NCBI RefSeq assembly: GCF_049304695.1 | Contig: NZ_JBAQOK010000097.1 | Span: 25,810-89,809, forward strand | Length of the DNA: 64,000 nucleotides | Source: Sphingobium sp. | GTDB taxonomy: Bacteria > Pseudomonadota > Alphaproteobacteria > Sphingomonadales > Sphingomonadaceae | Reading direction: 5' to 3' | Shown here: positions 1-64,000 of the stretch, piece by piece | How positions within the stretch are numbered: position 1 is the first letter of the stretch | How the letters are laid out: every line of letters starts with the position of its first letter | Program-made: the position numbers and the translations under genes | The notes under the pieces: generated by a model | What the model was told of the DNA's origin: nothing | Databases searched by the model: none | The model's input: the letters and a program-made list of their open reading frames with translations, nothing else

Positions 1-991
1 CGTCCGATATTTCGGCAAAGTCGGTCCAGTCGATATGGATGCCCGCCGCGCGGGCGATGGCGGGCAGGTGGATGGCGTGATTGGTCGATCCGCCGGTTGC
101 CATCAGGCCGATGATCGCGTTGACGATCGCCTTTTCATCGACGCAGTGGCCGATGGGCCTATAATCATCGCCGTCCCATCCGATGCTGGCCAGCCGATGC
201 GTGGCGGCGCGGGTCAGTTCGGCGCGCAACTTCGTGCCGGGGTTGACGAAGGAGGCGCAGGGCATGTGCAGGCCCATGACTTCCATCATCATCTGGTTGC
301 TGTTGGCGGTGCCATAGAAAGTGCAGGTGCCAGCGCCATGATAGCTGGCGCTTTCCGATTCCAGCAGTTCGTCGCGGCCCACTTTTCCCTCGGCATAGAG
401 CTGCCGGATGCGAACCTTTTCCTTGTTGGCGAGGCCGGACGGCATGGGGCCAGCGGGGATCAGGATCGTAGGCAGATGGCCAAAGCGCAGCGCGCCCATC
501 AGCAGGCCCGGCACGATCTTGTCGCAGATGCCGAGCATAGCGACGCCCTCGAACATCGCATGGCTGAGCGCCACGGCGGTCGACAGGGCGATGGTGTCGC
601 GGCTGAACAGCGAGAGTTCCATGCCCGACTGCCCCTGCGTCACGCCGTCGCACATGGCGGGGACGCCGCCTGCGACCTGCGCCGTCGCGCCGACTTCGCG
701 GGCGGCGATCTTGATCTGTTCGGGGTAGCGGCCATAGGGCTGATGCGCCGACAGCATGTCGTTATAGGCTGTGACGATGCCGATGTTCATGGCAGCACCG
801 GTTCGGATGACGCCCTTATCCTCGCCACTGGCGGCGAAGGCATGGGCCAGATTGCCGCACGAGAGCTGATCGCGGTTGGTGCCCGCATCGCGGCCCCGTT
901 CGATGAGGTCGAGATATTTCAGACGCGACTTGGCGCTGCGTTGCACGATGCGGTCCGTGACCTTGGCGATTACCGGGTTCAGTTCAGTCAT
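1..991 (-). CDS. edd: 6-phosphogluconate dehydratase (Edd), C-terminally truncated by the window edge
   Basis: Absent from the ORF track because it runs off the left edge. The reverse complement of 1-991 reads [52 protein letters not shown]...[30 protein letters not shown]...[26 protein letters not shown], typical of the IlvD/Edd family. The ATG (complement of 989-991) overlaps the zwf stop region by 8 nt. Confidence 0.9.
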
Positions 992-2447
992 GCCAGCTTG
1001 CTCCATCACGTTCGATAAGGGCAATGGCCGACGACGGACCCCAGTTCCCCGAAGAATAGGCGGCAGGCTTCATATTTGCGTCCTTCCACCCGTCGATGAT
1101 CGAATCGATCCATGTCCATTGCGCCTCCACCTCGTCACGGCGCACGAACAGGGTCTGGTCGCCTGCCAGCAGGTCGAGGATCAGCCGTTCATAGGCGATG
1201 CGGCGGCGCTGCCCGGCAAAGGCGGCTGTCAGCGACACGTCGAGCGTCACTTCTTCCAGATGCACCTGTCGCTCCAGCCCCGGCCGCTTGCTCATGATGG
1301 TCAGGCGGATATGTTCGTCGGGTTGCAGCCGGATGATGAGCGTATTGGCGTCGAGGCCAGAACCGTGGCCGTCACGACCGAAGATCGAATGGCGCACGGG
1401 TTTGAACTGGATCATGATTTCGGACTGGCGCGCGGGCATCCGCTTGCCGGTGCGCAGGTAGAATGGCACGCCCTGCCACCGCCAGTTGTCGATATAGGCT
1501 TTGAGCGCGACGAAGGTTTCCGTGCCGGACGGCTGGCCCAGTTCGTCGGCATAGCCAGTGACGATTTCGCCGCCCACGGCACCGGGCGTATATTGACCGC
1601 GCACGCTATGCGTCTTGACGGTTTCGGCAGTCATGGGGCGCAGCGAGCGCAGCGCCTTGACCTTTTCATCCCGCACGGCGGTGGGATCCATGCGGGCGGG
1701 CGGCTCCATCGCGATGATCGACAGGATCTGGAGCATGTGGTTCTGCACCATGTCGCGCAGCGCGCCGACGCCATCATAATAGGAGACGCGCCCTTCCAGC
1801 CCGACAGTTTCGCCCACGGTGATCTGGACATGGTCGATACCCGTCGCGTTCCACAGCGGTTCGAACATCAGATTGCCGAAGCGTAGCGCCAGCAGGTTCT
1901 GGACCGTTTCCTTGCCCAGATAATGATCGACGCGGAAAATCTGTTCTTCCGCGAACAGCGCGCCGATGCCGTCGTTGACCTGCTTGGAGGAGGCGAGATC
2001 CTTGCCGATCGGCTTTTCCATCGCGATCCGCGTCCTGGGCGTGATGAGACCAGCGGCGGCCAGTCCCTGCGCGGTAGGGGCAAAGAGGGAGGGTGGCGTG
2101 GAGAGATAGACCGACAGGCCGCGTTCCAGCCGCCCGTCGATCCGTTCGGCCAGTTTGGCGAACTGGTCGGCATTGCCTGCTTCGACAGGCTGATACTGGA
2201 TCATCATGCCAAATGTCTTCGCGGTGTCGGCATCATAGAGGTCCGCCGCCAGGAATTTTTGTAGCGCGGCGTCCACATCGGCGCGAAAGGCATCGTCGTC
2301 CATTTCGGAACGGCCAGAAGCGACAATGCAGAAGTCGTCAGGCAGCAGGCCGTCGGACAGCAGATTGTAGAGCGAGGGAAATATCATGCGGCGGGCAAGA
2401 TCGCCGGTAGCACCAAAGAGCAGGAACGTGGCAGACGGTTCGGTCAA
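984..2447 (-). CDS. zwf: glucose-6-phosphate 1-dehydrogenase
   Basis: 487 aa. N-terminal [19 protein letters not shown] dinucleotide-binding motif and the RVDHYLGKE active-site motif. Confidence 0.97.
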
Positions 2448-2581
2448 AGGATGGTCCTTTTCCGTTAAATGTATCTATATCTGCACGATGACGCCTTATA
2501 ACGCGCGCGGAACAGAGCGCAAGTGAGGCTATAGGGGCATGCGCACGGACGCAACGCCCCAGACGTGAATAGCGTTCTAAA

Positions 2582-3031
2582 TCAGCGGTCCCCGTGCGTT
2601 TTGCCAATGCGATTGCGCCGCCAGTTGAGGATATGGGCGCCGGCCAGAAGGAGGCTGCCCGATACGGTCCATAATGTTTCGGTCAGGGCGGTAGCAGCGA
2701 GGAATGCACCGAACGTCATGGCAAGCAGGCCGACCGACCCAAGGCATAGAGGGCGGACGTCGCCATGCCTGCGCCCGCTCTGGATAAGGGCGAACAGGCT
2801 GGTTGGGATGGCGAGAGCGAGCATGATGATGTGAAAAGATTCGCCCGGATCAATTTGGTCCGCAAACGCCGGTAATAGGGCGAACAACAGCGGCAGGCCC
2901 AGGCAGTGGAGCGTACATAGCGATGAGGCGCATAGGGCAAAGCCGTCGAGCCAGCGGGATTCGCGTTTGTTGCAGGGCGCGACTGCTGCATCGCCACTTA
3001 AACCGGCGGCACAGCGCGTTTCATAAGTCAT
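2582..3031 (-). CDS. MerC-domain-like small membrane protein
   Basis: Four hydrophobic segments and a Cys-rich first helix (LCASSLCTLHCLGLPLLFALLPAF), as in MerC-domain proteins. I prefer the ATG at 3031 (MTYETR...) to the TTG at 3052 used in the track. Confidence 0.6.
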   Translation of the reverse strand: MTYETRCAAGLSGDAAVAPCNKRESRWLDGFALCASSLCTLHCLGLPLLFALLPAFADQIDPGESFHIIMLALAIPTSLFALIQSGRRHGDVRPLCLGSVGLLAMTFGAFLAATALTETLWTVSGSLLLAGAHILNWRRNRIGKTHGDR

Positions 3032-3181
3032 GGATCGTCCAACGAAATTCAATGATATAACATATCCTATTTAGGTGGGGCTGTTGGTTTGTTCAATGGC
3101 AGTTCGATGCTTTTCCGCACTCTGTTTCTTTTTCGGCTGGACGGCGGCGACGGATTTTGTCATCTGGCCACTCCCAGCCGT

Positions 3182-3266
3182 GCGGGCGTGGTGAAACTGG
3201 TAGACGCGCCGGACTCAAAATCCGGTTCCGCAAGGAGTGTCGGTTCGATTCCGACCGCCCGCACCA
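3182..3266 (+). tRNA. tRNA-Leu (anticodon CAA), encoded CCA
   Basis: Acceptor stem GCGGGCG/CGCCCGC. Anticodon arm CCGGA-CUCAAAA-UCCGG. Long class II variable arm. T arm GUCGG-UUCGAUU-CCGAC. Discriminator A followed by CCA at 3264-3266. Confidence 0.93.
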
Positions 3267-3374
3267 TTATTGCTTGGCCTCAAAACGCTGGGCCGTCGTA
3301 TCCCGGACCCCGGACATTTTCGCATGAACCGGGGCGGCCCATTGGCTTTTTGGCCCCGTGCGGCCCATGGTTAC

Positions 3375-4511
3375 TTACATCTTTGGCTGCGCCTGAAACC
3401 AGGGGATCATGCGGGCAATGGCGTCCTCCACCCTGTCGGTGGATACCGCGAAGCTGAAGCGCATGAAGCGGTGGCCGTCGACTGGATCGAAATCTATGCC
3501 GGGTGCGGTGGCGACGCCTGTGTCGCGCAATAGCTTTTGGCAGAAGACGAGGCTGTCGTTGGTCAGGTGGCCGATGTCGGCATAGATGTAGAAAGCGCCG
3601 TCCGGGGGCGCGATGGTGCCAAGGCCGAGCGCGGGCAGGGCGTCGAGCAGCAACTGGCGATTGCGGCGATAGGTTTCGACATGGCAGTCCAGTTCCGTCG
3701 TGCAATCGAACGCGGTCAGGCCCGCCTTTTGCGCAAGGACAGGCGGCGTCAGGAACAGATTGCCCATCCGCGCGCGGGCCGCGTCGATCAGCGCTTCTGG
3801 CACGACGATCCAGCCCAGCCGCCATCCGGCCATGCTGAAATATTTGGAGAAGCTGTTCACGATCACTGCGTCGGGCGCAAATTCCAGCATCGAGTGGGCA
3901 GGTTCGCCGAACGAGAGGCCGTGATAGATTTCATCCGAGATGATGCGGATGTTTCGCGCGGCGCAGACCTTTGCAATCCTTGCCAGTTCGTCGGCGGGGA
4001 TGATCGTGCCGGTCGGGTTCGCTGGGCTGGCGAGGATCAGGCCGTCGGGCGCAGGGTCTATAGCGGACAGCGCGTCTGCGCCGATCTGATAACGCTGCGC
4101 AGCGCCGCACTCGATTTCCAGCGGTTGGAGATAGAGCGCCTTTAGCGTGTTGCGATAGGCGACATAGCCGGGCCGCGCCGTCGCAACGCGCGCGCCGGGG
4201 GCGAACAGGCTGGTCAGGGCCAGGACCAGTGCTGGCGATGCGCCGCAGGTCAGGAAAATCCGCTCCGCGTCTACGGCGACGCGATGACGTTGTTGATAGT
4301 GAAGGGCGATCCGGTCCTTGAGCGCCGGGCTTTCCCAATAGCCCATCGGATCGGTGTCGAGGACATGGTGCGCGGTGGCGATCGCGGCGGCGGGTGCGCC
4401 GGTCGATGGCTGGCCGAACTCCATGTGCAATATGGACCGACCCTGCGCTTCGAGCGCATGGGCTTCGCGGCTGATGGCGATGGCATGGAAGGGGGCGATG
4501 GTGGATATCAT
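3375..4511 (-). CDS. pyridoxal-phosphate-dependent aminotransferase (class I/II)
   Basis: 378 aa counted from the ATG at 4511 (MISTIAPFHAI...). Contains ASPANPTG and the PLP-lysine motif SFSKYFSMAGWRLG. The 5' 105 codons of the track ORF look non-coding. Confidence 0.88.
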   Translation of the reverse strand: MISTIAPFHAIAISREAHALEAQGRSILHMEFGQPSTGAPAAAIATAHHVLDTDPMGYWESPALKDRIALHYQQRHRVAVDAERIFLTCGASPALVLALTSLFAPGARVATARPGYVAYRNTLKALYLQPLEIECGAAQRYQIGADALSAIDPAPDGLILASPANPTGTIIPADELARIAKVCAARNIRIISDEIYHGLSFGEPAHSMLEFAPDAVIVNSFSKYFSMAGWRLGWIVVPEALIDAARARMGNLFLTPPVLAQKAGLTAFDCTTELDCHVETYRRNRQLLLDALPALGLGTIAPPDGAFYIYADIGHLTNDSLVFCQKLLRDTGVATAPGIDFDPVDGHRFMRFSFAVSTDRVEDAIARMIPWFQAQPKM

Positions 4512-4577
4512 GCCGCCTGCCGTAAAGATGGGTGGGGGAGGCTGCAACCTTGGGATGGCGCGCGACGTTGGGGAGCG

Positions 4578-4841
4578 ATGAATGACAGCCTGCTCACTGC
4601 CTTGCAATATTATGGCGCCGGTGCTGCGACTCTCGCCGCGCTGGTTGTTTCGTTGAACTTTGGTCGGCGGATCACCGGATGGGCGTTCGTCCTGTTCGTC
4701 ACCAGTTCGATCGCGCTGATCCTTTGGGGATTTCTGGCGCAGGACAGCGAAGGGATCGGCTGGCAGAATGTCGCGCTGCTGTTCATCAACGCGATCGGCG
4801 TGTGGCGCTATCTGTTTTCGAAGCACAAGCCTCAGGAATGA
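4578..4841 (+). CDS. small 3-TM membrane protein, function unknown
   Basis: 87 aa counted from the ATG at 4578 (MNDSLLTALQYYGAGAATLAALVV...). Three hydrophobic helices and GC-rich third codon positions. The upstream part of the 185-aa track ORF is antisense to the aminotransferase. Confidence 0.55.
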   Translation: MNDSLLTALQYYGAGAATLAALVVSLNFGRRITGWAFVLFVTSSIALILWGFLAQDSEGIGWQNVALLFINAIGVWRYLFSKHKPQE

Positions 4842-5528
4842 TCAGCCGCCGACCTGTGCCTTGCTGACGTCCAGCCGCTTGCCGTTGGTGATGACGACGA
4901 TATCGCCCAGCTTCGTGGCGGCGAACAGTTTTTTGGCGAAGGGTGTCGGCACGCCGATGCAGCCATGGGTGGCATTGCCCCATTTGACGTTGCTGCCATG
5001 GATGGCGACGCCGTCGCTGGTCAGGCGCAGCATATAGGGCATGGGCGCGTCATAGAGGTTGGAGACGTGATCGGCGTCTTTTTGGGTGATGGGAAATGCG
5101 CCAAGCGGGCTGGGCTTGTCGGTTGCGCCATAGAGGATGACGGCGGCCCCGATTTCATAGCCTGCGCGGAAGACGGACAGGGTTTGTGCGCGCAGATCGA
5201 CGGTGATGATGACCGGCCCGGTGGCGGGCGCGCCCTTTTCGTCCCAGGCATAATCGCCGTGGCGGAAGGGACCGTCGATCTTGAGCACGCGCTTGACGGT
5301 CAGGGCGCGGGGGTCGAGCGTCATGGGCTGATCGCTGCGGCGTTCGGCGGGCTTGGCGGGGGGCGGCGCGGCTTCAGGGGCGGCGTGCGGGGCAGGCGCG
5401 GGCTTGGTTTCCTCCGCTGCCGGGCGGTCGATCCAGCCGGTCACGAGTGCGCCGATCGCGACGAGCGCTGCGCCGATCGCCAGCTTGGGTCCGGCTGTCT
5501 TTGCCATCGCTTTCAGCAGTCCCGCCAT
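4842..5528 (-). CDS. L,D-transpeptidase (YkuD domain)
   Basis: N-terminal membrane anchor and an Ala/Pro linker. Catalytic motif HGSNVKWGNATHGCIGV. Confidence 0.88.
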   Translation of the reverse strand: MAGLLKAMAKTAGPKLAIGAALVAIGALVTGWIDRPAAEETKPAPAPHAAPEAAPPPAKPAERRSDQPMTLDPRALTVKRVLKIDGPFRHGDYAWDEKGAPATGPVIITVDLRAQTLSVFRAGYEIGAAVILYGATDKPSPLGAFPITQKDADHVSNLYDAPMPYMLRLTSDGVAIHGSNVKWGNATHGCIGVPTPFAKKLFAATKLGDIVVITNGKRLDVSKAQVGG

Positions 5529-5671
5529 GTTCGTCCTTTGCGCTACGTCATGTTTGGGGCTGGGCCAGAGACGAAGGCTGTGTCCGTTTCGTTGGGGGAC
5601 ACCCCTCCGTCAGGCTTCGCCTGCCACCTCCCCTTGCAGGGGAGGATCGTTATGGCAGGAAAAGGTTAAGT

Positions 5672-7939
5672 TTAGGCTTCGCGGGCGACTTCGGCAGCGG
5701 CGATGGCAGTGAGGTTTAGAATGCCGCGTGATGTTACGCCGGGGGTGAGGACGTGGATCGGCTGCGACAGGCCCATCAGCATCGGACCGACGGTAGGCGA
5801 ACTGGACGAGGCGGAGAGCGCGGTAAGGGTGATGTTCGCGGCATCCAGATTGGGCATGACGAGAAGATTGGCCGGTCCTTCGAACCGGGTGTCTGGGATC
5901 AGCTTTTCGCGCAGCGCCTGGCTAAGCGCGGCATCGGCGTGCATTTCGCCATCTGCGGCAAGATCAGGCGCGGCCTGGCGCACCAGTTTCATGGCGGTGC
6001 GCATCTTGCGCGCGCTGTCGCTGTGCGATGCGCCGAAGTTGGAGTGGGACAGGAGCGCTACGCGCGGGACGAGGCCGAATTGCTTGAGTTCGGTTGCGGC
6101 TAGCAGGGTCATTTCGGCGATCTGTTCGGGCGTCGGGTTTGGCACCATATGGGTGTCGGTGATGAACAGCGCGCCTGCGTCGAGGATCAGGCCCGACAGC
6201 GCATAGACGCGACTTTGCCCCGGTACACGGTCGATGATGCGCAGGACATGTTCGACCTGGCCCCAATATTCGCTGTTGCCCCCAACCAGCGCAGCATCGA
6301 CGCGACCGGTGCGCAGCAGCATGGCGGCGGTCACGGTCGGGCGGCGATAGACATGACGGATGATTTCGGCGGCTGGCACGCCCCGGCGCGCGGCGACGGC
6401 GCGATAGCCCTCCACCAGTTCGCTCATGACTTCATGATCGGTTTCGGGATCGATCACCTCGACATCGCGGCCCAGCTCGAAACGCAGGCCAAGGTCAGGC
6501 AGTTTTCGATCGAGGATGCGGCGACGGCCAACGATGACTGGGCGGACAATGCCTTCGTCCAGTGCGTCCTGTATCGCGCGCAGCACGCGCTCATCCTCGC
6601 CCTCGCCATAGGCAATGCGACGCTGGCCGCCGCGTGCGGCTTCGAACACGGGCAGCATCAACTGGCCCGAACGGGCGTTCTGGCGCGTGAGGCTGCGGCG
6701 ATATTCGTCGAGGTCTAGCGGACGGCGAGCGACGCCGCTGTCCATCGCTGCGCGCGCGACGGCGACGGCGATTTCCCCGATCAGGCGCGGGTCGAACGGG
6801 GTGGGGATGATATAGTCCGGGCCGAACACCAGCCTGCGCCCGCCATAGGCCTGCGCCACGCTGTCATGCGCGGGCAGGCGGGCGAGCGCGGCGATGGCTT
6901 CGGCGGCGGCGGCCTTCATCGCTTCGTTGATCTGCGTCGCGCCGCAATCGAGTGCTCCACGGAAGATATAGGGGAAGCACAGGACGTTGTTGACTTGGTT
7001 CGGATAGTCCGAACGACCCGTGGCGATGATCGCGTCGGGGCGGACTTCGCGCGCGGCTTCGGGCCGGATTTCCGGTTCCGGGTTGGCGAGCGCGAAGATG
7101 AGCGGATTAGGCGCCATGAGCGGCAGCCATTCGGGTTTCAGCACGCCCGGCGCGGAGAGGCCCAGAAACAGGTTCGCGCCCGGCAGCACGTCGGGCAGGG
7201 TGCGCGCGTTAGTGGTGCGGGCATAGCGCGCCATATTGGGTAGCATGCCTTCGCGGCCCGAATGGATCACGCCATCCTTGTCCGTCATGGTGACGTTTTC
7301 GATCGGCAGGCCCATGGAGACGAGCAGATCGACGCAGGCAAGCGCGGCCGCGCCAGCGCCCGATGTCACCAGCTTCGCGTCGGCCAGCGTCTTGCCCTGC
7401 AACACCAGCGCGTTGCGCACGGCGGCGGCGACGACGATGGCGGTGCCATGCTGGTCGTCATGAAAGACCGGAATGTTCATCCGCTCCTTCAGGCGCGCTT
7501 CGATCGCGAAACACTCAGGTGCCTTGATGTCTTCCAGATTGATGCCGCCGAACGTCGGCTCCATCAAGGCGACGGCTTCCACGAACGCGTCCGGGTCGGT
7601 GGTGTCGAGTTCGATGTCGAACACGTCGATGTCGGCGAATTTCTTGAAGAGGACAGCCTTGCCCTCCATCACCGGTTTGGACGCCAGCGCGCCGATCGCG
7701 CCGAGGCCCAGAACGGCGGTGCCGTTGGAGATGACTGCGACCAGATTACCGCGCGCGGTATAGTCCAGCGCCTTGTCGGGATCGGCGGCTATTTCCATGC
7801 AGGGCGCGGCGACGCCGGGCGAGTAGGCGAGCGCGAGATCGCGCTGGTTCACCATTCTCTTGGTCGGTTCTATCCGCAGCTTTCCCGGTTGCGGGAAGCG
7901 GTGATAGTCGAGGGCGGCGCGGCGTGTGTTGTCGTCCAT
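5672..7939 (-). CDS. maeB: NADP-dependent malic enzyme (malic enzyme domain plus C-terminal phosphate acetyltransferase-like domain)
   Basis: 755 aa. Starts [19 protein letters not shown] and contains [12 protein letters not shown]. The long PTA-like C-terminal half is typical of MaeB. Confidence 0.95.
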
Positions 7940-7966
7940 GCGCGCGGCCTTAGAGCCTGTGTTTGC

Positions 7967-8872
7967 CTAGGGCAACCCAATGCGGTCCCAAGGGGCTGTC
8001 GGGACATAAAGCGTAACAAGAAATGCGATGAAGGCGGAGATGGCGGCGGGGGGATTATGCTGCGGCAAATGGATTGCGAACAGGCCGACATCTGCCGACC
8101 CTTCGTAATCCGGCAGGATCTGCCGAACATCGCCGCGCGCGAGCGATGCGCTGATATCCCAGAGCGAGCGTAGCGCAATGCCCCCGCCTGCGAGCGTGAG
8201 TTCGCGCACCAGTTCGCTGCTGTTGGTGCGGACATGGCTGCGTCCCTCCACCGTGACGGCACGTTTTGGCCCGCCCAGCCGCCAGGGCATTTGTCCGTCG
8301 GCAGCGAGCAGGCGATGGTTTTTGAGGTCCGCCACCGTTTTCGGCGTGCCGAAGCGGTCGAGATAGGCGGGCGCCGCGCAGAGGATGCGTCGGTTGGTGG
8401 CCAGCCTGAGCGCGGTGAGGCCCGGTCCGGGATCGGCGGTGATGCGGATTGCCAGATCGGTGCGGCTGTCGATCAGGTCGGTGAAATCGTCGGACAGATT
8501 AATGCTCAAATCCACCCTGGGATGGGCGTCGATAAAGCGTTGCAGATAGGGCGCGAGGTGGATGCGGCCGAAGGAGGTCGGCGCGGTGACGCGCAGTGCG
8601 CCCGACGCGATCGTCGATGTTCCCGACACGCGGCGCTCCGCATCGTCCAGCGCCGCAAGGATGCTGCACAAGTCGGCGTGCAGGCGCTCACCCGCCGGGG
8701 TCAGCGCCAGACGACGCGTGGTGCGATGGATGAGGCGCGCGCCCAGTCGCTCCTCCAGCCGGGCGAGGCGTTTGGACATCATGGCAGGCGAGATATGGAG
8801 GCGGCGACCGGCTGCTGCGAGGCCGCCTTCATCGACTATGTTGACGAACAGTTCGTGGTCGGGGTCCATCAT
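7967..8872 (-). CDS. LysR-family transcriptional regulator
   Basis: 301 aa. N-terminal wHTH (LFVNIVDEGGLAAAGRRLHISPAMMSKRLARLEERLGARL). Divergent from glcB and directly upstream of maeB. Confidence 0.92.
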   Translation of the reverse strand: MMDPDHELFVNIVDEGGLAAAGRRLHISPAMMSKRLARLEERLGARLIHRTTRRLALTPAGERLHADLCSILAALDDAERRVSGTSTIASGALRVTAPTSFGRIHLAPYLQRFIDAHPRVDLSINLSDDFTDLIDSRTDLAIRITADPGPGLTALRLATNRRILCAAPAYLDRFGTPKTVADLKNHRLLAADGQMPWRLGGPKRAVTVEGRSHVRTNSSELVRELTLAGGGIALRSLWDISASLARGDVRQILPDYEGSADVGLFAIHLPQHNPPAAISAFIAFLVTLYVPTAPWDRIGLP

Positions 8873-8960
8873 ATTCGTTCACCATAGGAATGACTGTTTT
8901 TGTATAATAGCAGATATACGGCATAATGGGAATCGGCTATTTCCATTTCAACATTCGCCT

Positions 8961-9050
8961 TCCCCGCGCAGGCGGGGATGGTTCGGAGATGGGTTCCCGC
9001 CGTAGTTTATCCTGATCGACTGCTGCGAGCAGTCAGTCGAAGGGCGGGAA
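8961..9050. repeat. composite REP-like palindromic element (copy A)
   Basis: Hairpin tccccgc-gcag-gcgggga at 8961-8978. Then arms ttcccgcc (8995-9002) and ggcgggaa (9043-9050) enclose the inner hairpin gactgct-gcg-agcagtc. It shares motifs with the elements at 22155, 50178 and 62542. Confidence 0.7.
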
Positions 9051-9081
9051 TGACGGAGATAGTGCGGTTGGGAGAAGAGCG

Positions 9082-11196
9082 ATGAGCGAACGGATGATCG
9101 ACAGGGCAGGACTTCGGGTTGCGCAGTCTTTGGTGGCGTTCGTTGAGGATCGCGCCTTGCCGGGGACCGGGATTGCAACAGACGGTTTCTGGAACGGCGT
9201 CGCCTCTCTTTATGCCCGTTTCGCGCCGGAGAATGCTGCGTTGCTGCGCACACGCGATACGCTTCAGGCGCAGATTGATGGCTGGCATGAAGCGCGTAAG
9301 AGGAAGCCGCATGACGCGCCCGGCTATCAGGCGTTCCTGCGCGAGATCGGCTATCTGGTCGCCGAACCTGCGCCCTTTACGATCGGTAGCGAGAATGTCG
9401 ATGATGAGGTTGCGCGATTGGCGGGGCCGCAACTGGTCGTGCCGATCCTGAATGCGCGCTTCCTGCTCAACGCTGCCAATGCGCGGTGGGGCAGCCTGTA
9501 CGACGCGCTATATGGGACGGATGCGATTCCCGGCGGGGCGACGGGCAAGGGATATGATGCGGCTCGGGGCGGACAGGTCATCGCTTGGGCCAAGGCGTTT
9601 CTGGATGAGGCGGTTCCGCTGGCGTCCGGGCGCTGGGCCGATCTGACGAGCGATGCCATCGCTCTGGCCGATCCCGCGCAATATGTCGGGAAGAGCGAGA
9701 AGGGGCGACTGTTTCGGCATAATGGGCTGCATATCGAGCTTGTCTTCGATGCCGATCATCCCATCGGCGCAAACGATCCGGCTGGCATAGCCGACGTCAT
9801 ATTGGAGTCGGCGCTGACGGCGATCTGCGATCTGGAGGATTCGGTCGCGGCGGTCGATGCGCAGGATAAGGTTGCGGCCTACGCCAACTGGCTGGGCCTG
9901 ATGAAGGGGGACCTGACCGAGACGTTCGAAAAGGGCGGCGCGATGATGACGCGGGCGCTGAACCCGGATCGCAGCTATTTTGCGCCGGACGGCCGCAGCT
10001 TTACGTTGCCGGGACGCAGCCTGCTGTTCGTGCGCAATGTCGGCCATCTGATGACGACGCCTGCGATCCTGCTGCCCGATGGTGGGGAAGCGCCAGAGGG
10101 GATATTGGACGGCATCGTCACCAGCCTGATCGCCATGCATGATTTGCAGCGCGAAGGCGGCAATAGCCGGGCGGGCAGCATCTATATCGTCAAACCCAAG
10201 ATGCATGGACCGGATGAAGCTGCGTTCACCAACCGGCTGTTCGACGCGATCGAGGATATGCTGGGGATGGCGCGCCATACGATCAAGGTCGGGGTGATGG
10301 ACGAGGAGCGGCGGACGTCGGCCAATCTGGCCGCCTGCATCCATGCCGTGCGCGACCGGATCGTCTTCATCAACACCGGCTTTCTGGATCGCACGGGTGA
10401 CGAGATGCACACGTCGATGCAGGCCGGGCCGATGATCCGCAAGGGTGAGATGAAGGCGAGCGACTGGATCGCGGCCTATGAGGATCGCAATGTCCAGATC
10501 GGGCTGGCGTGCGGGCTGTCGGGCCGCGCACAGATTGGCAAGGGCATGTGGGCCGCGCCCGATCGCATGGCCGACATGCTGGAGCAGAAGATCGGCCATC
10601 CGATGAGCGGCGCGAATACGGCATGGGTGCCTTCGCCCACGGCCGCGACGTTGCACGCGACGCACTATCATCGCGTCGATGTGTTTGCCCGGCAGGCCGA
10701 GCGTGCGGCGGAGGACGTTGCTTCGCTCGACCGGTTGCTGGCGATCCCGGTCGCGACGGCACGCAACTGGTCGGAAGAAGAGATCGCGCAGGAACTGGAC
10801 AATAATGCGCAGGGCATATTGGGCTATGTCGTCCGGTGGATCGATCAGGGTGTCGGCTGTTCCAAGGTGCCCGACATCCATGACGTCGGCCTGATGGAGG
10901 ATCGCGCGACGCTGCGCATTTCCTCGCAGCATATGGCCAACTGGATGCTGCATGGCGTTTGTTCGGGGGAGCAGATCGACGCGGCGCTGATGCGGATGGC
11001 GGCCAAGGTCGATGCGCAGAATGCGGGCGATCCGCTCTATCAACCGATGAGCGGGCGAGAGGCGCAGAGTCTGGCGTTTCAGGCGGCGCGGGCGCTGGTG
11101 TTCGAAGGATTGGAGCAGCCGAGCGGTTATACCGAGCCGTTGCTGCATGCGTGGCGCGCGCGCGCGAAGGCGCAGGCGGCTTTGGAGCCTGCCTGA
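9082..11196 (+). CDS. glcB: malate synthase G
   Basis: 704 aa. The length and sequence ([33 protein letters not shown]) fit the G-type malate synthase. Confidence 0.95.
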
Positions 11197-11252
11197 AACA
11201 GGCGCGCCGGGACGCAGCTTTTGGCGGCCCGGTGCGTTCTTTCATCGATTTG

Positions 11253-12377
11253 ATGGGAGAGACGATTTTGAAACAGACCCTGCTGCTTGCCGCGCTGCTG
11301 TGTTCGGCGTGCGATGTGTCGGTGACGGACGCCAATAGCAGCCAGCCTGCCGGGCAGTCGACACAGCGGGGCCAGCCGGGGAGTGCGCCGCCTGCGGTGT
11401 CGCCCACGGTGTCGGACGATCCCTATGCCTTTGCCGTCGTTGCCGAACCGGGCGGGCGGCCGTTCCAGCCCAACTCCATCCTTCAGGCGCAGGTGGCGCT
11501 GGACCGGCATGGCTTTACGCCGGGGGTGCTGGATGGCCGCGAAGGCATGTCCTTCGAAGCGGCTCTGCGCGGGTTCCAACAGGCCAATGATTTGCCTGTG
11601 ACGGGTAAATATGACGAGAAAACATCAGCCGCCCTCATAAAGGGGGAGGCGCTTCCCACCACCTGGCTGGTGCGGATACCCGAAGGCTTCGCGCGCGGGC
11701 CGTTCTTTGCGATGCCCAAAGAGATGAGCGAGAAGGCGAAACTCCCTGCGCTGACTTATCGCAACCTGCTCGAAAAGGTGGCGGAGCGGTTTCATACCAC
11801 GCCCGAGGCGCTGATCGCGCTGAATACGCCCGATACGAAGGTGGGCGCAGGGACGGTGATCCGCGTGCCCGCCATTCCCAACCAGCCGGTGGCGAAGATC
11901 GAGGGCGACGAGCGCGGATGGGGCGATACGCTGGCCAGCCTTGGCGTGGCGAAGGATCAGCCGCAGGCGGATCATCTGGTCGTGGACAAATCCGAAGGGC
12001 TGCTCAAGGTCTATGGCGCGGACGGCAAGCTGATCGCGCAATTCCCCGCGACCATGGGGTCGCAGCATGATCCGTTGCCGCTGGGCGAATGGACGATCAA
12101 GGGGGTGAGCCGTAATCCCGACTATCATTATAATCCATCATTGTTCTGGGACGCGGCGTCCACCGACAAGAAGGCGCTGCTGCGGCCCGGTCCCAACGGC
12201 CCGGTTGGCGTGGTGTGGATCGATCTGTCCAAGGATCATTATGGTATTCATGGGACGCCCGAACCGCAGACGATCGGCCGGACCGAAAGCCATGGCTGCA
12301 TCCGCCTGACCAACTGGGACGCGGCAAGGCTGGCGCAGATGGTCAAGGGCGGGATCAAGGCGAAATTCCAGGAATGA
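11253..12377 (+). CDS. L,D-transpeptidase lipoprotein with peptidoglycan-binding repeats
   Basis: Lipobox LLAALLCSAC. PG-binding-like segments (LDRHGFTPGVLDGREG, LRGFQQANDLPVTGKYD). YkuD catalytic motif HGIHGTPEPQTIGRTESHGCIRL. Start is either the ATG at 11253 or the TTG at 11268 behind GGGAGAG. The track ORF start at 10959 lies inside glcB. Confidence 0.88.
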   Translation: MGETILKQTLLLAALLCSACDVSVTDANSSQPAGQSTQRGQPGSAPPAVSPTVSDDPYAFAVVAEPGGRPFQPNSILQAQVALDRHGFTPGVLDGREGMSFEAALRGFQQANDLPVTGKYDEKTSAALIKGEALPTTWLVRIPEGFARGPFFAMPKEMSEKAKLPALTYRNLLEKVAERFHTTPEALIALNTPDTKVGAGTVIRVPAIPNQPVAKIEGDERGWGDTLASLGVAKDQPQADHLVVDKSEGLLKVYGADGKLIAQFPATMGSQHDPLPLGEWTIKGVSRNPDYHYNPSLFWDAASTDKKALLRPGPNGPVGVVWIDLSKDHYGIHGTPEPQTIGRTESHGCIRLTNWDAARLAQMVKGGIKAKFQE

Positions 12378-12384
12378 GGACGGC

Positions 12385-12957
12385 ATGAGGCTGTCGGGCC
12401 GGGCATGGGGCGGCATCGCTCTGGCATTGGTGGGATGCGTGGCGTTCGCGCATTTCTGCGTGCGCATCGTGCCGGCTGGTGCGCCAGTGACGGCGGATGC
12501 GCCGCACGTTGCGTTCGATAGCGGCCCGATGACCATTCCCGTCGAGGGCGTGCCGCCTTCTGCGCTGACTGACACCTTCATGCAGGCGCGGGCGAGCGGC
12601 GCGCGGGCGCACGATGCGATCGACATCATGGCGGCGCGGGGCAGGGCGGTGCTGGCGGCGCGCGACGGCAGGATCGAGAAACTGTTCTGGAGCCACGATG
12701 GCGGGCGGACCATTTACGAACGGTCGTCGGACGGGCGGGCGATTTTCTATTATGCGCATCTCGACGCTTATGCGCCTGGATTGCATGAAGGGCAGGCCGT
12801 GCGGCGGGGCCAGCGGATCGGCAGCGTTGGCAGTACCGGCAATGCCGATCCCATTGCACCCCACCTGCATTTCGCGATCCACGCGATGCGGCCGGGCGAA
12901 CCATGGCATGGCGGGCGGGCGATCAATCCCTATCCGTTGCTGGCGGAGGGACGGTAA
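12385..12957 (+). CDS. M23-family metallopeptidase
   Basis: Signal/anchor peptide. Motifs HDAIDI and GSTGNADPIAPHLHFAIH (LytM/M23 zinc ligands). Confidence 0.88.
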   Translation: MRLSGRAWGGIALALVGCVAFAHFCVRIVPAGAPVTADAPHVAFDSGPMTIPVEGVPPSALTDTFMQARASGARAHDAIDIMAARGRAVLAARDGRIEKLFWSHDGGRTIYERSSDGRAIFYYAHLDAYAPGLHEGQAVRRGQRIGSVGSTGNADPIAPHLHFAIHAMRPGEPWHGGRAINPYPLLAEGR

Positions 12958-13061
12958 GCCGCCCCCTTGCCCTCATCCCCCTATGGATGTAGAGGCGCTG
13001 CCAGCCTTTTGCACAAGAAGGCGCGGCTCTTTTCACCTTAAGCATACAGGCAGGCCTTCCC

Positions 13062-13625
13062 ATGAAGATCAGCGGCGTGGACATTCGTCCCGGCAACAAT
13101 ATCGAATATGAAGGCGGCCTGTGGCGCGCTGTCAAAATTCAGCACACCCAGCCCGGCAAGGGCGGCGCCTATATGCAGGTGGAACTGAAAAACCTGATCG
13201 ACGGGCGAAAGAACAACGTCCGTTTCCGCTCCGCCGAAAGCGTCGAGCGCATCCGGCTGGACACCAAGGATTTCCAGTATCTGTATGCCGAAGGCGACAT
13301 GCTGGTGTTCATGGACAATGAAAATTACGAGCAGATCAACCTGCCGTCCGAATTGCTGGGCGATGCCGCCGATTTCCTGCAGGACGGTATGGAAGTGACT
13401 CTGGAAATGTACGAGGAACGCCCGATTTCGGTGCAGTTGCCCGACACGATCGAAGCGACGGTGGTCGAGGCCGACGCCGTGGTGAAGGGGCAGACCGCCT
13501 CGGCCAGCTACAAGCCCGCGATTCTGGACAATGGCGTGCGGGTCATGGTGCCGCCGCATATCGTCAGCGGCACGCGGATCGTCGTGGACGTATATGCCCG
13601 CGAATATGTGAAGCGCGCAGAGTGA
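13062..13625 (+). CDS. efp: elongation factor P
   Basis: 187 aa. [45 protein letters not shown], including the conserved KPGKG-type loop. Confidence 0.97.
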
Positions 13626-14002
13626 TGCGGTTCGCGCGCAGCAAGGCGCTGGTCGCCATCCTGGCCGTCGGCATGACGCCGGTCGCGGCCCATGCACAGG
13701 CAGCGGCCAAGGGTGCGGCGAAAGCTGCGCCGTCCAAGGCGCAGATCGCCGATGCGGCGGGCGTGCTGCGCGTCATCACCAGCGCATTGCAATCGGACTC
13801 GGTCGAACAGCCAGTGAAGAACGCGCTGTTCGAATGCATGTACGCCAATCCGGTATCGAAGATCAGCGAAGCGACCGACAAGGTGATCGCCGCCAATCCG
13901 GGCAAGATCGACCGGAAGGATGCGTCGCAGATGCTGGTCGTGATCGCGGGCGTATGCGGCTTTCGGCCTGCTGCGCCGACCGCGCCCGCCCCGAAGAAAT
14001 AA
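13625..14002 (+). CDS. small secreted protein, function unknown
   Basis: Signal peptide [24 protein letters not shown]. The ATG shares a base with the efp TGA (TGATG). Confidence 0.6.
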   Translation: MRFARSKALVAILAVGMTPVAAHAQAAAKGAAKAAPSKAQIADAAGVLRVITSALQSDSVEQPVKNALFECMYANPVSKISEATDKVIAANPGKIDRKDASQMLVVIAGVCGFRPAAPTAPAPKK

Positions 14003-14039
14003 TCAACAGGCCGTCCACCGGGGCGGCGGAGTAAGACCC

Positions 14040-14855
14040 ATGGTATCTCATTCTGGCCTACTTACCGTCATGGAGCGCGCCGCGCGCAAGGCGGGTGGCA
14101 AGCTGCGCCGCGATTTCGGCGAGGTCGAGCATTTGCAGGTGTCCCGCAAGGGTCCGGCTGATTTCGTGTCCAAGGCCGACCATCAGGCCGAAAAGACACT
14201 GGTCGAGGAATTGCAGCGGGCGCGACCCGACTGGGGTTTCCTGTTGGAAGAAGGCGGTGTGATCGAGGGCGATCCGACCAAGCCGCGCTGGATCATCGAT
14301 CCGCTCGATGGCACCACCAACTTCCTGCACGGCATCCCGCATTTCGCCATTTCCATCGCGGTGGAGGAGCCGCAATATGGCAGCGGCAAGCGCGAGATTA
14401 CGACGGGCCTGATCTATCAGCCGTTCACCGACGAAAGCTATTGGGCGGAAAAGAACCGGGGGGCGTGGCGACACGATCAGCGGCTGCGTGTGTCGGCGCG
14501 GCGTGACATGGCCGATTGCGTGATCGCGACGGGCATTCCTTTCATGGGTCATGGCGACATTGCGGAGTGGACGCGGATCTTTGGCGCGGTTGCGCCATCA
14601 GTTGCGGGTATCCGCCGTTTTGGTGCTGCCTCGCTCGATCTCGCACATGTGGCATCGGGTCGATATGACGGCTATTGGGAAAGCGGGCTTCAGCCATGGG
14701 ATGTGGCTGCCGGCTTGTTGCTGGTGCGTGAAGCGGGCGGTTTCGTCAGCGATTTCCGGGGCGGCGACAATGTGATCGAACGCAAGGAAGTGGTGGCGGG
14801 CAACGACGCCATTCACAGCAAGTTGCACAAGCTTGTTGCCAGCGCATTGCGCTAA
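14040..14855 (+). CDS. suhB: inositol monophosphatase family protein (SuhB-like)
   Basis: 271 aa. Motifs EEGG, WIIDPLDGTTNFLHG and WDVAAG. Confidence 0.9.
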   Translation: MVSHSGLLTVMERAARKAGGKLRRDFGEVEHLQVSRKGPADFVSKADHQAEKTLVEELQRARPDWGFLLEEGGVIEGDPTKPRWIIDPLDGTTNFLHGIPHFAISIAVEEPQYGSGKREITTGLIYQPFTDESYWAEKNRGAWRHDQRLRVSARRDMADCVIATGIPFMGHGDIAEWTRIFGAVAPSVAGIRRFGAASLDLAHVASGRYDGYWESGLQPWDVAAGLLLVREAGGFVSDFRGGDNVIERKEVVAGNDAIHSKLHKLVASALR

Positions 14856-14984
14856 CGTCTCAAAGGGCCAAGCGCTTCAGGCACCTAACCTTTTTGCGAT
14901 TCATTCTCACCGGCTTGGCCCCTTGCTTCGCATATGCAGCAGGACTAAAGCGCCCCCAACAACCTTTTCGCCCAGGGGAATCCG

Positions 14985-15359
14985 TTGGTCGATCTTGCCC
15001 AATATCTGCCGATCCTGCTCTTTTTAGGGATTGCCTTGCTGCTGTCCGGGACATTCGTGTTCCTGCCAATGCTGGTGGGGCGCCTGACGGGCGCACATGC
15101 GCCAGACCCGGCGAAGCTGTCCGAATATGAATGCGGCTTTCCCGCGTTCGAGGAGCCGCGCAGCCAGTTTGACGTGCGCTTCTATCTGGTCGCCATTCTC
15201 TTCATCATCTTCGATCTTGAAGCGGCGTTCCTGTTTCCCTGGGCGGTAAGCCTCGACCAGATCGGCTGGGCCGGCTGGGCGACGATGATGATCTTCATAG
15301 CGGAGCTTGTGCTTGGCCTCGTCTATGCGTGGAAGAAGGGAGCGCTCGATTGGGAGTAG
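14985..15359 (+). CDS. nuoA: NADH-quinone oxidoreductase subunit A
   Basis: 124 aa with 3 TM segments and YECGF. TTG start behind AGGGGAA. Confidence 0.93.
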
Positions 15360-15904
15360 AACTCTATAATCCGGCCCCCGGCACATTGCCGCCCGTCGGC
15401 ACCCAGCCTGATCAGGACTTCTTCAATGCGCTGAACAGCGAAGTCAGCGACAAGGGCTTTCTGGTCACGTCGACCGAAGACCTGTTCACTTGGGCGCGGA
15501 CCGGATCGCTGTGGTGGATGACGTTTGGCCTCGCCTGCTGCGCGGTCGAGATGATCCACGTCAACATGCCGCGTTACGACATGGAGCGTTTCGGCGCTGC
15601 GCCACGCGCGTCCCCGCGTCAGTCCGACGTCATGATCGTTGCCGGTACGCTGTGCAACAAGATGGCCCCCGCGTTGCGCAAGGTTTACGACCAGATGTCC
15701 AATCCGAAATATGTGATTTCGATGGGCAGTTGTGCCAATGGCGGCGGCTATTATCACTATAGCTATTCCGTGGTGCGCGGTTGCGACCGGATCGTGCCGG
15801 TGGACATTTATGTACCGGGTTGCCCGCCCACTGCCGAAGCGCTGCTCTACGGCGTGATGCAGTTGCAGCGGAAAATCCGCCGGATCGGGACGATAGAGCG
15901 TTAA
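15350..15904 (+). CDS. nuoB: NADH-quinone oxidoreductase subunit B
   Basis: GLACCAVEM and CPPTAEAL Fe-S ligand motifs. A TTG at 15350 behind GAAGAAGGGAG is the likely start; GTG at 15329 is the alternative. Confidence 0.93.
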
Positions 15905-15905
15905 T

Positions 15906-16715
15906 ATGGGCCATTCCGCACCCAGAATCGCGACCATCGACGGAATCGCGAAGCAGATCGAAGGAATCCTTGGTTCGATGCTGATCGAGACTGTCGACCA
16001 TGCCGACGAACTGACTTTCGTCGTGCAGCGCGACAGCATTGCGCAGGCGCTGACGGCCTTGCGTGATGAAGCGCAATATCAGCAGTTGATGGAAATCGCG
16101 GGCGTCGATTATCCCGATCGCCCTGAGCGGTTCGAGGTGGTCTATCATCTGTTGTCCGTCACGCGGAACCATCGCGTGCGCGTGAAGCTGTCTACCGACG
16201 AAGATACGGCGGTGCCGACCGTCACGCACATCTGGCCGGTCGCTGGCTGGCTGGAACGCGAAGTGTTCGACATGTATGGCGTCGTGTTCGACGGCAATAC
16301 CGACCTGCGCCGCATCCTGACCGACTATGGTTTTCGCGGGCATCCGCAGCGCAAGGACTTTCCGCTGACCGGCTATGTCGAACTGCGCTATTCCGAAGAG
16401 GATAAGCGCGTCGTCTATGAGCCAGTGAAGCTGGCGCAGGATTTCCGCAGCTTCGATTTCATGTCGCCATGGGAAGGTGCGGAATATATCCTGCCCGGCG
16501 ACGAGAAGGCGAAGGGTGAAGCGCCCGGCGCGCCGACGCCCGCGCCTGCTACCCCGGCCCCGTCCACACCCAAGACGACCGAGAAGAAGGCCGACACCGG
16601 CGCTGGTGAAGCGGCGAATAAGGCGGCGGAAACCAAGTCCGCCGATGCGCCCGCCAAGCCTGCCGCCGCGACCGACGAAGGCAAGGGCGCCGCCAAGCCG
16701 GAGGACAAGGCATAA
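15906..16715 (+). CDS. nuoC: NADH-quinone oxidoreductase subunit C with a low-complexity C-terminal tail
   Basis: 269 aa. Core has [11 protein letters not shown] and [15 protein letters not shown]. The last ~70 aa are Ala/Pro/Lys-rich. Confidence 0.95.
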
Positions 16716-17950
16716 TGTCCGATTATCTCGAAAAGCTGGATCATCATACCGACGCCGCCGACCCGACCTATGGCGACACGGAAATCCAGAATTATACGAT
16801 CAACTTCGGTCCCCAGCATCCTGCGGCGCATGGCGTGTTGCGCCTCGTCATGGAGCTGGAGGGCGAAATCGTCGAGCGGTGCGATCCGCATGTCGGCCTG
16901 CTCCATCGCGGCACCGAAAAGCTGATCGAATATAAGACCTATTTGCAGGCGCTGCCCTATTTCGACCGGCTCGACTATTGCTCGCCACTGGGCATGGAGC
17001 ACAGCTATGTGCTGGCGATCGAAAAGCTGCTGAATCTGGAAGTGCCGCTGCGCGCGCAATATCTGCGCGTGTTTTTCGCGGAACTGACCCGCATCTGCAA
17101 TCATATGCTCAACCTTGGCAGCCATGTGATGGACGTCGGCGCAATGACGCCGAACCTGTGGATGTTCGAAATTCGCGAGGATTGCCTGAACTTCTTCGAG
17201 CGGGCTTCGGGCGCGCGTATGCACAGCGCCTATTTCCGTCCCGGCGGCGTACATCAGGATGTGCCGCTCAAGCTGCTGACCGACATCGCCGACTGGCTCG
17301 ACACGCGCCTGCCGCGCCTGTTCGAGGATGCGATTTCTCTGGTCGCCGACAACCGCATCTTCAAGCAGCGCAATGTCGATATTGCCGTCGTGTCGAAGGA
17401 AGACGCGCTGAAATGGGGCTTTTCGGGTCCGATGATCCGGGGCAGCGGGATCCCGTGGGATATCCGCAAGTCGCAGCCTTATGACGTGTATGACCGGATG
17501 GACTTCGATGTTCCGGTCGGCACGAATTTCGATTGCTATGACCGGTTCATGGTGCGCGTGGAGGAAGTCCGCCAGTCCGCGCGGATCATGAAACAGTGCC
17601 TCAACGAAATGCCCGACGGCCCGATCGCCAGCTTCGATCGCAAGGTCGTGCCGCCCAAGCGCGGCGAAATGAAGCGGTCGATGGAAGCGTTGATCCACCA
17701 TTTCAAACTCTACACCGAAGGCTTCCATGTGCCTGCGGGCGAAGTCTATGTCGCGACCGAAAGCCCCAAGGGCGAGTTCGGCGTCTATCTGGTCAGCGAC
17801 GGGTCGAACAAACCCTATCGTTGCAAAATCCGCCCGACGGCGTTCAGCCATTTGCAGGCGATGGATTTCATGATGAAGGGGCATATGCTGGCCGACACCA
17901 CCGCCGTATTGGGTGCCATGGACATCGTGTTCGGGGAGTGTGATCGCTAA
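16715..17950 (+). CDS. nuoD: NADH-quinone oxidoreductase subunit D
   Basis: 411 aa. [19 protein letters not shown] overlap with nuoC. Confidence 0.97.
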
Positions 17951-18618
17951 TGGCTGATGCAGTGCATATCCCTGATGAGGTTGAGACCCGCGCCCGCTGG
18001 GGCAATTTCGAGTGGACGGCGGAAAATGCGGAGCAGGCGAAGGTCGTCATTGCGCGCTATCCCGCCGGTCGCCAGCAGTCCGCGGTCATGCCGCTGCTCG
18101 ATCTTGCCCAGCGGCAGGTGGGGGCGGAGACGCAGACGCAAGGCTGGCTGCCGGTGCCGGTGATGGAATATATCGGGCGTCAGCTCGATATGCCCTATAT
18201 GCGCGTCTATGAGGTCGCGACCTTCTACACCATGTACAACCTCGCGCCGGTGGGCCGTTACCATGTGCAGGTGTGCGGGACGACGCCGTGCATGCTGCGT
18301 GGCTCCGACGATGTATTCGCGGCGTGCAAGAACAAGGGTCTGGTCAAGGGCGCGACGACGCCCGACGGCCTGTTCACGCTGACCGAAGTCGAGTGTCTGG
18401 GCGCATGTGCCAACGCGCCAATGGTGCAGGTCAATGACGATAATTATGAAGATCTGACCTATGACAGCATGAGCGCGATCCTTGAGACGCTGGCCGCCGG
18501 TGGCCAGCCCAAGATCGGCCCGCAGATCGACCGTCAGACGAGTGCGCCCGAAGGCGGACCAACGACGCTGAAAGAGATGGTCAGCGAGAATCATGACTAT
18601 CGGGGGGAGTGGGCGTGA
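17950..18618 (+). CDS. nuoE: NADH-quinone oxidoreductase subunit E
   Basis: 222 aa. 2Fe-2S Cys pattern (VCGTTPCMLRG ... ECLGACANAP). TAATG overlap with nuoD. Confidence 0.96.
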   Translation: MADAVHIPDEVETRARWGNFEWTAENAEQAKVVIARYPAGRQQSAVMPLLDLAQRQVGAETQTQGWLPVPVMEYIGRQLDMPYMRVYEVATFYTMYNLAPVGRYHVQVCGTTPCMLRGSDDVFAACKNKGLVKGATTPDGLFTLTEVECLGACANAPMVQVNDDNYEDLTYDSMSAILETLAAGGQPKIGPQIDRQTSAPEGGPTTLKEMVSENHDYRGEWA

Positions 18619-18764
18619 GCGCCCTCATCGCCCTCATCCTTGGCATCATCGTGTTCGTGGTCGCGCTCAAGATCATCGGCGCGGTGCTGGGTCTGGTCAT
18701 CGGGCTGGCGTTGGCTCTGCTTGCCTATTTCGTGGCTGAAAAACTGATCGGAAAGGGCCGGTAA
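18615..18764 (+). CDS. 49-aa two-helix membrane peptide embedded in the nuo operon
   Basis: Below the track's size cut-off. The GTG at 18615 overlaps the nuoE TGA (GTGA) and its TAA overlaps the nuoF ATG (TAATG). Translation: [49 protein letters not shown]. Third codon positions are GC-rich. Confidence 0.6.
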
Positions 18765-20107
18765 TGGCCGACGACACCGCACCTCCCGCGCCTGCGCCTT
18801 TTGTCGGGCCGTTGTCCGACAAGGACCGCATCTTCACGAACGTTCATGGTTTTCAGGATTGGGGCGTGGACGCCGCGATCATGCGTGGCGACTGGGACAA
18901 TACGAAGGATCTTCTGGCGCTGGGCCAGGACGCGATCATCGACATCATGAAGGCGTCGAACCTGCGCGGCCGTGGCGGCGCGGGCTTCCCGACCGGGATG
19001 AAGTGGAGCTTCATGCCCAAGGAAAGCAAGGATGGCCGTCCGAGCTTTCTGGTGATCAACGCCGACGAATCCGAGCCGGGGTCGTGCAAGGACCGGGAGA
19101 TCATCCGCCACGATCCGCACAAGCTGATCGAAGGTGCGCTGGTCGCTGGTTTTGCGATGCGGGCGCGGGCGGCCTATATCTACATTCGTGGCGAGTTCAT
19201 CTACGAAGCCAAAGTGCTGTTCGCAGCGGTCGAGCAGGCTTATGCCAAGGGCTTTATCGGCAAGAATGCCTGTGGGTCGGGCTATGATTTCGATGTGTTC
19301 GTCCATCGCGGCGCGGGCGCGTACATCTGCGGCGAGGAAACCGCACAGATCGAAAGCCTGGAAGGCAAGAAGGGCCAGCCACGTCTGAAGCCGCCTTTCC
19401 CGGCGGGTGCGGGTCTCTATGGTTGCCCGACCACGGTCAACAATGTCGAGAGCATCGCAGTGTCGCCGACGATCCTGCGGCGCGGCGCGGCGTGGTTCAA
19501 CGGTTTCGGGCGAGAGAATAATCGCGGCACCAAGCTGTTCCAGATCAGCGGTCATGTGAACAAGCCATGCGTGGTCGAAGAAAGCATGTCGATCCCGTTC
19601 CGCGAACTGATCGATCGCCATTGCGGCGGCATTCGCGGAGGCTGGGACAATCTGCTGGCGGTCATCCCCGGCGGGTCGTCGGTGCCGCTGGTCCCTGCGC
19701 GCGAAATCATGGAAGCGCCGATGGACTTCGACGGGTTGAAAGCTGTCGGTTCGGGTCTTGGCACGGCTGCGGTCATCGTCATGGACAAGTCCACCGACAT
19801 CGTCCGCGCCATTTCGCGGCTTTCCTATTTCTACAAACATGAGTCATGCGGCCAATGCACGCCATGCCGTGAAGGCACGGGATGGATGTGGCGGGTGATG
19901 GAACGGCTGCGCACAGGCGACGCGGACCTGCGCGAGATCGACATGCTGCACGACGTGACCAAGCAGGTCGAAGGCCACACCATCTGCGCACTGGGCGACG
20001 CGGCGGCCTGGCCGATTCAGGGGCTGATCAAGCATTTCCGGCCAGAGATCGAGCGTCGGATCACAGAAAACAAGGGTAGCGCCCCAATCATGGAGGCGGC
20101 GGAGTAA
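18764..20107 (+). CDS. nuoF: NADH-quinone oxidoreductase subunit F
   Basis: 447 aa. [17 protein letters not shown] site and [12 protein letters not shown] 4Fe-4S motif. Confidence 0.97.
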
Positions 20108-20109
20108 TC

Positions 20110-22140
20110 ATGCCCAAAGTCAAAGTCGATGGCGTAGAACTCGAAGTCCCTGCGGGCGCCACGGTCCTGCAGGCGTGCGAGATGGCGGGGAAGGAAATTC
20201 CGCGCTTCTGCTATCATGAGCGGCTGTCCATTGCGGGCAATTGCCGCATGTGTCTGGTCGAAGTGAAGCCCGGACCGCCCAAGCCGCAGGCGTCGTGTGC
20301 GCTACCCGCAGCCGAAGGGCAGGACATCCGCACTGACAGCGCGATGGTCAAGAAGGCGCGTGAAGGGGTGATGGAGTTTCTGCTCATCAACCACCCGCTC
20401 GATTGTCCGATTTGCGATCAGGGTGGCGAATGCGATTTGCAGGACCAGTCGGTTGCCTATGGTCGCGGCGCGTCGCGCTATGACGAGCATAAGCGGGCTG
20501 TCACCGAAAAGAATATGGGGCCGATCGTCAAGACGGTCATGACCCGGTGCATTCAATGCACGCGCTGCGTGCGCTTTGCCGAGGAAGTCGCGGGCGTGCC
20601 GGAAATCGGCGCGATCTATCGCGGCGAAAATATGCAGATCACCACCTATCTCGAACATGCCGCCAAGAGCGAATTGTCGGGCAATGTGGTCGATCTTTGC
20701 CCGGTCGGCGCGCTGACAAGCAAGCCTTATGCGTTCGAAGCGCGTCCGTGGGAATTGAAGAAGACCCATGCGATCGACGTGATGGATGCGGTCGGCACCA
20801 ACATCCGGCTCGACAGCCGGGGCCGTCAGGTGCTGCGCGCGGTGCCGCGCATCAATGATGACGTGAACGAGGAGTGGGCGTCAGACAAGACCCGGCACAA
20901 TGTCGATGGTCTGGTGCGCAAGCGGCTCGACAAGCCCTATGTGAGGCTGGATGGCAAGCTGGTTCCGGCGACCTGGAACGATGCATTTGCGGCAATAGCA
21001 GCCGTTCGGCATGGCGGCAGTGTCGCGGGCGTAGCGGGTGATCTGCTCGATTGCGAGACGATGTTTGCAGGGCGCGCGCTGGTTGAGAAGCTGGGTGGCA
21101 CGATGCTGGAAGGCCGTCAGACCGGCCTTGCCTATGACGTGTCGAGCCTGTCGTCGGTGGTGTTCAACACACCGCTGGCGGATCTGGAAACGGCGGATGT
21201 CATCCTGCTGGTCGGCACCAATTTGCGCTGGGAAGCGCCGCTGGTGAACACGCGGTTGCGCAAGGCGATCAAGAAGGGCGCGAAGGTCTTTGGCATCGGG
21301 CCGGAGTTCGACCTGACGTACAAGGTCGAGTGGCTGGGCAACGATGCCGGGTTACTGGCTAAACTGCCGGAAGCGGTTGTCGAGATGTTCGGCAAGGCCG
21401 CGCGGCCAGCGATGATCGTGGGCGGCGGCGTGCTGGCCAAGGATGGTGCGCATGGCGACACGCTGGCGCTGGTCGAGACGCTGGGCCTCATCAAGGATGC
21501 CACTTCGACAGGCTCGGGACAGGGCTGGAACGGCTATAACGTCGTACACTTCGCGGCGGCGCGGATGGGCGGCCTGATGCTCGGCTATGCGACGCAGGGC
21601 GGGATCAAGGCGGTGGCTGCGGCCAAGCCCAAGCTGCTCTTCTCGCTGGGCGCGGACGAGGTGGATTATTCGGCGTTCGAAGACAGTTTCAAAGTCTATA
21701 TCGGCCACCATGGCGACAAGGGTGCGCACGCGGCAGACGTGATCCTGCCGGGCGCGAGCTATGCCGAAAAGGCTGGCACCTATGTCAATCTGGAAGGCCG
21801 CGTGCAGCGTGGTGAAAAGGCCGTGTTCGCGCCGGGCGACGCCCGCGAGGACTGGTCGATCCTGCGTGCGCTGTCCGATGTTATGGGCGCGAAACTGCCG
21901 TTCGATACGTTCGATGCGCTGCGTGCTCAGATGGTGCAGGCCGTACCTGCGCTGGGCGTCGAAGGGCTTGTTCGTTATGGCTGGTCCTTGCCATCGCTGC
22001 CGACCGGCGCAAGCGGTGAACTGGGTTCGCCGATCAAGGATTTCTACCTGACCAACGCCATCTGCCGCGCTAGTCCGACGATGCAGCAATGTTCGGCCGA
22101 ACTGGTCCATGGGGTTGAATTTGCGGAGGCGGCGGAATGA
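20110..22140 (+). CDS. nuoG: NADH-quinone oxidoreductase subunit G
   Basis: 676 aa. N-terminal 2Fe-2S/4Fe-4S Cys clusters (CYHERLSIAGNCRMCLVEV, HPLDCPICDQGGECDLQD, CIQCTRCVRF). Confidence 0.97.
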   Translation: MPKVKVDGVELEVPAGATVLQACEMAGKEIPRFCYHERLSIAGNCRMCLVEVKPGPPKPQASCALPAAEGQDIRTDSAMVKKAREGVMEFLLINHPLDCPICDQGGECDLQDQSVAYGRGASRYDEHKRAVTEKNMGPIVKTVMTRCIQCTRCVRFAEEVAGVPEIGAIYRGENMQITTYLEHAAKSELSGNVVDLCPVGALTSKPYAFEARPWELKKTHAIDVMDAVGTNIRLDSRGRQVLRAVPRINDDVNEEWASDKTRHNVDGLVRKRLDKPYVRLDGKLVPATWNDAFAAIAAVRHGGSVAGVAGDLLDCETMFAGRALVEKLGGTMLEGRQTGLAYDVSSLSSVVFNTPLADLETADVILLVGTNLRWEAPLVNTRLRKAIKKGAKVFGIGPEFDLTYKVEWLGNDAGLLAKLPEAVVEMFGKAARPAMIVGGGVLAKDGAHGDTLALVETLGLIKDATSTGSGQGWNGYNVVHFAAARMGGLMLGYATQGGIKAVAAAKPKLLFSLGADEVDYSAFEDSFKVYIGHHGDKGAHAADVILPGASYAEKAGTYVNLEGRVQRGEKAVFAPGDAREDWSILRALSDVMGAKLPFDTFDALRAQMVQAVPALGVEGLVRYGWSLPSLPTGASGELGSPIKDFYLTNAICRASPTMQQCSAELVHGVEFAEAAE

Positions 22141-22154
22141 TGCAGCGCATCCGT

Positions 22155-22216
22155 ATCCCCGCGCAGGCGGGAACCCAGTCCCGAAGTCTGAACTGGACTC
22201 CCGCCTTCGCGGGAGC
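22155..22216. repeat. REP-like imperfect palindrome (copy B) between nuoG and nuoH
   Basis: Arms atccccgcgcaggcggga (22155-22172) and tcccgccttcgcgggagc (22199-22216) are 14/18 complementary. The inner segment carries ccagt...actgg. About three-quarters identical to copy D at 50178. Confidence 0.75.
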
Positions 22217-22246
22217 ACGCTGCTCCGTTAACGCTGGGGGCGCCAA

Positions 22247-23296
22247 GTGACCGCTTTCTTCCAAAATCTGGGTCTCGGCTTCGACGGAGCATGGTTGCTG
22301 TCCACCGTGATCGGCATTTTGCTGATCGCTTTGCCGGTCATGCTGGCCGTCGCGATGATCATCTATGCCGATCGCAAGATCTGGGCGGCGATGGCTTTGC
22401 GCCGTGGTCCCAATGTGGTCGGTCCGTTCGGCCTGCTTCAGTCTTTTGCTGATGGTTTGAAGGTTTTCCTTCAGGAAACCATTGTCCCGTCGGCGTCGAA
22501 CAAGGCGCTGTTCCTGATCGCGCCGATCATCACCTTCACAGTGGCGCTGATGGCGTGGGCGGTCATCCCGTTCCAGGTTGGCGTGGTGTTGGCCAACATC
22601 AATGTCGGGTTGCTCTACATCCTCGCGATCAGTTCGCTTGGTGTCTATGGCATTATTTTGGCTGGTTGGGCATCCAACTCCAAATATCCCTTCTATTCGG
22701 CGATCCGCGCCAGTGCGCAGATGATCAGTTATGAAGTCTCGATCGGCTTCATCATCATCACCGTCGTGCTGTGGGCCGGGTCGTTCAACCTGACCGCGAT
22801 CGTGGAAAGCCAGAAGGGCTATTATGGCTTTCTGAACGGCAACGGGTTTAATCCCTTGCTCTTCCCGATGGCAATCATGTTCCTGATCTCGGCACTGGCC
22901 GAAACCGCGCGCGCGCCGTTCGACCTGACCGAAGCGGAAAGCGAACTGGTCGCGGGTTATCAGACCGAATATTCGTCCATGGCCTTCGCGCTCTATTGGC
23001 TGGGCGAATATGCTAACGTCATCCTGATGTGTGCGCTCAATGCGATCCTGTTCTGGGGTGGCTATCTGCCGCCGGTGGACTGGGCGCCGCTCTATTATGT
23101 GCCCGGCATCCTCTGGCTGTTCGCCAAAATCCTGTTCTTCTTCTTCGTCTTTTCCTGGGTGAAGGCGACTGTGCCGCGCTACCGTTATGACCAGTTGATG
23201 CGTCTGGGCTGGAAGATATTCCTGCCGACCTCGCTCTTCTTCGTCTTCCTGGTATCGGGCTTCCTCATGCTGACGCGCTATGGAGGCGCACAATGA
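22247..23296 (+). CDS. nuoH: NADH-quinone oxidoreductase subunit H
   Basis: 349 aa. GTG start. [32 protein letters not shown]. Confidence 0.96.
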
Positions 23297-23778
23297 GCCT
23301 CGCTTATTATATCAAGAGCTTCACCCTCTGGGAGTTTGTGAAGGCGCATGCGCTGACCTTGAAATATTTTTTCAAGGCCAAGGCGACGATCAACTACCCC
23401 TATGAGAAGAACCCGATCTCGCCGCGTTTTCGTGGGGAACATGCGCTGCGTCGCTATCCCAATGGGGAAGAGCGTTGCATTGCGTGCAAGCTGTGCGAGG
23501 CGGTATGTCCGGCGCAGGCGATTACAATCGAGGCACAGCCGCGCGAGGATGGCAGCCGCCGCACGACGCGCTACGACATCGACATGACCAAGTGCATCTA
23601 TTGCGGTTTCTGTCAGGAAGCCTGCCCGGTGGACGCAGTCGTAGAAGGGCCGAATTTCGAGTTTTCGACCGAAACCCGCGAAGAGCTGATCTACGACAAG
23701 GCCAAGCTCCTCGAAAATGGTGACAAGTGGGAACGCGCGATTGCCGCGAACCTTGCCGCCGATGCCCCCTATCGTTAA
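23293..23778 (+). CDS. nuoI: NADH-quinone oxidoreductase subunit I
   Basis: 161 aa. Two CxxCxxCxxxCP ferredoxin motifs. ATGA overlap with nuoH. Confidence 0.97.
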
Positions 23779-23808
23779 GCCGCGCGCGTCAAAGGGAATA
23801 TTGCACCT

Positions 23809-24420
23809 GTGATTCACGTCCTCGCCTTTTACCTGTTCGCCATTTTGGTGGTGTGCAGCGGCGCGCTCACCATATTGTCGCGCAACCCCGTTCATTCGGT
23901 GCTGTGGCTGATCCTCGCCTTCTTCAACGCGGCGGGTCTGATGATCCTGCTGGGGGCAGAGTTTATCGCGATGCTGCTCGTCATCGTCTATGTCGGCGCT
24001 GTTGCGGTGTTGTTCCTGTTCGTCGTGATGATGCTGGACATCGACTTTGCCGAATTGCGGGCCGGGTTCGTCAGCTATCTGCCGTTCGGGCTGCTGATCG
24101 CGCTGGTGCTGCTTGCGGAGATTATCCTGGGCATCGGCCTTTGGAGCGCGGGTCCGATTGAACTGGCACAACGCGCTGCACCGACTGCGCCTGACGTATC
24201 GAACATCAAGGCGATCGGGACGCTGCTTTATACGCGCTACATCTTCCTGTTCGAAGCGGCAGGCATCGTCCTGCTGGTGGCGATGATCGGCGCGATCGTC
24301 CTGACCCACCGCGCTCGTGGTGGCGTGAAGGGGCAGAATGTGGGCAAGCAGAACCGCCGCCGTCCGCAGGATGCGGTGCGCAACGTCAATCAGCCCGTCG
24401 GGCAGGGGGTGGAGCTGTGA
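23809..24420 (+). CDS. nuoJ: NADH-quinone oxidoreductase subunit J
   Basis: 203 aa, hydrophobic. GTG start. Confidence 0.93.
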
Positions 24421-24722
24421 TCGGCCTGCAACATTATATGGTAGTCAGCGCCATCCTGTTCGTGATGGGGGTGCTGGGCATCTTCATCAATCGCAAGAAT
24501 GTGATCATCATTCTGATGGCGATCGAACTGATCCTGCTCAGCGTGAACATCAACTTCGTCGCATTCAGCGCCTTTCTAGGCGATCTGGTGGGGCAAGTTT
24601 TTTCGATGTTCGTGCTGACCGTCGCGGCGGGTGAAGCGGCCATCGGGCTTGCCATTCTCGTCATTTACTTCCGTGGTCGCGGCACGATCGCCGTTGACGA
24701 TGTCAACCGGATGAAGGGCTGA
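24417..24722 (+). CDS. nuoK: NADH-quinone oxidoreductase subunit K
   Basis: 101 aa with 3 TM segments. 4-nt overlap with nuoJ. Confidence 0.95.
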
Positions 24723-24732
24723 GCCTGACCTC

Positions 24733-26823
24733 ATGATCCAGCTTATCGTTCTTCTTCCGCTGCTCGCGGCAGCCATCGCCGGCCTTGGCAACAAGGCGCT
24801 GGGCAAGCTGCCTGCGAAGATCATCACGACCGGGGCGCTCTTTGCTGCTTGTGCAATGAGCTGGCCGATCTTCATCAGCTTCCTGACGGGCAGCGCGCAG
24901 GCGCATGTCGTGCCGCTGTTCACCTGGATTCAGTCAGGCAGCTTCGACGCTCAGTGGGCCTTGCGGGTCGATGCCATGACGGCCGTCATGCTGGTGGTCA
25001 TCACCAGCGTGTCGAGCCTCGTCCACCTGTATAGCTGGGGTTATATGGACGAAGAGCCGGATCAGCCGCGCTTCTTCGCCTATCTCTCGCTCTTCACCTT
25101 CGCGATGCTGATGCTCGTGACGGCGAACAACCTGCTGCAGATGTTCTTCGGCTGGGAAGGGGTGGGGCTTGCCTCCTACCTGCTCATCGGTTTCTGGTTC
25201 CGCAAGCCCAGCGCCAATGCCGCCGCGATCAAGGCGTTCGTCGTCAATCGCGTCGGCGACCTTGGCTTCATGATGGGGATTTTTGGCACCTATCTGGTGT
25301 TCAATACCATCTCGATCCCAGAAATTCTGGCCGCTGCGCCGTCGATGGCGGGTTCGACCATCGGTTTTCTGGGTCACCGCTTCGACACGATGACGGTGCT
25401 TTGTTTACTGCTGTTCGTCGGCGCGATGGGCAAGTCGGCGCAGTTGGGCCTGCATACTTGGTTGCCTGACGCGATGGAGGGGCCGACGCCTGTGTCGGCG
25501 CTGATCCACGCGGCGACCATGGTGACGGCGGGTGTGTTCATGGTGTGCCGCCTGTCGCCGATGTTCGAAACGTCGGCAACGGCGCTGACAGTCGTCACCT
25601 ATGTGGGCGCGGCTACCTGCCTGTTCGCAGCGACGGTCGGCACGGTGCAGACGGACATCAAACGCGTCATCGCCTATTCGACCTGTTCGCAGCTGGGCTA
25701 TATGTTCTTTGCAGCAGGCGTGGGCGCTTACGGTGCGGCGATGTTCCATCTGTTCACGCATGCTTTCTTCAAGGCGCTGTTGTTCCTGGGGGCGGGTTCG
25801 GTCATCCATGCGATGCACCATGAGCAGGACATGCGCTATTATGGCGGCCTGCGTAAAAGCATCCCGATCACCTTCTGGACGATGACGCTGGGGACGCTGG
25901 CGATCACCGGCGTCGGCCTGCCGATCGTGGGCATTGGCTTTGCCGGTTTCTATTCGAAGGACGGCATCCTGGAGGCGGCCTATGCCGCTGGCGGAGCCGG
26001 GACCGGTGCGTTCATCGTCGGCGTCTTCGCCGCGCTGCTGACCAGCTTCTACAGCTGGCGTCTGGTCTTCCTGACCTTTTTCGGCAAGCCCCGCTGGGCC
26101 GCGTCGGAGCATATCCAGCATGCGTTGCACGATGCACATGGGCATGACGATCATGCTCATGATACACCGGCGCAGGAAGATGCGGGCCATGAACCGCACG
26201 CCCATGCCCATGACGCGCATGGCCATGATGACCATCATCATGCGCCAGCGACCGGCGATGGCGGCTATCATCCACATGAAAGCCCGTGGGTGATGCTGGT
26301 CCCGCTGGTGATCCTGAGCCTGGGCGCGGTATTTGCTGGCTTCGTCTTCCACGACCAGTTTATCGGTCCCGAAGGCGGTATTGCATTTTGGAACGGTGCG
26401 CTCGCGTTCGACAGCCATCTGATGCATGCTGCGCATGAAGTGCCGACATGGGTCAAGTTCGCGCCGTTCACGGTGATGCTGACCGGGTTGCTGATCGCTT
26501 ATCTGAGCTATCTCAGAAATACCGACTGGCCGCAGCGGTTCGTGGCGACCTTTGGCGCGCTCTACACCTTCCTGCTCAACAAATGGTATTTCGACGAACT
26601 GTATAACGTCCTGTTCGTGAAGCCTGCCTTTGCCATCGGTCGCTTCTTCTGGAAGTTCGGCGATGTCGGCCTGATCGACCGGTTCGGCCCCAACGGGCTG
26701 GCAGCGCTGGTCGTGCAGGGCAATAAAGTGACGCGTCGGCTTCAGTCCGGCTACCTCTACACCTACGCGCTGGTGATGCTGATCGGCCTCGCCGCTGCCG
26801 CAACCTGGGCGATGACACGATAA
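24733..26823 (+). CDS. nuoL: NADH-quinone oxidoreductase subunit L, with a His-rich insertion
   Basis: 696 aa antiporter-like subunit ([15 protein letters not shown]). His/Asp-rich segment encoded at about 26107-26283. Confidence 0.96.
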
Positions 26824-28376
26824 TGGACGGCTTCCCCATCCTTTCCCTGATGATGGCAGTGCCGATGGCCGGGGCCATCGCCTGTCTGTTTGCGGGCGCG
26901 AACAATGCGCGCTGGATCGCGCTGATCGCCACGCTGGTGGATTTCGTTCTGGGCGTCGTCCTGTGGATGAATTTCGACCAGTCCGGCACAGGCGCGCAGT
27001 GGCAGTTTCAGGAATATGCGCCGGTGTTCGGTCGCTTCGCCTGGGCGCTGGGTATCGACGGCATCGCGTTGATGCTGATCGTTCTGACCGTGTTCCTGAT
27101 GCCGATCTGCATTGGTGCCAGCTGGAACGCGATCGAAAAGCGCGTCGGCGAATATATGGCGGCGTTCCTGTTCATGGAGGTGCTGATGATCGGCGTCTTC
27201 ACCGCGCAGGATCTCTACCTCTTCTACATCATGTTCGAAGCCGGTCTCATCCCGATGTATCTGATCATCGGCATCTGGGGCGGCGCGGATCGCATTTATG
27301 CCAGCTATAAATTCTTCCTCTACACATTGTTCGGCTCGGTCCTGATGCTGATCGCGATGATGTGGATGGTGCATGAAGCGGGCACGACGCAGATTCCCGT
27401 CTTGATGGCGTATAATTTCCCGCCGCATGCGCAGACATGGCTGTTCCTCGCCTTCTTCGCCAGCTTCGCTGTTAAGATGCCGATGTGGCCGGTCCACACC
27501 TGGTTGCCTGACGCGCATGTCCAGGCGCCGACCGCAGGGTCAGTCATTCTTGCGGGCGTGCTGCTTAAAATGGGCGGTTACGGGTTCATCCGCTTTTCGC
27601 TGCCAATGTTCCCCGAAGCGTCCGCGCAGCTTGCGCCGCTGGTCTGGGGACTGTCGATGGTCGCGGTCGTCTATACCAGCCTCGTCGCGCTGGTGCAGTC
27701 GGACATGAAGAAGCTGATCGCCTATTCGTCCGTCGCGCACATGGCGATCGTCACTATCGGCCTGTTTGCCTTCAACCAGGCGGGTATTGAGGGCGCTATG
27801 ATGGTCATGCTGGGCCATGGTCTGGTCGCGGGCGCTTTGTTCCTGTGCGTCGGCGTCGTCTATGACCGGCTGCATACGCGTGAGATTGCACGCTATGGTG
27901 GCCTGTCGATCAACATGCCCAAATATGCCGTGCTGTTCCTGTTCTTCACCATGGCCGCCGTCGGCCTGCCGGGCACGTCCAATTTCGTGTGTGAGTTCCT
28001 CTCGCTTATGGGCGTGTATCAGGCGTCGAGCTGGGTCGCGCTGGTCTGCACTACGGGCATCATCCTGGGCGCGGCCTACATGCTCTACCTCTATCGCCGG
28101 ATCTGCTATGGTGAGCAGGTCAATGCTGATGCCGCTGCCATGCCAGACCTGTCGATGCGGGAATTCTGGCTGATGGCACCCATCGCGGCGGTGGTACTGT
28201 GGATGGGCGTCTATCCCGAAAGTTTCCTGTCGCCGATGCGTCCTGACATTCGCGCGCTTGAAGCGCGCCTCGCGCCCGCTGCACCGGGCGGCGATTCCAA
28301 GATTAAAATGGGTGCGCCCAAGCCAGTGAGTGAGGGCCATCATGAAGAAGTTCCGGCGCACGGGGGAGCGCACTGA
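26823..28376 (+). CDS. nuoM: NADH-quinone oxidoreductase subunit M
   Basis: 517 aa antiporter-like subunit. TAATG overlap with nuoL. Confidence 0.96.
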   Translation: MDGFPILSLMMAVPMAGAIACLFAGANNARWIALIATLVDFVLGVVLWMNFDQSGTGAQWQFQEYAPVFGRFAWALGIDGIALMLIVLTVFLMPICIGASWNAIEKRVGEYMAAFLFMEVLMIGVFTAQDLYLFYIMFEAGLIPMYLIIGIWGGADRIYASYKFFLYTLFGSVLMLIAMMWMVHEAGTTQIPVLMAYNFPPHAQTWLFLAFFASFAVKMPMWPVHTWLPDAHVQAPTAGSVILAGVLLKMGGYGFIRFSLPMFPEASAQLAPLVWGLSMVAVVYTSLVALVQSDMKKLIAYSSVAHMAIVTIGLFAFNQAGIEGAMMVMLGHGLVAGALFLCVGVVYDRLHTREIARYGGLSINMPKYAVLFLFFTMAAVGLPGTSNFVCEFLSLMGVYQASSWVALVCTTGIILGAAYMLYLYRRICYGEQVNADAAAMPDLSMREFWLMAPIAAVVLWMGVYPESFLSPMRPDIRALEARLAPAAPGGDSKIKMGAPKPVSEGHHEEVPAHGGAH

Positions 28377-29812
28377 TGATTGAATCCGCTTCCCTCATGG
28401 CCGTCCTGCCCGAGCTGGTTCTCACGGCAGGCGGATTGATCCTGATGCTCGTCGCGGCGTTTGGCGGTGATGGTACATCCCGCATGGTCAACTGGCTGGC
28501 TGTCCTGACGCTCGGCTTGGCTGGCCTTTCGCTGTCCACCTCGCTGGCTTATGGTCCCGTTGCCTTTGATGGTCTCGTCCGCGCCGATGCTTTCTCGGTT
28601 TACGCCAAGGCATTAATTTACGCCGCTGCGGGTGCAGCAATCCTGCTCGCCCCGCGCTTCTTTTCCACAGATGGCGCGGAGCGGCCTGAATATCCGGTTC
28701 TGATCCTGTTCAGCAGCATCGGCATGGGCATGATGGTGTCGGCGGGCGACATGCTGACGTTGTATGTCGGGCTGGAGATGCAGAGCCTGGCCGCTTATGT
28801 ACTGGCCAGCTTCATGCGGCAGGATGGGCGCTCGTCCGAGGCAGGCCTGAAATATTTCGTGCTGGGTTCGCTGGCGAGTGGCATCCTGCTCTACGGCATT
28901 TCCCTGCTCTACGGCTTCACCGGCAGCACCGCGTTCGACGGCATCGCCGTGGCGATGGGCGATGGCGTGTCAAAGGGCGAGCTGTTCGGCCTGGTATTTG
29001 TGCTGGCGGGCCTTGCTTTCAAGATCAGCGCCGTGCCGTTCCATATGTGGACGCCCGACGTCTATGAAGGCGCGCCAACGCCGGTCGCCACCTTCTTCGG
29101 CAGCGCGCCCAAGGTTGCAGCCATGGGCCTGACCGTGCGTGTTGCGATCGAGGCATTGGGGCCAGCGGGTCTGGACTGGCAGCAGATCGTGATCTTCGTG
29201 GCGCTTGCCTCGATTATTTTCGGCGCGGTCGCGGCGATCGGCCAGACTAACATCAAGCGCCTGATGGCCTATTCCTCGATCAACAATGTCGGCTTTGCGC
29301 TGATCGGCCTCGCCTGCGGCACACCTGCTGGTGTGGCTGCGACGATGAGCTACATGGCGATCTATGTTGTCATGACCATCGGTGCGTTCGCCTGTATCCT
29401 GCAAATGCGCGACGCGGACGGTAAGCCAGTCGAGAGCATCGCCAGCCTGGCTGGCCTGTCGCAATCGCGTAAGGGTCTGGCTGCCGGTTTCGCGATCTTC
29501 ATGTTCTCGATGGCTGGCATCCCGCCGCTGTTCGGCTTCTGGGCCAAGTTCCTAGTGTTCGATGCGGCGGTGGCGTCCGGCCTCACGGCATTGGCAGCGG
29601 TGGGTATAGCCGCTTCGGTGATAGGCGCTTTCTATTACCTCAAGATCATCAAGACGATCTACTTCGACGAGCCAACCGCCGCCTATGAGGCGAAAGGCGG
29701 GGCTGTGGAAAATATCATCCTGACCGCATGCGCCGTCGTGATCGTGGTGGGTTATCTGCTCAATCCGTTGTTGGACAAGGCCAGCGCCGCCGCTGCGGCG
29801 TCGCTCTTCTGA
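28376..29812 (+). CDS. nuoN: NADH-quinone oxidoreductase subunit N
   Basis: 478 aa antiporter-like subunit. TGATG overlap with nuoM. Confidence 0.96.
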   Translation: MIESASLMAVLPELVLTAGGLILMLVAAFGGDGTSRMVNWLAVLTLGLAGLSLSTSLAYGPVAFDGLVRADAFSVYAKALIYAAAGAAILLAPRFFSTDGAERPEYPVLILFSSIGMGMMVSAGDMLTLYVGLEMQSLAAYVLASFMRQDGRSSEAGLKYFVLGSLASGILLYGISLLYGFTGSTAFDGIAVAMGDGVSKGELFGLVFVLAGLAFKISAVPFHMWTPDVYEGAPTPVATFFGSAPKVAAMGLTVRVAIEALGPAGLDWQQIVIFVALASIIFGAVAAIGQTNIKRLMAYSSINNVGFALIGLACGTPAGVAATMSYMAIYVVMTIGAFACILQMRDADGKPVESIASLAGLSQSRKGLAAGFAIFMFSMAGIPPLFGFWAKFLVFDAAVASGLTALAAVGIAASVIGAFYYLKIIKTIYFDEPTAAYEAKGGAVENIILTACAVVIVVGYLLNPLLDKASAAAAASLF

Positions 29813-29814
29813 CA

Positions 29815-30516
29815 TTGATCCGCTTTGTCGCGGAAACCGGGTCGACCAATGCCGACATGTTGGCGTTGGTGGATCAGGGCGCGCCCGAAGGCTGCTGGTT
29901 GCGTGCGGGACGGCAAAGCGGCGGCAGGGGGCGCTTGGGCCGAAGCTGGGACAGCCCGGTCGGCAATCTCTATTGCTCAACCTTCGTGCTGCTGAGTCAG
30001 GGCGATCCACTGGCGCATACTCTGGCACTGGTTGCGGCCAATGCTGTCCATGCCCTTGTCGCGCCACTTTGCGCGGGACGAGCGCAGATCAAATGGCCCA
30101 ATGACATATTGGTCGATGGCGCGAAGATCGCCGGTATCCTGCTGGAGCGGACGGGCAATGCGATCGTCGTGGGGATCGGTATCAACGTGACCGATCATCC
30201 GACGGGTCTCGATCGGCCCGTCACCAGCCTCGCCGCTCAGGGGGCGACCAATGCGGAAGCGGGCACGCTGCTGGAGAGACTAGCGCAGCTTTTCGCGCAC
30301 TGGTTATCGATATGGCGCGCGCAGGGGCTGGACCCGGTACGGACGCACTGGTTGCTGAACGCGCACTCGCCCGGCACAGCGATGCGGGTCGCACAATCCG
30401 ATGGCGGCGTGGTTGAGGGTGCATTCGATACGCTGGACGCGCAGGGCATGTTGATCCTGCGCTTGGCGAATGGCGACAAGCATGTCATTCACGCCGGCGA
30501 CATCCACCTGCTCTAA
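29815..30516 (+). CDS. birA: biotin-[acetyl-CoA-carboxylase] ligase, no N-terminal HTH (group I type)
   Basis: Contains GRQSGGRGRLGRSW and KWPNDILVDGAKIAGILLE. No in-frame ATG follows the nuoN stop, so I take the TTG at 29815, 3 nt after that stop. The track start at 29728 lies inside nuoN. Confidence 0.85.
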   Translation: MIRFVAETGSTNADMLALVDQGAPEGCWLRAGRQSGGRGRLGRSWDSPVGNLYCSTFVLLSQGDPLAHTLALVAANAVHALVAPLCAGRAQIKWPNDILVDGAKIAGILLERTGNAIVVGIGINVTDHPTGLDRPVTSLAAQGATNAEAGTLLERLAQLFAHWLSIWRAQGLDPVRTHWLLNAHSPGTAMRVAQSDGGVVEGAFDTLDAQGMLILRLANGDKHVIHAGDIHLL

Positions 30517-30534
30517 CCATTTCGGGGATCGGCC

Positions 30535-31314
30535 ATGCTTCTCGCGATCGACGCGGGCAATACCAATGTGGTTTTCGCGCTGCTGGACGGCCGGGATATC
30601 TGTGCGCGCTGGCGCATTGCTACTGACCCGCGCCGCACGGCCGATGAATATGCTGTCTGGCTGAACCAGTTGTTGATGCTTGAAGGCTATAAGATCGCTG
30701 ACGTCAATGCGGTTATCATCGCGACGGTCGTGCCCCGTGCGCTGCACAATCTGCAGGTGTTGTCCGAGAAATATTTCAAGACGACCCCGCTGGTTGCCGG
30801 TCAGGGTAGCGTGGAATGGGGTATCGAACTGGACGTGGCGGAGCCGGGGTCGGTGGGGGCGGATCGGGTTGTAAACGCGATCGCGGCGCACCATCTGTAT
30901 ACCGGCGATTTAATCATCATCGATTTTGGCACTGCGACGACGTTCGACGTTGTCGATTATAGCGGTGCTTACAAGGGCGGGATCATCGCGCCAGGCATCA
31001 ATCTGTCATTGGACGCTTTGGTTGCGGCGGCGGCGAAATTGCCCAAGATCGCTATTACCGCGCCCGAAACCCGATCGGTCATCGGGCGCACGACCGAAGC
31101 ACAGATGCACATCGGCGTTTTTTGGGGCTATGTAGCCATGATGGAGGGGCTGGTCGCCCGTATGAGGGCGGAAATCGGCCGACCGACCAGAGTGATTTCG
31201 ACGGGGGGCTTAGCGGTCCTCTTCAACGACAACAGCGATATTTTCGATGCAATCGCGCCAGACTTGACGGTTCAAGGCCTCGCGCTGCTGCACGAGCGGA
31301 GTATGAAGACATAA
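30535..31314 (+). CDS. coaX: type III pantothenate kinase
   Basis: 259 aa. [27 protein letters not shown] and [11 protein letters not shown]. Confidence 0.95.
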
Positions 31315-32951
31315 TGAAACCTAAAGATGAGCTGCTCTTCCTGGCCCTTGGTGGGTCGGGGGAGATCGGCATGAATGTCAATCTCTATGGTTGCCAGGGC
31401 AAGTGGGTGATGGTCGATCTGGGCCTGACCTTTGCCGATTCCAATTATCCGGGCGTGGAACTGATCCTGCCTGACCTGAGCTTTATCGAGGATCGTCGGG
31501 ACGATCTGTTGGGTATCGTGCTGACGCACGGGCATGAAGACCATATCGGCGCCATTCCCTATCTGGCCGCCGACCTTGGTGTGCCGCTCTACGCGACGCC
31601 TTTCACTGCCGGGTTGATCCGACTGAAGCTGGAAGAGGAGGGGCTGTCGAAGACGGTCAAGCTCCATGTCATCCAGAATGAAGGCAGCTTCAATCTGGGG
31701 CCGTTTGGCTTCCGTTACGTGCCGCTGGCGCATTCGATTCCCGAAGGCAATGGGCTGGTCATCGACACGCCGCACGGGCGTATATTCCATACTGGTGACT
31801 GGAAGCTGGACGACCAACCCCTACTGGGCAAGCCATCGACGCCTGCGGAACTGACCGCGATCGGTGACGAAGGCGTTCTGGCGCTGGTGTGCGATAGTAC
31901 CAACGTATTCAACGACAAGGCCAGCGGGTCCGAAGGAGCCGTGCGCGAGGGGTTGATGCAGACCGTCGCAGCAGCGAAAGGCCGCGTGCTGGTCACGACC
32001 TTTGCGTCCAACGCGGCGCGCGTTCAGACACTGGGCGAAGTCGCAGCAGCCTGTGGGCGCAAAGTGTGCGTCGCCGGGCGTTCGCTGGATCGCATTATCA
32101 CGACCGCCAAGGCGGCGGGTTATCTCAAGGACTTTCCGCCAACGGTCGATTGGGACGATGTCATGTCGTTGCCGCGCGACGAGGTGATGATCATCGCCAC
32201 GGGCGGGCAGGGCGAAGCGCGGGCCGCACTTGCGCGCGTGGCTTTCGACAGTCATCCTATCAAGCTGGCGGAGGGCGACACGGTCGTTTTCTCGTCCAAG
32301 CAGATCCCCGGCAATGAAATTGCCATTGGTCGCATCCAGAATGCGCTGGCGATGAAGAACATCCTGATGGTGACCGATCGTCAGGCGGAAGTGCATGTGT
32401 CCGGCCATCCGGGGCGGCCCGAACTGGAAGCGATGTATCGCTGGATACGACCTGAAATCCTGCTGCCAGTCCATGGCGAGCGGCGACATATGGCGGAACA
32501 GGCGCGACTGGGCATCACCAGCGGTATTCGCCATGCCGTAGTCCAGTCGAACGGTGACCTGCTGCGGTTGGCGCCCGGCGCGCCGCAGATCATCGGCAAG
32601 CAGGATGTGGGCAGACTGGTGCTGGATGGCGACGTCATCTTGCCTGCCGACGGCGCCACTATCAACGAGCGGCGCAAGCTGGGCCTGCATGGTCAGATCA
32701 GCGTCGCCGTGGCGTTGGACCGCAAGGGCAAGCTGATAGGCTCGCCGACGCTGCGCACGCAGGGCGTTCCAGTCGAGGAAGATAAGGCAGCGTTCCTGAA
32801 GGAAGCAGCCGATGAAGTCGCGACCGTCCTGCCCAAGGGATCGCAGGAAGAAGACGCCCTGCGTGAACGCGTTCGCCTGGCCGTGCGCCGTGTCGCGACC
32901 CGCTGGACGGGCAAGAAGCCGATAGTGGACGTTCTGCTTATTCGGGCGTAA
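31314..32951 (+). CDS. rnj: ribonuclease J (metallo-beta-lactamase/beta-CASP)
   Basis: 545 aa counted from the ATG at 31314 (TAATG overlap with coaX). LTHGHEDHIGAIPYL motif. The track ORF start at 31122 lies inside coaX. Confidence 0.92.
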   Translation: MKPKDELLFLALGGSGEIGMNVNLYGCQGKWVMVDLGLTFADSNYPGVELILPDLSFIEDRRDDLLGIVLTHGHEDHIGAIPYLAADLGVPLYATPFTAGLIRLKLEEEGLSKTVKLHVIQNEGSFNLGPFGFRYVPLAHSIPEGNGLVIDTPHGRIFHTGDWKLDDQPLLGKPSTPAELTAIGDEGVLALVCDSTNVFNDKASGSEGAVREGLMQTVAAAKGRVLVTTFASNAARVQTLGEVAAACGRKVCVAGRSLDRIITTAKAAGYLKDFPPTVDWDDVMSLPRDEVMIIATGGQGEARAALARVAFDSHPIKLAEGDTVVFSSKQIPGNEIAIGRIQNALAMKNILMVTDRQAEVHVSGHPGRPELEAMYRWIRPEILLPVHGERRHMAEQARLGITSGIRHAVVQSNGDLLRLAPGAPQIIGKQDVGRLVLDGDVILPADGATINERRKLGLHGQISVAVALDRKGKLIGSPTLRTQGVPVEEDKAAFLKEAADEVATVLPKGSQEEDALRERVRLAVRRVATRWTGKKPIVDVLLIRA

Positions 32952-32960
32952 TCTGGGGCT

Positions 32961-33230
32961 ATGAACCTCTACGCGATCTTTGCCATCTATGTGCTGTTCT
33001 GGGTGATCAGCGCATTCGTCATGCTGCCCTTCGGCATCCGCACACCCGATGAAACGGGCGAAGTGCTGATCCGGGGGCAGGCGGATAGCGCGCCCAGCAA
33101 CTTCCGACCGGGCATGGTCGCATTACGCGCTACGCTGATGTCGGCTGTCCTGTTCGGGCTATATTATGCCAATTATGTGCAGGGTTGGGTGACGATAGAC
33201 ATGCTGCCGGGCTTTCATGCAGGGCGGTAA
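32961..33230 (+). CDS. DUF1467-family small membrane protein
   Basis: 89 aa. FWVISAFVMLPFGIRTPDE...GQADSAPSNFRPG. This is the usual position after the nuo-birA-coaX-rnj block in alphaproteobacteria. Confidence 0.8.
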   Translation: MNLYAIFAIYVLFWVISAFVMLPFGIRTPDETGEVLIRGQADSAPSNFRPGMVALRATLMSAVLFGLYYANYVQGWVTIDMLPGFHAGR

Positions 33231-33237
33231 GCGGGGA

Positions 33238-33740
33238 TCAGAGTGATTTAAGCCGGTTTGGATAATGCGCATTCGCAGGGCTTCGATACTGTAGTCGGGC
33301 GATCCACTCGCCTGTGACGAGCCGCCGATATTCAGCCGTTGCCTTCGCCCGGTCATGCTTCATGCTGTCGTTGTTCTCAACGAGTGTGAGCCATGGCTGT
33401 GTGGGACATATCTGCCGATTATACGGGGGATCATGTTGTCCTGACGAAAGGCACGGCCGAAAGCGATCAGGCATCCACGAGAGTGCGATCGAAAAATAGC
33501 CAGCCGGTCAGTTCGCAGGGCACTTCCCAATTGTCGATAGTCTGGGCTGCAAAGGCACGCATATCGACCTATGGCAAGGCTGCGCCAGTTTCCGCTCGTT
33601 CCTGTGCGACTATCCGCCTACCGACTCCGCATCGCGGCATAGCCGCGCCGCTTTAGTTCAGCCAACATGGCGGACTTTCCGCCGCCCGAGCAACCGGACA
33701 GGATGACGGAATTGTCCTGCTCAATCCAACCCGGCCGCGC
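33238..33740 (-). pseudogene. decayed small P-loop (AAA-type) ATPase gene
   Basis: Three minus-strand frames each hold part of one protein. Frame a: VILSGCSGGGKSAMLAELKRRGYAA (Walker A at 33672-33698). Frame b: GRRIVAQERAETGAALP*VDMRAFAAQTIDNWEVPCELTGWLFFDRTLVDA, with an in-frame TAG at 33569-33571 where a Trp is expected. Frame c: PWLTLVENNDSMKHDRAKATAEYRRLVTGEWIARLQY. There is no usable start codon after the upstream gene's stop. Confidence 0.8.
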
Positions 33741-36422
33741 CTACTGACGCAGCCGCTCGATCGCCTGTGCCAATGCGACATAGAGTTTGCCCATGTCGGA
33801 CGACAGGATAGCGACACCCAGTGCGTTGCCGTCCCGCGCCGACAGGATGATCCGTAACATCCCTTCGAAATCATGGATGTAGCGGTTTACATGATCGCGG
33901 AACTCCGCATCATTATCATAGTGAAGCGCGATTTCGCGCGACTCGCCCGCGTCCAGCAGTTTCACGGCCCGGCGCGTGAAGACACCCCGATCGCCCTTCA
34001 GATAGGCCGACCACGCCGAATCCGTAACATCGTTCGACAGGATTTTGGTGACATCGATGGCGGTGCTGTTGAGGGATTCGATCAACAGAGCGGAGCGGCG
34101 GGCAAAATGGTCCCGGTCGCGGGTTTCGGACGCGCGTTCCGCTTCCTCGATCCGCTGTTCCACGCTGGCGCTGGTATCGGCGATCGTCAGCAATTGGCGA
34201 GTAAGGCGCTCGGACGCGTGATGCGCGGCCTTCACCGCTTCTTCTGCGACTTGGGCGACATGTTCGATCTGCGCCGTGACGCGCTCGCCTATCACCGTCT
34301 CCATGGCCTTGTCGCTGGCAAGAGCCAATGCTTGCGCTGCTTCGGGAATGGCGCGCGCCAGTGCCTGCCGCGCGCGTTCGGCGGCCTGATCGGCGGTATC
34401 CTTGACCCGCAGGAGCGCAGTGACGAGCAACGGTCCCGCGCCTTCGGTAATGCGCGTAGCGTCCTGATGCGCGCCATCCAGAGCGGTGCGCAGCCGATCG
34501 ACCAATGCGCGATTGGCCTCCAGCCCGCCTTGCGTGCTTTCAAGCCATTCGGTCAGGCGGCTTCCCTGTCCGCGTAACAGTTCTTCCGCTTCCTCGGCCC
34601 GACCCACCAAGGCCTGAGAAATCGCCTCCAGCCGCTCCATTTCAGGGGTCGCGCCACCCAAAAGCGCGCGGCTCTGTTCCATCCGTGCATCGAATCGATC
34701 GAGCGCGCCGGGATAGGTTTCATCCAGTTCGCGCACGCTTGAATCGAGCGCGACGAGCAGCGTTTCGGCGCAGCCAATCAGCTTTTCAGCCGTAATCCCG
34801 CCCGCCGAAAGTGCGCTGTCGATACGTTGCGTCTCGTCTGTCAGCCGGACCAGCGCCTGCGCCAGCCTTTCGCTGCGCGCGAGGGCATTATCCTCCAGGG
34901 TGGCAAAGCGGCCTTCGGTCGAAGCGATTGTGTCGTTAAGATTGGTGTGCAGGCTGGATAGCAGCGTGCGCTGTCCTTCGACCATATGGTCGATCTGGTG
35001 CAGTCGGTTTTCGACATCGCCGATCGTATCGACAAGGCCGGCCACGGTTTCGGACCCGATGGCGTCCAGCGCTGAGCGCGATCGTTCGATCAACGCATCC
35101 AGAGTGGCCGACTGGCCCGTCAGCCCGGCATCAGCCAGGGCAAGCGCCTGCTGCGCGCGATCCAGCGCAGCGGCCAATCGACCGCGCAGGTCGCCCTCCA
35201 TGGCGTCCATGTCCCGCGCGAATGTCGATAGCGTATTTTCACTGGCCCTGCCGATCCCTGCCTGTGCAGCGGCAACCAGTGCTTCAAGCGATTCGGCGCG
35301 GCGGTTAAGCCCGTCGTCAGTCGTAGCCAGCGTTGCGCGCACATTGGCCAGCGCACTGTCCAATCGATCGCGTAGAATTGCCTGCGCCGAATCAAGATCG
35401 CGCATCAACGTGGTACGCATCGTTTCGCTGGCGGTCGCGATGCCGCCTTCCGCCGCATCGACCAGTGCCGTTAGGGCAGAGGATTGTGCGTCCAGATCCC
35501 GCCGGGTGCGATCCATCGCCTGCCGCGCGCCCAGCGTCGTCGCCTCGATCCGGCTTGCGGCCAGATCTGCCAGACCAGTCACTTCCTCGCTCGCGGCCCG
35601 TGTGGATTCCTGAAGCTGATTAAGTTGCCCCGACAGGCTCTTGGTAGCCGAAAGCGTGCGTGCGCGTGCATCGTCGGATAATTCGGCCAGCGCATGCAGT
35701 CTGGCTTCGAGCGTATCGATCCGTTCGGCAAGAGCGTGGCCGTTATCCATGATCTGCGCCGCCATGCGGCCCGTCTTGTCCTCCAGTTCCGGGATGGATG
35801 CGATCAGCATCTCCATCCGCGCAAGCATCGCAGCGCCCGCGCGTTCGGCGGCCTCTGCCCGATCAGACGTCGTCTGAGACCGGGCAGCGATGAGTTCGGC
35901 GGATGCTTCCATATTACTGCTGGCTGCCGCGCCATAGCTGTCGAGCAATTCCGCCTGATCGTGCATCGTTTGACGCGCGGCTTCCAACTGGTCGGCAATT
36001 CGGCCAAGTCGCCGTTCCAGATGGTCAGCCTCCGTCCGAAGGGCGTGAGCAGTATCGAGATAGCGCCGCGATTCGCTGCGGCTGTTGCGCATGAGCAAAA
36101 GATAGGCGACGCCCAACAGTGTCGGCGGAATGGCCAGTGTCGCGAGCGCATTGGCCCACAGGGATGGGGTAGCCAGATCGCCCGATGTGGCGATAGCCCA
36201 ACCGGCAAAACCGACCCAGGCAACCGCGAGCAGGCCAAGCAGCAGCCTGATGCGTGTGATCCAGCCATCGCCGGTTCCGACATGCGGATCGTCCTCTGGA
36301 TCGTCACTCATAACTGTGTGATCCAGAAGCAGAATATCATCCGCCTGTGGATCATCATGAGTCGCGATGTCGGTGTTACGCCAAAATTCGGCGATTGTGC
36401 TGCCCCCTGTCATGGCGCGCAT
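33741..36422 (-). CDS. large membrane-anchored coiled-coil protein (two N-terminal TM helices, long Ala/Leu/Arg/Glu-rich helical region, conserved-looking C-terminal globular domain)
   Basis: 893 aa. TM helices at about aa 55-78 and 88-111. Internal ~62-aa tandem repeats at aa 310-480. C-terminal end reads DSAWSAYLKGDRGVFTRRAVKLL...FRDHVNRYIHDFEGMLR. Confidence 0.85.
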   Translation of the reverse strand: MRAMTGGSTIAEFWRNTDIATHDDPQADDILLLDHTVMSDDPEDDPHVGTGDGWITRIRLLLGLLAVAWVGFAGWAIATSGDLATPSLWANALATLAIPPTLLGVAYLLLMRNSRSESRRYLDTAHALRTEADHLERRLGRIADQLEAARQTMHDQAELLDSYGAAASSNMEASAELIAARSQTTSDRAEAAERAGAAMLARMEMLIASIPELEDKTGRMAAQIMDNGHALAERIDTLEARLHALAELSDDARARTLSATKSLSGQLNQLQESTRAASEEVTGLADLAASRIEATTLGARQAMDRTRRDLDAQSSALTALVDAAEGGIATASETMRTTLMRDLDSAQAILRDRLDSALANVRATLATTDDGLNRRAESLEALVAAAQAGIGRASENTLSTFARDMDAMEGDLRGRLAAALDRAQQALALADAGLTGQSATLDALIERSRSALDAIGSETVAGLVDTIGDVENRLHQIDHMVEGQRTLLSSLHTNLNDTIASTEGRFATLEDNALARSERLAQALVRLTDETQRIDSALSAGGITAEKLIGCAETLLVALDSSVRELDETYPGALDRFDARMEQSRALLGGATPEMERLEAISQALVGRAEEAEELLRGQGSRLTEWLESTQGGLEANRALVDRLRTALDGAHQDATRITEGAGPLLVTALLRVKDTADQAAERARQALARAIPEAAQALALASDKAMETVIGERVTAQIEHVAQVAEEAVKAAHHASERLTRQLLTIADTSASVEQRIEEAERASETRDRDHFARRSALLIESLNSTAIDVTKILSNDVTDSAWSAYLKGDRGVFTRRAVKLLDAGESREIALHYDNDAEFRDHVNRYIHDFEGMLRIILSARDGNALGVAILSSDMGKLYVALAQAIERLRQ

Positions 36423-36493
36423 CCTAGCAGCTTTTGCGCGGGCGGAAATGCCTGTTACGAAAACTTAACGCGTTCCCGATAGCATCTGCCGCT

Positions 36494-36796
36494 ATGTCTT
36501 ATGATCCTGGCGCTCTCAATTCCGCTCTGGCCGCGGCTGTCGGCGACGATAACGCCCTGATCGCGGACTTGCGGGTGGCGTTCATGGAAAGCGCCGAACG
36601 GCAGGTCGATCTGCTCGGGCGTGCGCGCTGCGACGCCAATTGGGCACTGGCCGCATGGCGCCTGAAAGGGCTGGCGGCGAGTTTCGGCATGACGTCCTTG
36701 ATGGTGCTGGCGGACGAAGCGGCGGAGGCCGCTCCGGGCGATCCGCGCATCTTGCGCCGCTTGCGCGCAACGCTGGCCGCGCTCGCACAAGGCTGA
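36494..36796 (+). CDS. Hpt-like (histidine phosphotransfer fold) protein lacking the phospho-accepting His
   Basis: 100 aa counted from the ATG at 36494. The segment ALAAWRLKGLAASFGMTSLMVLADEAE matches the Hpt signature H-x-LKG-x-A-x-x-x-G, but Trp (TGG at 36656-36658) sits where His is expected. Confidence 0.65.
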   Translation: MSYDPGALNSALAAAVGDDNALIADLRVAFMESAERQVDLLGRARCDANWALAAWRLKGLAASFGMTSLMVLADEAAEAAPGDPRILRRLRATLAALAQG

Positions 36797-36898
36797 CACT
36801 CGCTCCAAATTGCGGTTGATCGACGGCTTTGCTTGCGTGAACCGTCTCGTCTTGCGAAAAGGCCGGTTCAACAGCAACAGGATCGTTCAGCGCACCAT

Positions 36899-38065
36899 AT
36901 GAGTTTTGCCGCTATTCTCAGCGCCAGTAGAGCGTCGGGCGATTCGCCGCCGGGATTGCGGGGCAGTCTGCTGTTCGCCGGCCAGACGCTGGTGGAATAT
37001 CAGGCGCGGCAGGCGGCGCAGGCCGGGGCCGACCGCATCATGATCCTGGTCAGCGTCATCACGCCCGCCTTGTCCCAGGCGGTGGATCGCTTGAGCGCCG
37101 ATGGCATCGCGGTGTCGCTGGTCCGCGACATGGTGTCGATGATCCGCGACGTCCCCCGTGACGCCGATATCCTGCTGGTCGCCGATGGCGCGATCGTGGC
37201 ACAAAGCCATGTTGATGCGATAGGTGGTGCGCAGGGCAATGCGTTGCTGGTCACCGACGATAGCCGCGCCAGCACACCGTTCGAGCGGATCGATGCGGGC
37301 CAGCGCTGGGCGGGCTTGGCGCGAATCAGCCCTGCGCTACTGTTTGATACGCTCGACATGATCGGCGACTGGGATTTGTCGCTGACGTTGGTGCGGGCCG
37401 CCGTCCAGCATGGCGCACGACGCGTTACCGTGCCGCAGGACGACCTGATGGAAGGGCGGGTCACGCTGGTCGAAACGCAGCAGCAGGCCGATCTGGTCGC
37501 GAACGCCGTCACGGCGGCGGGCGCGTCCAACGCGCGCGTGCGTGGCGGCGTCGAACATTATGTCCTTGCGCCAATCGCCCGCGCTATCGGTCCCGCGCTG
37601 ATGCGGATGCAGGTGCCTGCCATTCAGGTCAGGATAGCCGGGATCGCACTCGCCGGGATCGCGCTGGTGCCGGTGGAACTGACGTGGACGTTGACGGGAT
37701 TCGCCCTGCTGCTGCTGGCATTGTTGCTGGCGGAGATGGCGGATCGCCTCGACGAACTGGCGTTGCGGGCACCGCCGATGAGCTGGCTGGCTTTCGCCAC
37801 GCCTTCGCTGGCGCTGCTGGGGATCGTGCGTGGTGGCAGCAGTACGATGGCGCTCGACCTCGCGCTTCTGCTGGGCATCATGCTGGTGGCGGATCGCTGG
37901 CGACGCACAGGCAGGGCGCGGCCATGGATGATCGTCACGCCCGGCACGGTGCTGCCCCTGTTGATCGTAGCGGGGCTATTTGGCGTTTTGGCGCAGGGCT
38001 TCCGGGTCGCGATGCTGGCGCTCATCGCTTCGGCTGGCGCGATCATCCTGCGCCCGCGCGACTGA
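36899..38065 (+). CDS. fusion of a nucleotidyltransferase-like N-domain and a multi-pass membrane C-domain, function unknown
   Basis: 388 aa counted from the ATG at 36899. The N-terminal ~230 aa are soluble (AAILSASRASGDSPPGLRGSLLFAGQTLVEYQ...ILLVADG). The C-terminal ~150 aa hold about five hydrophobic helices. Confidence 0.7.
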   Translation: MSFAAILSASRASGDSPPGLRGSLLFAGQTLVEYQARQAAQAGADRIMILVSVITPALSQAVDRLSADGIAVSLVRDMVSMIRDVPRDADILLVADGAIVAQSHVDAIGGAQGNALLVTDDSRASTPFERIDAGQRWAGLARISPALLFDTLDMIGDWDLSLTLVRAAVQHGARRVTVPQDDLMEGRVTLVETQQQADLVANAVTAAGASNARVRGGVEHYVLAPIARAIGPALMRMQVPAIQVRIAGIALAGIALVPVELTWTLTGFALLLLALLLAEMADRLDELALRAPPMSWLAFATPSLALLGIVRGGSSTMALDLALLLGIMLVADRWRRTGRARPWMIVTPGTVLPLLIVAGLFGVLAQGFRVAMLALIASAGAIILRPRD

Positions 38066-38122
38066 AATATTTCGCCGTCAGGGTTTAGTGCATTTTAAGG
38101 ACGTGGGGCTAAGGTTCCTCGC

Positions 38123-39223
38123 ATGAGCGTCTATTCGTCCCTTCATGGAGCGGCCCTGGCCGACAACTGGCCGATGGCGCAAAGGCTGGCCGGGCTGTCC
38201 GCTGTGCCCGTTTCGCATGCCATCGATCTCGCCTTTTTCTTCCCATTGGATGGTCATGCGCGTCATGATGCGTTGATCGCCGAAACGCGGCGGCACCTGG
38301 GCGGCTGCCTCAATGCGATCGAACTGGCGTTACGCGCGTCGCTTGATCATGTGCCTGATATCGCTGCGGCATTGGACGCCTCTCCCGATGCGATATGCTG
38401 GCCCACTGTGCGCGCGCAGCCGACTTTGCTTGGGTCGGCCCTGTTGGCGCATATGCAGATGCGCGCCGGGGTCAGTTTGATGCTGCGCCAATATGGTCAT
38501 CCCCATGCGGACAGCGTTGCAGAGGCGGAGCCTGAAGCCTTGCTGCCTGTGGATGATCCCACATTCGGTGGCGCAGCGGCGGCACTGGTTCTGGCGGAGG
38601 GGCGATGGGCAGTCGCGGGCGGCGACGATCAGCCGATGCGGCCTGACCTGCCAGCGGAATATTTTGCAGAATTGGTCTGGACCGCCGCTGCCTGTCTGGC
38701 AGCCAGAGCGCAGCGGACAATGCCGGATGACGGCGACGCGCTGCTGGCGGCGTTTGAGCGATCCGGGTGGGCTTTGCTTGCCGATCATGATGAGAGCGCC
38801 AGCCCAATTGCCGAAGCAGACCGCCTGATACGCCGACTCGGCGAGCTGAGCGATTCGCCTGAGCTTTTGGGTGCGGCGCTTGACCAGCGTCGATTCCTGC
38901 TGTTTGCAGCGCTGACTGCTCGCCGTCTGCGCATGACGATGATGCAGGTGACAGAGATATTGACCATGGGACCATTGCCGCACGTTGCGACGCTGTGCCG
39001 AGCGTTGGGCGGATCGGATGCGGATTATCGTCACTTGCTGCTGTCCTTGCGTCCGGTTCGGCCATGCCTGACGGATGCGGCGATCGTGACGCTGGCCGAC
39101 CATTATCAACAACTGAGTGATATTCAGGCGGATTGCGCGATCAGCGGCCTGCGGACACCGGCCGCTTTTCGCGCGAAGCTGGATCATTTGCGCGTTATGA
39201 CAGGCGAGGCGCGCAAAGCGTGA
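38123..39223 (+). CDS. hypothetical protein (helical, Ala/Leu-rich; possibly DUF2336-like, not confidently assigned)
   Basis: 366 aa with coding-like codon usage. Its stop overlaps or abuts the next gene's start (GTGA at 39220-39223). Confidence 0.7.
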   Translation: MSVYSSLHGAALADNWPMAQRLAGLSAVPVSHAIDLAFFFPLDGHARHDALIAETRRHLGGCLNAIELALRASLDHVPDIAAALDASPDAICWPTVRAQPTLLGSALLAHMQMRAGVSLMLRQYGHPHADSVAEAEPEALLPVDDPTFGGAAAALVLAEGRWAVAGGDDQPMRPDLPAEYFAELVWTAAACLAARAQRTMPDDGDALLAAFERSGWALLADHDESASPIAEADRLIRRLGELSDSPELLGAALDQRRFLLFAALTARRLRMTMMQVTEILTMGPLPHVATLCRALGGSDADYRHLLLSLRPVRPCLTDAAIVTLADHYQQLSDIQADCAISGLRTPAAFRAKLDHLRVMTGEARKA

Positions 39224-39225
39224 AC

Positions 39226-40596
39226 ATGCCCGCTCATCCCTCGATCATACGCGCAACCCTGTCTGCCGACGGTCGGCTGTTAGCGGCTGATCCGCCGCTG
39301 CTGGCGTTGCAGCGGGAGGCCGGGGCCGATCTGGGCATGGGCTTTGCGGTGCCGCAGCTTGCTGCCATCGCGCGGCTGTCCAGGCGGTTAGGGATCACCG
39401 TGTCGCGCCCGGTCATGGCGGCGACCGACCGATGCGACATCGACATGTGGGTGCGGGCGCGGCCTGAGGGTGAGGGTGTATCGCTATCGGTGATCGACTG
39501 GCATGAACGTCCTGCGGTGGAGGTATCGATCGACGCCGGGCGAAGGGATGCGGATATTGCCGCGCTGGCTGAAGGCTGGACGTGGCAGATCGATCCGCAA
39601 TTACAGTTTCAGATGGTGTTGGATGGCGTCGATACCCATGGCGTGCTGCCGACCGATCAACCGGTGCCAGGTAGCCGCTTTTCCAGCTATTTCCAGCTTC
39701 AGTCTGACGCGGACGGCGACATGGCGATGCTGCGCGGCTTTGCCCAACGGCGGGCCTTTCGCGATCAGGCTGCGACGCTGGCGCGTGATCCCGAGCGGCA
39801 GTTTCGCCTGTCGGGCTTTCCGCTGTTCGATCTGAGTGGTCAGTTGATGGGCTATCGCGGAACCGCCTTTCCGGTCGAGCGCGCGGTGTTCGCCCCACTG
39901 ACGCAGGATGCGTCGGTCACGCTCTATCCGACAGAGTTCGGGCGGCGGCTGGATCGCTCCCTGCGCCAGCCGCTGGGGCGCATTATCGCCAATGCCGACA
40001 CGATCAGCGCGCAGATGGATGGGGCGCTTCGTCCTGATTATGCGGAATATGCGCAGGACATTGCTTCGGCGGGGCGGCATCTGATGGCGTTAGTCGATGA
40101 CCTGGCCGATTTACAGGCGATCGACCGGCCCGATTTCAGCGTCATCAGCGAAGAATTGGACCTGGCCGATTTGGGCCGCCGCGCGGCGGGGCTGCTGTCG
40201 GTGAAGGCGCTGGACCGGACGATTTCGATCGTCGCGCCAGCCCCCGACGTTTCCACCCCGGCGACCGGAGAGTTTCGCCGGGTGCTGCAAATCCTCGTCA
40301 ACCTGATCGGCAACGCCGTGCGCTACGCGCCCGAAGGCAGCGAAGTGCGTGTCGTGACCGAGCGGGAGCATGGCCATTGCCGGATCATCGTGATCGATCA
40401 GGGGCAGGGTGTCGCTCTGGCCGATCGGGAACGGATTTTCGAAAAGTTCGAACGACTGGGACGCGACGATGCCGGTGGCAGTGGCTTGGGCCTTTATATC
40501 TCGCGCCGTCTGGCTCGCGCGATGGGCGGCGATATTCAGATCGGCGGGATGCCGGGACAAGGCGCACGGTTCATCCTGTCGCTGCCAGCGGGATAG
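39226..40596 (+). CDS. histidine-kinase-like protein with an intact ATP-binding domain but no H-box histidine
   Basis: 456 aa. DHp segment EFGRRLDRSLRQPLGRIIANAD aligns with the HisKA signature SHELRTPL, with Arg (CGC at 39955-39957) at the His position. N box ILVNLIGNAVRYAP, G1 DQGQGV, F IFEKFERL and G2 GGSGLGLYISRRLA are all present. An alternative GTG start is at 39220. Confidence 0.85.
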   Translation: MPAHPSIIRATLSADGRLLAADPPLLALQREAGADLGMGFAVPQLAAIARLSRRLGITVSRPVMAATDRCDIDMWVRARPEGEGVSLSVIDWHERPAVEVSIDAGRRDADIAALAEGWTWQIDPQLQFQMVLDGVDTHGVLPTDQPVPGSRFSSYFQLQSDADGDMAMLRGFAQRRAFRDQAATLARDPERQFRLSGFPLFDLSGQLMGYRGTAFPVERAVFAPLTQDASVTLYPTEFGRRLDRSLRQPLGRIIANADTISAQMDGALRPDYAEYAQDIASAGRHLMALVDDLADLQAIDRPDFSVISEELDLADLGRRAAGLLSVKALDRTISIVAPAPDVSTPATGEFRRVLQILVNLIGNAVRYAPEGSEVRVVTEREHGHCRIIVIDQGQGVALADRERIFEKFERLGRDDAGGSGLGLYISRRLARAMGGDIQIGGMPGQGARFILSLPAG

Positions 40597-40621
40597 CGGC
40601 GCGGCGGCCTGAAGCGGTCAC

Positions 40622-40654
40622 AAAAAAACGGCGCCCCGTTCAAGGGCGCCGTTT
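40622..40654. terminator. bidirectional rho-independent terminator between the kinase-like gene and gltA
   Basis: A7 run, stem cggcgccc (40629-40636), 7-nt loop, stem gggcgccg (40644-40651), then TTT. Confidence 0.8.
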
Positions 40655-40681
40655 CCATTCAACCGAACGTCGTCGCTGCGA

Positions 40682-41968
40682 TCAGCGCTTGTCGACAGGC
40701 ACATAGTCGCGCTGCGTCGGGCCGGTGTAGAGCTGACGCGGGCGGCCGATCTTCTGTGCTGGATCGGAAATCATTTCGTTCCACTGCGCGACCCAGCCGA
40801 CGGTGCGGGCGAGGGCGAACAGCACGGTGAACATTTCCGTCGGGAAGCCGATCGCCGACAGGATCACGCCCGAATAGAAGTCGACGTTGGGGAACAGCTT
40901 CTTCTCAATGAAATAGGGATCATTGAGCGCAAGCCTTTCCAGTTCGCGCGCTACGTCGAACACCGGATCGGTCACGCCCATGGTCTTGAGCACGTCTTCG
41001 GCGGTCTTCTGCATCACCGTCGCACGGGGATCGTAATTCTTATAAACGCGATGGCCAAAGCCCATCAGGCGGAACGGATCGTCCTTGTTCTTGGCGCGGG
41101 CGATATATTCGGGGATGCGATCGACCGTGCCGATTTCGCGCAGCATGTTGAGCGCCGCTTCGTTCGCGCCGCCATGCGCCGGACCCCACAGGCAAGCGAT
41201 GCCCGCCGCGATGCAGGCGAAGGGGTTGGCTCCCGATGACCCTGCCAGACGCACGGTCGAGGTCGAGGCGTTTTGCTCGTGGTCGGCATGCAGGATGAAG
41301 ATCTTGTCCATCGCATCGACGATAACTGGATCGGGCACATAATCTTCTGCGGGGACGGAGAATGTCATGCGCAGGAAGTTGGCGGTGTAGGACAGGTCGT
41401 TGCGCGGATAGACGAAGGGCTGGCCCACCGAATATTTATACGCCATTGCCGCGATCGTGGGCATCTTGGCGATCAGGCGGTGGCTGGCGATCCGCCGCTG
41501 CACCGGATCGTTTATGTCGGTCGAATCATGGTAAAAGGCGGAAAGCGCGCCGACCACGCCGACCAGGATCGCCATGGGATGGGCATCGCGACGGAAACCA
41601 CGGAAGAAGGCGCTCAACTGTTCATGCACCATCGTGTGGCGCGTGATCGTGGAGATGAAGTCGTCCAACTCGCTCTTCGACGGCAGTTCGCCGTTCAGCA
41701 TCAGGTAGCAGACTTCCATGAAGCTGGATTCTTCGGCCAACTGACCGATCGGATAGCCACGATGCAACAGGACGCCTTCATCGCCATCGATGTAGGTCAG
41801 ACCAGATTCGCAACTGGCGGTCGATGTGAAGCCGGGATCATAGGTGAACATGCCGGTATTGGCGTACAGCTTGCGAACGTCGATGACCTGGGGACCGACA
41901 GTGCCGTCCATGACGGCATAATCCTTGGCTTCCCCGCCCAGTGTCAAAGTGGCATTTTTATCCGACAT
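40682..41968 (-). CDS. gltA: citrate synthase
   Basis: 428 aa counted from the ATG at 41968, behind AAGGAGA. Contains [14 protein letters not shown] and [11 protein letters not shown]. Confidence 0.97.
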
Positions 41969-41988
41969 ATTGTTCTCCTTGAGTGCCA

Positions 41989-43446
41989 TCAACCGATCGA
42001 TGCGTGCCCCACATCGTTCAGCCGTTCCAAGCTTTCCTCTTTTCCCAGAAGGAAGAGGACATCGTAAATTCCCGGCGATACGGTTCGCCCGGTCAGCGCC
42101 GCCCGCAATGGCTGCGCCACCTTGCCCAATCCCAGGCCAGCATCCTCTGCCACGCGGCGTATCGGTTCCTCGATCGCTTCGACCGTCCAGGACTGGACGG
42201 ATGAGAGAGCGTCGGCCGCCTTGACGATCAGCGCGCGTGCGGATGCGTCTAGCAGAGTGGATGCCTTTTCGTCAAAATCCAGGGGGCAATTTTTGAACAG
42301 AAATTCAGCGCCCTCGGCAATTTCGTTAAGCGTCTTGGCCCGCGGCTTGAGTGAAGGCGTCGCCTGGGTCAGAACGTTCATATTGGTATCGGAAATGGCG
42401 ATTCCAAGGCGCTGTTCGACCCGCGGCGCGACCAGCGCGGCCAAACGTGCATCGTCCGCCTCACGCAGATAATGGCCGTTCAGATTTTCCAGCTTCTTGA
42501 TGTCGAAGCGCGATGGCGAACGGCCAACGCCCCCGATGTCGAACAGTTCGATCGCGCGATCGACTGGAATAAATTCCTCGTCGCCATGGCCCCAGCCAAG
42601 ACGCAGCAGGTAATTGAGCACCGCTTCGGGCAGCATGCCCATGTCGTCCCGATAGGCATCGACGCCCAGCGCGCCATGGCGCTTGGACAGCTTGGCCCCG
42701 TCCGATCCGTGGATCAGCGGGATGTGCGCATAGACGGGTTCTTCCCAGCCGCCCTCGATCTCCGCCATCGCCTTGATGATGCCAAGCTGACGAAACGCGT
42801 TGTTGAGATGATCGTCGCCGCGAATGACATGGGTGATGCCCATGTCATGATCGTCGACCACGACCGCCAGCATATAAGTGGGCGTGCCATCGGACCGCAG
42901 CAGGATCATGTCGTCCAGTTCGGCGTTCTGCACGACGACGCGACCCTGGACAGCGTCCTCGATCACGGTTTCCCCATCTTTCGGGGCTTTCAGGCGAATG
43001 ACGAAGGGCGCGCCTTCGGGCGCATCCTGCGGCGCGCGGTCGCGCCAGCGTCCATCGTAGCGCATCGGTTGTTTGGCCGCCCGTTGCTGTTCCCGGAGCG
43101 TCGCCAGTTCTTCGGGCGTGGCATAGCAGCGATAGGCATGACCGCCGTTCAGCAGCGCATTGGCAACCTCCGCATGGCGCGGGGTACGCTCGAACTGGAA
43201 AACGGCAGGTTCGTCTCCGCCCAGGCCCAGCCAGTCCAGACCGTCGAAAATCGCAGCAACGGCTTCGTCGGTCGACCGGGCGCGATCCGTATCCTCGATC
43301 CGCAACAGGAACTTGCCGCCATGGTGTCGCGCGAACAGCCAGTTGAACAGAGCGGTGCGTGCGCCGCCGATATGCAGGAATCCGGTCGGGGATGGCGCGA
43401 ACCGGGTCACGACCGGCTTGTTCATTCCCGTTGCGCTTGCCGTCAT
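41989..43446 (-). CDS. gltX: glutamate--tRNA ligase
   Basis: [26 protein letters not shown] (HIGH motif) and KLSKRHG (KMSKS motif). Start is ATG 43446 or ATG 43425. The 778-aa track ORF extends spuriously into comEC antisense sequence. Confidence 0.95.
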
Positions 43447-43473
43447 ATTCCCTGACACTCGTCCTGCTGATCT

Positions 43474-45648
43474 ATGAATGCGACGCCCCCTAGCATGGCT
43501 TTTGAGCCACGACAAACCTCGCTTGTGGTCAGGGCCACAGGTGGCGCGCGCGTGCTTTTCGCTCGGGTCGAAAGCTGGATGGAATGGGAGCGCGAACAGG
43601 TGCCGCTCTGGGCACCGGTGGGGCTTGGTCTGGGCATAGCCGCCTGGTTCGCCTTGCCAGACCGGATCGGCTGGCTGGGCTTTGGCTGCGCCATGCTGGC
43701 TCTTGCCTGCGCTGGCCTGCTTCTGCCCGATGGCACGCGATTGCGGCGCATGATCGTGACGGGCGGCATGCTCGCCTGCATCGGGTGCCTGCTGGTGTGG
43801 GGGAAGGCCATGTTGCTGGGTCAACCGCCGCTGGCTCGCGCTACATTCGCGTTGGTGACGGGGGAGGTCGTGTCTGTTCGTCCGGTGCCGGCGCAGCATA
43901 TGGTCCGCGCGATATTGAAACCCGAAGCCGCGTTGAACCTGCCCGCCATCATCCGCGTGAATATTGCGGAGGAGGACATGCCGGATGGGCTGGGCGAGGG
44001 CGCAAAGATTCGCTTTCGCGTCCGCCTGATGCCGCCCGCACCCCCTGCCGTGCCGGGCAGCTATAATTTTGCCGCGCGCGCCTATTTTCAGGGGATCGGC
44101 GCCACTGGCAAAGCGCTGCGGCCGATCGAAGTGCTGCGCCCTGCATCCGGTGTGGCGCCGCTGCGCAATCGGCTGTTCGCGCATATATCGTCGCAGATCG
44201 ACGGCCCGCCACAAGGGATCGCTATCGCGCTCGCCACCGGGGATCAGGGGGCGATCGCGCAGGCCGATGCCGACGCCATGCGCAACAGCGGGCTGGCGCA
44301 TCTCCTGTCGATCAGTGGCCTGCATGTGACCGCTCTGATCGGCGCCGTCATCTTCCTGTTGATGCGCGTGATGGCGCTCAGCCGTCGGGCGGCGCTCGAC
44401 TGGCCGTTAATGCTGATCGCAGCGAGTGGCGGGGCGCTGGCAGGTATCGGCTACACGCTGTTGACGGGGGCGGAGGTGCCCACGGTGCGATCGTGCGTTG
44501 CGGCATTGCTGGTGCTGGGCGGATTGGCGCTGGGGCGAGACGCGATCACGCTTCGCCTCGTCGCGACGGGCGCGCTGGTCGTGCTGATATTCTGGCCCGA
44601 AGCCTTGGTCGGTCCGAGTTTCCAGATGAGTTTCGCCGCCGTCACAGCGCTTGTAGCGCTCAGCGAGCACCACCGCTTTCGTGCCTTTGCGATGGCGCGG
44701 GATGAAAGCACCATGCTACGGTTGGGGCGGGCTGTGGTGGCGACGCTGCTGACCGGTATTGTCATCGAACTCGTGCTGATGCCGATTGCCCTTTTTCATT
44801 TTCACAAGGCGGGCATGCTCGGTGCGTTCGCCAACATCGTGGCGATCCCGCTCACGACCTTTGTCGTGATGCCACTTGAGGCGCTGGCGCTACTGGGCGA
44901 TCTGGTCGGGATCGGCGCGCCGTTCTGGTGGCTGACGGGCCAGATGCTTCAACTGCTGCTGTGGGTCGCCCATGGCGTCGCCGCCAATCCGGCCGCGACG
45001 ATGCTGACGCCGGCGGTGCCGTCCTGGATATTCGCGATGATGTCTGCAGGGATAGTGTGGTCTCTGCTCTGGCGCAGCGGCCTGCGCTGGGTTGGCCTCG
45101 CGCCGATTGCAGCCGGGATAGGAATGATATGGAGCCTGTCCCCGGCCGACATATTGGTGACAGGGGACGGCCGCCATGTCGCGCTGCGCACAGCAAAGGG
45201 GGGGATGGCGATTCTGCGCGCGGGTGCGGGGGATTATGTGCGGGATACGCTGGCGGAAAGCGTCGGTCATGACGGCGATCTGGAAGATTTGACGCACTTG
45301 CCTCAGGCGCGATGTTCGACCGATCTGTGCGCGGTGAACATGACGGCGGCAGGGCGGCGCTGGCGACTGCTTCTGACGCGCAATGATGTTCTGGTCGAGC
45401 GCGCCGTCTTTAGCCAGAATTGCGCCGACGCCGACATCGTCGTGTCCGACCGGCGATTGCCACGCTGGTGTCGCCCCCGCTGGCTCAAGATCGACCGGAG
45501 CCTGCTGGCGCGTACCGGTGGGATGGCCATCAACCTTACCGATACGACGGTCCAGACAGTGCGCACGCCCGGCGACGCGCATCCATGGATCGTCCGCCCG
45601 ACATATCGCCGGACGGACAAGACCATGCGCTGGCGACCTTCACCCTAA
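43474..45648 (+). CDS. comEC: ComEC/Rec2-family membrane channel protein
   Basis: 724 aa. Many TM helices and the competence-domain motif [14 protein letters not shown]. The C-terminal ~170 aa are soluble. Confidence 0.85.
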
Positions 45649-46328
45649 TTATAACGGCGCAAAAGTCCTGCGAGCTTGCCCTGTATCCGCACTTGGCCAG
45701 ATTCATAGAGTTGCGGTTCATAGGCACTGTTGGCCGGGTCGAGCCGCACCCTTGGCCCTTCGCGGCGGAAATATTTGAGCGTTGCCTCGCTGTCGTCGAT
45801 CAGGGCGACGACGATCTGCCCTTCGCGTGCGACATCGGTGCGTTGGATGAGGGCAAAGTCGCCATCCAATATGCCCGCTTCCATCATGGAATCGCCCGAT
45901 ACTTCCAGCGCATAATGATCGCCCGCGCCCAACAGGGCAGCAGGCACGGACAGCATAGTCTGACCCTCCATCGCCTCGATCGGGACACCTGCGGCAATGC
46001 GGCCATGCATGGGGATTTCGATCACATCGTTTGCGGCGGTCGGCAGCATCGGCGTGCTGGGAAAAGAAGCGGCTGGATTGGTCTCCGCAACCTTCGCAGG
46101 AATACGATGCATCGCGTCCGGCAGCTTCAGGACTTCCAGCGCCCGCGCCCGGTTAGGCAGGCGACGGATGAAACCGCGTTCCTCCAGCGCATTGATCAGG
46201 CGGTGGATGCCGCTCTTGGACCGCAGGTCCAACGCATCCTTCATTTCCTCGAACGAGGGCGAAACGCCGGCTTCATCCAGGCGCGTCTGAATGAAGCTGA
46301 GCAATTCCTGCTGCTTGAGTGTCAACAT
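45645..46328 (-). CDS. lexA: LexA repressor
   Basis: 227 aa counted from the ATG at 46328. [17 protein letters not shown] wHTH. Self-cleavage and serine-protease region ([26 protein letters not shown]). Confidence 0.96.
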
Positions 46329-46345
46329 CGTCACAGTCCTCCATG

Positions 46346-46360
46346 GAACGTATGAAGAAC
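46346..46360 (-). promoter_or_regulatory. alphaproteobacterial SOS box (GTTC-N7-GTTC)
   Basis: The plus strand reads GAAC-GTATGAA-GAAC, so the minus strand reads GTTCTTCATACGTTC. It lies 18-32 nt upstream of the lexA ATG. Confidence 0.85.
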
Positions 46361-46437
46361 GCATAGGAAACGAATGGAGGCAAGTCAAGCGGCCAACAGC
46401 TCGTCGCATCGGCGGGAACGCAGGCGCGATTCGCTGG

Positions 46438-46635
46438 TTATGCGTTTGTTCCTTCCGATAGTGAAGGGCGAGGAGAGTGAAGATGCTGAACCTGCATGAC
46501 CAGTCCGCCCCCCGCCGCAGACAGCATCGCGACGACGCACATGGACAACGCAGCCGCTCCATTCGCCGCTATCAGGCCGAGAGGCAATTTGGCGATGGCG
46601 ATCATGAAGAATGCGCGCCGGGCGAAGTGCAGCAT
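46438..46635 (-). CDS. possible 65-aa two-helix membrane peptide downstream of moeA
   Basis: [49 protein letters not shown]... is hydrophobic with a moderate GC3 bias. It starts 16 nt after the moeA stop. No family recognised. Confidence 0.3.
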
Positions 46636-46650
46636 CGTTGAACCAGTCCA

Positions 46651-47832
46651 TCAGCCGATAGATATGATGGAGACGTTTTCACCGATTTGTGCAGCCTTAG
46701 CCCCTGCGGGACGGAATATCAGGCAGTCGGCCATCGCTAATGACGCCGCTGCTGCGCTATCCTGTGATGTGACTGTGACGATTCCCGCTCCATCACGCCG
46801 CGCACGCAGATAATCATCACGATTTCCCGTGTCGGGAAGATCGGATGCAAGCACCGCGTTCCTCATCTGGGGCAGGGGATCGGATGCGCCAGACATATGT
46901 CGAATCACAGGTATCAGGAACAGGCTGGCAGTGACGAAGGCGGACACCGGATTCCCCGGCAGCCCAATGAACAGGGCGCCATGTATTCGACCAGCCATGA
47001 GCGGCTTGCCCGGACGCATCGCGATTTTCCAGAAATCCAGTGTTCCTCCAGCTTTTGTAAAAGCCGGGCGGACCAGATCATGATCGCCAACTGACGCGCC
47101 GCCTGTCGAAACGATGATATCGGCATCTGCGGCCTCATCAAAAGCGACAGTCAGCAGATCCAGATTGTCACCGATAATGCCCAGGTCGATGACGTCGCAT
47201 GGCAATGCAGCGAGCATCGCCGCCAGCATCGGCGCGTTGGAGGACGGCAAACTACCTGGAGGAGTGGGTGCGCCGGGCGGAACCAGTTCATTACCCGTCG
47301 AGATAATCGCCACCCGCACTCGCCGACGGACCGGCAGCATGCCATGACCGCCCAGCGCGGCGAGCGCGATCTGCGCCGGGCCGATTTTGCTACCCGCGCG
47401 CAGGAGAAGGCTGGCTTGGCCGAAATCGGATGCCGCAGGACGAACATGTTGGCCGCTCGTCAATGCGCCATCGACGGCGCGAAGGATGTCATCCTCTACA
47501 GCCGCATTTTCCTGGATCAATATGGCGTCCGCGCCCTCAGGCAATGGCGCGCCAGTGAAGATGCGGCACGCCTCGTCCCGTGGGAGCGCATCAGGCGGCG
47601 TTCCCCCCGCACTGCTCGTCGTCGTCACACGCCACGGACCGGGCCATTCGCTCGCCCGCACGGCATAGCCGTCCATCGCCGAAAGAGCGGCCCATGGCTG
47701 GTCCCGCAGCGCGACGACATCGCGCGCCAACCAGCGCTCGGTGCAACCCACAAGCGGACAATCCTCGACGGGTAGCGCCTTGGCCAGCGTGAACAGGCGG
47801 GATTGCGCCTCGGCAACCGGCAACAGGCTCAT
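46651..47832 (-). CDS. moeA: molybdopterin molybdotransferase
   Basis: 393 aa. [17 protein letters not shown] and [11 protein letters not shown] motifs. Confidence 0.92.
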
Positions 47833-48299
47833 GGCGCGCGCCAGTCCCCTGATTTGCCGCCGGTCTTGGCGATCAGGCGGACGCCGCCGATTACCATTGC
47901 CTTGTCCAAAGCCTTGGCCATGTCATAGACGGTGAGCAGCGCAACGGTGGCAGCGGTCAGCGCCTCCATCTCCACGCCTGTCACGCCAGCGGTGCGGGCG
48001 GTTGCGGTGACGGTAACGCCAGCCTGACCCAGATCGAAGTCCACGCTCACGGCAGACAGGGCGATGGGATGACATAACGGAATGAGGTCTGCCGTCCGTT
48101 TGGCGGCCATGATGCCCGCCACGCGTGCGACGGCCAGCACGTCGCCCTTCCTGACCAGACCGTCGGCGATCGCCGCAGCGGCCTGCGCGCTCATGTCGAT
48201 GCGGCCTGACGCAATGGCTTCGCGCGCCGTCACGGCCTTGGCCGACACATCGACCATATGCGCTGCACCGTCGGCGTCCAGATGGGTCAGACCGCTCAT
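47829..48299 (-). CDS. moaC: cyclic pyranopterin monophosphate synthase
   Basis: 156 aa. [18 protein letters not shown] and LIPLCHPI motifs. Confidence 0.96.
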
Positions 48300-49087
48300 G
48301 CCCCCGTCAGCAGGTTGATCGTTGCAGCTTCCACGTCCGCCTGCCGCATGAGTGTTTCGCCGACCAGGAAGCAGCGCACGCCATGGTCCGCCATCGCCAC
48401 CAGATCGGCATGCGACCCAAGCCCGCTTTCGGCAACGAAGGTGCAGCCTTCCGGCGCTTTGCCGACCAGTTCGTAAGTGCGCGCGAAATCGACCGAGAAA
48501 TCGCGCAAGTCGCGATTGTTGACCCCGATCAGTCGCGAGCGCAGCTTCAATGCCCGCTCCAGTTCCGCCTCATCATGCACCTCGATCAGTGCGTCCATGC
48601 CAAGGCCCAGCGCTGCATCCTCGATTTCGGCCATCTGCCCGTCGTCCAGTGCGGCGACGATAATCAGGATGGCATCCGCGCCCAGCGATCGGCTTTCCAG
48701 TATCTGCCACGGATCGACGATGAAATCCTTGCGAAGCACAGGGATGGCGCAGGCGGATCGCGCCGCCATCAGATAATCGTCATGCCCCTGGAAATAGGGT
48801 TCGTCGGTCAGCACCGACAGGCAGGCCGCACCGCCAGCCGTATAGGCCTGCGCATGAGCGGGGGGATCGAAATCCGCGCGGATCAGCCCTTTGGAGGGGC
48901 TGGCCTTCTTGACCTCCGCAATCAGGCCGAAGCCCGATCGGGCGGCGTCATCCAGAGCTTTGCGAAATCCGCGTGGCGGCGTCTGTTCCGAAGCGCGCGC
49001 GTGCAGCGCCGAGACCGTCGTTGCAGAACGACGACGGGCAACCTCCTCCCGCTTGACGTTGCAAATTTCGATCAGCTTGTTTGTCAT
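48296..49087 (-). CDS. trpC: indole-3-glycerol phosphate synthase
   Basis: [24 protein letters not shown] and GVNNRDL motifs. I prefer the ATG at 49087 because it forms an ATGA overlap with the trpD stop. Confidence 0.94.
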
Positions 49088-50076
49088 AGATAGGCAATCC
49101 AGCAATTGAGGAGGGCGTTGGCAAGGCCACGGTCGATGGTTTCGGCCGCTTCCTCCACACCTTCACGAAGATCGGCAACGGCATCGGCCACGACAAGGGC
49201 CGCAGCGGCGTTGAACAGCACGGCGTCGCGGTAAGCGCCCGGTTCGCCTTGCAACAGCGCGCGCAGGGCAGCTGCATTATGGGCCGCGTCGCCGCCCCGG
49301 ATCGCCTCGACCCTCTGCGTTGTCAGGCCCAGATCGGCGGCGGCCAACCGACGCATGGCGACGACGCCATCGCCAGTGATTTCCGCCACGTCATTCCCAC
49401 CTGCCAGCGATAGTTCGTCCAGCCCTTCGTCGCCCGATACGATCATCGCACGATCAACGCCCAGTTCCGCCAGCGCCTGCGCATAAATGGGAACATAGGC
49501 CGGCCGTGCGATGCCGACCAGTTGTCGTCGCACGCCTGCAGGATTGGCGAGCGGCCCCATGAGGTTGAAAATGGTGCGTTCGCCGATCGCCTTGCGGATC
49601 GGACCCAGCCGTTTGAGCGCAGGGTGATAATTTTGCGCGAACAGGAAACAGATGCCCAGGTCCGCCAGCGTCGCTTCTGCCGTATCGGCAGCGCGGTCGA
49701 GGTTCAGGCCAAGTGCTTCGAGCGTATCGGCAGCGCCCGCCTTGGACGATGCGGCGCGGTTGCCATGTTTGGCGACCGGCACACCTGCCGCTGCCACGAC
49801 GAGCGATACGGCGGTGGAAACGTTGAGCGTATGATGGCCATCGCCCCCGGTGCCGCATACATCGATCGTGCCGACCGGCGCATCGACACAGATCATGCGC
49901 GCGCGCATCGCGCGGGCGGCGGCGGCGATTTCCGTCGCGGTTTCGCCACGTCGCGCCATGGCGACGAGAAAGGCGGCAATGTCATTTTCGGGCAGGTCGG
50001 CGTCGAACAGCAAGTCGAACGCTTGTGCTGCGGCCTGCGCATCGAGCGGGCTGGAAGGATCGGGAAGCCGGTTCAT
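49084..50076 (-). CDS. trpD: anthranilate phosphoribosyltransferase
   Basis: 330 aa. [17 protein letters not shown] and [15 protein letters not shown] motifs. Confidence 0.96.
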
Positions 50077-50177
50077 CCCGCTTGCCTTAGTCGGCAGGGG
50101 GAGGAAAAGTCGAGAGGGCGTCAGCGCTTAATGACGCACTTTTTCCGCGATCTCATAAGTTGCCCTTGGCATCAGAT

Positions 50178-50239
50178 GCTCCCACGAAGGCGGGATTCCA
50201 GTCCGAACGTCGGAAATTCGCTCCCGCCTTGGTGGGAGC
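50178..50239. repeat. REP-like palindrome (copy D) in the trpG-trpD spacer
   Basis: Arms gctcccacgaaggcggga (50178-50195) and tcccgccttggtgggagc (50222-50239) are 17/18 complementary, separated by a 26-nt loop. Related to copy B. Confidence 0.8.
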
Positions 50240-50264
50240 ATATAGCCAGTTGGAACCGGCCCGA

Positions 50265-50855
50265 TCAGGCCACTTCGCGTTCCTGAACCGGCATCCCGGC
50301 GATCCTCAGGAAATTGGCCAGCATGTCATGCCCATATTGGGTGGCGATGCTTTCGGGATGAAACTGGACCGAATGGATCGGCAGCGTGGCGTGGCGGAAT
50401 CCCATGACCGACCCATCCTCGCTGGTCGCGTTGACCACCAGATCAGCAGGAATGTCCTCCACGATGAGCGAGTGATAGCGGGTCGCGGTGAAGGGGGAGG
50501 GCAGGCCGCCGAACAGGCCGGTGCCGTCATGCGCGACTGGCGATGTCTTGCCGTGCATCAACCCGCCGCGCACCACCTGGCCCCCGAAATGCTGGCCGAT
50601 CGCCTGATGGCCAAGGCACACGCCCAGCAAGGGCGCGCCCGCATCGGCACAGGCGGCGACCAGATCCAGGCTGACGCCCGCTTCATTGGGGGTGCAGGGG
50701 CCGGGGGACAACAGGAACGCCTTCGCGCCACTGGACAAGGCCTGTCCTGCGGAAATGGCGTCGTTACGGACGACTTCGACCTGAGCGCCCAGTTCCATAA
50801 GATAATGGACCAGGTTCCAGGTGAAGCTGTCATAATTGTCGATGACGAGGATCAT
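50265..50855 (-). CDS. trpG: anthranilate synthase component II / aminodeoxychorismate synthase glutamine amidotransferase
   Basis: 196 aa. [26 protein letters not shown] (catalytic Cys) and VQFHPES motifs. Confidence 0.92.
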
Positions 50856-50915
50856 GGTGCAAGGCCTTAGCGTGGGATCGACGCGGGGGGAAGTGGGAGC
50901 GAACAGGATGAGCCG

Positions 50916-51275
50916 TCAGGACCCGAGCCAATTCTGCGCATCCTCCAGCGTCAGGAATACGCGCAATCGCGGATGCACCAGCGTGCGTTCCGCCTGCGCC
51001 TTGTTCAACTGACTGCCGACCACCACGGCGGCACGTCCGCCAGTCAAAGTGATGCCGCCGCGCATGATGTTGGCGAGCAGATCGGCGACATCGTTCGCCT
51101 GCACCGGGAATGCCAGTGATTCGACCAGCACGTTGAAATCCGTGCGGATTGCCTGTGCCTGACGCGCCTTCGCGCCTACCTCTTTGGCAAATGCCACCAC
51201 GGTTTCCGGCTTCCAGAACCCTTCGACCTTCAGGATCAGGCAGTTGGCGAGATGGTCATAGTCTACCTGAAACAT
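50916..51275 (-). CDS. hypothetical protein (STAS-like size and pattern, not confidently assigned)
   Basis: 119 aa counted from the ATG at 51275 (MFQVDYDHLANCLILKVEGFW...). Codon usage looks coding. Confidence 0.6.
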   Translation of the reverse strand: MFQVDYDHLANCLILKVEGFWKPETVVAFAKEVGAKARQAQAIRTDFNVLVESLAFPVQANDVADLLANIMRGGITLTGGRAAVVVGSQLNKAQAERTLVHPRLRVFLTLEDAQNWLGS

Positions 51276-51407
51276 GCGTCCCCGGTCCAAAAAGGGCGGC
51301 CTGCGCCGTTGCGTAACGGCTGATGCCGATTTTCAGTCGGCGCAGCCACCATTTTTGTCGGCGAAGGCGATCGCTATGCCCTCTTCACGCGCGTCCAAGT
51401 CCATGGC

Positions 51408-51436
51408 TTGAAAAACAATTCGCGCCGGGCCATATG
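51408..51436 (+). promoter_or_regulatory. candidate sigma-70 promoter of ssrA
   Basis: TTGAAA (51408-51413), 17-nt spacer, CATATG (51431-51436). This would place the transcription start near 51443. Confidence 0.4.
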
Positions 51437-51442
51437 GGTTGG

Positions 51443-51843
51443 TGCCGGGTTCGCCCGGCTATGGTGATAAATGGTGTCGTGTAATAGACGCAGCGGACCC
51501 GGGGGCAGTACCCGGCGTCTCCACCACATGTCCCGCCGGACTTAAGGTTCGACGGGATGTCTGACGGGGGCGAACTAGGATCGACGTGTGTTCAAAGGCG
51601 ATGTTTTTACCCGGCCCGTGTAAGCCGTTAAACTGTGCAAAACTCACAAGTGCCAACGATAACGAAGCACTCGCCATTGCAGCGTAATTGAGGGCCTCAC
51701 GGCCTGATATTATTCTAAAATAGCGCGGTTGAACCCACCGGGCAACAGAAGGGAATTCAGCGGCCCCCGGAGGCGCCGGGCAACAGAAGCCTCCGGACCT
51801 ATATCCCCACATCGCTGGATATCACGCCGGGCAATCGCCCGGT
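51443..51843 (+). ncRNA. ssrA: circularly permuted (two-piece) tmRNA gene
   Basis: The acceptor piece ends GGAC-CCGGG-GGCAGUA-CCCGG-C-GUCUCC-A-CCA at 51526. The coding piece begins GGGGGCG-AACUA-GGAUCGAC at 51566. The 5' strand GGGGGCG pairs with CGUCUCC, giving a G3-U70-type wobble (G51568/U51520). The tag ORF follows downstream. The outer ends are approximate. Confidence 0.88.
51652..51687 (+). other. tmRNA tag reading frame ANDNEALAIAA plus stop
   Basis: gcc aac gat aac gaa gca ctc gcc att gca gcg taa. The ANDNxxxxxAA pattern is typical of alphaproteobacterial proteolysis tags. Confidence 0.9.
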
Positions 51844-52043
51844 CGAAGTGTCGCGTCGGCGCGAATCACTTCCCATAACTGCGACCATATTCAGTTACGC
51901 TTTTATGACAATGCGATGAAATAATCGTAAGAGACTGTTATTAAGTCGATAAATCTTCTTTTTCATGGCCCTCCGCCACCTTGCGTGGATGTCATCAAGA
52001 TGAAATAATCATCGTTATAGTAAGAAGTTTTTTTCGGAGAAAT

Positions 52044-52430
52044 ATGATGTCGAAAGCCGCTATTCTCATGGGTGCCGTGCTGGCTCTGGCCGCTCCGATG
52101 GCGGCTTGGGCTGCCCCGGACAGTCTGGTTGAAGTCGGCCTGCCAGATGGGCGTCTGGCCGCTGCCGCGCTAGAATCGGGGAATTTTACCAAGGCGCAGC
52201 GTAATCTCACCGTCGTTCGCCCGGACGCCGCCAACGATCCTGCGCGCCTCATCAATCTGGGCAATGCCTATGTCGGTATGGGCCGCATGGCTGACGCGCG
52301 CACCATCTATGCCCGCGCGCTTTACGCACCCGACGCAATGCTGACCCTGGCCAACGGGACCGAAGAATCTTCCCGTTCCATCGCCCGCCGCGCGCTGGGT
52401 CGGGTGGAAAGCAGCTACGCGATGCGGTAA
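52044..52430 (+). CDS. small secreted TPR-like protein
   Basis: 128 aa counted from the ATG at 52044, behind GGAGA. Signal peptide MMSKAAILMGAVLALAAPMAAWA. One or two TPR-like helices (LINLGNAYVGMGRMADARTIYARAL). Confidence 0.7.
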   Translation: MMSKAAILMGAVLALAAPMAAWAAPDSLVEVGLPDGRLAAAALESGNFTKAQRNLTVVRPDAANDPARLINLGNAYVGMGRMADARTIYARALYAPDAMLTLANGTEESSRSIARRALGRVESSYAMR

Positions 52431-52454
52431 AAGCCGCATTCACATTCAGGACGG

Positions 52455-52490
52455 ACAAAGGGCGCTTGCTATTGGGTGGGCGCCCTTTGT
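52455..52490 (+). terminator. rho-independent-type terminator hairpin
   Basis: Stem acaaagggcgc (52455-52465) pairs with gcgccctttgt (52480-52490). Confidence 0.7.
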
Positions 52491-52678
52491 CATGACGTTG
52501 TCATCATTGTCGCTAAACAGTCATATAATAGTCGCTGTTTCGTCACCAAATACCAACACCCCTGTCATCCACGCACCCTAGTTGCCCATTCGGAGGGCGA
52601 CAGGGGGCGTTGTCCGAATCGAAATCCCCTGCGCTCCGCATTTTAACAAACCCGGCGAAATGCCGGAGCGGAGACGAC

Positions 52679-54268
52679 ATGGCCAAGTATAACCGTATTC
52701 ACACGATTTTGATGGCAGGTTGCGCTTGCGCAGCGTTGAGCGCGTGCGGCGCGGACGACATTGCGTCGCCGGGCGAAGGCACGATCGTCATTCCGGCTCC
52801 GACGCCGACCCCTACACCTACGCCGACCCCCACACCGACGCCGACCGGCGTTACCCCGGCCGCCAACTGCCCGACCATTGCCGGTACGAACCAGCTGACG
52901 GACCTCGGCACCGTTTCCGACGGCGCGAACACATGGCGCAATTGCGGCTTCCCCGCGCGCTTTACCGCGTCGACCGCCATCGCGAAGGTTGCAGGCGTCC
53001 TCTATTCGCTGCCCGGCCGTGTTGATGTCGGCACCGATCAGGGCGCTGCCAGCACCAACACCGACGTCACGCTGACGATCGATCCGGGCGTCGTGGTCTT
53101 CGCCGCAACCGGTAACAGCTATCTGGCCGTCAACCGCGGTAACAAGATCAACGCCGTTGGCACCGCCACTGCGCCGATCGTCTTCACCAGCCGCGAAAAC
53201 GTGCTTGGCACCACGACGGATCAGTCGTCGGGTCAGTGGGGCGGCGTCGTGCTGCTCGGACGCGCCAAGATCACCGATTGCGCCGCTCCTGCCGCCGCCG
53301 CCGGAACGGTGGCCTGCGAACGTGATACCGAAGGCTCCAGCAACGCTCTCTATGGTGGCGCGAACGATGCCGACAATTCGGGCCGCATGAGCTATGTGCA
53401 AATCCGCTATTCCGGCTTCGTGCTGGCAGACGGCAAGGAACTGCAGGGCCTGACCCCTTCGGGCATCGGCACCGGCACGCAGCTTGACCATATCCAGATC
53501 CACAACAGCTCGGACGATGGCATCGAAATCTTCGGTGGCGCGGCGAACCTGAAATATCTGGTGTTCACCGGCAACGAAGACGACAATCTGGACACCGACG
53601 TCGGCTTCCGTGGCACGGCTCAGTTCATCATCTCGGCCCAGCGCGAAGGTAACAATATCGGCGACACCTTCCTTGAAACCGACTCTAACGGCGGCACCAA
53701 CAGCAACGCCAGCGAAGACGTAATCCCGCGCCAGTATCTCAAAGTCGCCAACTTCACGCATATCCAGCGTTCCAACACCGGCGACGATGGCGCCGCGATG
53801 TTGCTGCGCGGCGGTGCCGATCTGGCGCTGGTCAACGGCATCATCATCAGCCCCAACCAGAGCTGCCTGCGCATCAACGGCGCGGCTGCGGTGCGTGACG
53901 CCGACACCGCTTTGCAGGACGCTGGCAAGCCGCGCTACATCTCTGTCGTGATGCAGTGCAACGCCACGCCTTACAAGGGCACCGGCACCGGCGTGACTGC
54001 CGATCTGGTCAAGACGATCTTCGAAGCGGGCGCGAACAGCACGATCACCTACACCCCGTCGCTGACGTCGCTGTTCATCAATGGTGCGACCGAAACCGCC
54101 CGCGTCGCAGTCGATCCCAAGACGATCGACGCTGCCTTCACCACGACCAACTATATCGGCGCGGTCAAGGACAGCAGCGACACCTGGTATACCGGCTGGA
54201 CCTGCAACTCGGTGAGCGCCAGCTTCGGCACCACCAGCAAGAATTGCACGGCGATCCCGACGACCTGA
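52679..54268 (+). CDS. lipoprotein of unknown function with a (Thr-Pro)n linker, first gene of a TonB-receptor pair
   Basis: 529 aa counted from the ATG at 52679, behind GGAG. Lipobox AALSAC. PAPTPTPTPTPTPTPTPTG linker encoded at 52794-52850. The rest is Gly/Asn/Thr-rich and looks beta-rich. Confidence 0.75.
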   Translation: MAKYNRIHTILMAGCACAALSACGADDIASPGEGTIVIPAPTPTPTPTPTPTPTPTGVTPAANCPTIAGTNQLTDLGTVSDGANTWRNCGFPARFTASTAIAKVAGVLYSLPGRVDVGTDQGAASTNTDVTLTIDPGVVVFAATGNSYLAVNRGNKINAVGTATAPIVFTSRENVLGTTTDQSSGQWGGVVLLGRAKITDCAAPAAAAGTVACERDTEGSSNALYGGANDADNSGRMSYVQIRYSGFVLADGKELQGLTPSGIGTGTQLDHIQIHNSSDDGIEIFGGAANLKYLVFTGNEDDNLDTDVGFRGTAQFIISAQREGNNIGDTFLETDSNGGTNSNASEDVIPRQYLKVANFTHIQRSNTGDDGAAMLLRGGADLALVNGIIISPNQSCLRINGAAAVRDADTALQDAGKPRYISVVMQCNATPYKGTGTGVTADLVKTIFEAGANSTITYTPSLTSLFINGATETARVAVDPKTIDAAFTTTNYIGAVKDSSDTWYTGWTCNSVSASFGTTSKNCTAIPTT

Positions 54269-54375
54269 TCGGACCCACGACCTCAACAGGGGCGGGGGAG
54301 CGTTGTACCGGCGCTTCCCCGCCTTCTTTGCGCCCAATGTTTGCACTGACTATTTCCCAAAGGGGGACACCTAGC

Positions 54376-57072
54376 ATGTCGAAGCCGCTCAGCCTGGCGC
54401 GCCTGCTCCTGATTTCCACTGCCCTGATCGCACCTGGTGCGATTGCGCAGACCGATAGTGCCGCGCCCGCAGCGGGCGACGCAGGCATGACCTCGACGCC
54501 CAGCGCGGCAGACGAAGCGGCGGCCCAGTCGGGCAATGTCGATGTGTCGATCCCTGGCGCGGACATCATCGTCACCGGTCGCCGCACCGCCAATATCTCG
54601 CAGAACGCGCCCGAAGTCGTGAACGTCCTGTCGGCCGCCGACATCAAGCGCACGGGCGAGGGCGACATCGCCGGTTCGCTCCAGCGCGTCACTGGCCTGT
54701 CGGTCGTGTCGGGCGGCTTCGTCTATGTCCGTGGCCTTGGCGATCGCTATTCGCTTGCGCTGCTCAACGGATCGCCGTTGCCCAGCCCCGAACCCCTGAA
54801 GCGCGTCGTGCCGCTCGACCTGTTCCCCACCAGCGTGATCGCATCGACGCTGGTGCAGAAAAGCTATTCCGCCAATTTCCCCGGTGAATTTGGCGGCGGC
54901 GTCATCAACCTGACGACCAAGGCGATCCCGACCGAAAGCTATCTGGAAATCGGCCTCGGCAGTTCGGCGAACACCGAAACGTCGGGTCAGCTCGGTTACA
55001 CCCATTATGGCAGCAAGTCCGACTGGACCGGCTTTGACGACGGATCGCGTGACGTCCCGCCGTTGCTCAAAAGCGCGATCGCCAGCGGCACGCCTTTTGC
55101 TGACCAGCCGCGTGCCGACCTGCGCAACATCGCGATGCAGTTCCTGAACGCCGATACGTCGGTGGTACAGAGGACCAACAGCCTGCCGTTCAACTTCTCC
55201 GCCTCGCTCAATGCGGGTACGGCGACGGATCTGGGCGGCGACGGGCGCATCGGCGTCGTCGCCAGCGCGTCCTACAGCAACAAGTGGCGCACCCGCGACA
55301 CGCTGCAACAGGCATCTCTCGATGTCGGGGCCGGGGCTGGAAAATCGGTCCAGCAGGTCAGCACCGACAATGAAATGACCGTCAACGGCCTGATCGGCGT
55401 CGGTCTGGAACTGGGCGCACAAAAGCTGCGCTGGACCAACCTTTACATCCGCGACACGTTGAAGCGTAGCGCCCTGTCCATCGGCCAGAATGACGGCCAG
55501 ATACAGGGTGCCGATTACTTGACGCAAAACACCGCCTGGTACGAACGGCAGTTGATCGACACGCAACTGGCAGGTGAGTTCAAACTGTCGGATGCCCTCA
55601 GCCTCGACCTGCGCGGCAGCTACGCCAATTCGCAGCGGGAAGCGCCCTATGAGCGTGAATTTGTCTATGTCCGCTCCAACCGAGAACTGAGCGTCGATCC
55701 CGTCGGCGATCGCTTCGTCAACGCGCTCAACCGTCAGCGTGGCGACGCATCGGTCACATTCAGCGACCTGAACGAAAATCTATGGTCGGGTGGCGCTGAC
55801 CTCAGCTATAAATTCTCGCCGGCGCTCACGGTTACGGCAGGCTATGCCTACACCGATACCAAGCGTCGGTCTTCGCGTTATGAGCTGCATTTCGATGCGA
55901 CCAACCTGCCGATCCCGGTGCAGCAGCAGCGCCCCGACTATCTGCTGTCGGATGCCACGATCCAGCTGTTCGACATCAGCCTGCTGGAATTTTCCGGCAA
56001 CTATCCCGTCTATGACGCGGCGCTGCGCGTCCATGCGGGCTATGGTCAGGTGCAGGCGGAACTGTTTCCCGGTCTCAGCTTCAACGCTGGCGTGCGCTAT
56101 GAAAAGGGCAAGCAGTCGGCCACGGGTGTGGACGTCTACAACACGGGTCTGACCCCGTTCAATGCGCTCAATAACGACTATTGGTTGCCCGCCGTCACGT
56201 TGACGTTCGAAGCATCCAAAGGGCTGCAATTCCGGGCCAGCGCATCCAAGACCGTTGCGCGTCCGCAGTTCCGCGAACTGATCGCCCAACCCTATCTGGA
56301 TACCGAGGCGAACCGTTTCTATCGCGGCAACCCCTTCTTGCAGGATAGCCAGCTGTGGAACGGCGAAGTCCGTGCCGAATGGTATATGGGCAAGGACGAG
56401 CGGCTGATCGCGGCGGCCTTCTACAAAAAGATCGACAATCCGATCGAAACCTACACGACCATCACGGACACCTATGCCGTGACGACCAGCTTCGCCAACG
56501 CCCCCGAAGCCCAACTCTACGGCTTTGAACTCGAAGCGCAGAAATATATCCCGCTCGATGGCCTGTCCGAAGGCGGTTTCTTCTCCACCCGTCGCGTCGC
56601 GCTGATCGGCAACTATACCTACACCCAGTCGAAGCTGAAGGTGAAGGCCGGGGACACGACCATCCCTTATACCTACACCACCGGCGACCTGCCCGCTGCG
56701 TCGGACTTCTTCCTGAACGGCGTACCGCTGACCGGACAGTCGGACCATCTGGTCAACCTCCAACTGGGGCTGGAGGATACCGATCGCCTGTCGCAACAGA
56801 CGTTGCTGCTGACCTATGCCAGCCCGCGCGTCACCAGCCGTGGTCCCAACCTGCAACCCGACATCATCGAAAAGCCCGGCGTGACGCTGGACTTCGTTGC
56901 GCGGCAGGGCGTGAAGCTGCCCGGCGGCATCAACAGTGAAGTGAAGTTCGAAGCCCGCAATATCCTGGGCCGCAAGTTCCAGGAATATCAGGAACAGGGC
57001 GACAACCGGGTCTATTATAACCGCTACAAGATCGGCACGACTATCGCCGCGTCGCTGACCGTAGCCTTTTGA
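54376..57072 (+). CDS. TonB-dependent outer-membrane receptor
   Basis: 898 aa counted from the ATG at 54376. Signal peptide ends APGAIAQ. TonB box/plug region DIIVTGRR...VNVLSAADIKRTGEGDIAGSLQRVTGLSVV. C-terminal barrel ends ...ASLTVAF. Confidence 0.92.
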   Translation: MSKPLSLARLLLISTALIAPGAIAQTDSAAPAAGDAGMTSTPSAADEAAAQSGNVDVSIPGADIIVTGRRTANISQNAPEVVNVLSAADIKRTGEGDIAGSLQRVTGLSVVSGGFVYVRGLGDRYSLALLNGSPLPSPEPLKRVVPLDLFPTSVIASTLVQKSYSANFPGEFGGGVINLTTKAIPTESYLEIGLGSSANTETSGQLGYTHYGSKSDWTGFDDGSRDVPPLLKSAIASGTPFADQPRADLRNIAMQFLNADTSVVQRTNSLPFNFSASLNAGTATDLGGDGRIGVVASASYSNKWRTRDTLQQASLDVGAGAGKSVQQVSTDNEMTVNGLIGVGLELGAQKLRWTNLYIRDTLKRSALSIGQNDGQIQGADYLTQNTAWYERQLIDTQLAGEFKLSDALSLDLRGSYANSQREAPYEREFVYVRSNRELSVDPVGDRFVNALNRQRGDASVTFSDLNENLWSGGADLSYKFSPALTVTAGYAYTDTKRRSSRYELHFDATNLPIPVQQQRPDYLLSDATIQLFDISLLEFSGNYPVYDAALRVHAGYGQVQAELFPGLSFNAGVRYEKGKQSATGVDVYNTGLTPFNALNNDYWLPAVTLTFEASKGLQFRASASKTVARPQFRELIAQPYLDTEANRFYRGNPFLQDSQLWNGEVRAEWYMGKDERLIAAAFYKKIDNPIETYTTITDTYAVTTSFANAPEAQLYGFELEAQKYIPLDGLSEGGFFSTRRVALIGNYTYTQSKLKVKAGDTTIPYTYTTGDLPAASDFFLNGVPLTGQSDHLVNLQLGLEDTDRLSQQTLLLTYASPRVTSRGPNLQPDIIEKPGVTLDFVARQGVKLPGGINSEVKFEARNILGRKFQEYQEQGDNRVYYNRYKIGTTIAASLTVAF

Positions 57073-57093
57073 TCCCAAACCTATGAATATGGT

Positions 57094-57127
57094 GATGGCC
57101 GGTCCGCTTTCATGCGGGTCGGCCATC
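57094..57127 (+). terminator. terminator hairpin after the TonB-dependent receptor gene
   Basis: gatggccg (57094-57101) pairs with cggccatc (57120-57127). An inner tccgc/gcgg stem is present, followed by GTCGTTTG. Confidence 0.65.
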
Positions 57128-57212
57128 GTCGTTTGAAACTTATGGTCGGTTTCACTTCCGCCTCATGCTATGCCTTCCGCGCAGATGGGGGCATGCGGCT
57201 AAGGAGCGGCTC

Positions 57213-58634
57213 TTGAATCGTGAAATCGAACTGAAACTGGACCTGCCTCATGATGGGGCTGAAGCATTCCTGCAATGGCCCTCGCTGCCGTCGGATCATG
57301 ACATTGCGGATCTCCACGCCACCTATTTGGACACACCCGATCGCGATCTGGCGCAGCGCGGCGTCAGCCTGCGCATCCGCCGCTCGGGCGACCAATATAT
57401 CCAGACCGTGAAGGCCGACGGCGACGGCGCGACCGGTCTGTTTTCGCGCAACGAATGGGAAGTTGCCGTCAGTGGCGACACGCCCGTGCTGGACGACAAT
57501 AATCCGGTCGCCGCGATGCTGGGCGACGCCATCACCACGCTCGTGCCGCTGTTCAAAGTGGATGTAGAGCGGCGCACATGGTCGCTGCGAGAGGGCGATA
57601 CCGACATCGAACTGGTACTGGACCGGGGTACAGTGACCGCAGGCGACCGTCAGGCATTGGTGTGCGAAATCGAACTGGAACTGAAATCCGGCGATCCCGC
57701 CGCACTTTTCGCACTGGCGCAGCGTATCGCCGCCGATCATCCCACCCGGCCCGGCGTGATGACCAAATCGGAACGCGGCCATCGCTTGCGTGAACCGGCG
57801 CTGCGTGCGGTGAAGGCGGAGGCTGTGACGCTAGACCCCGCCATGACCGCCGGGACAGCTTTCGCCCGGATCGCCCATGCCTGCCTGCGCCATTATGCCC
57901 TGAACGAAGCGCTGCTGCGCGATCATTATGATCCCGCCGCCGTGCATCAGGCGCGCGTCGCCATCCGTCGCCTGCGATCGGCATTCTGGCTGTTCAAGCC
58001 GATCCTGCCAGTGCAGGACGTCGATCGCTTTTCGGACGATTTGCGCTGGTGGGCAGCGATATTGGGGGAAGCGCGCGATCTGGACGTTTTGGCAAAGCGG
58101 ATCGGTGATGACCCCAGCCTGGAATCAGCGCGGACTTCTGCGCATCAAAAGGTCACGCAATGGCTCGCATCGGCACGCGTGCGGCTGTTGACGCTGGACC
58201 TGATCGAATGGCTGACGCTGCATATGGGGCAGGGGAAGGGGGCCGATCGACCCGCAACCGAAATCGCGTCCCGTCGCCTGCGAAAATTGCGGCGGCGGAT
58301 CAGGAAAAATGGCCGCGATATGGCAACGCTCAGCGATGAAGCGCGTCACGCCGTGCGCAAGGACGCCAAGAAACTGCGCTACGCATCGGAATTTCTGGCC
58401 GGGTTGTTCGATGGCGGCAAGCAGGTCGCGAGACGGGCGAAATTCATCAAGGCGCTGAGCAAGATGCAGGAGCGTTTGGGCGACCTCAACGATCTGGCGA
58501 CCATGCCCACCCTGATGGCGCGTCATGGCCTGAAGATCGACGACGCATCATACGCAACGAGCAGGGAGCAACTGCTGCTGGCCGCTGCCAAGGCTCATCA
58601 TGGCTTTGCCGACCGACGCCGCTTCTGGGCCTGA
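57213..58634 (+). CDS. CYTH (triphosphate tunnel) plus CHAD domain protein
   Basis: N-terminal EIELKLDL...LRIRR...EIELELK CYTH strands. C-terminal CHAD helices (HQARVAIRRLRSAFWLF, HAVRKDAKKLRYASEF). TTG at 57213, 6 nt after AAGGAG. Confidence 0.82.
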   Translation: MNREIELKLDLPHDGAEAFLQWPSLPSDHDIADLHATYLDTPDRDLAQRGVSLRIRRSGDQYIQTVKADGDGATGLFSRNEWEVAVSGDTPVLDDNNPVAAMLGDAITTLVPLFKVDVERRTWSLREGDTDIELVLDRGTVTAGDRQALVCEIELELKSGDPAALFALAQRIAADHPTRPGVMTKSERGHRLREPALRAVKAEAVTLDPAMTAGTAFARIAHACLRHYALNEALLRDHYDPAAVHQARVAIRRLRSAFWLFKPILPVQDVDRFSDDLRWWAAILGEARDLDVLAKRIGDDPSLESARTSAHQKVTQWLASARVRLLTLDLIEWLTLHMGQGKGADRPATEIASRRLRKLRRRIRKNGRDMATLSDEARHAVRKDAKKLRYASEFLAGLFDGGKQVARRAKFIKALSKMQERLGDLNDLATMPTLMARHGLKIDDASYATSREQLLLAAAKAHHGFADRRRFWA

Positions 58635-58640
58635 CGCGCC

Positions 58641-59294
58641 TCAGCCCCAGGGCTTTTCGCGATACCATTTGGTGATGACATGTTTCACCCCGGCCCGCAC
58701 CTTCATGCCATGGTGCAGGCTGGTGGGGTTGGATATGCCGGGCGACAGGCGATTGTTCCATGCCAGCAGCTTGCCCGTTTCTGGATGCACCGTCTTGCCG
58801 ATCTTTGGGAAGCGGGTTGCGCCGCCCGCTATCGGCGTGTCGAGATAAACCATCGCCGTCCACGTCCGGTTGCCCGCGACCGAACAATAGGTCGCATAGT
58901 CCGCACCCTTGGGATCGAAATAATCGGTATGCGCCTTGAACTCTTGCCCTACATCATAGCGCTGCCCCTGAATCGGTTCGCCATAGGCCGGGTCGATCCC
59001 CACGAAATCCGCCAGCATCGCGTCGATACGCGCAACGAAGGGATCGCCATAGTCCAGATCGCATGTTTCGCTGGTGCGAAAATAGCCGTCGCCATTGGCG
59101 TCGGCGATGGTGGACGGTCGTCGCCCCGCCTCAATCCGCTCGATCAGCGCCACGCAATCCTCCGCCGATAGAAAGTCGCGTTTGATGAACAGGGTCAATT
59201 CCCTGCTCGGAACGCGCTGCACCCGTGGGTGCGCGCCGATCCACGCCGGATCGCCATCGGCGGCCGTGGGGGTGACATTGGTCCTGTCGGTCAT
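58641..59294 (-). CDS. 2-oxoglutarate/Fe(II)-dependent oxygenase (prolyl 4-hydroxylase-like)
   Basis: 217 aa. FKAHTDYFD (HxD iron ligands), a distal HHGMKV, and RAGVKHVITKWY. Confidence 0.75.
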   Translation of the reverse strand: MTDRTNVTPTAADGDPAWIGAHPRVQRVPSRELTLFIKRDFLSAEDCVALIERIEAGRRPSTIADANGDGYFRTSETCDLDYGDPFVARIDAMLADFVGIDPAYGEPIQGQRYDVGQEFKAHTDYFDPKGADYATYCSVAGNRTWTAMVYLDTPIAGGATRFPKIGKTVHPETGKLLAWNNRLSPGISNPTSLHHGMKVRAGVKHVITKWYREKPWG

Positions 59295-59465
59295 CGTCGG
59301 TCCCGATCAATGGCATGCCATGCTGGCAAGACGCGGCGTTGCTATCGCGTCACGCTGCAAATGCAAGTGAAGCTGATATATTTCGGTGACTGTCATATAA
59401 CCGCCATCCCGTTGTCATCGAACCGTAAGAAGACCTGCCTAGCAGACACCCAGAGCTACTGGGGA

Positions 59466-60335
59466 ATGACCAATATCATGCGGGGGCGGTTTACCTTCAC
59501 ATCACGCAAGGGCGGTGCGCCCCGCGCCCGATCCTTGCCGCCGTTCGACTGGCTGCGAGGGTTGGAGATTGGGCTGCTGGCGCTGCTGGCGATCCAGTGC
59601 GTCCGGCTGATGTGGGTGGCGGTGACGCCGGTCGGCAGCTTTGGTCCATGGGAAGGGCGGCAGGCGCAAATATTGTCCGCTTCCGCACGAAAATCACTCT
59701 TCGCCAGCTTCGATCCCTTCTTTCGCAGCGATGCGCCACAACAGGCGGGTAACGCCGTCGTCACCTCGCTCGCGCTGACCCTCTATGGCATCCGCCTCAA
59801 TGAAGGCTCAGGCTTGGGTTCGGCGATCATCGCCTCGCCGGACGGGGTGCAGAACAGCTTTGCCGTGGGCGATGAAATCCTGCCCGGCGTCGTGCTGAAG
59901 GCGGTTGCCTTCGATCATGTGACGATCGACCGTGGCGGCGCAGCCGAACAGATATTCCTCGACCAATCGACACCCGCGTCGGATGCGCCCGCACCCGCTG
60001 GCGAAACCAGCGGATGGCAAAGCGCCGCCCCGCCGCCGCCATCCGCGCCCGGTGCAGGCCCAAGCGCCGATGCCCTGAAACGCGACATCGGGTTCGTCCC
60101 ACGCATGCAGAATGGCCGGATCACCGGCCTCGCCGTCACCGCCAAGGGACCGACCTTCGCCAGCGCAGGCTTTCGCCCCGGCGACATCGTGACCCAACTG
60201 AACGGTCAGCCGATCGGATCGGTTAGTGATCTTCAGGCGCTGCAAAGCCAGATCGCACCCGGCGCGCGCTTGTCCCTGACCGTAGAGCGCGGCGCTGCCG
60301 CCGCGTCCATCAACCTGATCGTGCAAGGCCAATGA
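59466..60335 (+). CDS. gspC: type II secretion system protein C
   Basis: 289 aa. N-terminal TM helix (LEIGLLALLAIQCVRLMWVAV), an HR-like domain, a Pro/Ala linker, and a C-terminal PDZ-like domain (GFRPGDIVTQLNGQPIGS). 4-nt overlap with gspD. Confidence 0.78.
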   Translation: MTNIMRGRFTFTSRKGGAPRARSLPPFDWLRGLEIGLLALLAIQCVRLMWVAVTPVGSFGPWEGRQAQILSASARKSLFASFDPFFRSDAPQQAGNAVVTSLALTLYGIRLNEGSGLGSAIIASPDGVQNSFAVGDEILPGVVLKAVAFDHVTIDRGGAAEQIFLDQSTPASDAPAPAGETSGWQSAAPPPPSAPGAGPSADALKRDIGFVPRMQNGRITGLAVTAKGPTFASAGFRPGDIVTQLNGQPIGSVSDLQALQSQIAPGARLSLTVERGAAAASINLIVQGQ

Positions 60336-62524
60336 CCAGACATTTTCTCCACTTCTCCGCCGCGCTGGCTTTGGCGCTGGCCGCCCCGGCGCAGGCACAG
60401 CAAACACTCAACGTCCGCGATGCTGACATACGCGCCTTCATTCAGGACGCGGCACGGGTGACGGGGCGAACCTTCATCATCGACAATAAGGTGCAGGGCA
60501 AGGTGTCGGTCGTAACCGACCGGCCACTGTCCCGGACCGAATATTTCGAGATCGTCCTGTCCACCCTGCGCGCCAATGGCCTAGTGGCGGTCCCCGCTCC
60601 TGGCGGTGCCTATCGCATCCAGCCCGCCGATGGCGCGGCGGGCCAGCCCAGCAGCGTAGGCCGCGCCGCCAACCGCAACAGCTTCGTTACCGAAGTCTTC
60701 CGCCTGCGCTCGATCGACGCGGCCAGTGCGCTGGAAACGCTGCGCCCACTGGTCAGCAAGGAAGGCTCCGTCACCGCCAACCGCGCGGGCAACAGCGTGG
60801 TCGTGGCCGACTATGCCGACAATATCGTGCGCATCCGGCAAGTCATCGCGCGGGTCGATCGCGACACGTCCGCCACGCAGATGGTGATGCTCAAAAATGC
60901 AGGCGCGCGCGAAATCGCGACCTCGCTTCAGGCGCTGGTGGCCAGCAGCGGCAGCGGCGAAAACGCCTCGCCGTCCGCTGCCACCGTCGTGCCGATCGAC
61001 AGCAGCAACGCCGTCGCGATCCGGGGCGATGCCTCCACTGTCGCCCGCCTTGCCGCCATGGCCCGGCAACTGGACCAGCAGGCAGCCAGCGGCACCGAAA
61101 TCCGCGTCTATTGGCTCGAACATGCCGACGCCGAAAAATTGCTGCCCGTGTTGCAGCAACTGGTGGGGCAATCCACCAGCGGACCCGTATCCGCTGCCGC
61201 CCCGTCTGCGAGCGCTGCCCCAGCCGCACAGGCGGCCGCGCCGGTAGCGGCGGCATCCGCTTCCTCCAGCGGCAGCGGCATCTCGACGCGCGGTCCCGCC
61301 ATCGTCACTCGCTACGAAGGCGCGAATGCCATCATCGTCGCGGCCAACAGCGACGTGCAACGGATGCTGGGCGAAACCATCCGCCAACTCGACACGCGCC
61401 GCGAACAGGTGCTGGTGGAAGCGATCATCGTGGAAATCAGCGATACGGCGGCCAAGAAGCTGGGCGTCCAATTCCTGCTGGGCAGCACATCCACCGGCTT
61501 TGCCGCCACCAACTATTCCAACGCCTCGCCTAATCTGCTGACGCTGGCGGGTGCCTATGGCGCGACTCAGCTCGGCACGACCAAGACGACAGTGGTGGCT
61601 GCGGATGGCAGCACCACGACGACCGAAACGCAGACCAACGGCGATCTGGCCAGCACGCTGCAACAGTCCGCGCTCAGCAGCCTGACCAGTGCCACTGGCA
61701 TCATCGGTGGCCTTGGTACGCAGATCGGCAAGAACGGCATTTTCGGCGCGATCATCAACGCAGTGAAATCCGACACGGAAAGCAACCTGTTGTCCACGCC
61801 GTCGGTCATGACGCTCGACAATCAGAAAGCGTCGATTCTGGTCGGGCAACAGGTGCCGGTGACGACCGGGGAAGCCCTGTCCCAGAATTTCGACAACCAG
61901 TTCCGCACCGTCCAGCGGCAGGACGTTGGCATTAAGCTGGAGGTCAAGCCGCAGATCAACACTGGCGGCGCGATCAAGCTGTTCCTGCGACAGGAAGTGT
62001 CGAGCGTCGCCGGCCCGGTCAGCAATAGCAGCAGCGACCTCATCATCAACAAGCGCGAGATCGAAACGACTGTCACCGTGGACGACGGCGAGATACTCGC
62101 GCTGGGCGGATTGCTCGACGATAACGAACGCAAGACAATCGAGCGTATCCCGTTGCTGTCCGACATTCCGGGGCTGGGCGAACTGTTCAAGTCGCGCAGC
62201 AAAAGCCGCGCCAAGACGAACCTGATGGTCTTCATCCGCCCCACGATATTGCGGACTAAGGAGGACGCGCAGCGCCTGACGCAGCAACGCTACGGCTATG
62301 TCCGGGGCATGCAGTTGCAGCGCAATCCCGACATGGAACCGACGATCGACGAACTGGTGCGCGACTATATGGGCGCGACCCCGCCGGTCGCCGCGCAGCC
62401 CGGCGATGCCGTGGTAGTACCCGACGCGCCGCCCCCCGTGCCGGAAGTGATCCAGCCTACCGTCCGCCAATCAAGCGGCGTCGTGCGCCCGGTCGAAATC
62501 CCGGCCAGCGGAGCGCGCAAGTGA
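60332..62524 (+). CDS. gspD: type II secretion system secretin
   Basis: 730 aa. Signal peptide, N0-N3 domains, and a secretin domain (SNLLSTPSVMTLDNQKASILVGQQVP...IPLLSDIPGLGELFK). Confidence 0.93.
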   Translation: MTRHFLHFSAALALALAAPAQAQQTLNVRDADIRAFIQDAARVTGRTFIIDNKVQGKVSVVTDRPLSRTEYFEIVLSTLRANGLVAVPAPGGAYRIQPADGAAGQPSSVGRAANRNSFVTEVFRLRSIDAASALETLRPLVSKEGSVTANRAGNSVVVADYADNIVRIRQVIARVDRDTSATQMVMLKNAGAREIATSLQALVASSGSGENASPSAATVVPIDSSNAVAIRGDASTVARLAAMARQLDQQAASGTEIRVYWLEHADAEKLLPVLQQLVGQSTSGPVSAAAPSASAAPAAQAAAPVAAASASSSGSGISTRGPAIVTRYEGANAIIVAANSDVQRMLGETIRQLDTRREQVLVEAIIVEISDTAAKKLGVQFLLGSTSTGFAATNYSNASPNLLTLAGAYGATQLGTTKTTVVAADGSTTTTETQTNGDLASTLQQSALSSLTSATGIIGGLGTQIGKNGIFGAIINAVKSDTESNLLSTPSVMTLDNQKASILVGQQVPVTTGEALSQNFDNQFRTVQRQDVGIKLEVKPQINTGGAIKLFLRQEVSSVAGPVSNSSSDLIINKREIETTVTVDDGEILALGGLLDDNERKTIERIPLLSDIPGLGELFKSRSKSRAKTNLMVFIRPTILRTKEDAQRLTQQRYGYVRGMQLQRNPDMEPTIDELVRDYMGATPPVAAQPGDAVVVPDAPPPVPEVIQPTVRQSSGVVRPVEIPASGARK

Positions 62525-62541
62525 CTATGCTTCCACTCCCC

Positions 62542-62657
62542 CCGTTCGCCCTGAGCCTGTCGAAGCCTGTCCTGAGCGACTGCTGTAAGCAGGCAGTCGA
62601 AGGGGGTCTTTCTTTTCTTCAAGAAGCAGGGGGCTTCGACCAGCTCAGCCCGAACGG
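62542..62657. repeat. 116-bp palindromic intergenic repeat element between gspD and gspE
   Basis: Terminal arms ccgttcgccctgagcctgtcgaag (62542-62565) and cttcgaccagctcagcccgaacgg (62634-62657) are 20/24 complementary. The inner motif gactgctgtaagcaggcagtcgaaggg recurs at 9018-9043. Confidence 0.8.
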
Positions 62658-62665
62658 GGTTTGGT

Positions 62666-64000
62666 ATGAATGAGGTCGATTCTCACATCTCATCCACCGC
62701 ACCCTCGCGCCCCATCGACATCCCCTACGCCTTCGCGCGCAAGAACGGCGTCGTCATCCTGCCGCTGGAAGGCGACCGCCTGACCATCGCTGTGCGCGAA
62801 GGCAGCGACCCGCGCGTCCTGCTCGAAGTGCGCCGCCATCTGGCGCGCAGCTTCGACGTCATCTTCGTGGAACCCGCGCAATTCGACCGGCATCTGTCCA
62901 ACCATTATGCGATGGAGGGCAGCGCCGCCGCCATGGCCGGATCGCTGGAGGTCGGCGCGGACGAACTGGACATATTGGCCGCCGACATCCCCACTGCCGA
63001 TGACCTGCTCGACAGTGCTGACGATGCACCCGCCATCCGCCTAATCAACGGTATCATCGCCGAAGCCGCGCGGCAGGGTGTGTCCGACATCCATATCGAA
63101 CCCTATGAAACCGGCCTGATCGTGCGAATGCGCGTGGACGGCGTATTGCGCGAAACGCTGCGCATGCCGCCCCATGTCGCCCCCGTCGTCGTCAGCCGCA
63201 TCAAGGTTATGGCGCGCCTGGATATCGCCGAACGCCGCGTGCCACAGGATGGGCGCATCGGCCTGACGCTGGGCGGCAAGCTGCTCGACGTGCGCGTCTC
63301 CACCTTGCCAAGCCGGGCTGGCGAGCGCGTCGTTCTGCGTATCCTGGACAAGGAAAATGCAGGCATCACGCTTGACCTGCTGGGGATGAATGGCACCCCC
63401 GACCGCATCTTCCGCGAAGGATTGAGCGAGCCCAACGGCATCATCCTTGTCACCGGGCCGACCGGATCGGGCAAAACGACCACGCTCTACGCGGGCCTGC
63501 GCCAGTTGAACGATGGCACGCGCAATATCCTGACGGTCGAAGACCCGGTCGAATATGCGATGGAGGGCGTCGGCCAGACGCAGGTCAATGCCAAGGTCGG
63601 CCTGACCTTCGCCGCTGGCCTGCGCGCCATCCTGCGGCAAGACCCAGACGTGGTGATGATCGGCGAAATTCGCGATCGCGAAACTGCCGAAATCGCCGTG
63701 CAGGCGTCGCTGACCGGGCATCTGGTGCTTTCGACCGTCCACACCAACGACGCGGTGGGCGCGATCACCCGGATGCGCGACATGCGCGTCGAACCCTTCC
63801 TGCTCGCCTCCACCCTGCGCGCCGTCATCGCCCAGCGTCTCGTCCGCCGCCTTTGCCAAAGTTGCCGCGAACCGGTGCAGGCGGACAAGTCGGCCAGCGC
63901 GCTGCTGGGGTTCGATCCGGGCACCATCATCTATCGCGCGCGCGGCTGCGATGCGTGCAGCGGCACCGGCTACAAAGGTCGGATCGGCGTATTCGAAGCC
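62666..64000 (+). CDS. gspE: type II secretion ATPase GspE, C-terminally truncated by the window edge
   Basis: Absent from the plus-strand track because there is no stop inside the window. From the ATG at 62666: MNEVDSHISS...DDAPAIRLINGIIAEAARQGVSDIHIEP, Walker A VTGPTGSGKTTT, Asp box/Walker B DPDVVMIGEIRD, His box TGHLVLSTVHTND, and tetracysteine CQSC...CDAC. Confidence 0.94.
   Translation, partial: MNEVDSHISSTAPSRPIDIPYAFARKNGVVILPLEGDRLTIAVREGSDPRVLLEVRRHLARSFDVIFVEPAQFDRHLSNHYAMEGSAAAMAGSLEVGADELDILAADIPTADDLLDSADDAPAIRLINGIIAEAARQGVSDIHIEPYETGLIVRMRVDGVLRETLRMPPHVAPVVVSRIKVMARLDIAERRVPQDGRIGLTLGGKLLDVRVSTLPSRAGERVVLRILDKENAGITLDLLGMNGTPDRIFREGLSEPNGIILVTGPTGSGKTTTLYAGLRQLNDGTRNILTVEDPVEYAMEGVGQTQVNAKVGLTFAAGLRAILRQDPDVVMIGEIRDRETAEIAVQASLTGHLVLSTVHTNDAVGAITRMRDMRVEPFLLASTLRAVIAQRLVRRLCQSCREPVQADKSASALLGFDPGTIIYRARGCDACSGTGYKGRIGVFEA

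Follow-up and report, generated by a model that had tools for sequence, protein, structure and literature searches.

A conserved sphingomonad locus placing a GPR/RgsE-related scaffold gene beside signaling-type genes that mostly lack phosphate-carrying residues

Introduction

GPR and RgsE are membrane-anchored, pole-organizing helical scaffolds known from the Rhizobiales. Hpt domains carry H-x-x-K-G at the phospho-acceptor site, and canonical kinases read S-H-E-L-R-T-P-L at the H box. SpmY was reportedly described by Janakiraman and colleagues in 2016 as a DUF2336 protein. SpmY is cited elsewhere as a polar protein that regulates the TacA pathway and stimulates phosphatase activity (PMC11519897). 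RgsE is the S. meliloti homologue of the Agrobacterium growth-pole-ring protein GPR (PMC7327166, PMC8262873), and a role in lipid metabolism has been proposed for GPR from its apolipoprotein-like repeats (PMC8262873). Here we describe a five-gene cluster in a window of 64,000 nucleotides from Sphingobium sp. that contains relatives of these proteins. In the literature, we found no published description of this cluster.

Results

Positions 33741 to 40596 of the window hold five intact open reading frames, A to E, with A on the minus strand and B-C-D-E on the plus strand (Table 1). All five, and the spacer between A and B, are as the first-pass annotation had described them. There are 102 bp between B and C, and the stop codon of D and the start codon of E share GTGA. 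In the window and in loci L001 to L003, L084, L086, L087, and L173, the stop codon of D either overlaps the start codon of E or directly adjoins it; in L085, 1 nt separates them. No terminator-like site was found between B and E, and no response regulator is encoded near the cluster. The flanking genes for RNase J and DUF1467, and gltA, gltX, comEC, and lexA, are also syntenic.

Table 1. Coordinates of the cluster and its features within the window
Feature	Position	Strand	Description
Gene A	33741..36422	-	ORF; 893 aa, membrane-anchored long alpha-helical protein
C-terminal domain of A	33744..34148	-	About 135 aa, conserved; homologous to RgsE/GPR extreme C-terminus
Two predicted TM segments of A	36090..36263	-	aa 54-80 and 92-111, N-terminal; Kyte-Doolittle windows
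A–B spacer	36423..36493		71 bp, divergent promoter region
Gene B	36494..36796	+	ATG start, 100 aa, Hpt-like without phospho-His
Trp55 codon TGG	36656..36658	+	At site of Hpt phospho-acceptor His
Gene C	36899..38065	+	ATG start, 388 aa, AF2299/IPCT-DIPPS-like architecture, both catalytic signatures degraded
Nucleotidyltransferase-like domain of C	36899..37543	+	Cytosolic, without Gly-rich loop
Membrane domain of C	37613..38056	+	CDP-alcohol-phosphotransferase-like fold
Gene D	38123..39223	+	366 aa, DUF2336 protein
Gene E	39220..40596	+	GTG 39220 (or ATG 39226), 458 aa, PAS-like, PAS-like, DHp, CA
Arg246 codon CGC	39955..39957	+	H-box site of phospho-acceptor His
CA (ATP-binding) domain of E	40150..40590	+	N, G1, F, G2 boxes conserved
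G+C-rich hairpin	40626..40654		11-bp stem between convergent E and gltA

The hairpin that closes the cluster has a ΔG of -24.3 kcal/mol on the plus strand and -31.1 on the minus strand (z about -5). It is followed by a U7 tail on the gltA strand only; the tail on the E strand, UUUCCAUU, has a weaker U tract. By its sequence, the hairpin is thus a predicted classic intrinsic terminator for gltA. A bidirectional terminator had been proposed at 40622 to 40654: the hairpin is real, but the two strands are not equivalent.

Gene A had been described as a coiled-coil membrane protein of TipN architecture. It is membrane anchored and helical, but it is not a mere look-alike, being homologous to GPR and RgsE. 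Its C-terminal domain is 35% identical to residues 1967 to 2088 of S. meliloti RgsE (BLASTP; E value, 1e-19), and the alignment of sphingomonad and Rhizobiaceae sequences has 16 invariant columns. Through this domain, homology assigns A to the GPR/RgsE family as a short member. Pfam gave weak matches to Apolipoprotein and DUF1664. The orthologues of A in other genera (766 to 1,015 aa) can be aligned with it, and its dN/dS is 0.145. By analogy with the function of GPR and RgsE in the Rhizobiales, the cluster may be tied to cell polarity.

The motif around Trp55 of B is AAW-RLKG-LAASFG, and profile-profile alignment pairs this residue with His72 of the S. meliloti Hpt, which bears out the earlier reading of Trp in place of the phospho-His. 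B scores 20.8 bits against Pfam Hpt, under the cut-off of 24.6, while 12 of 19 family members match that profile (best E value, 4.7e-7); a sequence search with B matched no solved Hpt structure. WRLKGL is present in 118 of 120 Sphingobium orthologues. Across 15 orthologues of the B family, the acceptor site is W, A, M, K, E, S, or L, and it is H once. R-x-R-C-D-x-N-W, which directly precedes the former His helix, and P-G-x-P are invariant. In L085, E replaces the D of APGDP in B. An alignment of 13 A–B spacers revealed the elements GGAA-N7-TTAC (36444 to 36458) and TTAC-N6-TTAA (36455 to 36468), the latter of which is kept in Sphingobium. Three other lineages have a perfect TTAA-N7-TTAA CtrA-box consensus at the aligned position.

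A divergent Hpt gene beside a GPR-type gene is also found outside the sphingomonads. S. meliloti and Shinella encode a 122-aa Hpt with AHRLKG divergently from rgsE. In complete metagenomic Rhizobiales-like loci, a small divergent Hpt lies beside the GPR/RgsE gene in 47 of 54, and 43 of those 47 have an intact His. That this pairing is widespread and retains His argues that A and B are an old GPR-Hpt pair and that His was probably lost from B in nearly all sphingomonad lineages.

In E, the H-box region reads L-D-R246-S-L-R-Q-P-L. The N (NLIGNA, 361), G1 (D393-x-G-x-G), F (FEKF, 407), and G2 (GSGLGL, 420) boxes are intact, as had been noted together with the Arg. Pfam matched HATPase_c with an E value of 1.1e-25, and HisKA scored 26.4 bits against a cut-off of 26.9. 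The AF2 model (pLDDT 74) has the order PAS-PAS-DHp-CA, and Foldseek matched it to HK853, WalK, ShkA, DivL, and RetS. Arg occupies the H-box site in 120 of 120 Sphingobium orthologues. Across the E family, sampled as about 120 representatives at 50% identity, the site is P, R, A, S, E, T, D, or another residue, with H in 2. The family keeps LRxPLxRIIANAE, YAxYAxDI, and the four boxes; N361/N365, D393-G395-G397, F407/F410, and G420-G422-G424 are invariant or nearly so, and the lower DHp surface is strongly conserved. That the boxes are fixed while the H-box site drifts indicates that selection maintains nucleotide binding.

Alternatively, E could be a working ATP-dependent kinase with a non-canonical acceptor, namely, Ser, Thr, Tyr, or another residue on E, B, D, or a distant substrate, and the cluster would then form a phosphorelay of unusual chemistry. 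SpoIIAB and RsbW, which are His-kinase-like Ser kinases, and plant phytochromes are precedents, as is CheA, in which the dimerization domain lacks the His and an Hpt-like P1 domain is the substrate. Strict conservation of the ATP-binding boxes fits a pure scaffold no better than an active enzyme. The invariant motif ahead of the former His helix in B fits this explanation, as does the encoding of E and B, both two-component-type parts, side by side. However, E shows no conserved residue that could evidently serve as the acceptor instead. His287 in helix 2 is nearly invariant, but HK853 also has a His at this site (SNHLENLL), which makes it an ordinary HisKA feature. Furthermore, many E-bearing loci lack B, and pseudokinases often keep nucleotide binding as a conformational switch. 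We consider an active kinase rather unlikely.

Neither Pfam nor NCBIfam gave a family above cut-off for C. Its AF2 model (pLDDT 64 overall, about 88 in the membrane domain, only moderate confidence in the cytosolic domain) matched AF2299 best in a Foldseek search of the PDB (4o6n_A; full length; E value, 4e-7; TM 0.57/0.64). The N-terminus reads AAILSASRASGD, and Pfam NTP_transf_3 (17.8 bits) aligns at model positions 16 to 55 only, past the Gly-rich loop; 6 of 19 orthologues match this profile (best 8.3e-8). E129/R130/D132 (F-E-R-I-D), G139, and L164/R166/Q170 are family invariant in the alignment of the cytosolic domain. The membrane domain keeps only D282-x-x-D285-E-x-x-L-R290, and the G-x3-D-x3-D part is gone. 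Thus, the loss of the Gly-rich loop had been seen correctly, but this second degraded signature had been missed. The model suggests that C descended from an AF2299/IPCT-DIPPS-type enzyme; its catalytic motifs are lost. Pfam CDP-OH_P_transf still matches 1 of 19 orthologues, the one in L084 (34.3 bits); the N-domains of this orthologue and of C share 42% identity.

The divergent locus L084 bears on the possibility that the cluster belongs to membrane-lipid or inositol-phosphate metabolism and not to polarity. In that case C, as a relic or sensor derived from a CDP-alcohol phosphotransferase, would act with D and E to track or control the synthesis of head groups, and A, which is apolipoprotein-like, would associate with lipid. 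In L084, the C orthologue lies after a second CDP-OH_P_transf gene and before genes for inositol-1-phosphate synthase, an NTP transferase, and Wzi; DUF2336 and E come next. The resemblance of C to AF2299 and the lipid role proposed for GPR point the same way. However, this enzyme set was seen at one locus only, the cluster in the window includes no lipid genes, the CDP-OH_P_transf signature is absent from 18 of 19 C orthologues, and the membrane domain shows little sequence conservation. We judge a lipid module improbable.

D had been left as a hypothetical protein. It matches Pfam DUF2336 above the cut-off (36.6 versus 34.6 bits). Of 16 proteins at its position, 8 match this profile (best 1.4e-28), and the L084 orthologue scores 199 bits.

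Three adjacent genes together lack four catalytic or acceptor signatures, as might be expected if an ordinary two-component system and an enzyme were decaying here. However, the reading frames are intact, and dN/dS is 0.11 to 0.23 for all five genes in comparison with a species about 77% identical, which indicates purifying selection. The same losses occur in 120 Sphingobium orthologues and in other genera. We regard strain-specific or recent decay as refuted, in agreement with the earlier view that the degenerate signatures did not arise by chance decay. His is not generally present in orthologues, being absent from about 118 of 120 E and 14 of 15 B proteins, and the pseudo status of B and E is thus a property of the families. 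The replacing residue varies outside the genus; Trp55 and the H-box Arg are constant within Sphingobium only and are therefore specific to it.

Sphingobium, Sphingomonas, Novosphingobium, Parapontixanthobacter (Erythrobacteraceae), and several metagenome-assembled genomes share the gene order of the cluster, and the metagenome-assembled genomes with A–B and C-D-E adjacent include Chakrabartia, Sphingomicrobium, and others. However, the cluster divides into two modules that can occur apart. A–B is missing beside C-D-E in Sphingopyxis, L013, and L086; in Sphingopyxis and L086, C-D-E lies directly downstream of gyrA. A is found without B in L012, L084, L087, and L173, and B was never seen without A in the loci examined. 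C or D is missing from L088, L089, L014, and L010. C-D-E was seen in sphingomonad-type loci only and always adjoins gltA. Since the modules are separable and members are missing in some loci, we propose a joint function of all five genes only provisionally.

An A–B pair and a C-D-E operon might even be independent and adjoin by chance in a syntenic core block. The loci with C-D-E alone fit such independence, and no relatives of C, D, or E lie within 10 kb of the Rhizobiales-like GPR-Hpt loci. The 102-bp gap could hold a promoter of its own. In addition, conserved adjacency alone does not prove a functional link, because the flanking genes are syntenic too. However, the adjacency is kept in Sphingobium and the other genera and metagenome-assembled genomes that share the gene order, there is no terminator-like site from B to E, and a His-less two-component part in each module would be a thematic coincidence if the modules were unrelated. 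We doubt that the modules are independent.

Discussion

Nearly all of the phosphate-carrying residues are lost, and the cluster therefore probably signals by binding and not by phosphotransfer. Family-wide absence of His, purifying selection, and the kept gene order make a pseudo-enzyme or scaffold reading reasonable; to this extent the first-pass proposal of such a signaling module stands, with the mechanism conjectural. Our leading interpretation, which we hold tentatively, is that two conserved, juxtaposed modules form a membrane-tethered pseudo-two-component scaffold that would signal by protein and nucleotide binding, with no His-to-Asp phosphotransfer. E would dimerize, and its conserved DHp surface would dock a partner. 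This partner could be D or B, or else a receiver or kinase from another locus. D may modulate E, as SpmY does the ShkA-ShpA-TacA relay in Caulobacter, and A and C may hold the assembly at the membrane or at a polar site.

The role proposed for E resembles those of DivL, RetS, and plant AHP6, which control true phosphorelays but are not themselves phosphorylated. The closer parallel to the logic of DivL that had been drawn does not hold: a specific Tyr replaces the His in DivL, whereas the acceptor site in the E and B families is free to vary among many different residues. Thus, sphingomonads conserve a GPR-related scaffold gene beside signaling-type genes that mostly lack the residues that carry phosphate.

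Organization and conservation of the five-gene cluster

The five genes are laid out as the first-pass annotation had described them, and the ORF table agrees with that description. A, a large membrane protein gene on the minus strand, is separated by a spacer of 71 bp from a plus-strand run consisting of B (Hpt-like), C (a two-domain membrane protein), D (a DUF2336 protein), and E (kinase-like). A longer, TTG-initiated reading frame for B from 36434 was considered and is unlikely because the B orthologues begin MSYDPG. The G+C content is uniform at ~60-67%, and the nearest relatives of all five proteins are Sphingobium proteins, which places the window on a Sphingobium chromosome. A bidirectional terminator had also been proposed at the end of the cluster. 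The hairpin is real, with a strong stem of 11 bp at 40626-40654, but a proper U tract is present only on the gltA strand. No RNA family was found by Rfam in 32900-41000.

Coordinates of the five cluster genes in the window and of perfect CtrA-box consensus sites in the A/B spacer of related loci
Feature	Sequence	Position	Strand	Length
A	window	33741-36422	minus	893 aa
B	window	ATG 36494 to 36796	plus	100 aa
C	window	ATG 36899 to 38065	plus	388 aa
D	window	38123-39223	plus	366 aa
E	window	GTG 39220 or ATG 39226 to 40596	plus	458 aa
CtrA-box consensus	L016 (related locus)	6594-6608		
CtrA-box consensus	L085 (related locus)	7412-7426		
CtrA-box consensus	L089 (related locus)	8358-8372		

The gene order is kept across sphingomonads. 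We found RNase J, DUF1467, A (minus), B, C, D, E, gltA (minus), gltX (minus), comEC, and lexA (minus), in that order, in several Sphingobium genomes, Sphingomonas parapaucimobilis, Novosphingobium capsulatum, N. nitrogenifigens, Parapontixanthobacter aurantiacus, and several Sphingomonadaceae/Sphingomonadales MAGs. E adjoins gltA in every locus; wherever D is present, the start of E and the stop codon of D overlap or abut (here they overlap in the sequence GTGA). The rest of the cluster is more variable. D is missing from three loci (L014, L089, and L010) and C from one (L088). A occurs without B in four loci (L012, L084, L087, and L173), and B never occurs without A in the loci examined. C-D-E is found without A and B in Sphingopyxis and in two further loci, L086 and L013; in Sphingopyxis and L086, gyrA occupies the place of A, and the large minus-strand Sphingopyxis gene that had been a candidate A orthologue is this gyrA. 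One reading of this distribution is that the A/B pair and C-D-E are two independent modules that are merely adjacent. Their separate occurrence can be set beside the complete order kept in several genera, and we regard this reading as unlikely.

Three observations concern the flanks and the replicons. The 510 bp that separate the DUF1467 gene from the 3' end of A (33231-33740) hold no convincing gene; a conserved sRNA there was rejected, as there is no DNA conservation with the equivalent gaps in related loci, even that of S. cupriresistens, and no Rfam match. In one Sphingobium genome (L002, 1499-4907), a DarT and macrodomain pair resembling a DarTG toxin-antitoxin system, a phage-type integrase, and IS21 genes are present a few kilobases upstream of the cluster, and the upstream flank is therefore an insertion site. 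In S. parapaucimobilis (L091, NZ_CP155749.1), the whole cluster is carried, with gltA, gltX, RNase J, coaX, birA, and nuoL-N, on an 880-kb replicon labelled as a plasmid; the replicon is a chromid unless the assembly or the label is at fault.

A belongs to the GPR/RgsE family

The only hydrophobic segments of A span aa 54-80 and 92-111, giving a predicted topology that matches that of Agrobacterium GPR and its homologue RgsE (Krol et al., PMC7327166), in which two N-terminal transmembrane helices serve as the anchor and the rest is cytoplasmic and helical (PMC8262873, PMC7327166). These proteins form a ring at the growing pole and contribute to polar growth and to rod shape (PMC8262873, PMC7327166). 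The middle of A, ~650 aa, is helical and indel-rich and gives a weak match to the apolipoprotein family PF01442 (17.1 bits; cut-off, 90); the same profile gives 37 bits for the A orthologue of locus L084 and 258 bits for RgsE. The C-terminal domain of ~135 aa is highly conserved. When it was used in a tblastn search, it found Rhizobiaceae chromosomes that are filed as plasmids in PLSDB. In Sinorhizobium meliloti, the match falls at the C-terminus of a gene of 2,089 aa that carries the annotation "kinesin"; we took this gene to be RgsE (SMc00190) because the lengths agree (PMC7327166). The domain of A and RgsE residues 1967-2088 are 35% identical over 129 aa (E 1e-19), and the alignment of sphingomonad and Rhizobiaceae domains (A11) has 16 columns that are invariant across both orders. 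Two of the PLSDB "plasmids," of 3.7 and 4.6 Mb (CP090106.1, "pSymB," and NZ_CP069303.1, "unnamed1"), which also carry RgsE annotated "kinesin," are evidently mislabelled chromosomes because they contain the core genes rgsE, petA with adjacent cytochrome b/c1 genes, and folP.

Judged by its sequence, A is a GPR/RgsE-family protein. Like GPR (Atu1348, Agrobacterium tumefaciens) and RgsE, it combines a very long alpha-helical region that has an apolipoprotein-like signal, weak in A, with the homologous C-terminal domain of ~130 aa. It is much shorter, at 893 aa versus about 2,100 aa, and its ~650-aa helical region with weak PF01442 similarity contrasts with one of ~1,700 aa with multiple PF01442 domains in GPR/RgsE. 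A published survey found RgsE homologues in Rhizobiales, Emcibacterales, and Rhodospirillales only (Krol et al., PMC7327166), and our literature search found no paper tying GPR to sphingomonads.

The first-pass annotation had likened A to TipN, the Caulobacter new-pole landmark. The likeness is one of architecture only (a pair of transmembrane helices at the N-terminus followed by an extensive cytoplasmic coiled coil, ~890 aa); the homology that can be demonstrated is to GPR/RgsE. GPR and RgsE are the sole known structural organizers of polar growth in Rhizobiales, and polar growth is not known in sphingomonads. Among the PADLOC defence models, A gave only weak coiled-coil-type matches to the models of ZorA (a long-tailed MotA/ExbB/TolQ protein) and JetC (E ~1e-5), which most likely reflect long-helix composition only, and B to E gave none. 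An NCBIfam search returned nothing for A to D.

B is a probable pseudo-Hpt protein from a widespread GPR-Hpt pair

Where Hpt domains carry H-x-x-K-G, B has AAW55-RLKG-LAASFG. Residue 55 is Trp in 118/120 Sphingobium orthologues and Ala, Met, Lys, Glu, Ser, or Leu in orthologues from other genera; the acceptor His is present in only 1 of 15 B orthologues, from a metagenomic lineage (L088). In that lineage (~4089-4794), B keeps His in the sequence SAHRLQALG and E has Pro at its acceptor site. The motifs R-x-R-C-D-x-N-W and P-G-x-P are invariant in the alignment of B orthologues; the B orthologue of S. parapaucimobilis (L091) has AEDAGEW in place of R-C-D-x-N-W. The Pfam Hpt profile (PF01627) scores B at 20.8 bits, below its cut-off of 24.6, and matches 12 of the 19 members of the B family at E<0.01 (best, 4.7e-7); NCBI names the orthologues "Hpt domain-containing protein." A search of the PDB with the B sequence profile retrieved no solved Hpt structure and only spurious HTLV capsid matches. 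Alignment of B with the Rhizobiaceae Hpt by hhalign is weak (probability 7.9%, E 0.0044), with Trp55 falling opposite the His.

The Rhizobiaceae Hpt in question lies beside the GPR/RgsE gene. In S. meliloti and Shinella, the gene divergent from rgsE encodes a 122-aa Hpt protein that scores above the Pfam cut-off and has a canonical AHRLKG, so that a small Hpt-type gene diverges from the start of the scaffold gene there as it does at A. A scan of metagenome contigs with the C-terminal-domain alignment yielded 54 loci in which the GPR/RgsE-type gene is complete (1,035-2,817 aa). An Hpt-like ORF lies on the opposite strand within 2.5 kb upstream of the gene start in 47 of these 54 loci. The acceptor His is kept in 43 of the 47, and the other four have Lys, Thr, Leu, and Leu; the Hpt-like neighbour of A differs from most of its counterparts in having lost it. 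Thus, A/B probably represents the sphingomonad form of an old and widespread GPR-Hpt pair that crosses orders, its Hpt having turned into a pseudo-Hpt. The His-less Hpt proteins of a few Rhizobiales-like loci (for example, L108, L097, L152, and L163, within the range L093-L172) mean that the loss of His occurred more than once. Within 10 kb of the Rhizobiales-like GPR-Hpt loci, C, D, and E have no relatives, and a literature search with the locus tags of GPR neighbours gave nothing relevant.

B also resembles AHP6, the Arabidopsis pseudo-Hpt, which has Asn for His and inhibits phosphorelay by competition. Both are small single-domain proteins that keep the x-K-G-x-A-x-x-x-G helix without a phospho-His. 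B is bacterial, is only ~100 aa, has invariant motifs of its own, and is paired with a GPR-type scaffold gene. The resemblance is a functional analogy and not a phylogenetic one.

The A/B spacer may be under cell-cycle control in some relatives. The full CtrA site consensus is TTAA-N7-TTAA (PMC6180460). Perfect copies occur only four times in 420 kb of related loci, and three of the four are within the A/B spacer, in N. capsulatum, Parapontixanthobacter, and a metagenomic relative; there are none in the 64-kb window. At the aligned position (36444-36468), the window has GGAA-N7-TTAC overlapping TTAC-N6-TTAA, the latter conserved in four Sphingobium sequences. The spacer sites would fit cell-cycle control of the A/B pair and are no evidence for the window itself.

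E defines a His-less kinase-like family

E has LD-R246-SLRQPL where canonical kinases have SHELRTPL. The N, G1, F, and G2 boxes are retained and are invariant or near-invariant, and the HATPase_c domain is recognized at E 1.1e-25. HisKA scores 26.4 bits against a cut-off of 26.9, with a match that begins at model position 13, past the His position. The AF2 model (pLDDT 74) predicts PAS-like domains at aa 10-98 and 120-218, a DHp hairpin at aa 237-299, and a CA domain. Foldseek matched this model to HK853, WalK, ShkA (6qrj), DivL (4q20), and RetS, with ShkA having the top identity among these kinases (31%).

We searched E against 1.84 billion cluster representatives and found ~135 clusters of full-length proteins of ~450 aa that are 33-55% identical to E. 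Common to all of them are LRxPLxRIIANAE in the first DHp helix, YAxYAxDIAxAGRHL in the second, and every ATP-binding box. Canonical SHELRTPL kinases appeared only below ~36% identity, and most of these are 530-900 aa long. The acceptor position varies freely in the family: among ~120 representatives it is most often Pro (32), followed by Arg (18), Ala (15), Ser (12), and Glu (10), with Thr, Asp, Gly, Leu, Gln, and others also found, Tyr in one, and His in two. Within Sphingobium, the equivalent of Arg246 is Arg in 120/120 orthologues. In a contig scan with a generic G2-box peptide, 16 of 80 loci contained true E-family members and the rest ordinary kinases, and this set was supplemented with contigs encoding matches from the representative search.

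The two representatives that keep the H-box His, P0472 (L087, DHSFKPSI) and P0459 (L173, DHALRSPI), both come from loci without B. We rejected the idea that every locus lacking B has an E with His: L173 and L087 fit it, and L012, L084, L004, and L013 do not. His287 in the AGRHL of DHp helix 2 was rejected as an alternative acceptor, since HK853 has an equivalent His and His287 is out of register with the canonical site by ~6 residues. No receiver-domain gene was found in the cluster or in the related loci inspected.

The strictly conserved ATP boxes favor an active kinase with a non-His acceptor, a reading to which we give a low probability.

The first-pass annotation had compared the cluster to the logic of DivL from Caulobacter crescentus, in which Tyr replaces His. 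The use of one specific replacement does not extend to E. DivL keeps a specific Tyr, and the site in the E family varies freely, with Arg here. E also lacks a membrane anchor and has only two PAS-like domains. What the two have in common is PAS domains with a HisKA-type DHp and a CA domain without the acceptor His and, presumably, action by partner binding; the DivL crystal structure is among the Foldseek matches. E is ~31-36% identical to the nearest canonical kinases, and its likeness to DivL is one of architecture.

The degenerate acceptor sites are a family trait and released from constraint

The three degenerate signatures that had been read from the sequence are real: Trp55 in B, Arg246 in E, and the missing Gly-rich loop in C. 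We compared the genes with those of Sphingobium cupriresistens and obtained dN/dS values of 0.145 for A, 0.110 for B, 0.227 for C, 0.173 for D, and 0.155 for E, with 0.062 for gltA. These values (0.110-0.227), together with the fixation of Arg and the near-fixation of Trp in Sphingobium, effectively refute pseudogene formation or strain-specific decay. Nor do orthologues generally carry His, which is absent from 14/15 B and ~118/120 E proteins. Trp and Arg are not selected replacements: they are fixed only in Sphingobium, and the residues vary across other genera. The sites have been released from constraint while neighbouring surfaces are conserved. The original observation holds, and the interpretation placed on it is partly supported.

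C and D resemble known enzymes and regulators

C is annotated "hypothetical" everywhere and has no database family above cut-off, and sequence searches of the PDB found nothing for C or D. The AF2 model of C is confident in the membrane domain only. By Foldseek, the model gives a full-length match to archaeal AF2299 (4o6n_A; E 4e-7, TM 0.57/0.64, 385 columns), which points to an AF2299 fold, and the cytosolic half also matches the nucleotidyltransferases KdsB and MurU. AF2299 is a CDP-alcohol phosphotransferase that carries a cytidylyltransferase-like domain at its N-terminus. C has the same two-domain architecture and predicted fold as AF2299/IPCT-DIPPS, at only ~10% sequence identity, and differs in its catalytic signatures. 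The phosphotransferase signature D-x2-D-G-x2-A-R...G-x3-D-x3-D is reduced in Sphingobium to D282-x2-D285-E-x2-L-R290, with the G-x3-D-x3-D half absent, and other genera do not conserve even that much. A Gly-rich nucleotide-binding loop of the G-G-x-G-x-R type was not found in C, whose N-terminus is AAILSASRASGD; orthologues have ALI-A-x-E/H at the loop position, and the MobA-like profile NTP_transf_3 gives 17.8 bits, below cut-off, over model positions 16-55 only, past the loop. C is doubly degenerate because both the loop and the phosphotransferase signature are degraded. Other residues of the cytosolic domain are invariant: E129, R130, and D132 (F-E-R-I-D), G139 (R-W-A-G), and L164, R166, and Q170 (T-L-L-R-x-A-V-Q).

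Of the 19 proteins that occupy the C position, 6 match NTP_transf_3, and 18 have no CDP-OH_P_transf domain (PF01066). The exception is that of L084, which is 42% identical to the cytosolic domain of C (E 5e-25), scores 34.3 bits for CDP-OH_P_transf, and has the motif DGVDGKLAR...G-x2-E-x3-DK. Because of this orthologue and the 19-protein survey, we infer that C descends from an AF2299/IPCT-DIPPS-type enzyme and is a pseudoenzyme in most lineages. A link of the cluster to lipid or inositol-phosphate metabolism would draw on this ancestry; the signatures in C itself are degraded, and we find such a link very unlikely. The L084 locus (3111-8727) has, between A and DUF2336-E, two CDP-alcohol phosphotransferase genes, an inositol-1-phosphate synthase, an NTP transferase, and Wzi, a set resembling an inositol-phosphate or CDP-alcohol pathway in place of B and C.

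D, which had been left as a hypothetical protein, is a DUF2336 protein by Pfam (PF10098, 36.6 bits; cut-off, 34.6). The domain is matched in 8 of 16 proteins at the D position, and the L084 orthologue scores 199 bits. A literature search on DUF2336 found nothing relevant. SpmY of Caulobacter was reportedly described as a DUF2336 protein by Janakiraman et al. in 2016. It is cited as a factor at the pole that has a phosphatase-stimulating effect on the TacA pathway (PMC11519897), and a genetic screen lists spmY alongside shkA, shpA, and tacA (bioRxiv 10.1101/2020.07.21.215269). The SpmY/ShkA-ShpA-TacA system would likewise couple a DUF2336 protein functionally to a histidine kinase and an Hpt at the pole. 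It differs in that the Caulobacter genes are unlinked, whereas those for the DUF2336, kinase-like, and Hpt-like proteins are clustered here; its phospho-sites are intact, and E lacks receiver domains.

A putative membrane-tethered pseudo-two-component scaffold

Each part of the cluster is of a known kind: a pseudo-kinase, a pseudo-Hpt, a GPR/RgsE scaffold, a DUF2336 protein, and a CDP-alcohol-phosphotransferase fold. With slightly less than even confidence, we read the whole as a membrane-tethered pseudo-two-component scaffold that works by binding rather than by phosphotransfer. E would be a dimeric pseudo-kinase whose conserved lower DHp surface, where kinases dock receivers, would dock a partner that may be D, B, or a protein encoded elsewhere. 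Its state would be set by ATP binding and the PAS domains, and D may modulate it. B, having lost phosphotransfer, could serve as an adaptor or competitor, and A and C may tether the assembly to the membrane, possibly at the pole or growth zone. DivL, RetS, and plant AHP6 are precedents for this mode of action, and we offer SpmY, reportedly a DUF2336 protein, as a further one.

A bolder reading, and to us a long shot, is that E and B carry out phosphotransfer through new chemistry, as a CheA-like system divided between two proteins. The ATP-binding domain of E would phosphorylate B or D on a non-His residue, for which the invariant Cys46 or Asp47 in the R-x-R-C-D-x-N-W of B is a candidate, and the signal would control the GPR-type membrane scaffold. 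GPR/RgsE proteins across Alphaproteobacteria would then be outputs or platforms of an undescribed, dedicated Hpt phosphorelay.

In the literature searched, we found no description of the five-gene combination, the order-wide His-less kinase family, the sphingomonad GPR homologues, or the general GPR-Hpt pairing. Above all, the pairing appears to be new. The presence of an Hpt beside GPR/RgsE in most complete loci is a testable lead to a phosphorelay into or out of the growth-pole ring, and the Hpt gene adjoining SMc00190 is a named entry point to it, with a counterpart beside Atu1348 presumably a second. The analysis also gives family assignments for proteins that many sphingomonad genomes label "hypothetical," "kinesin," or plain "sensor histidine kinase." Sphingomonads offer a natural experiment in which the scaffold-Hpt pair is kept without the phospho-His, beside a His-less kinase-like protein that has its ATP site. 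If the proteins interact, this would be pseudo-two-component signalling across a bacterial order, more extensive than that of DivL or RetS, and would help to define what Hpt and DHp domains do without phosphate.
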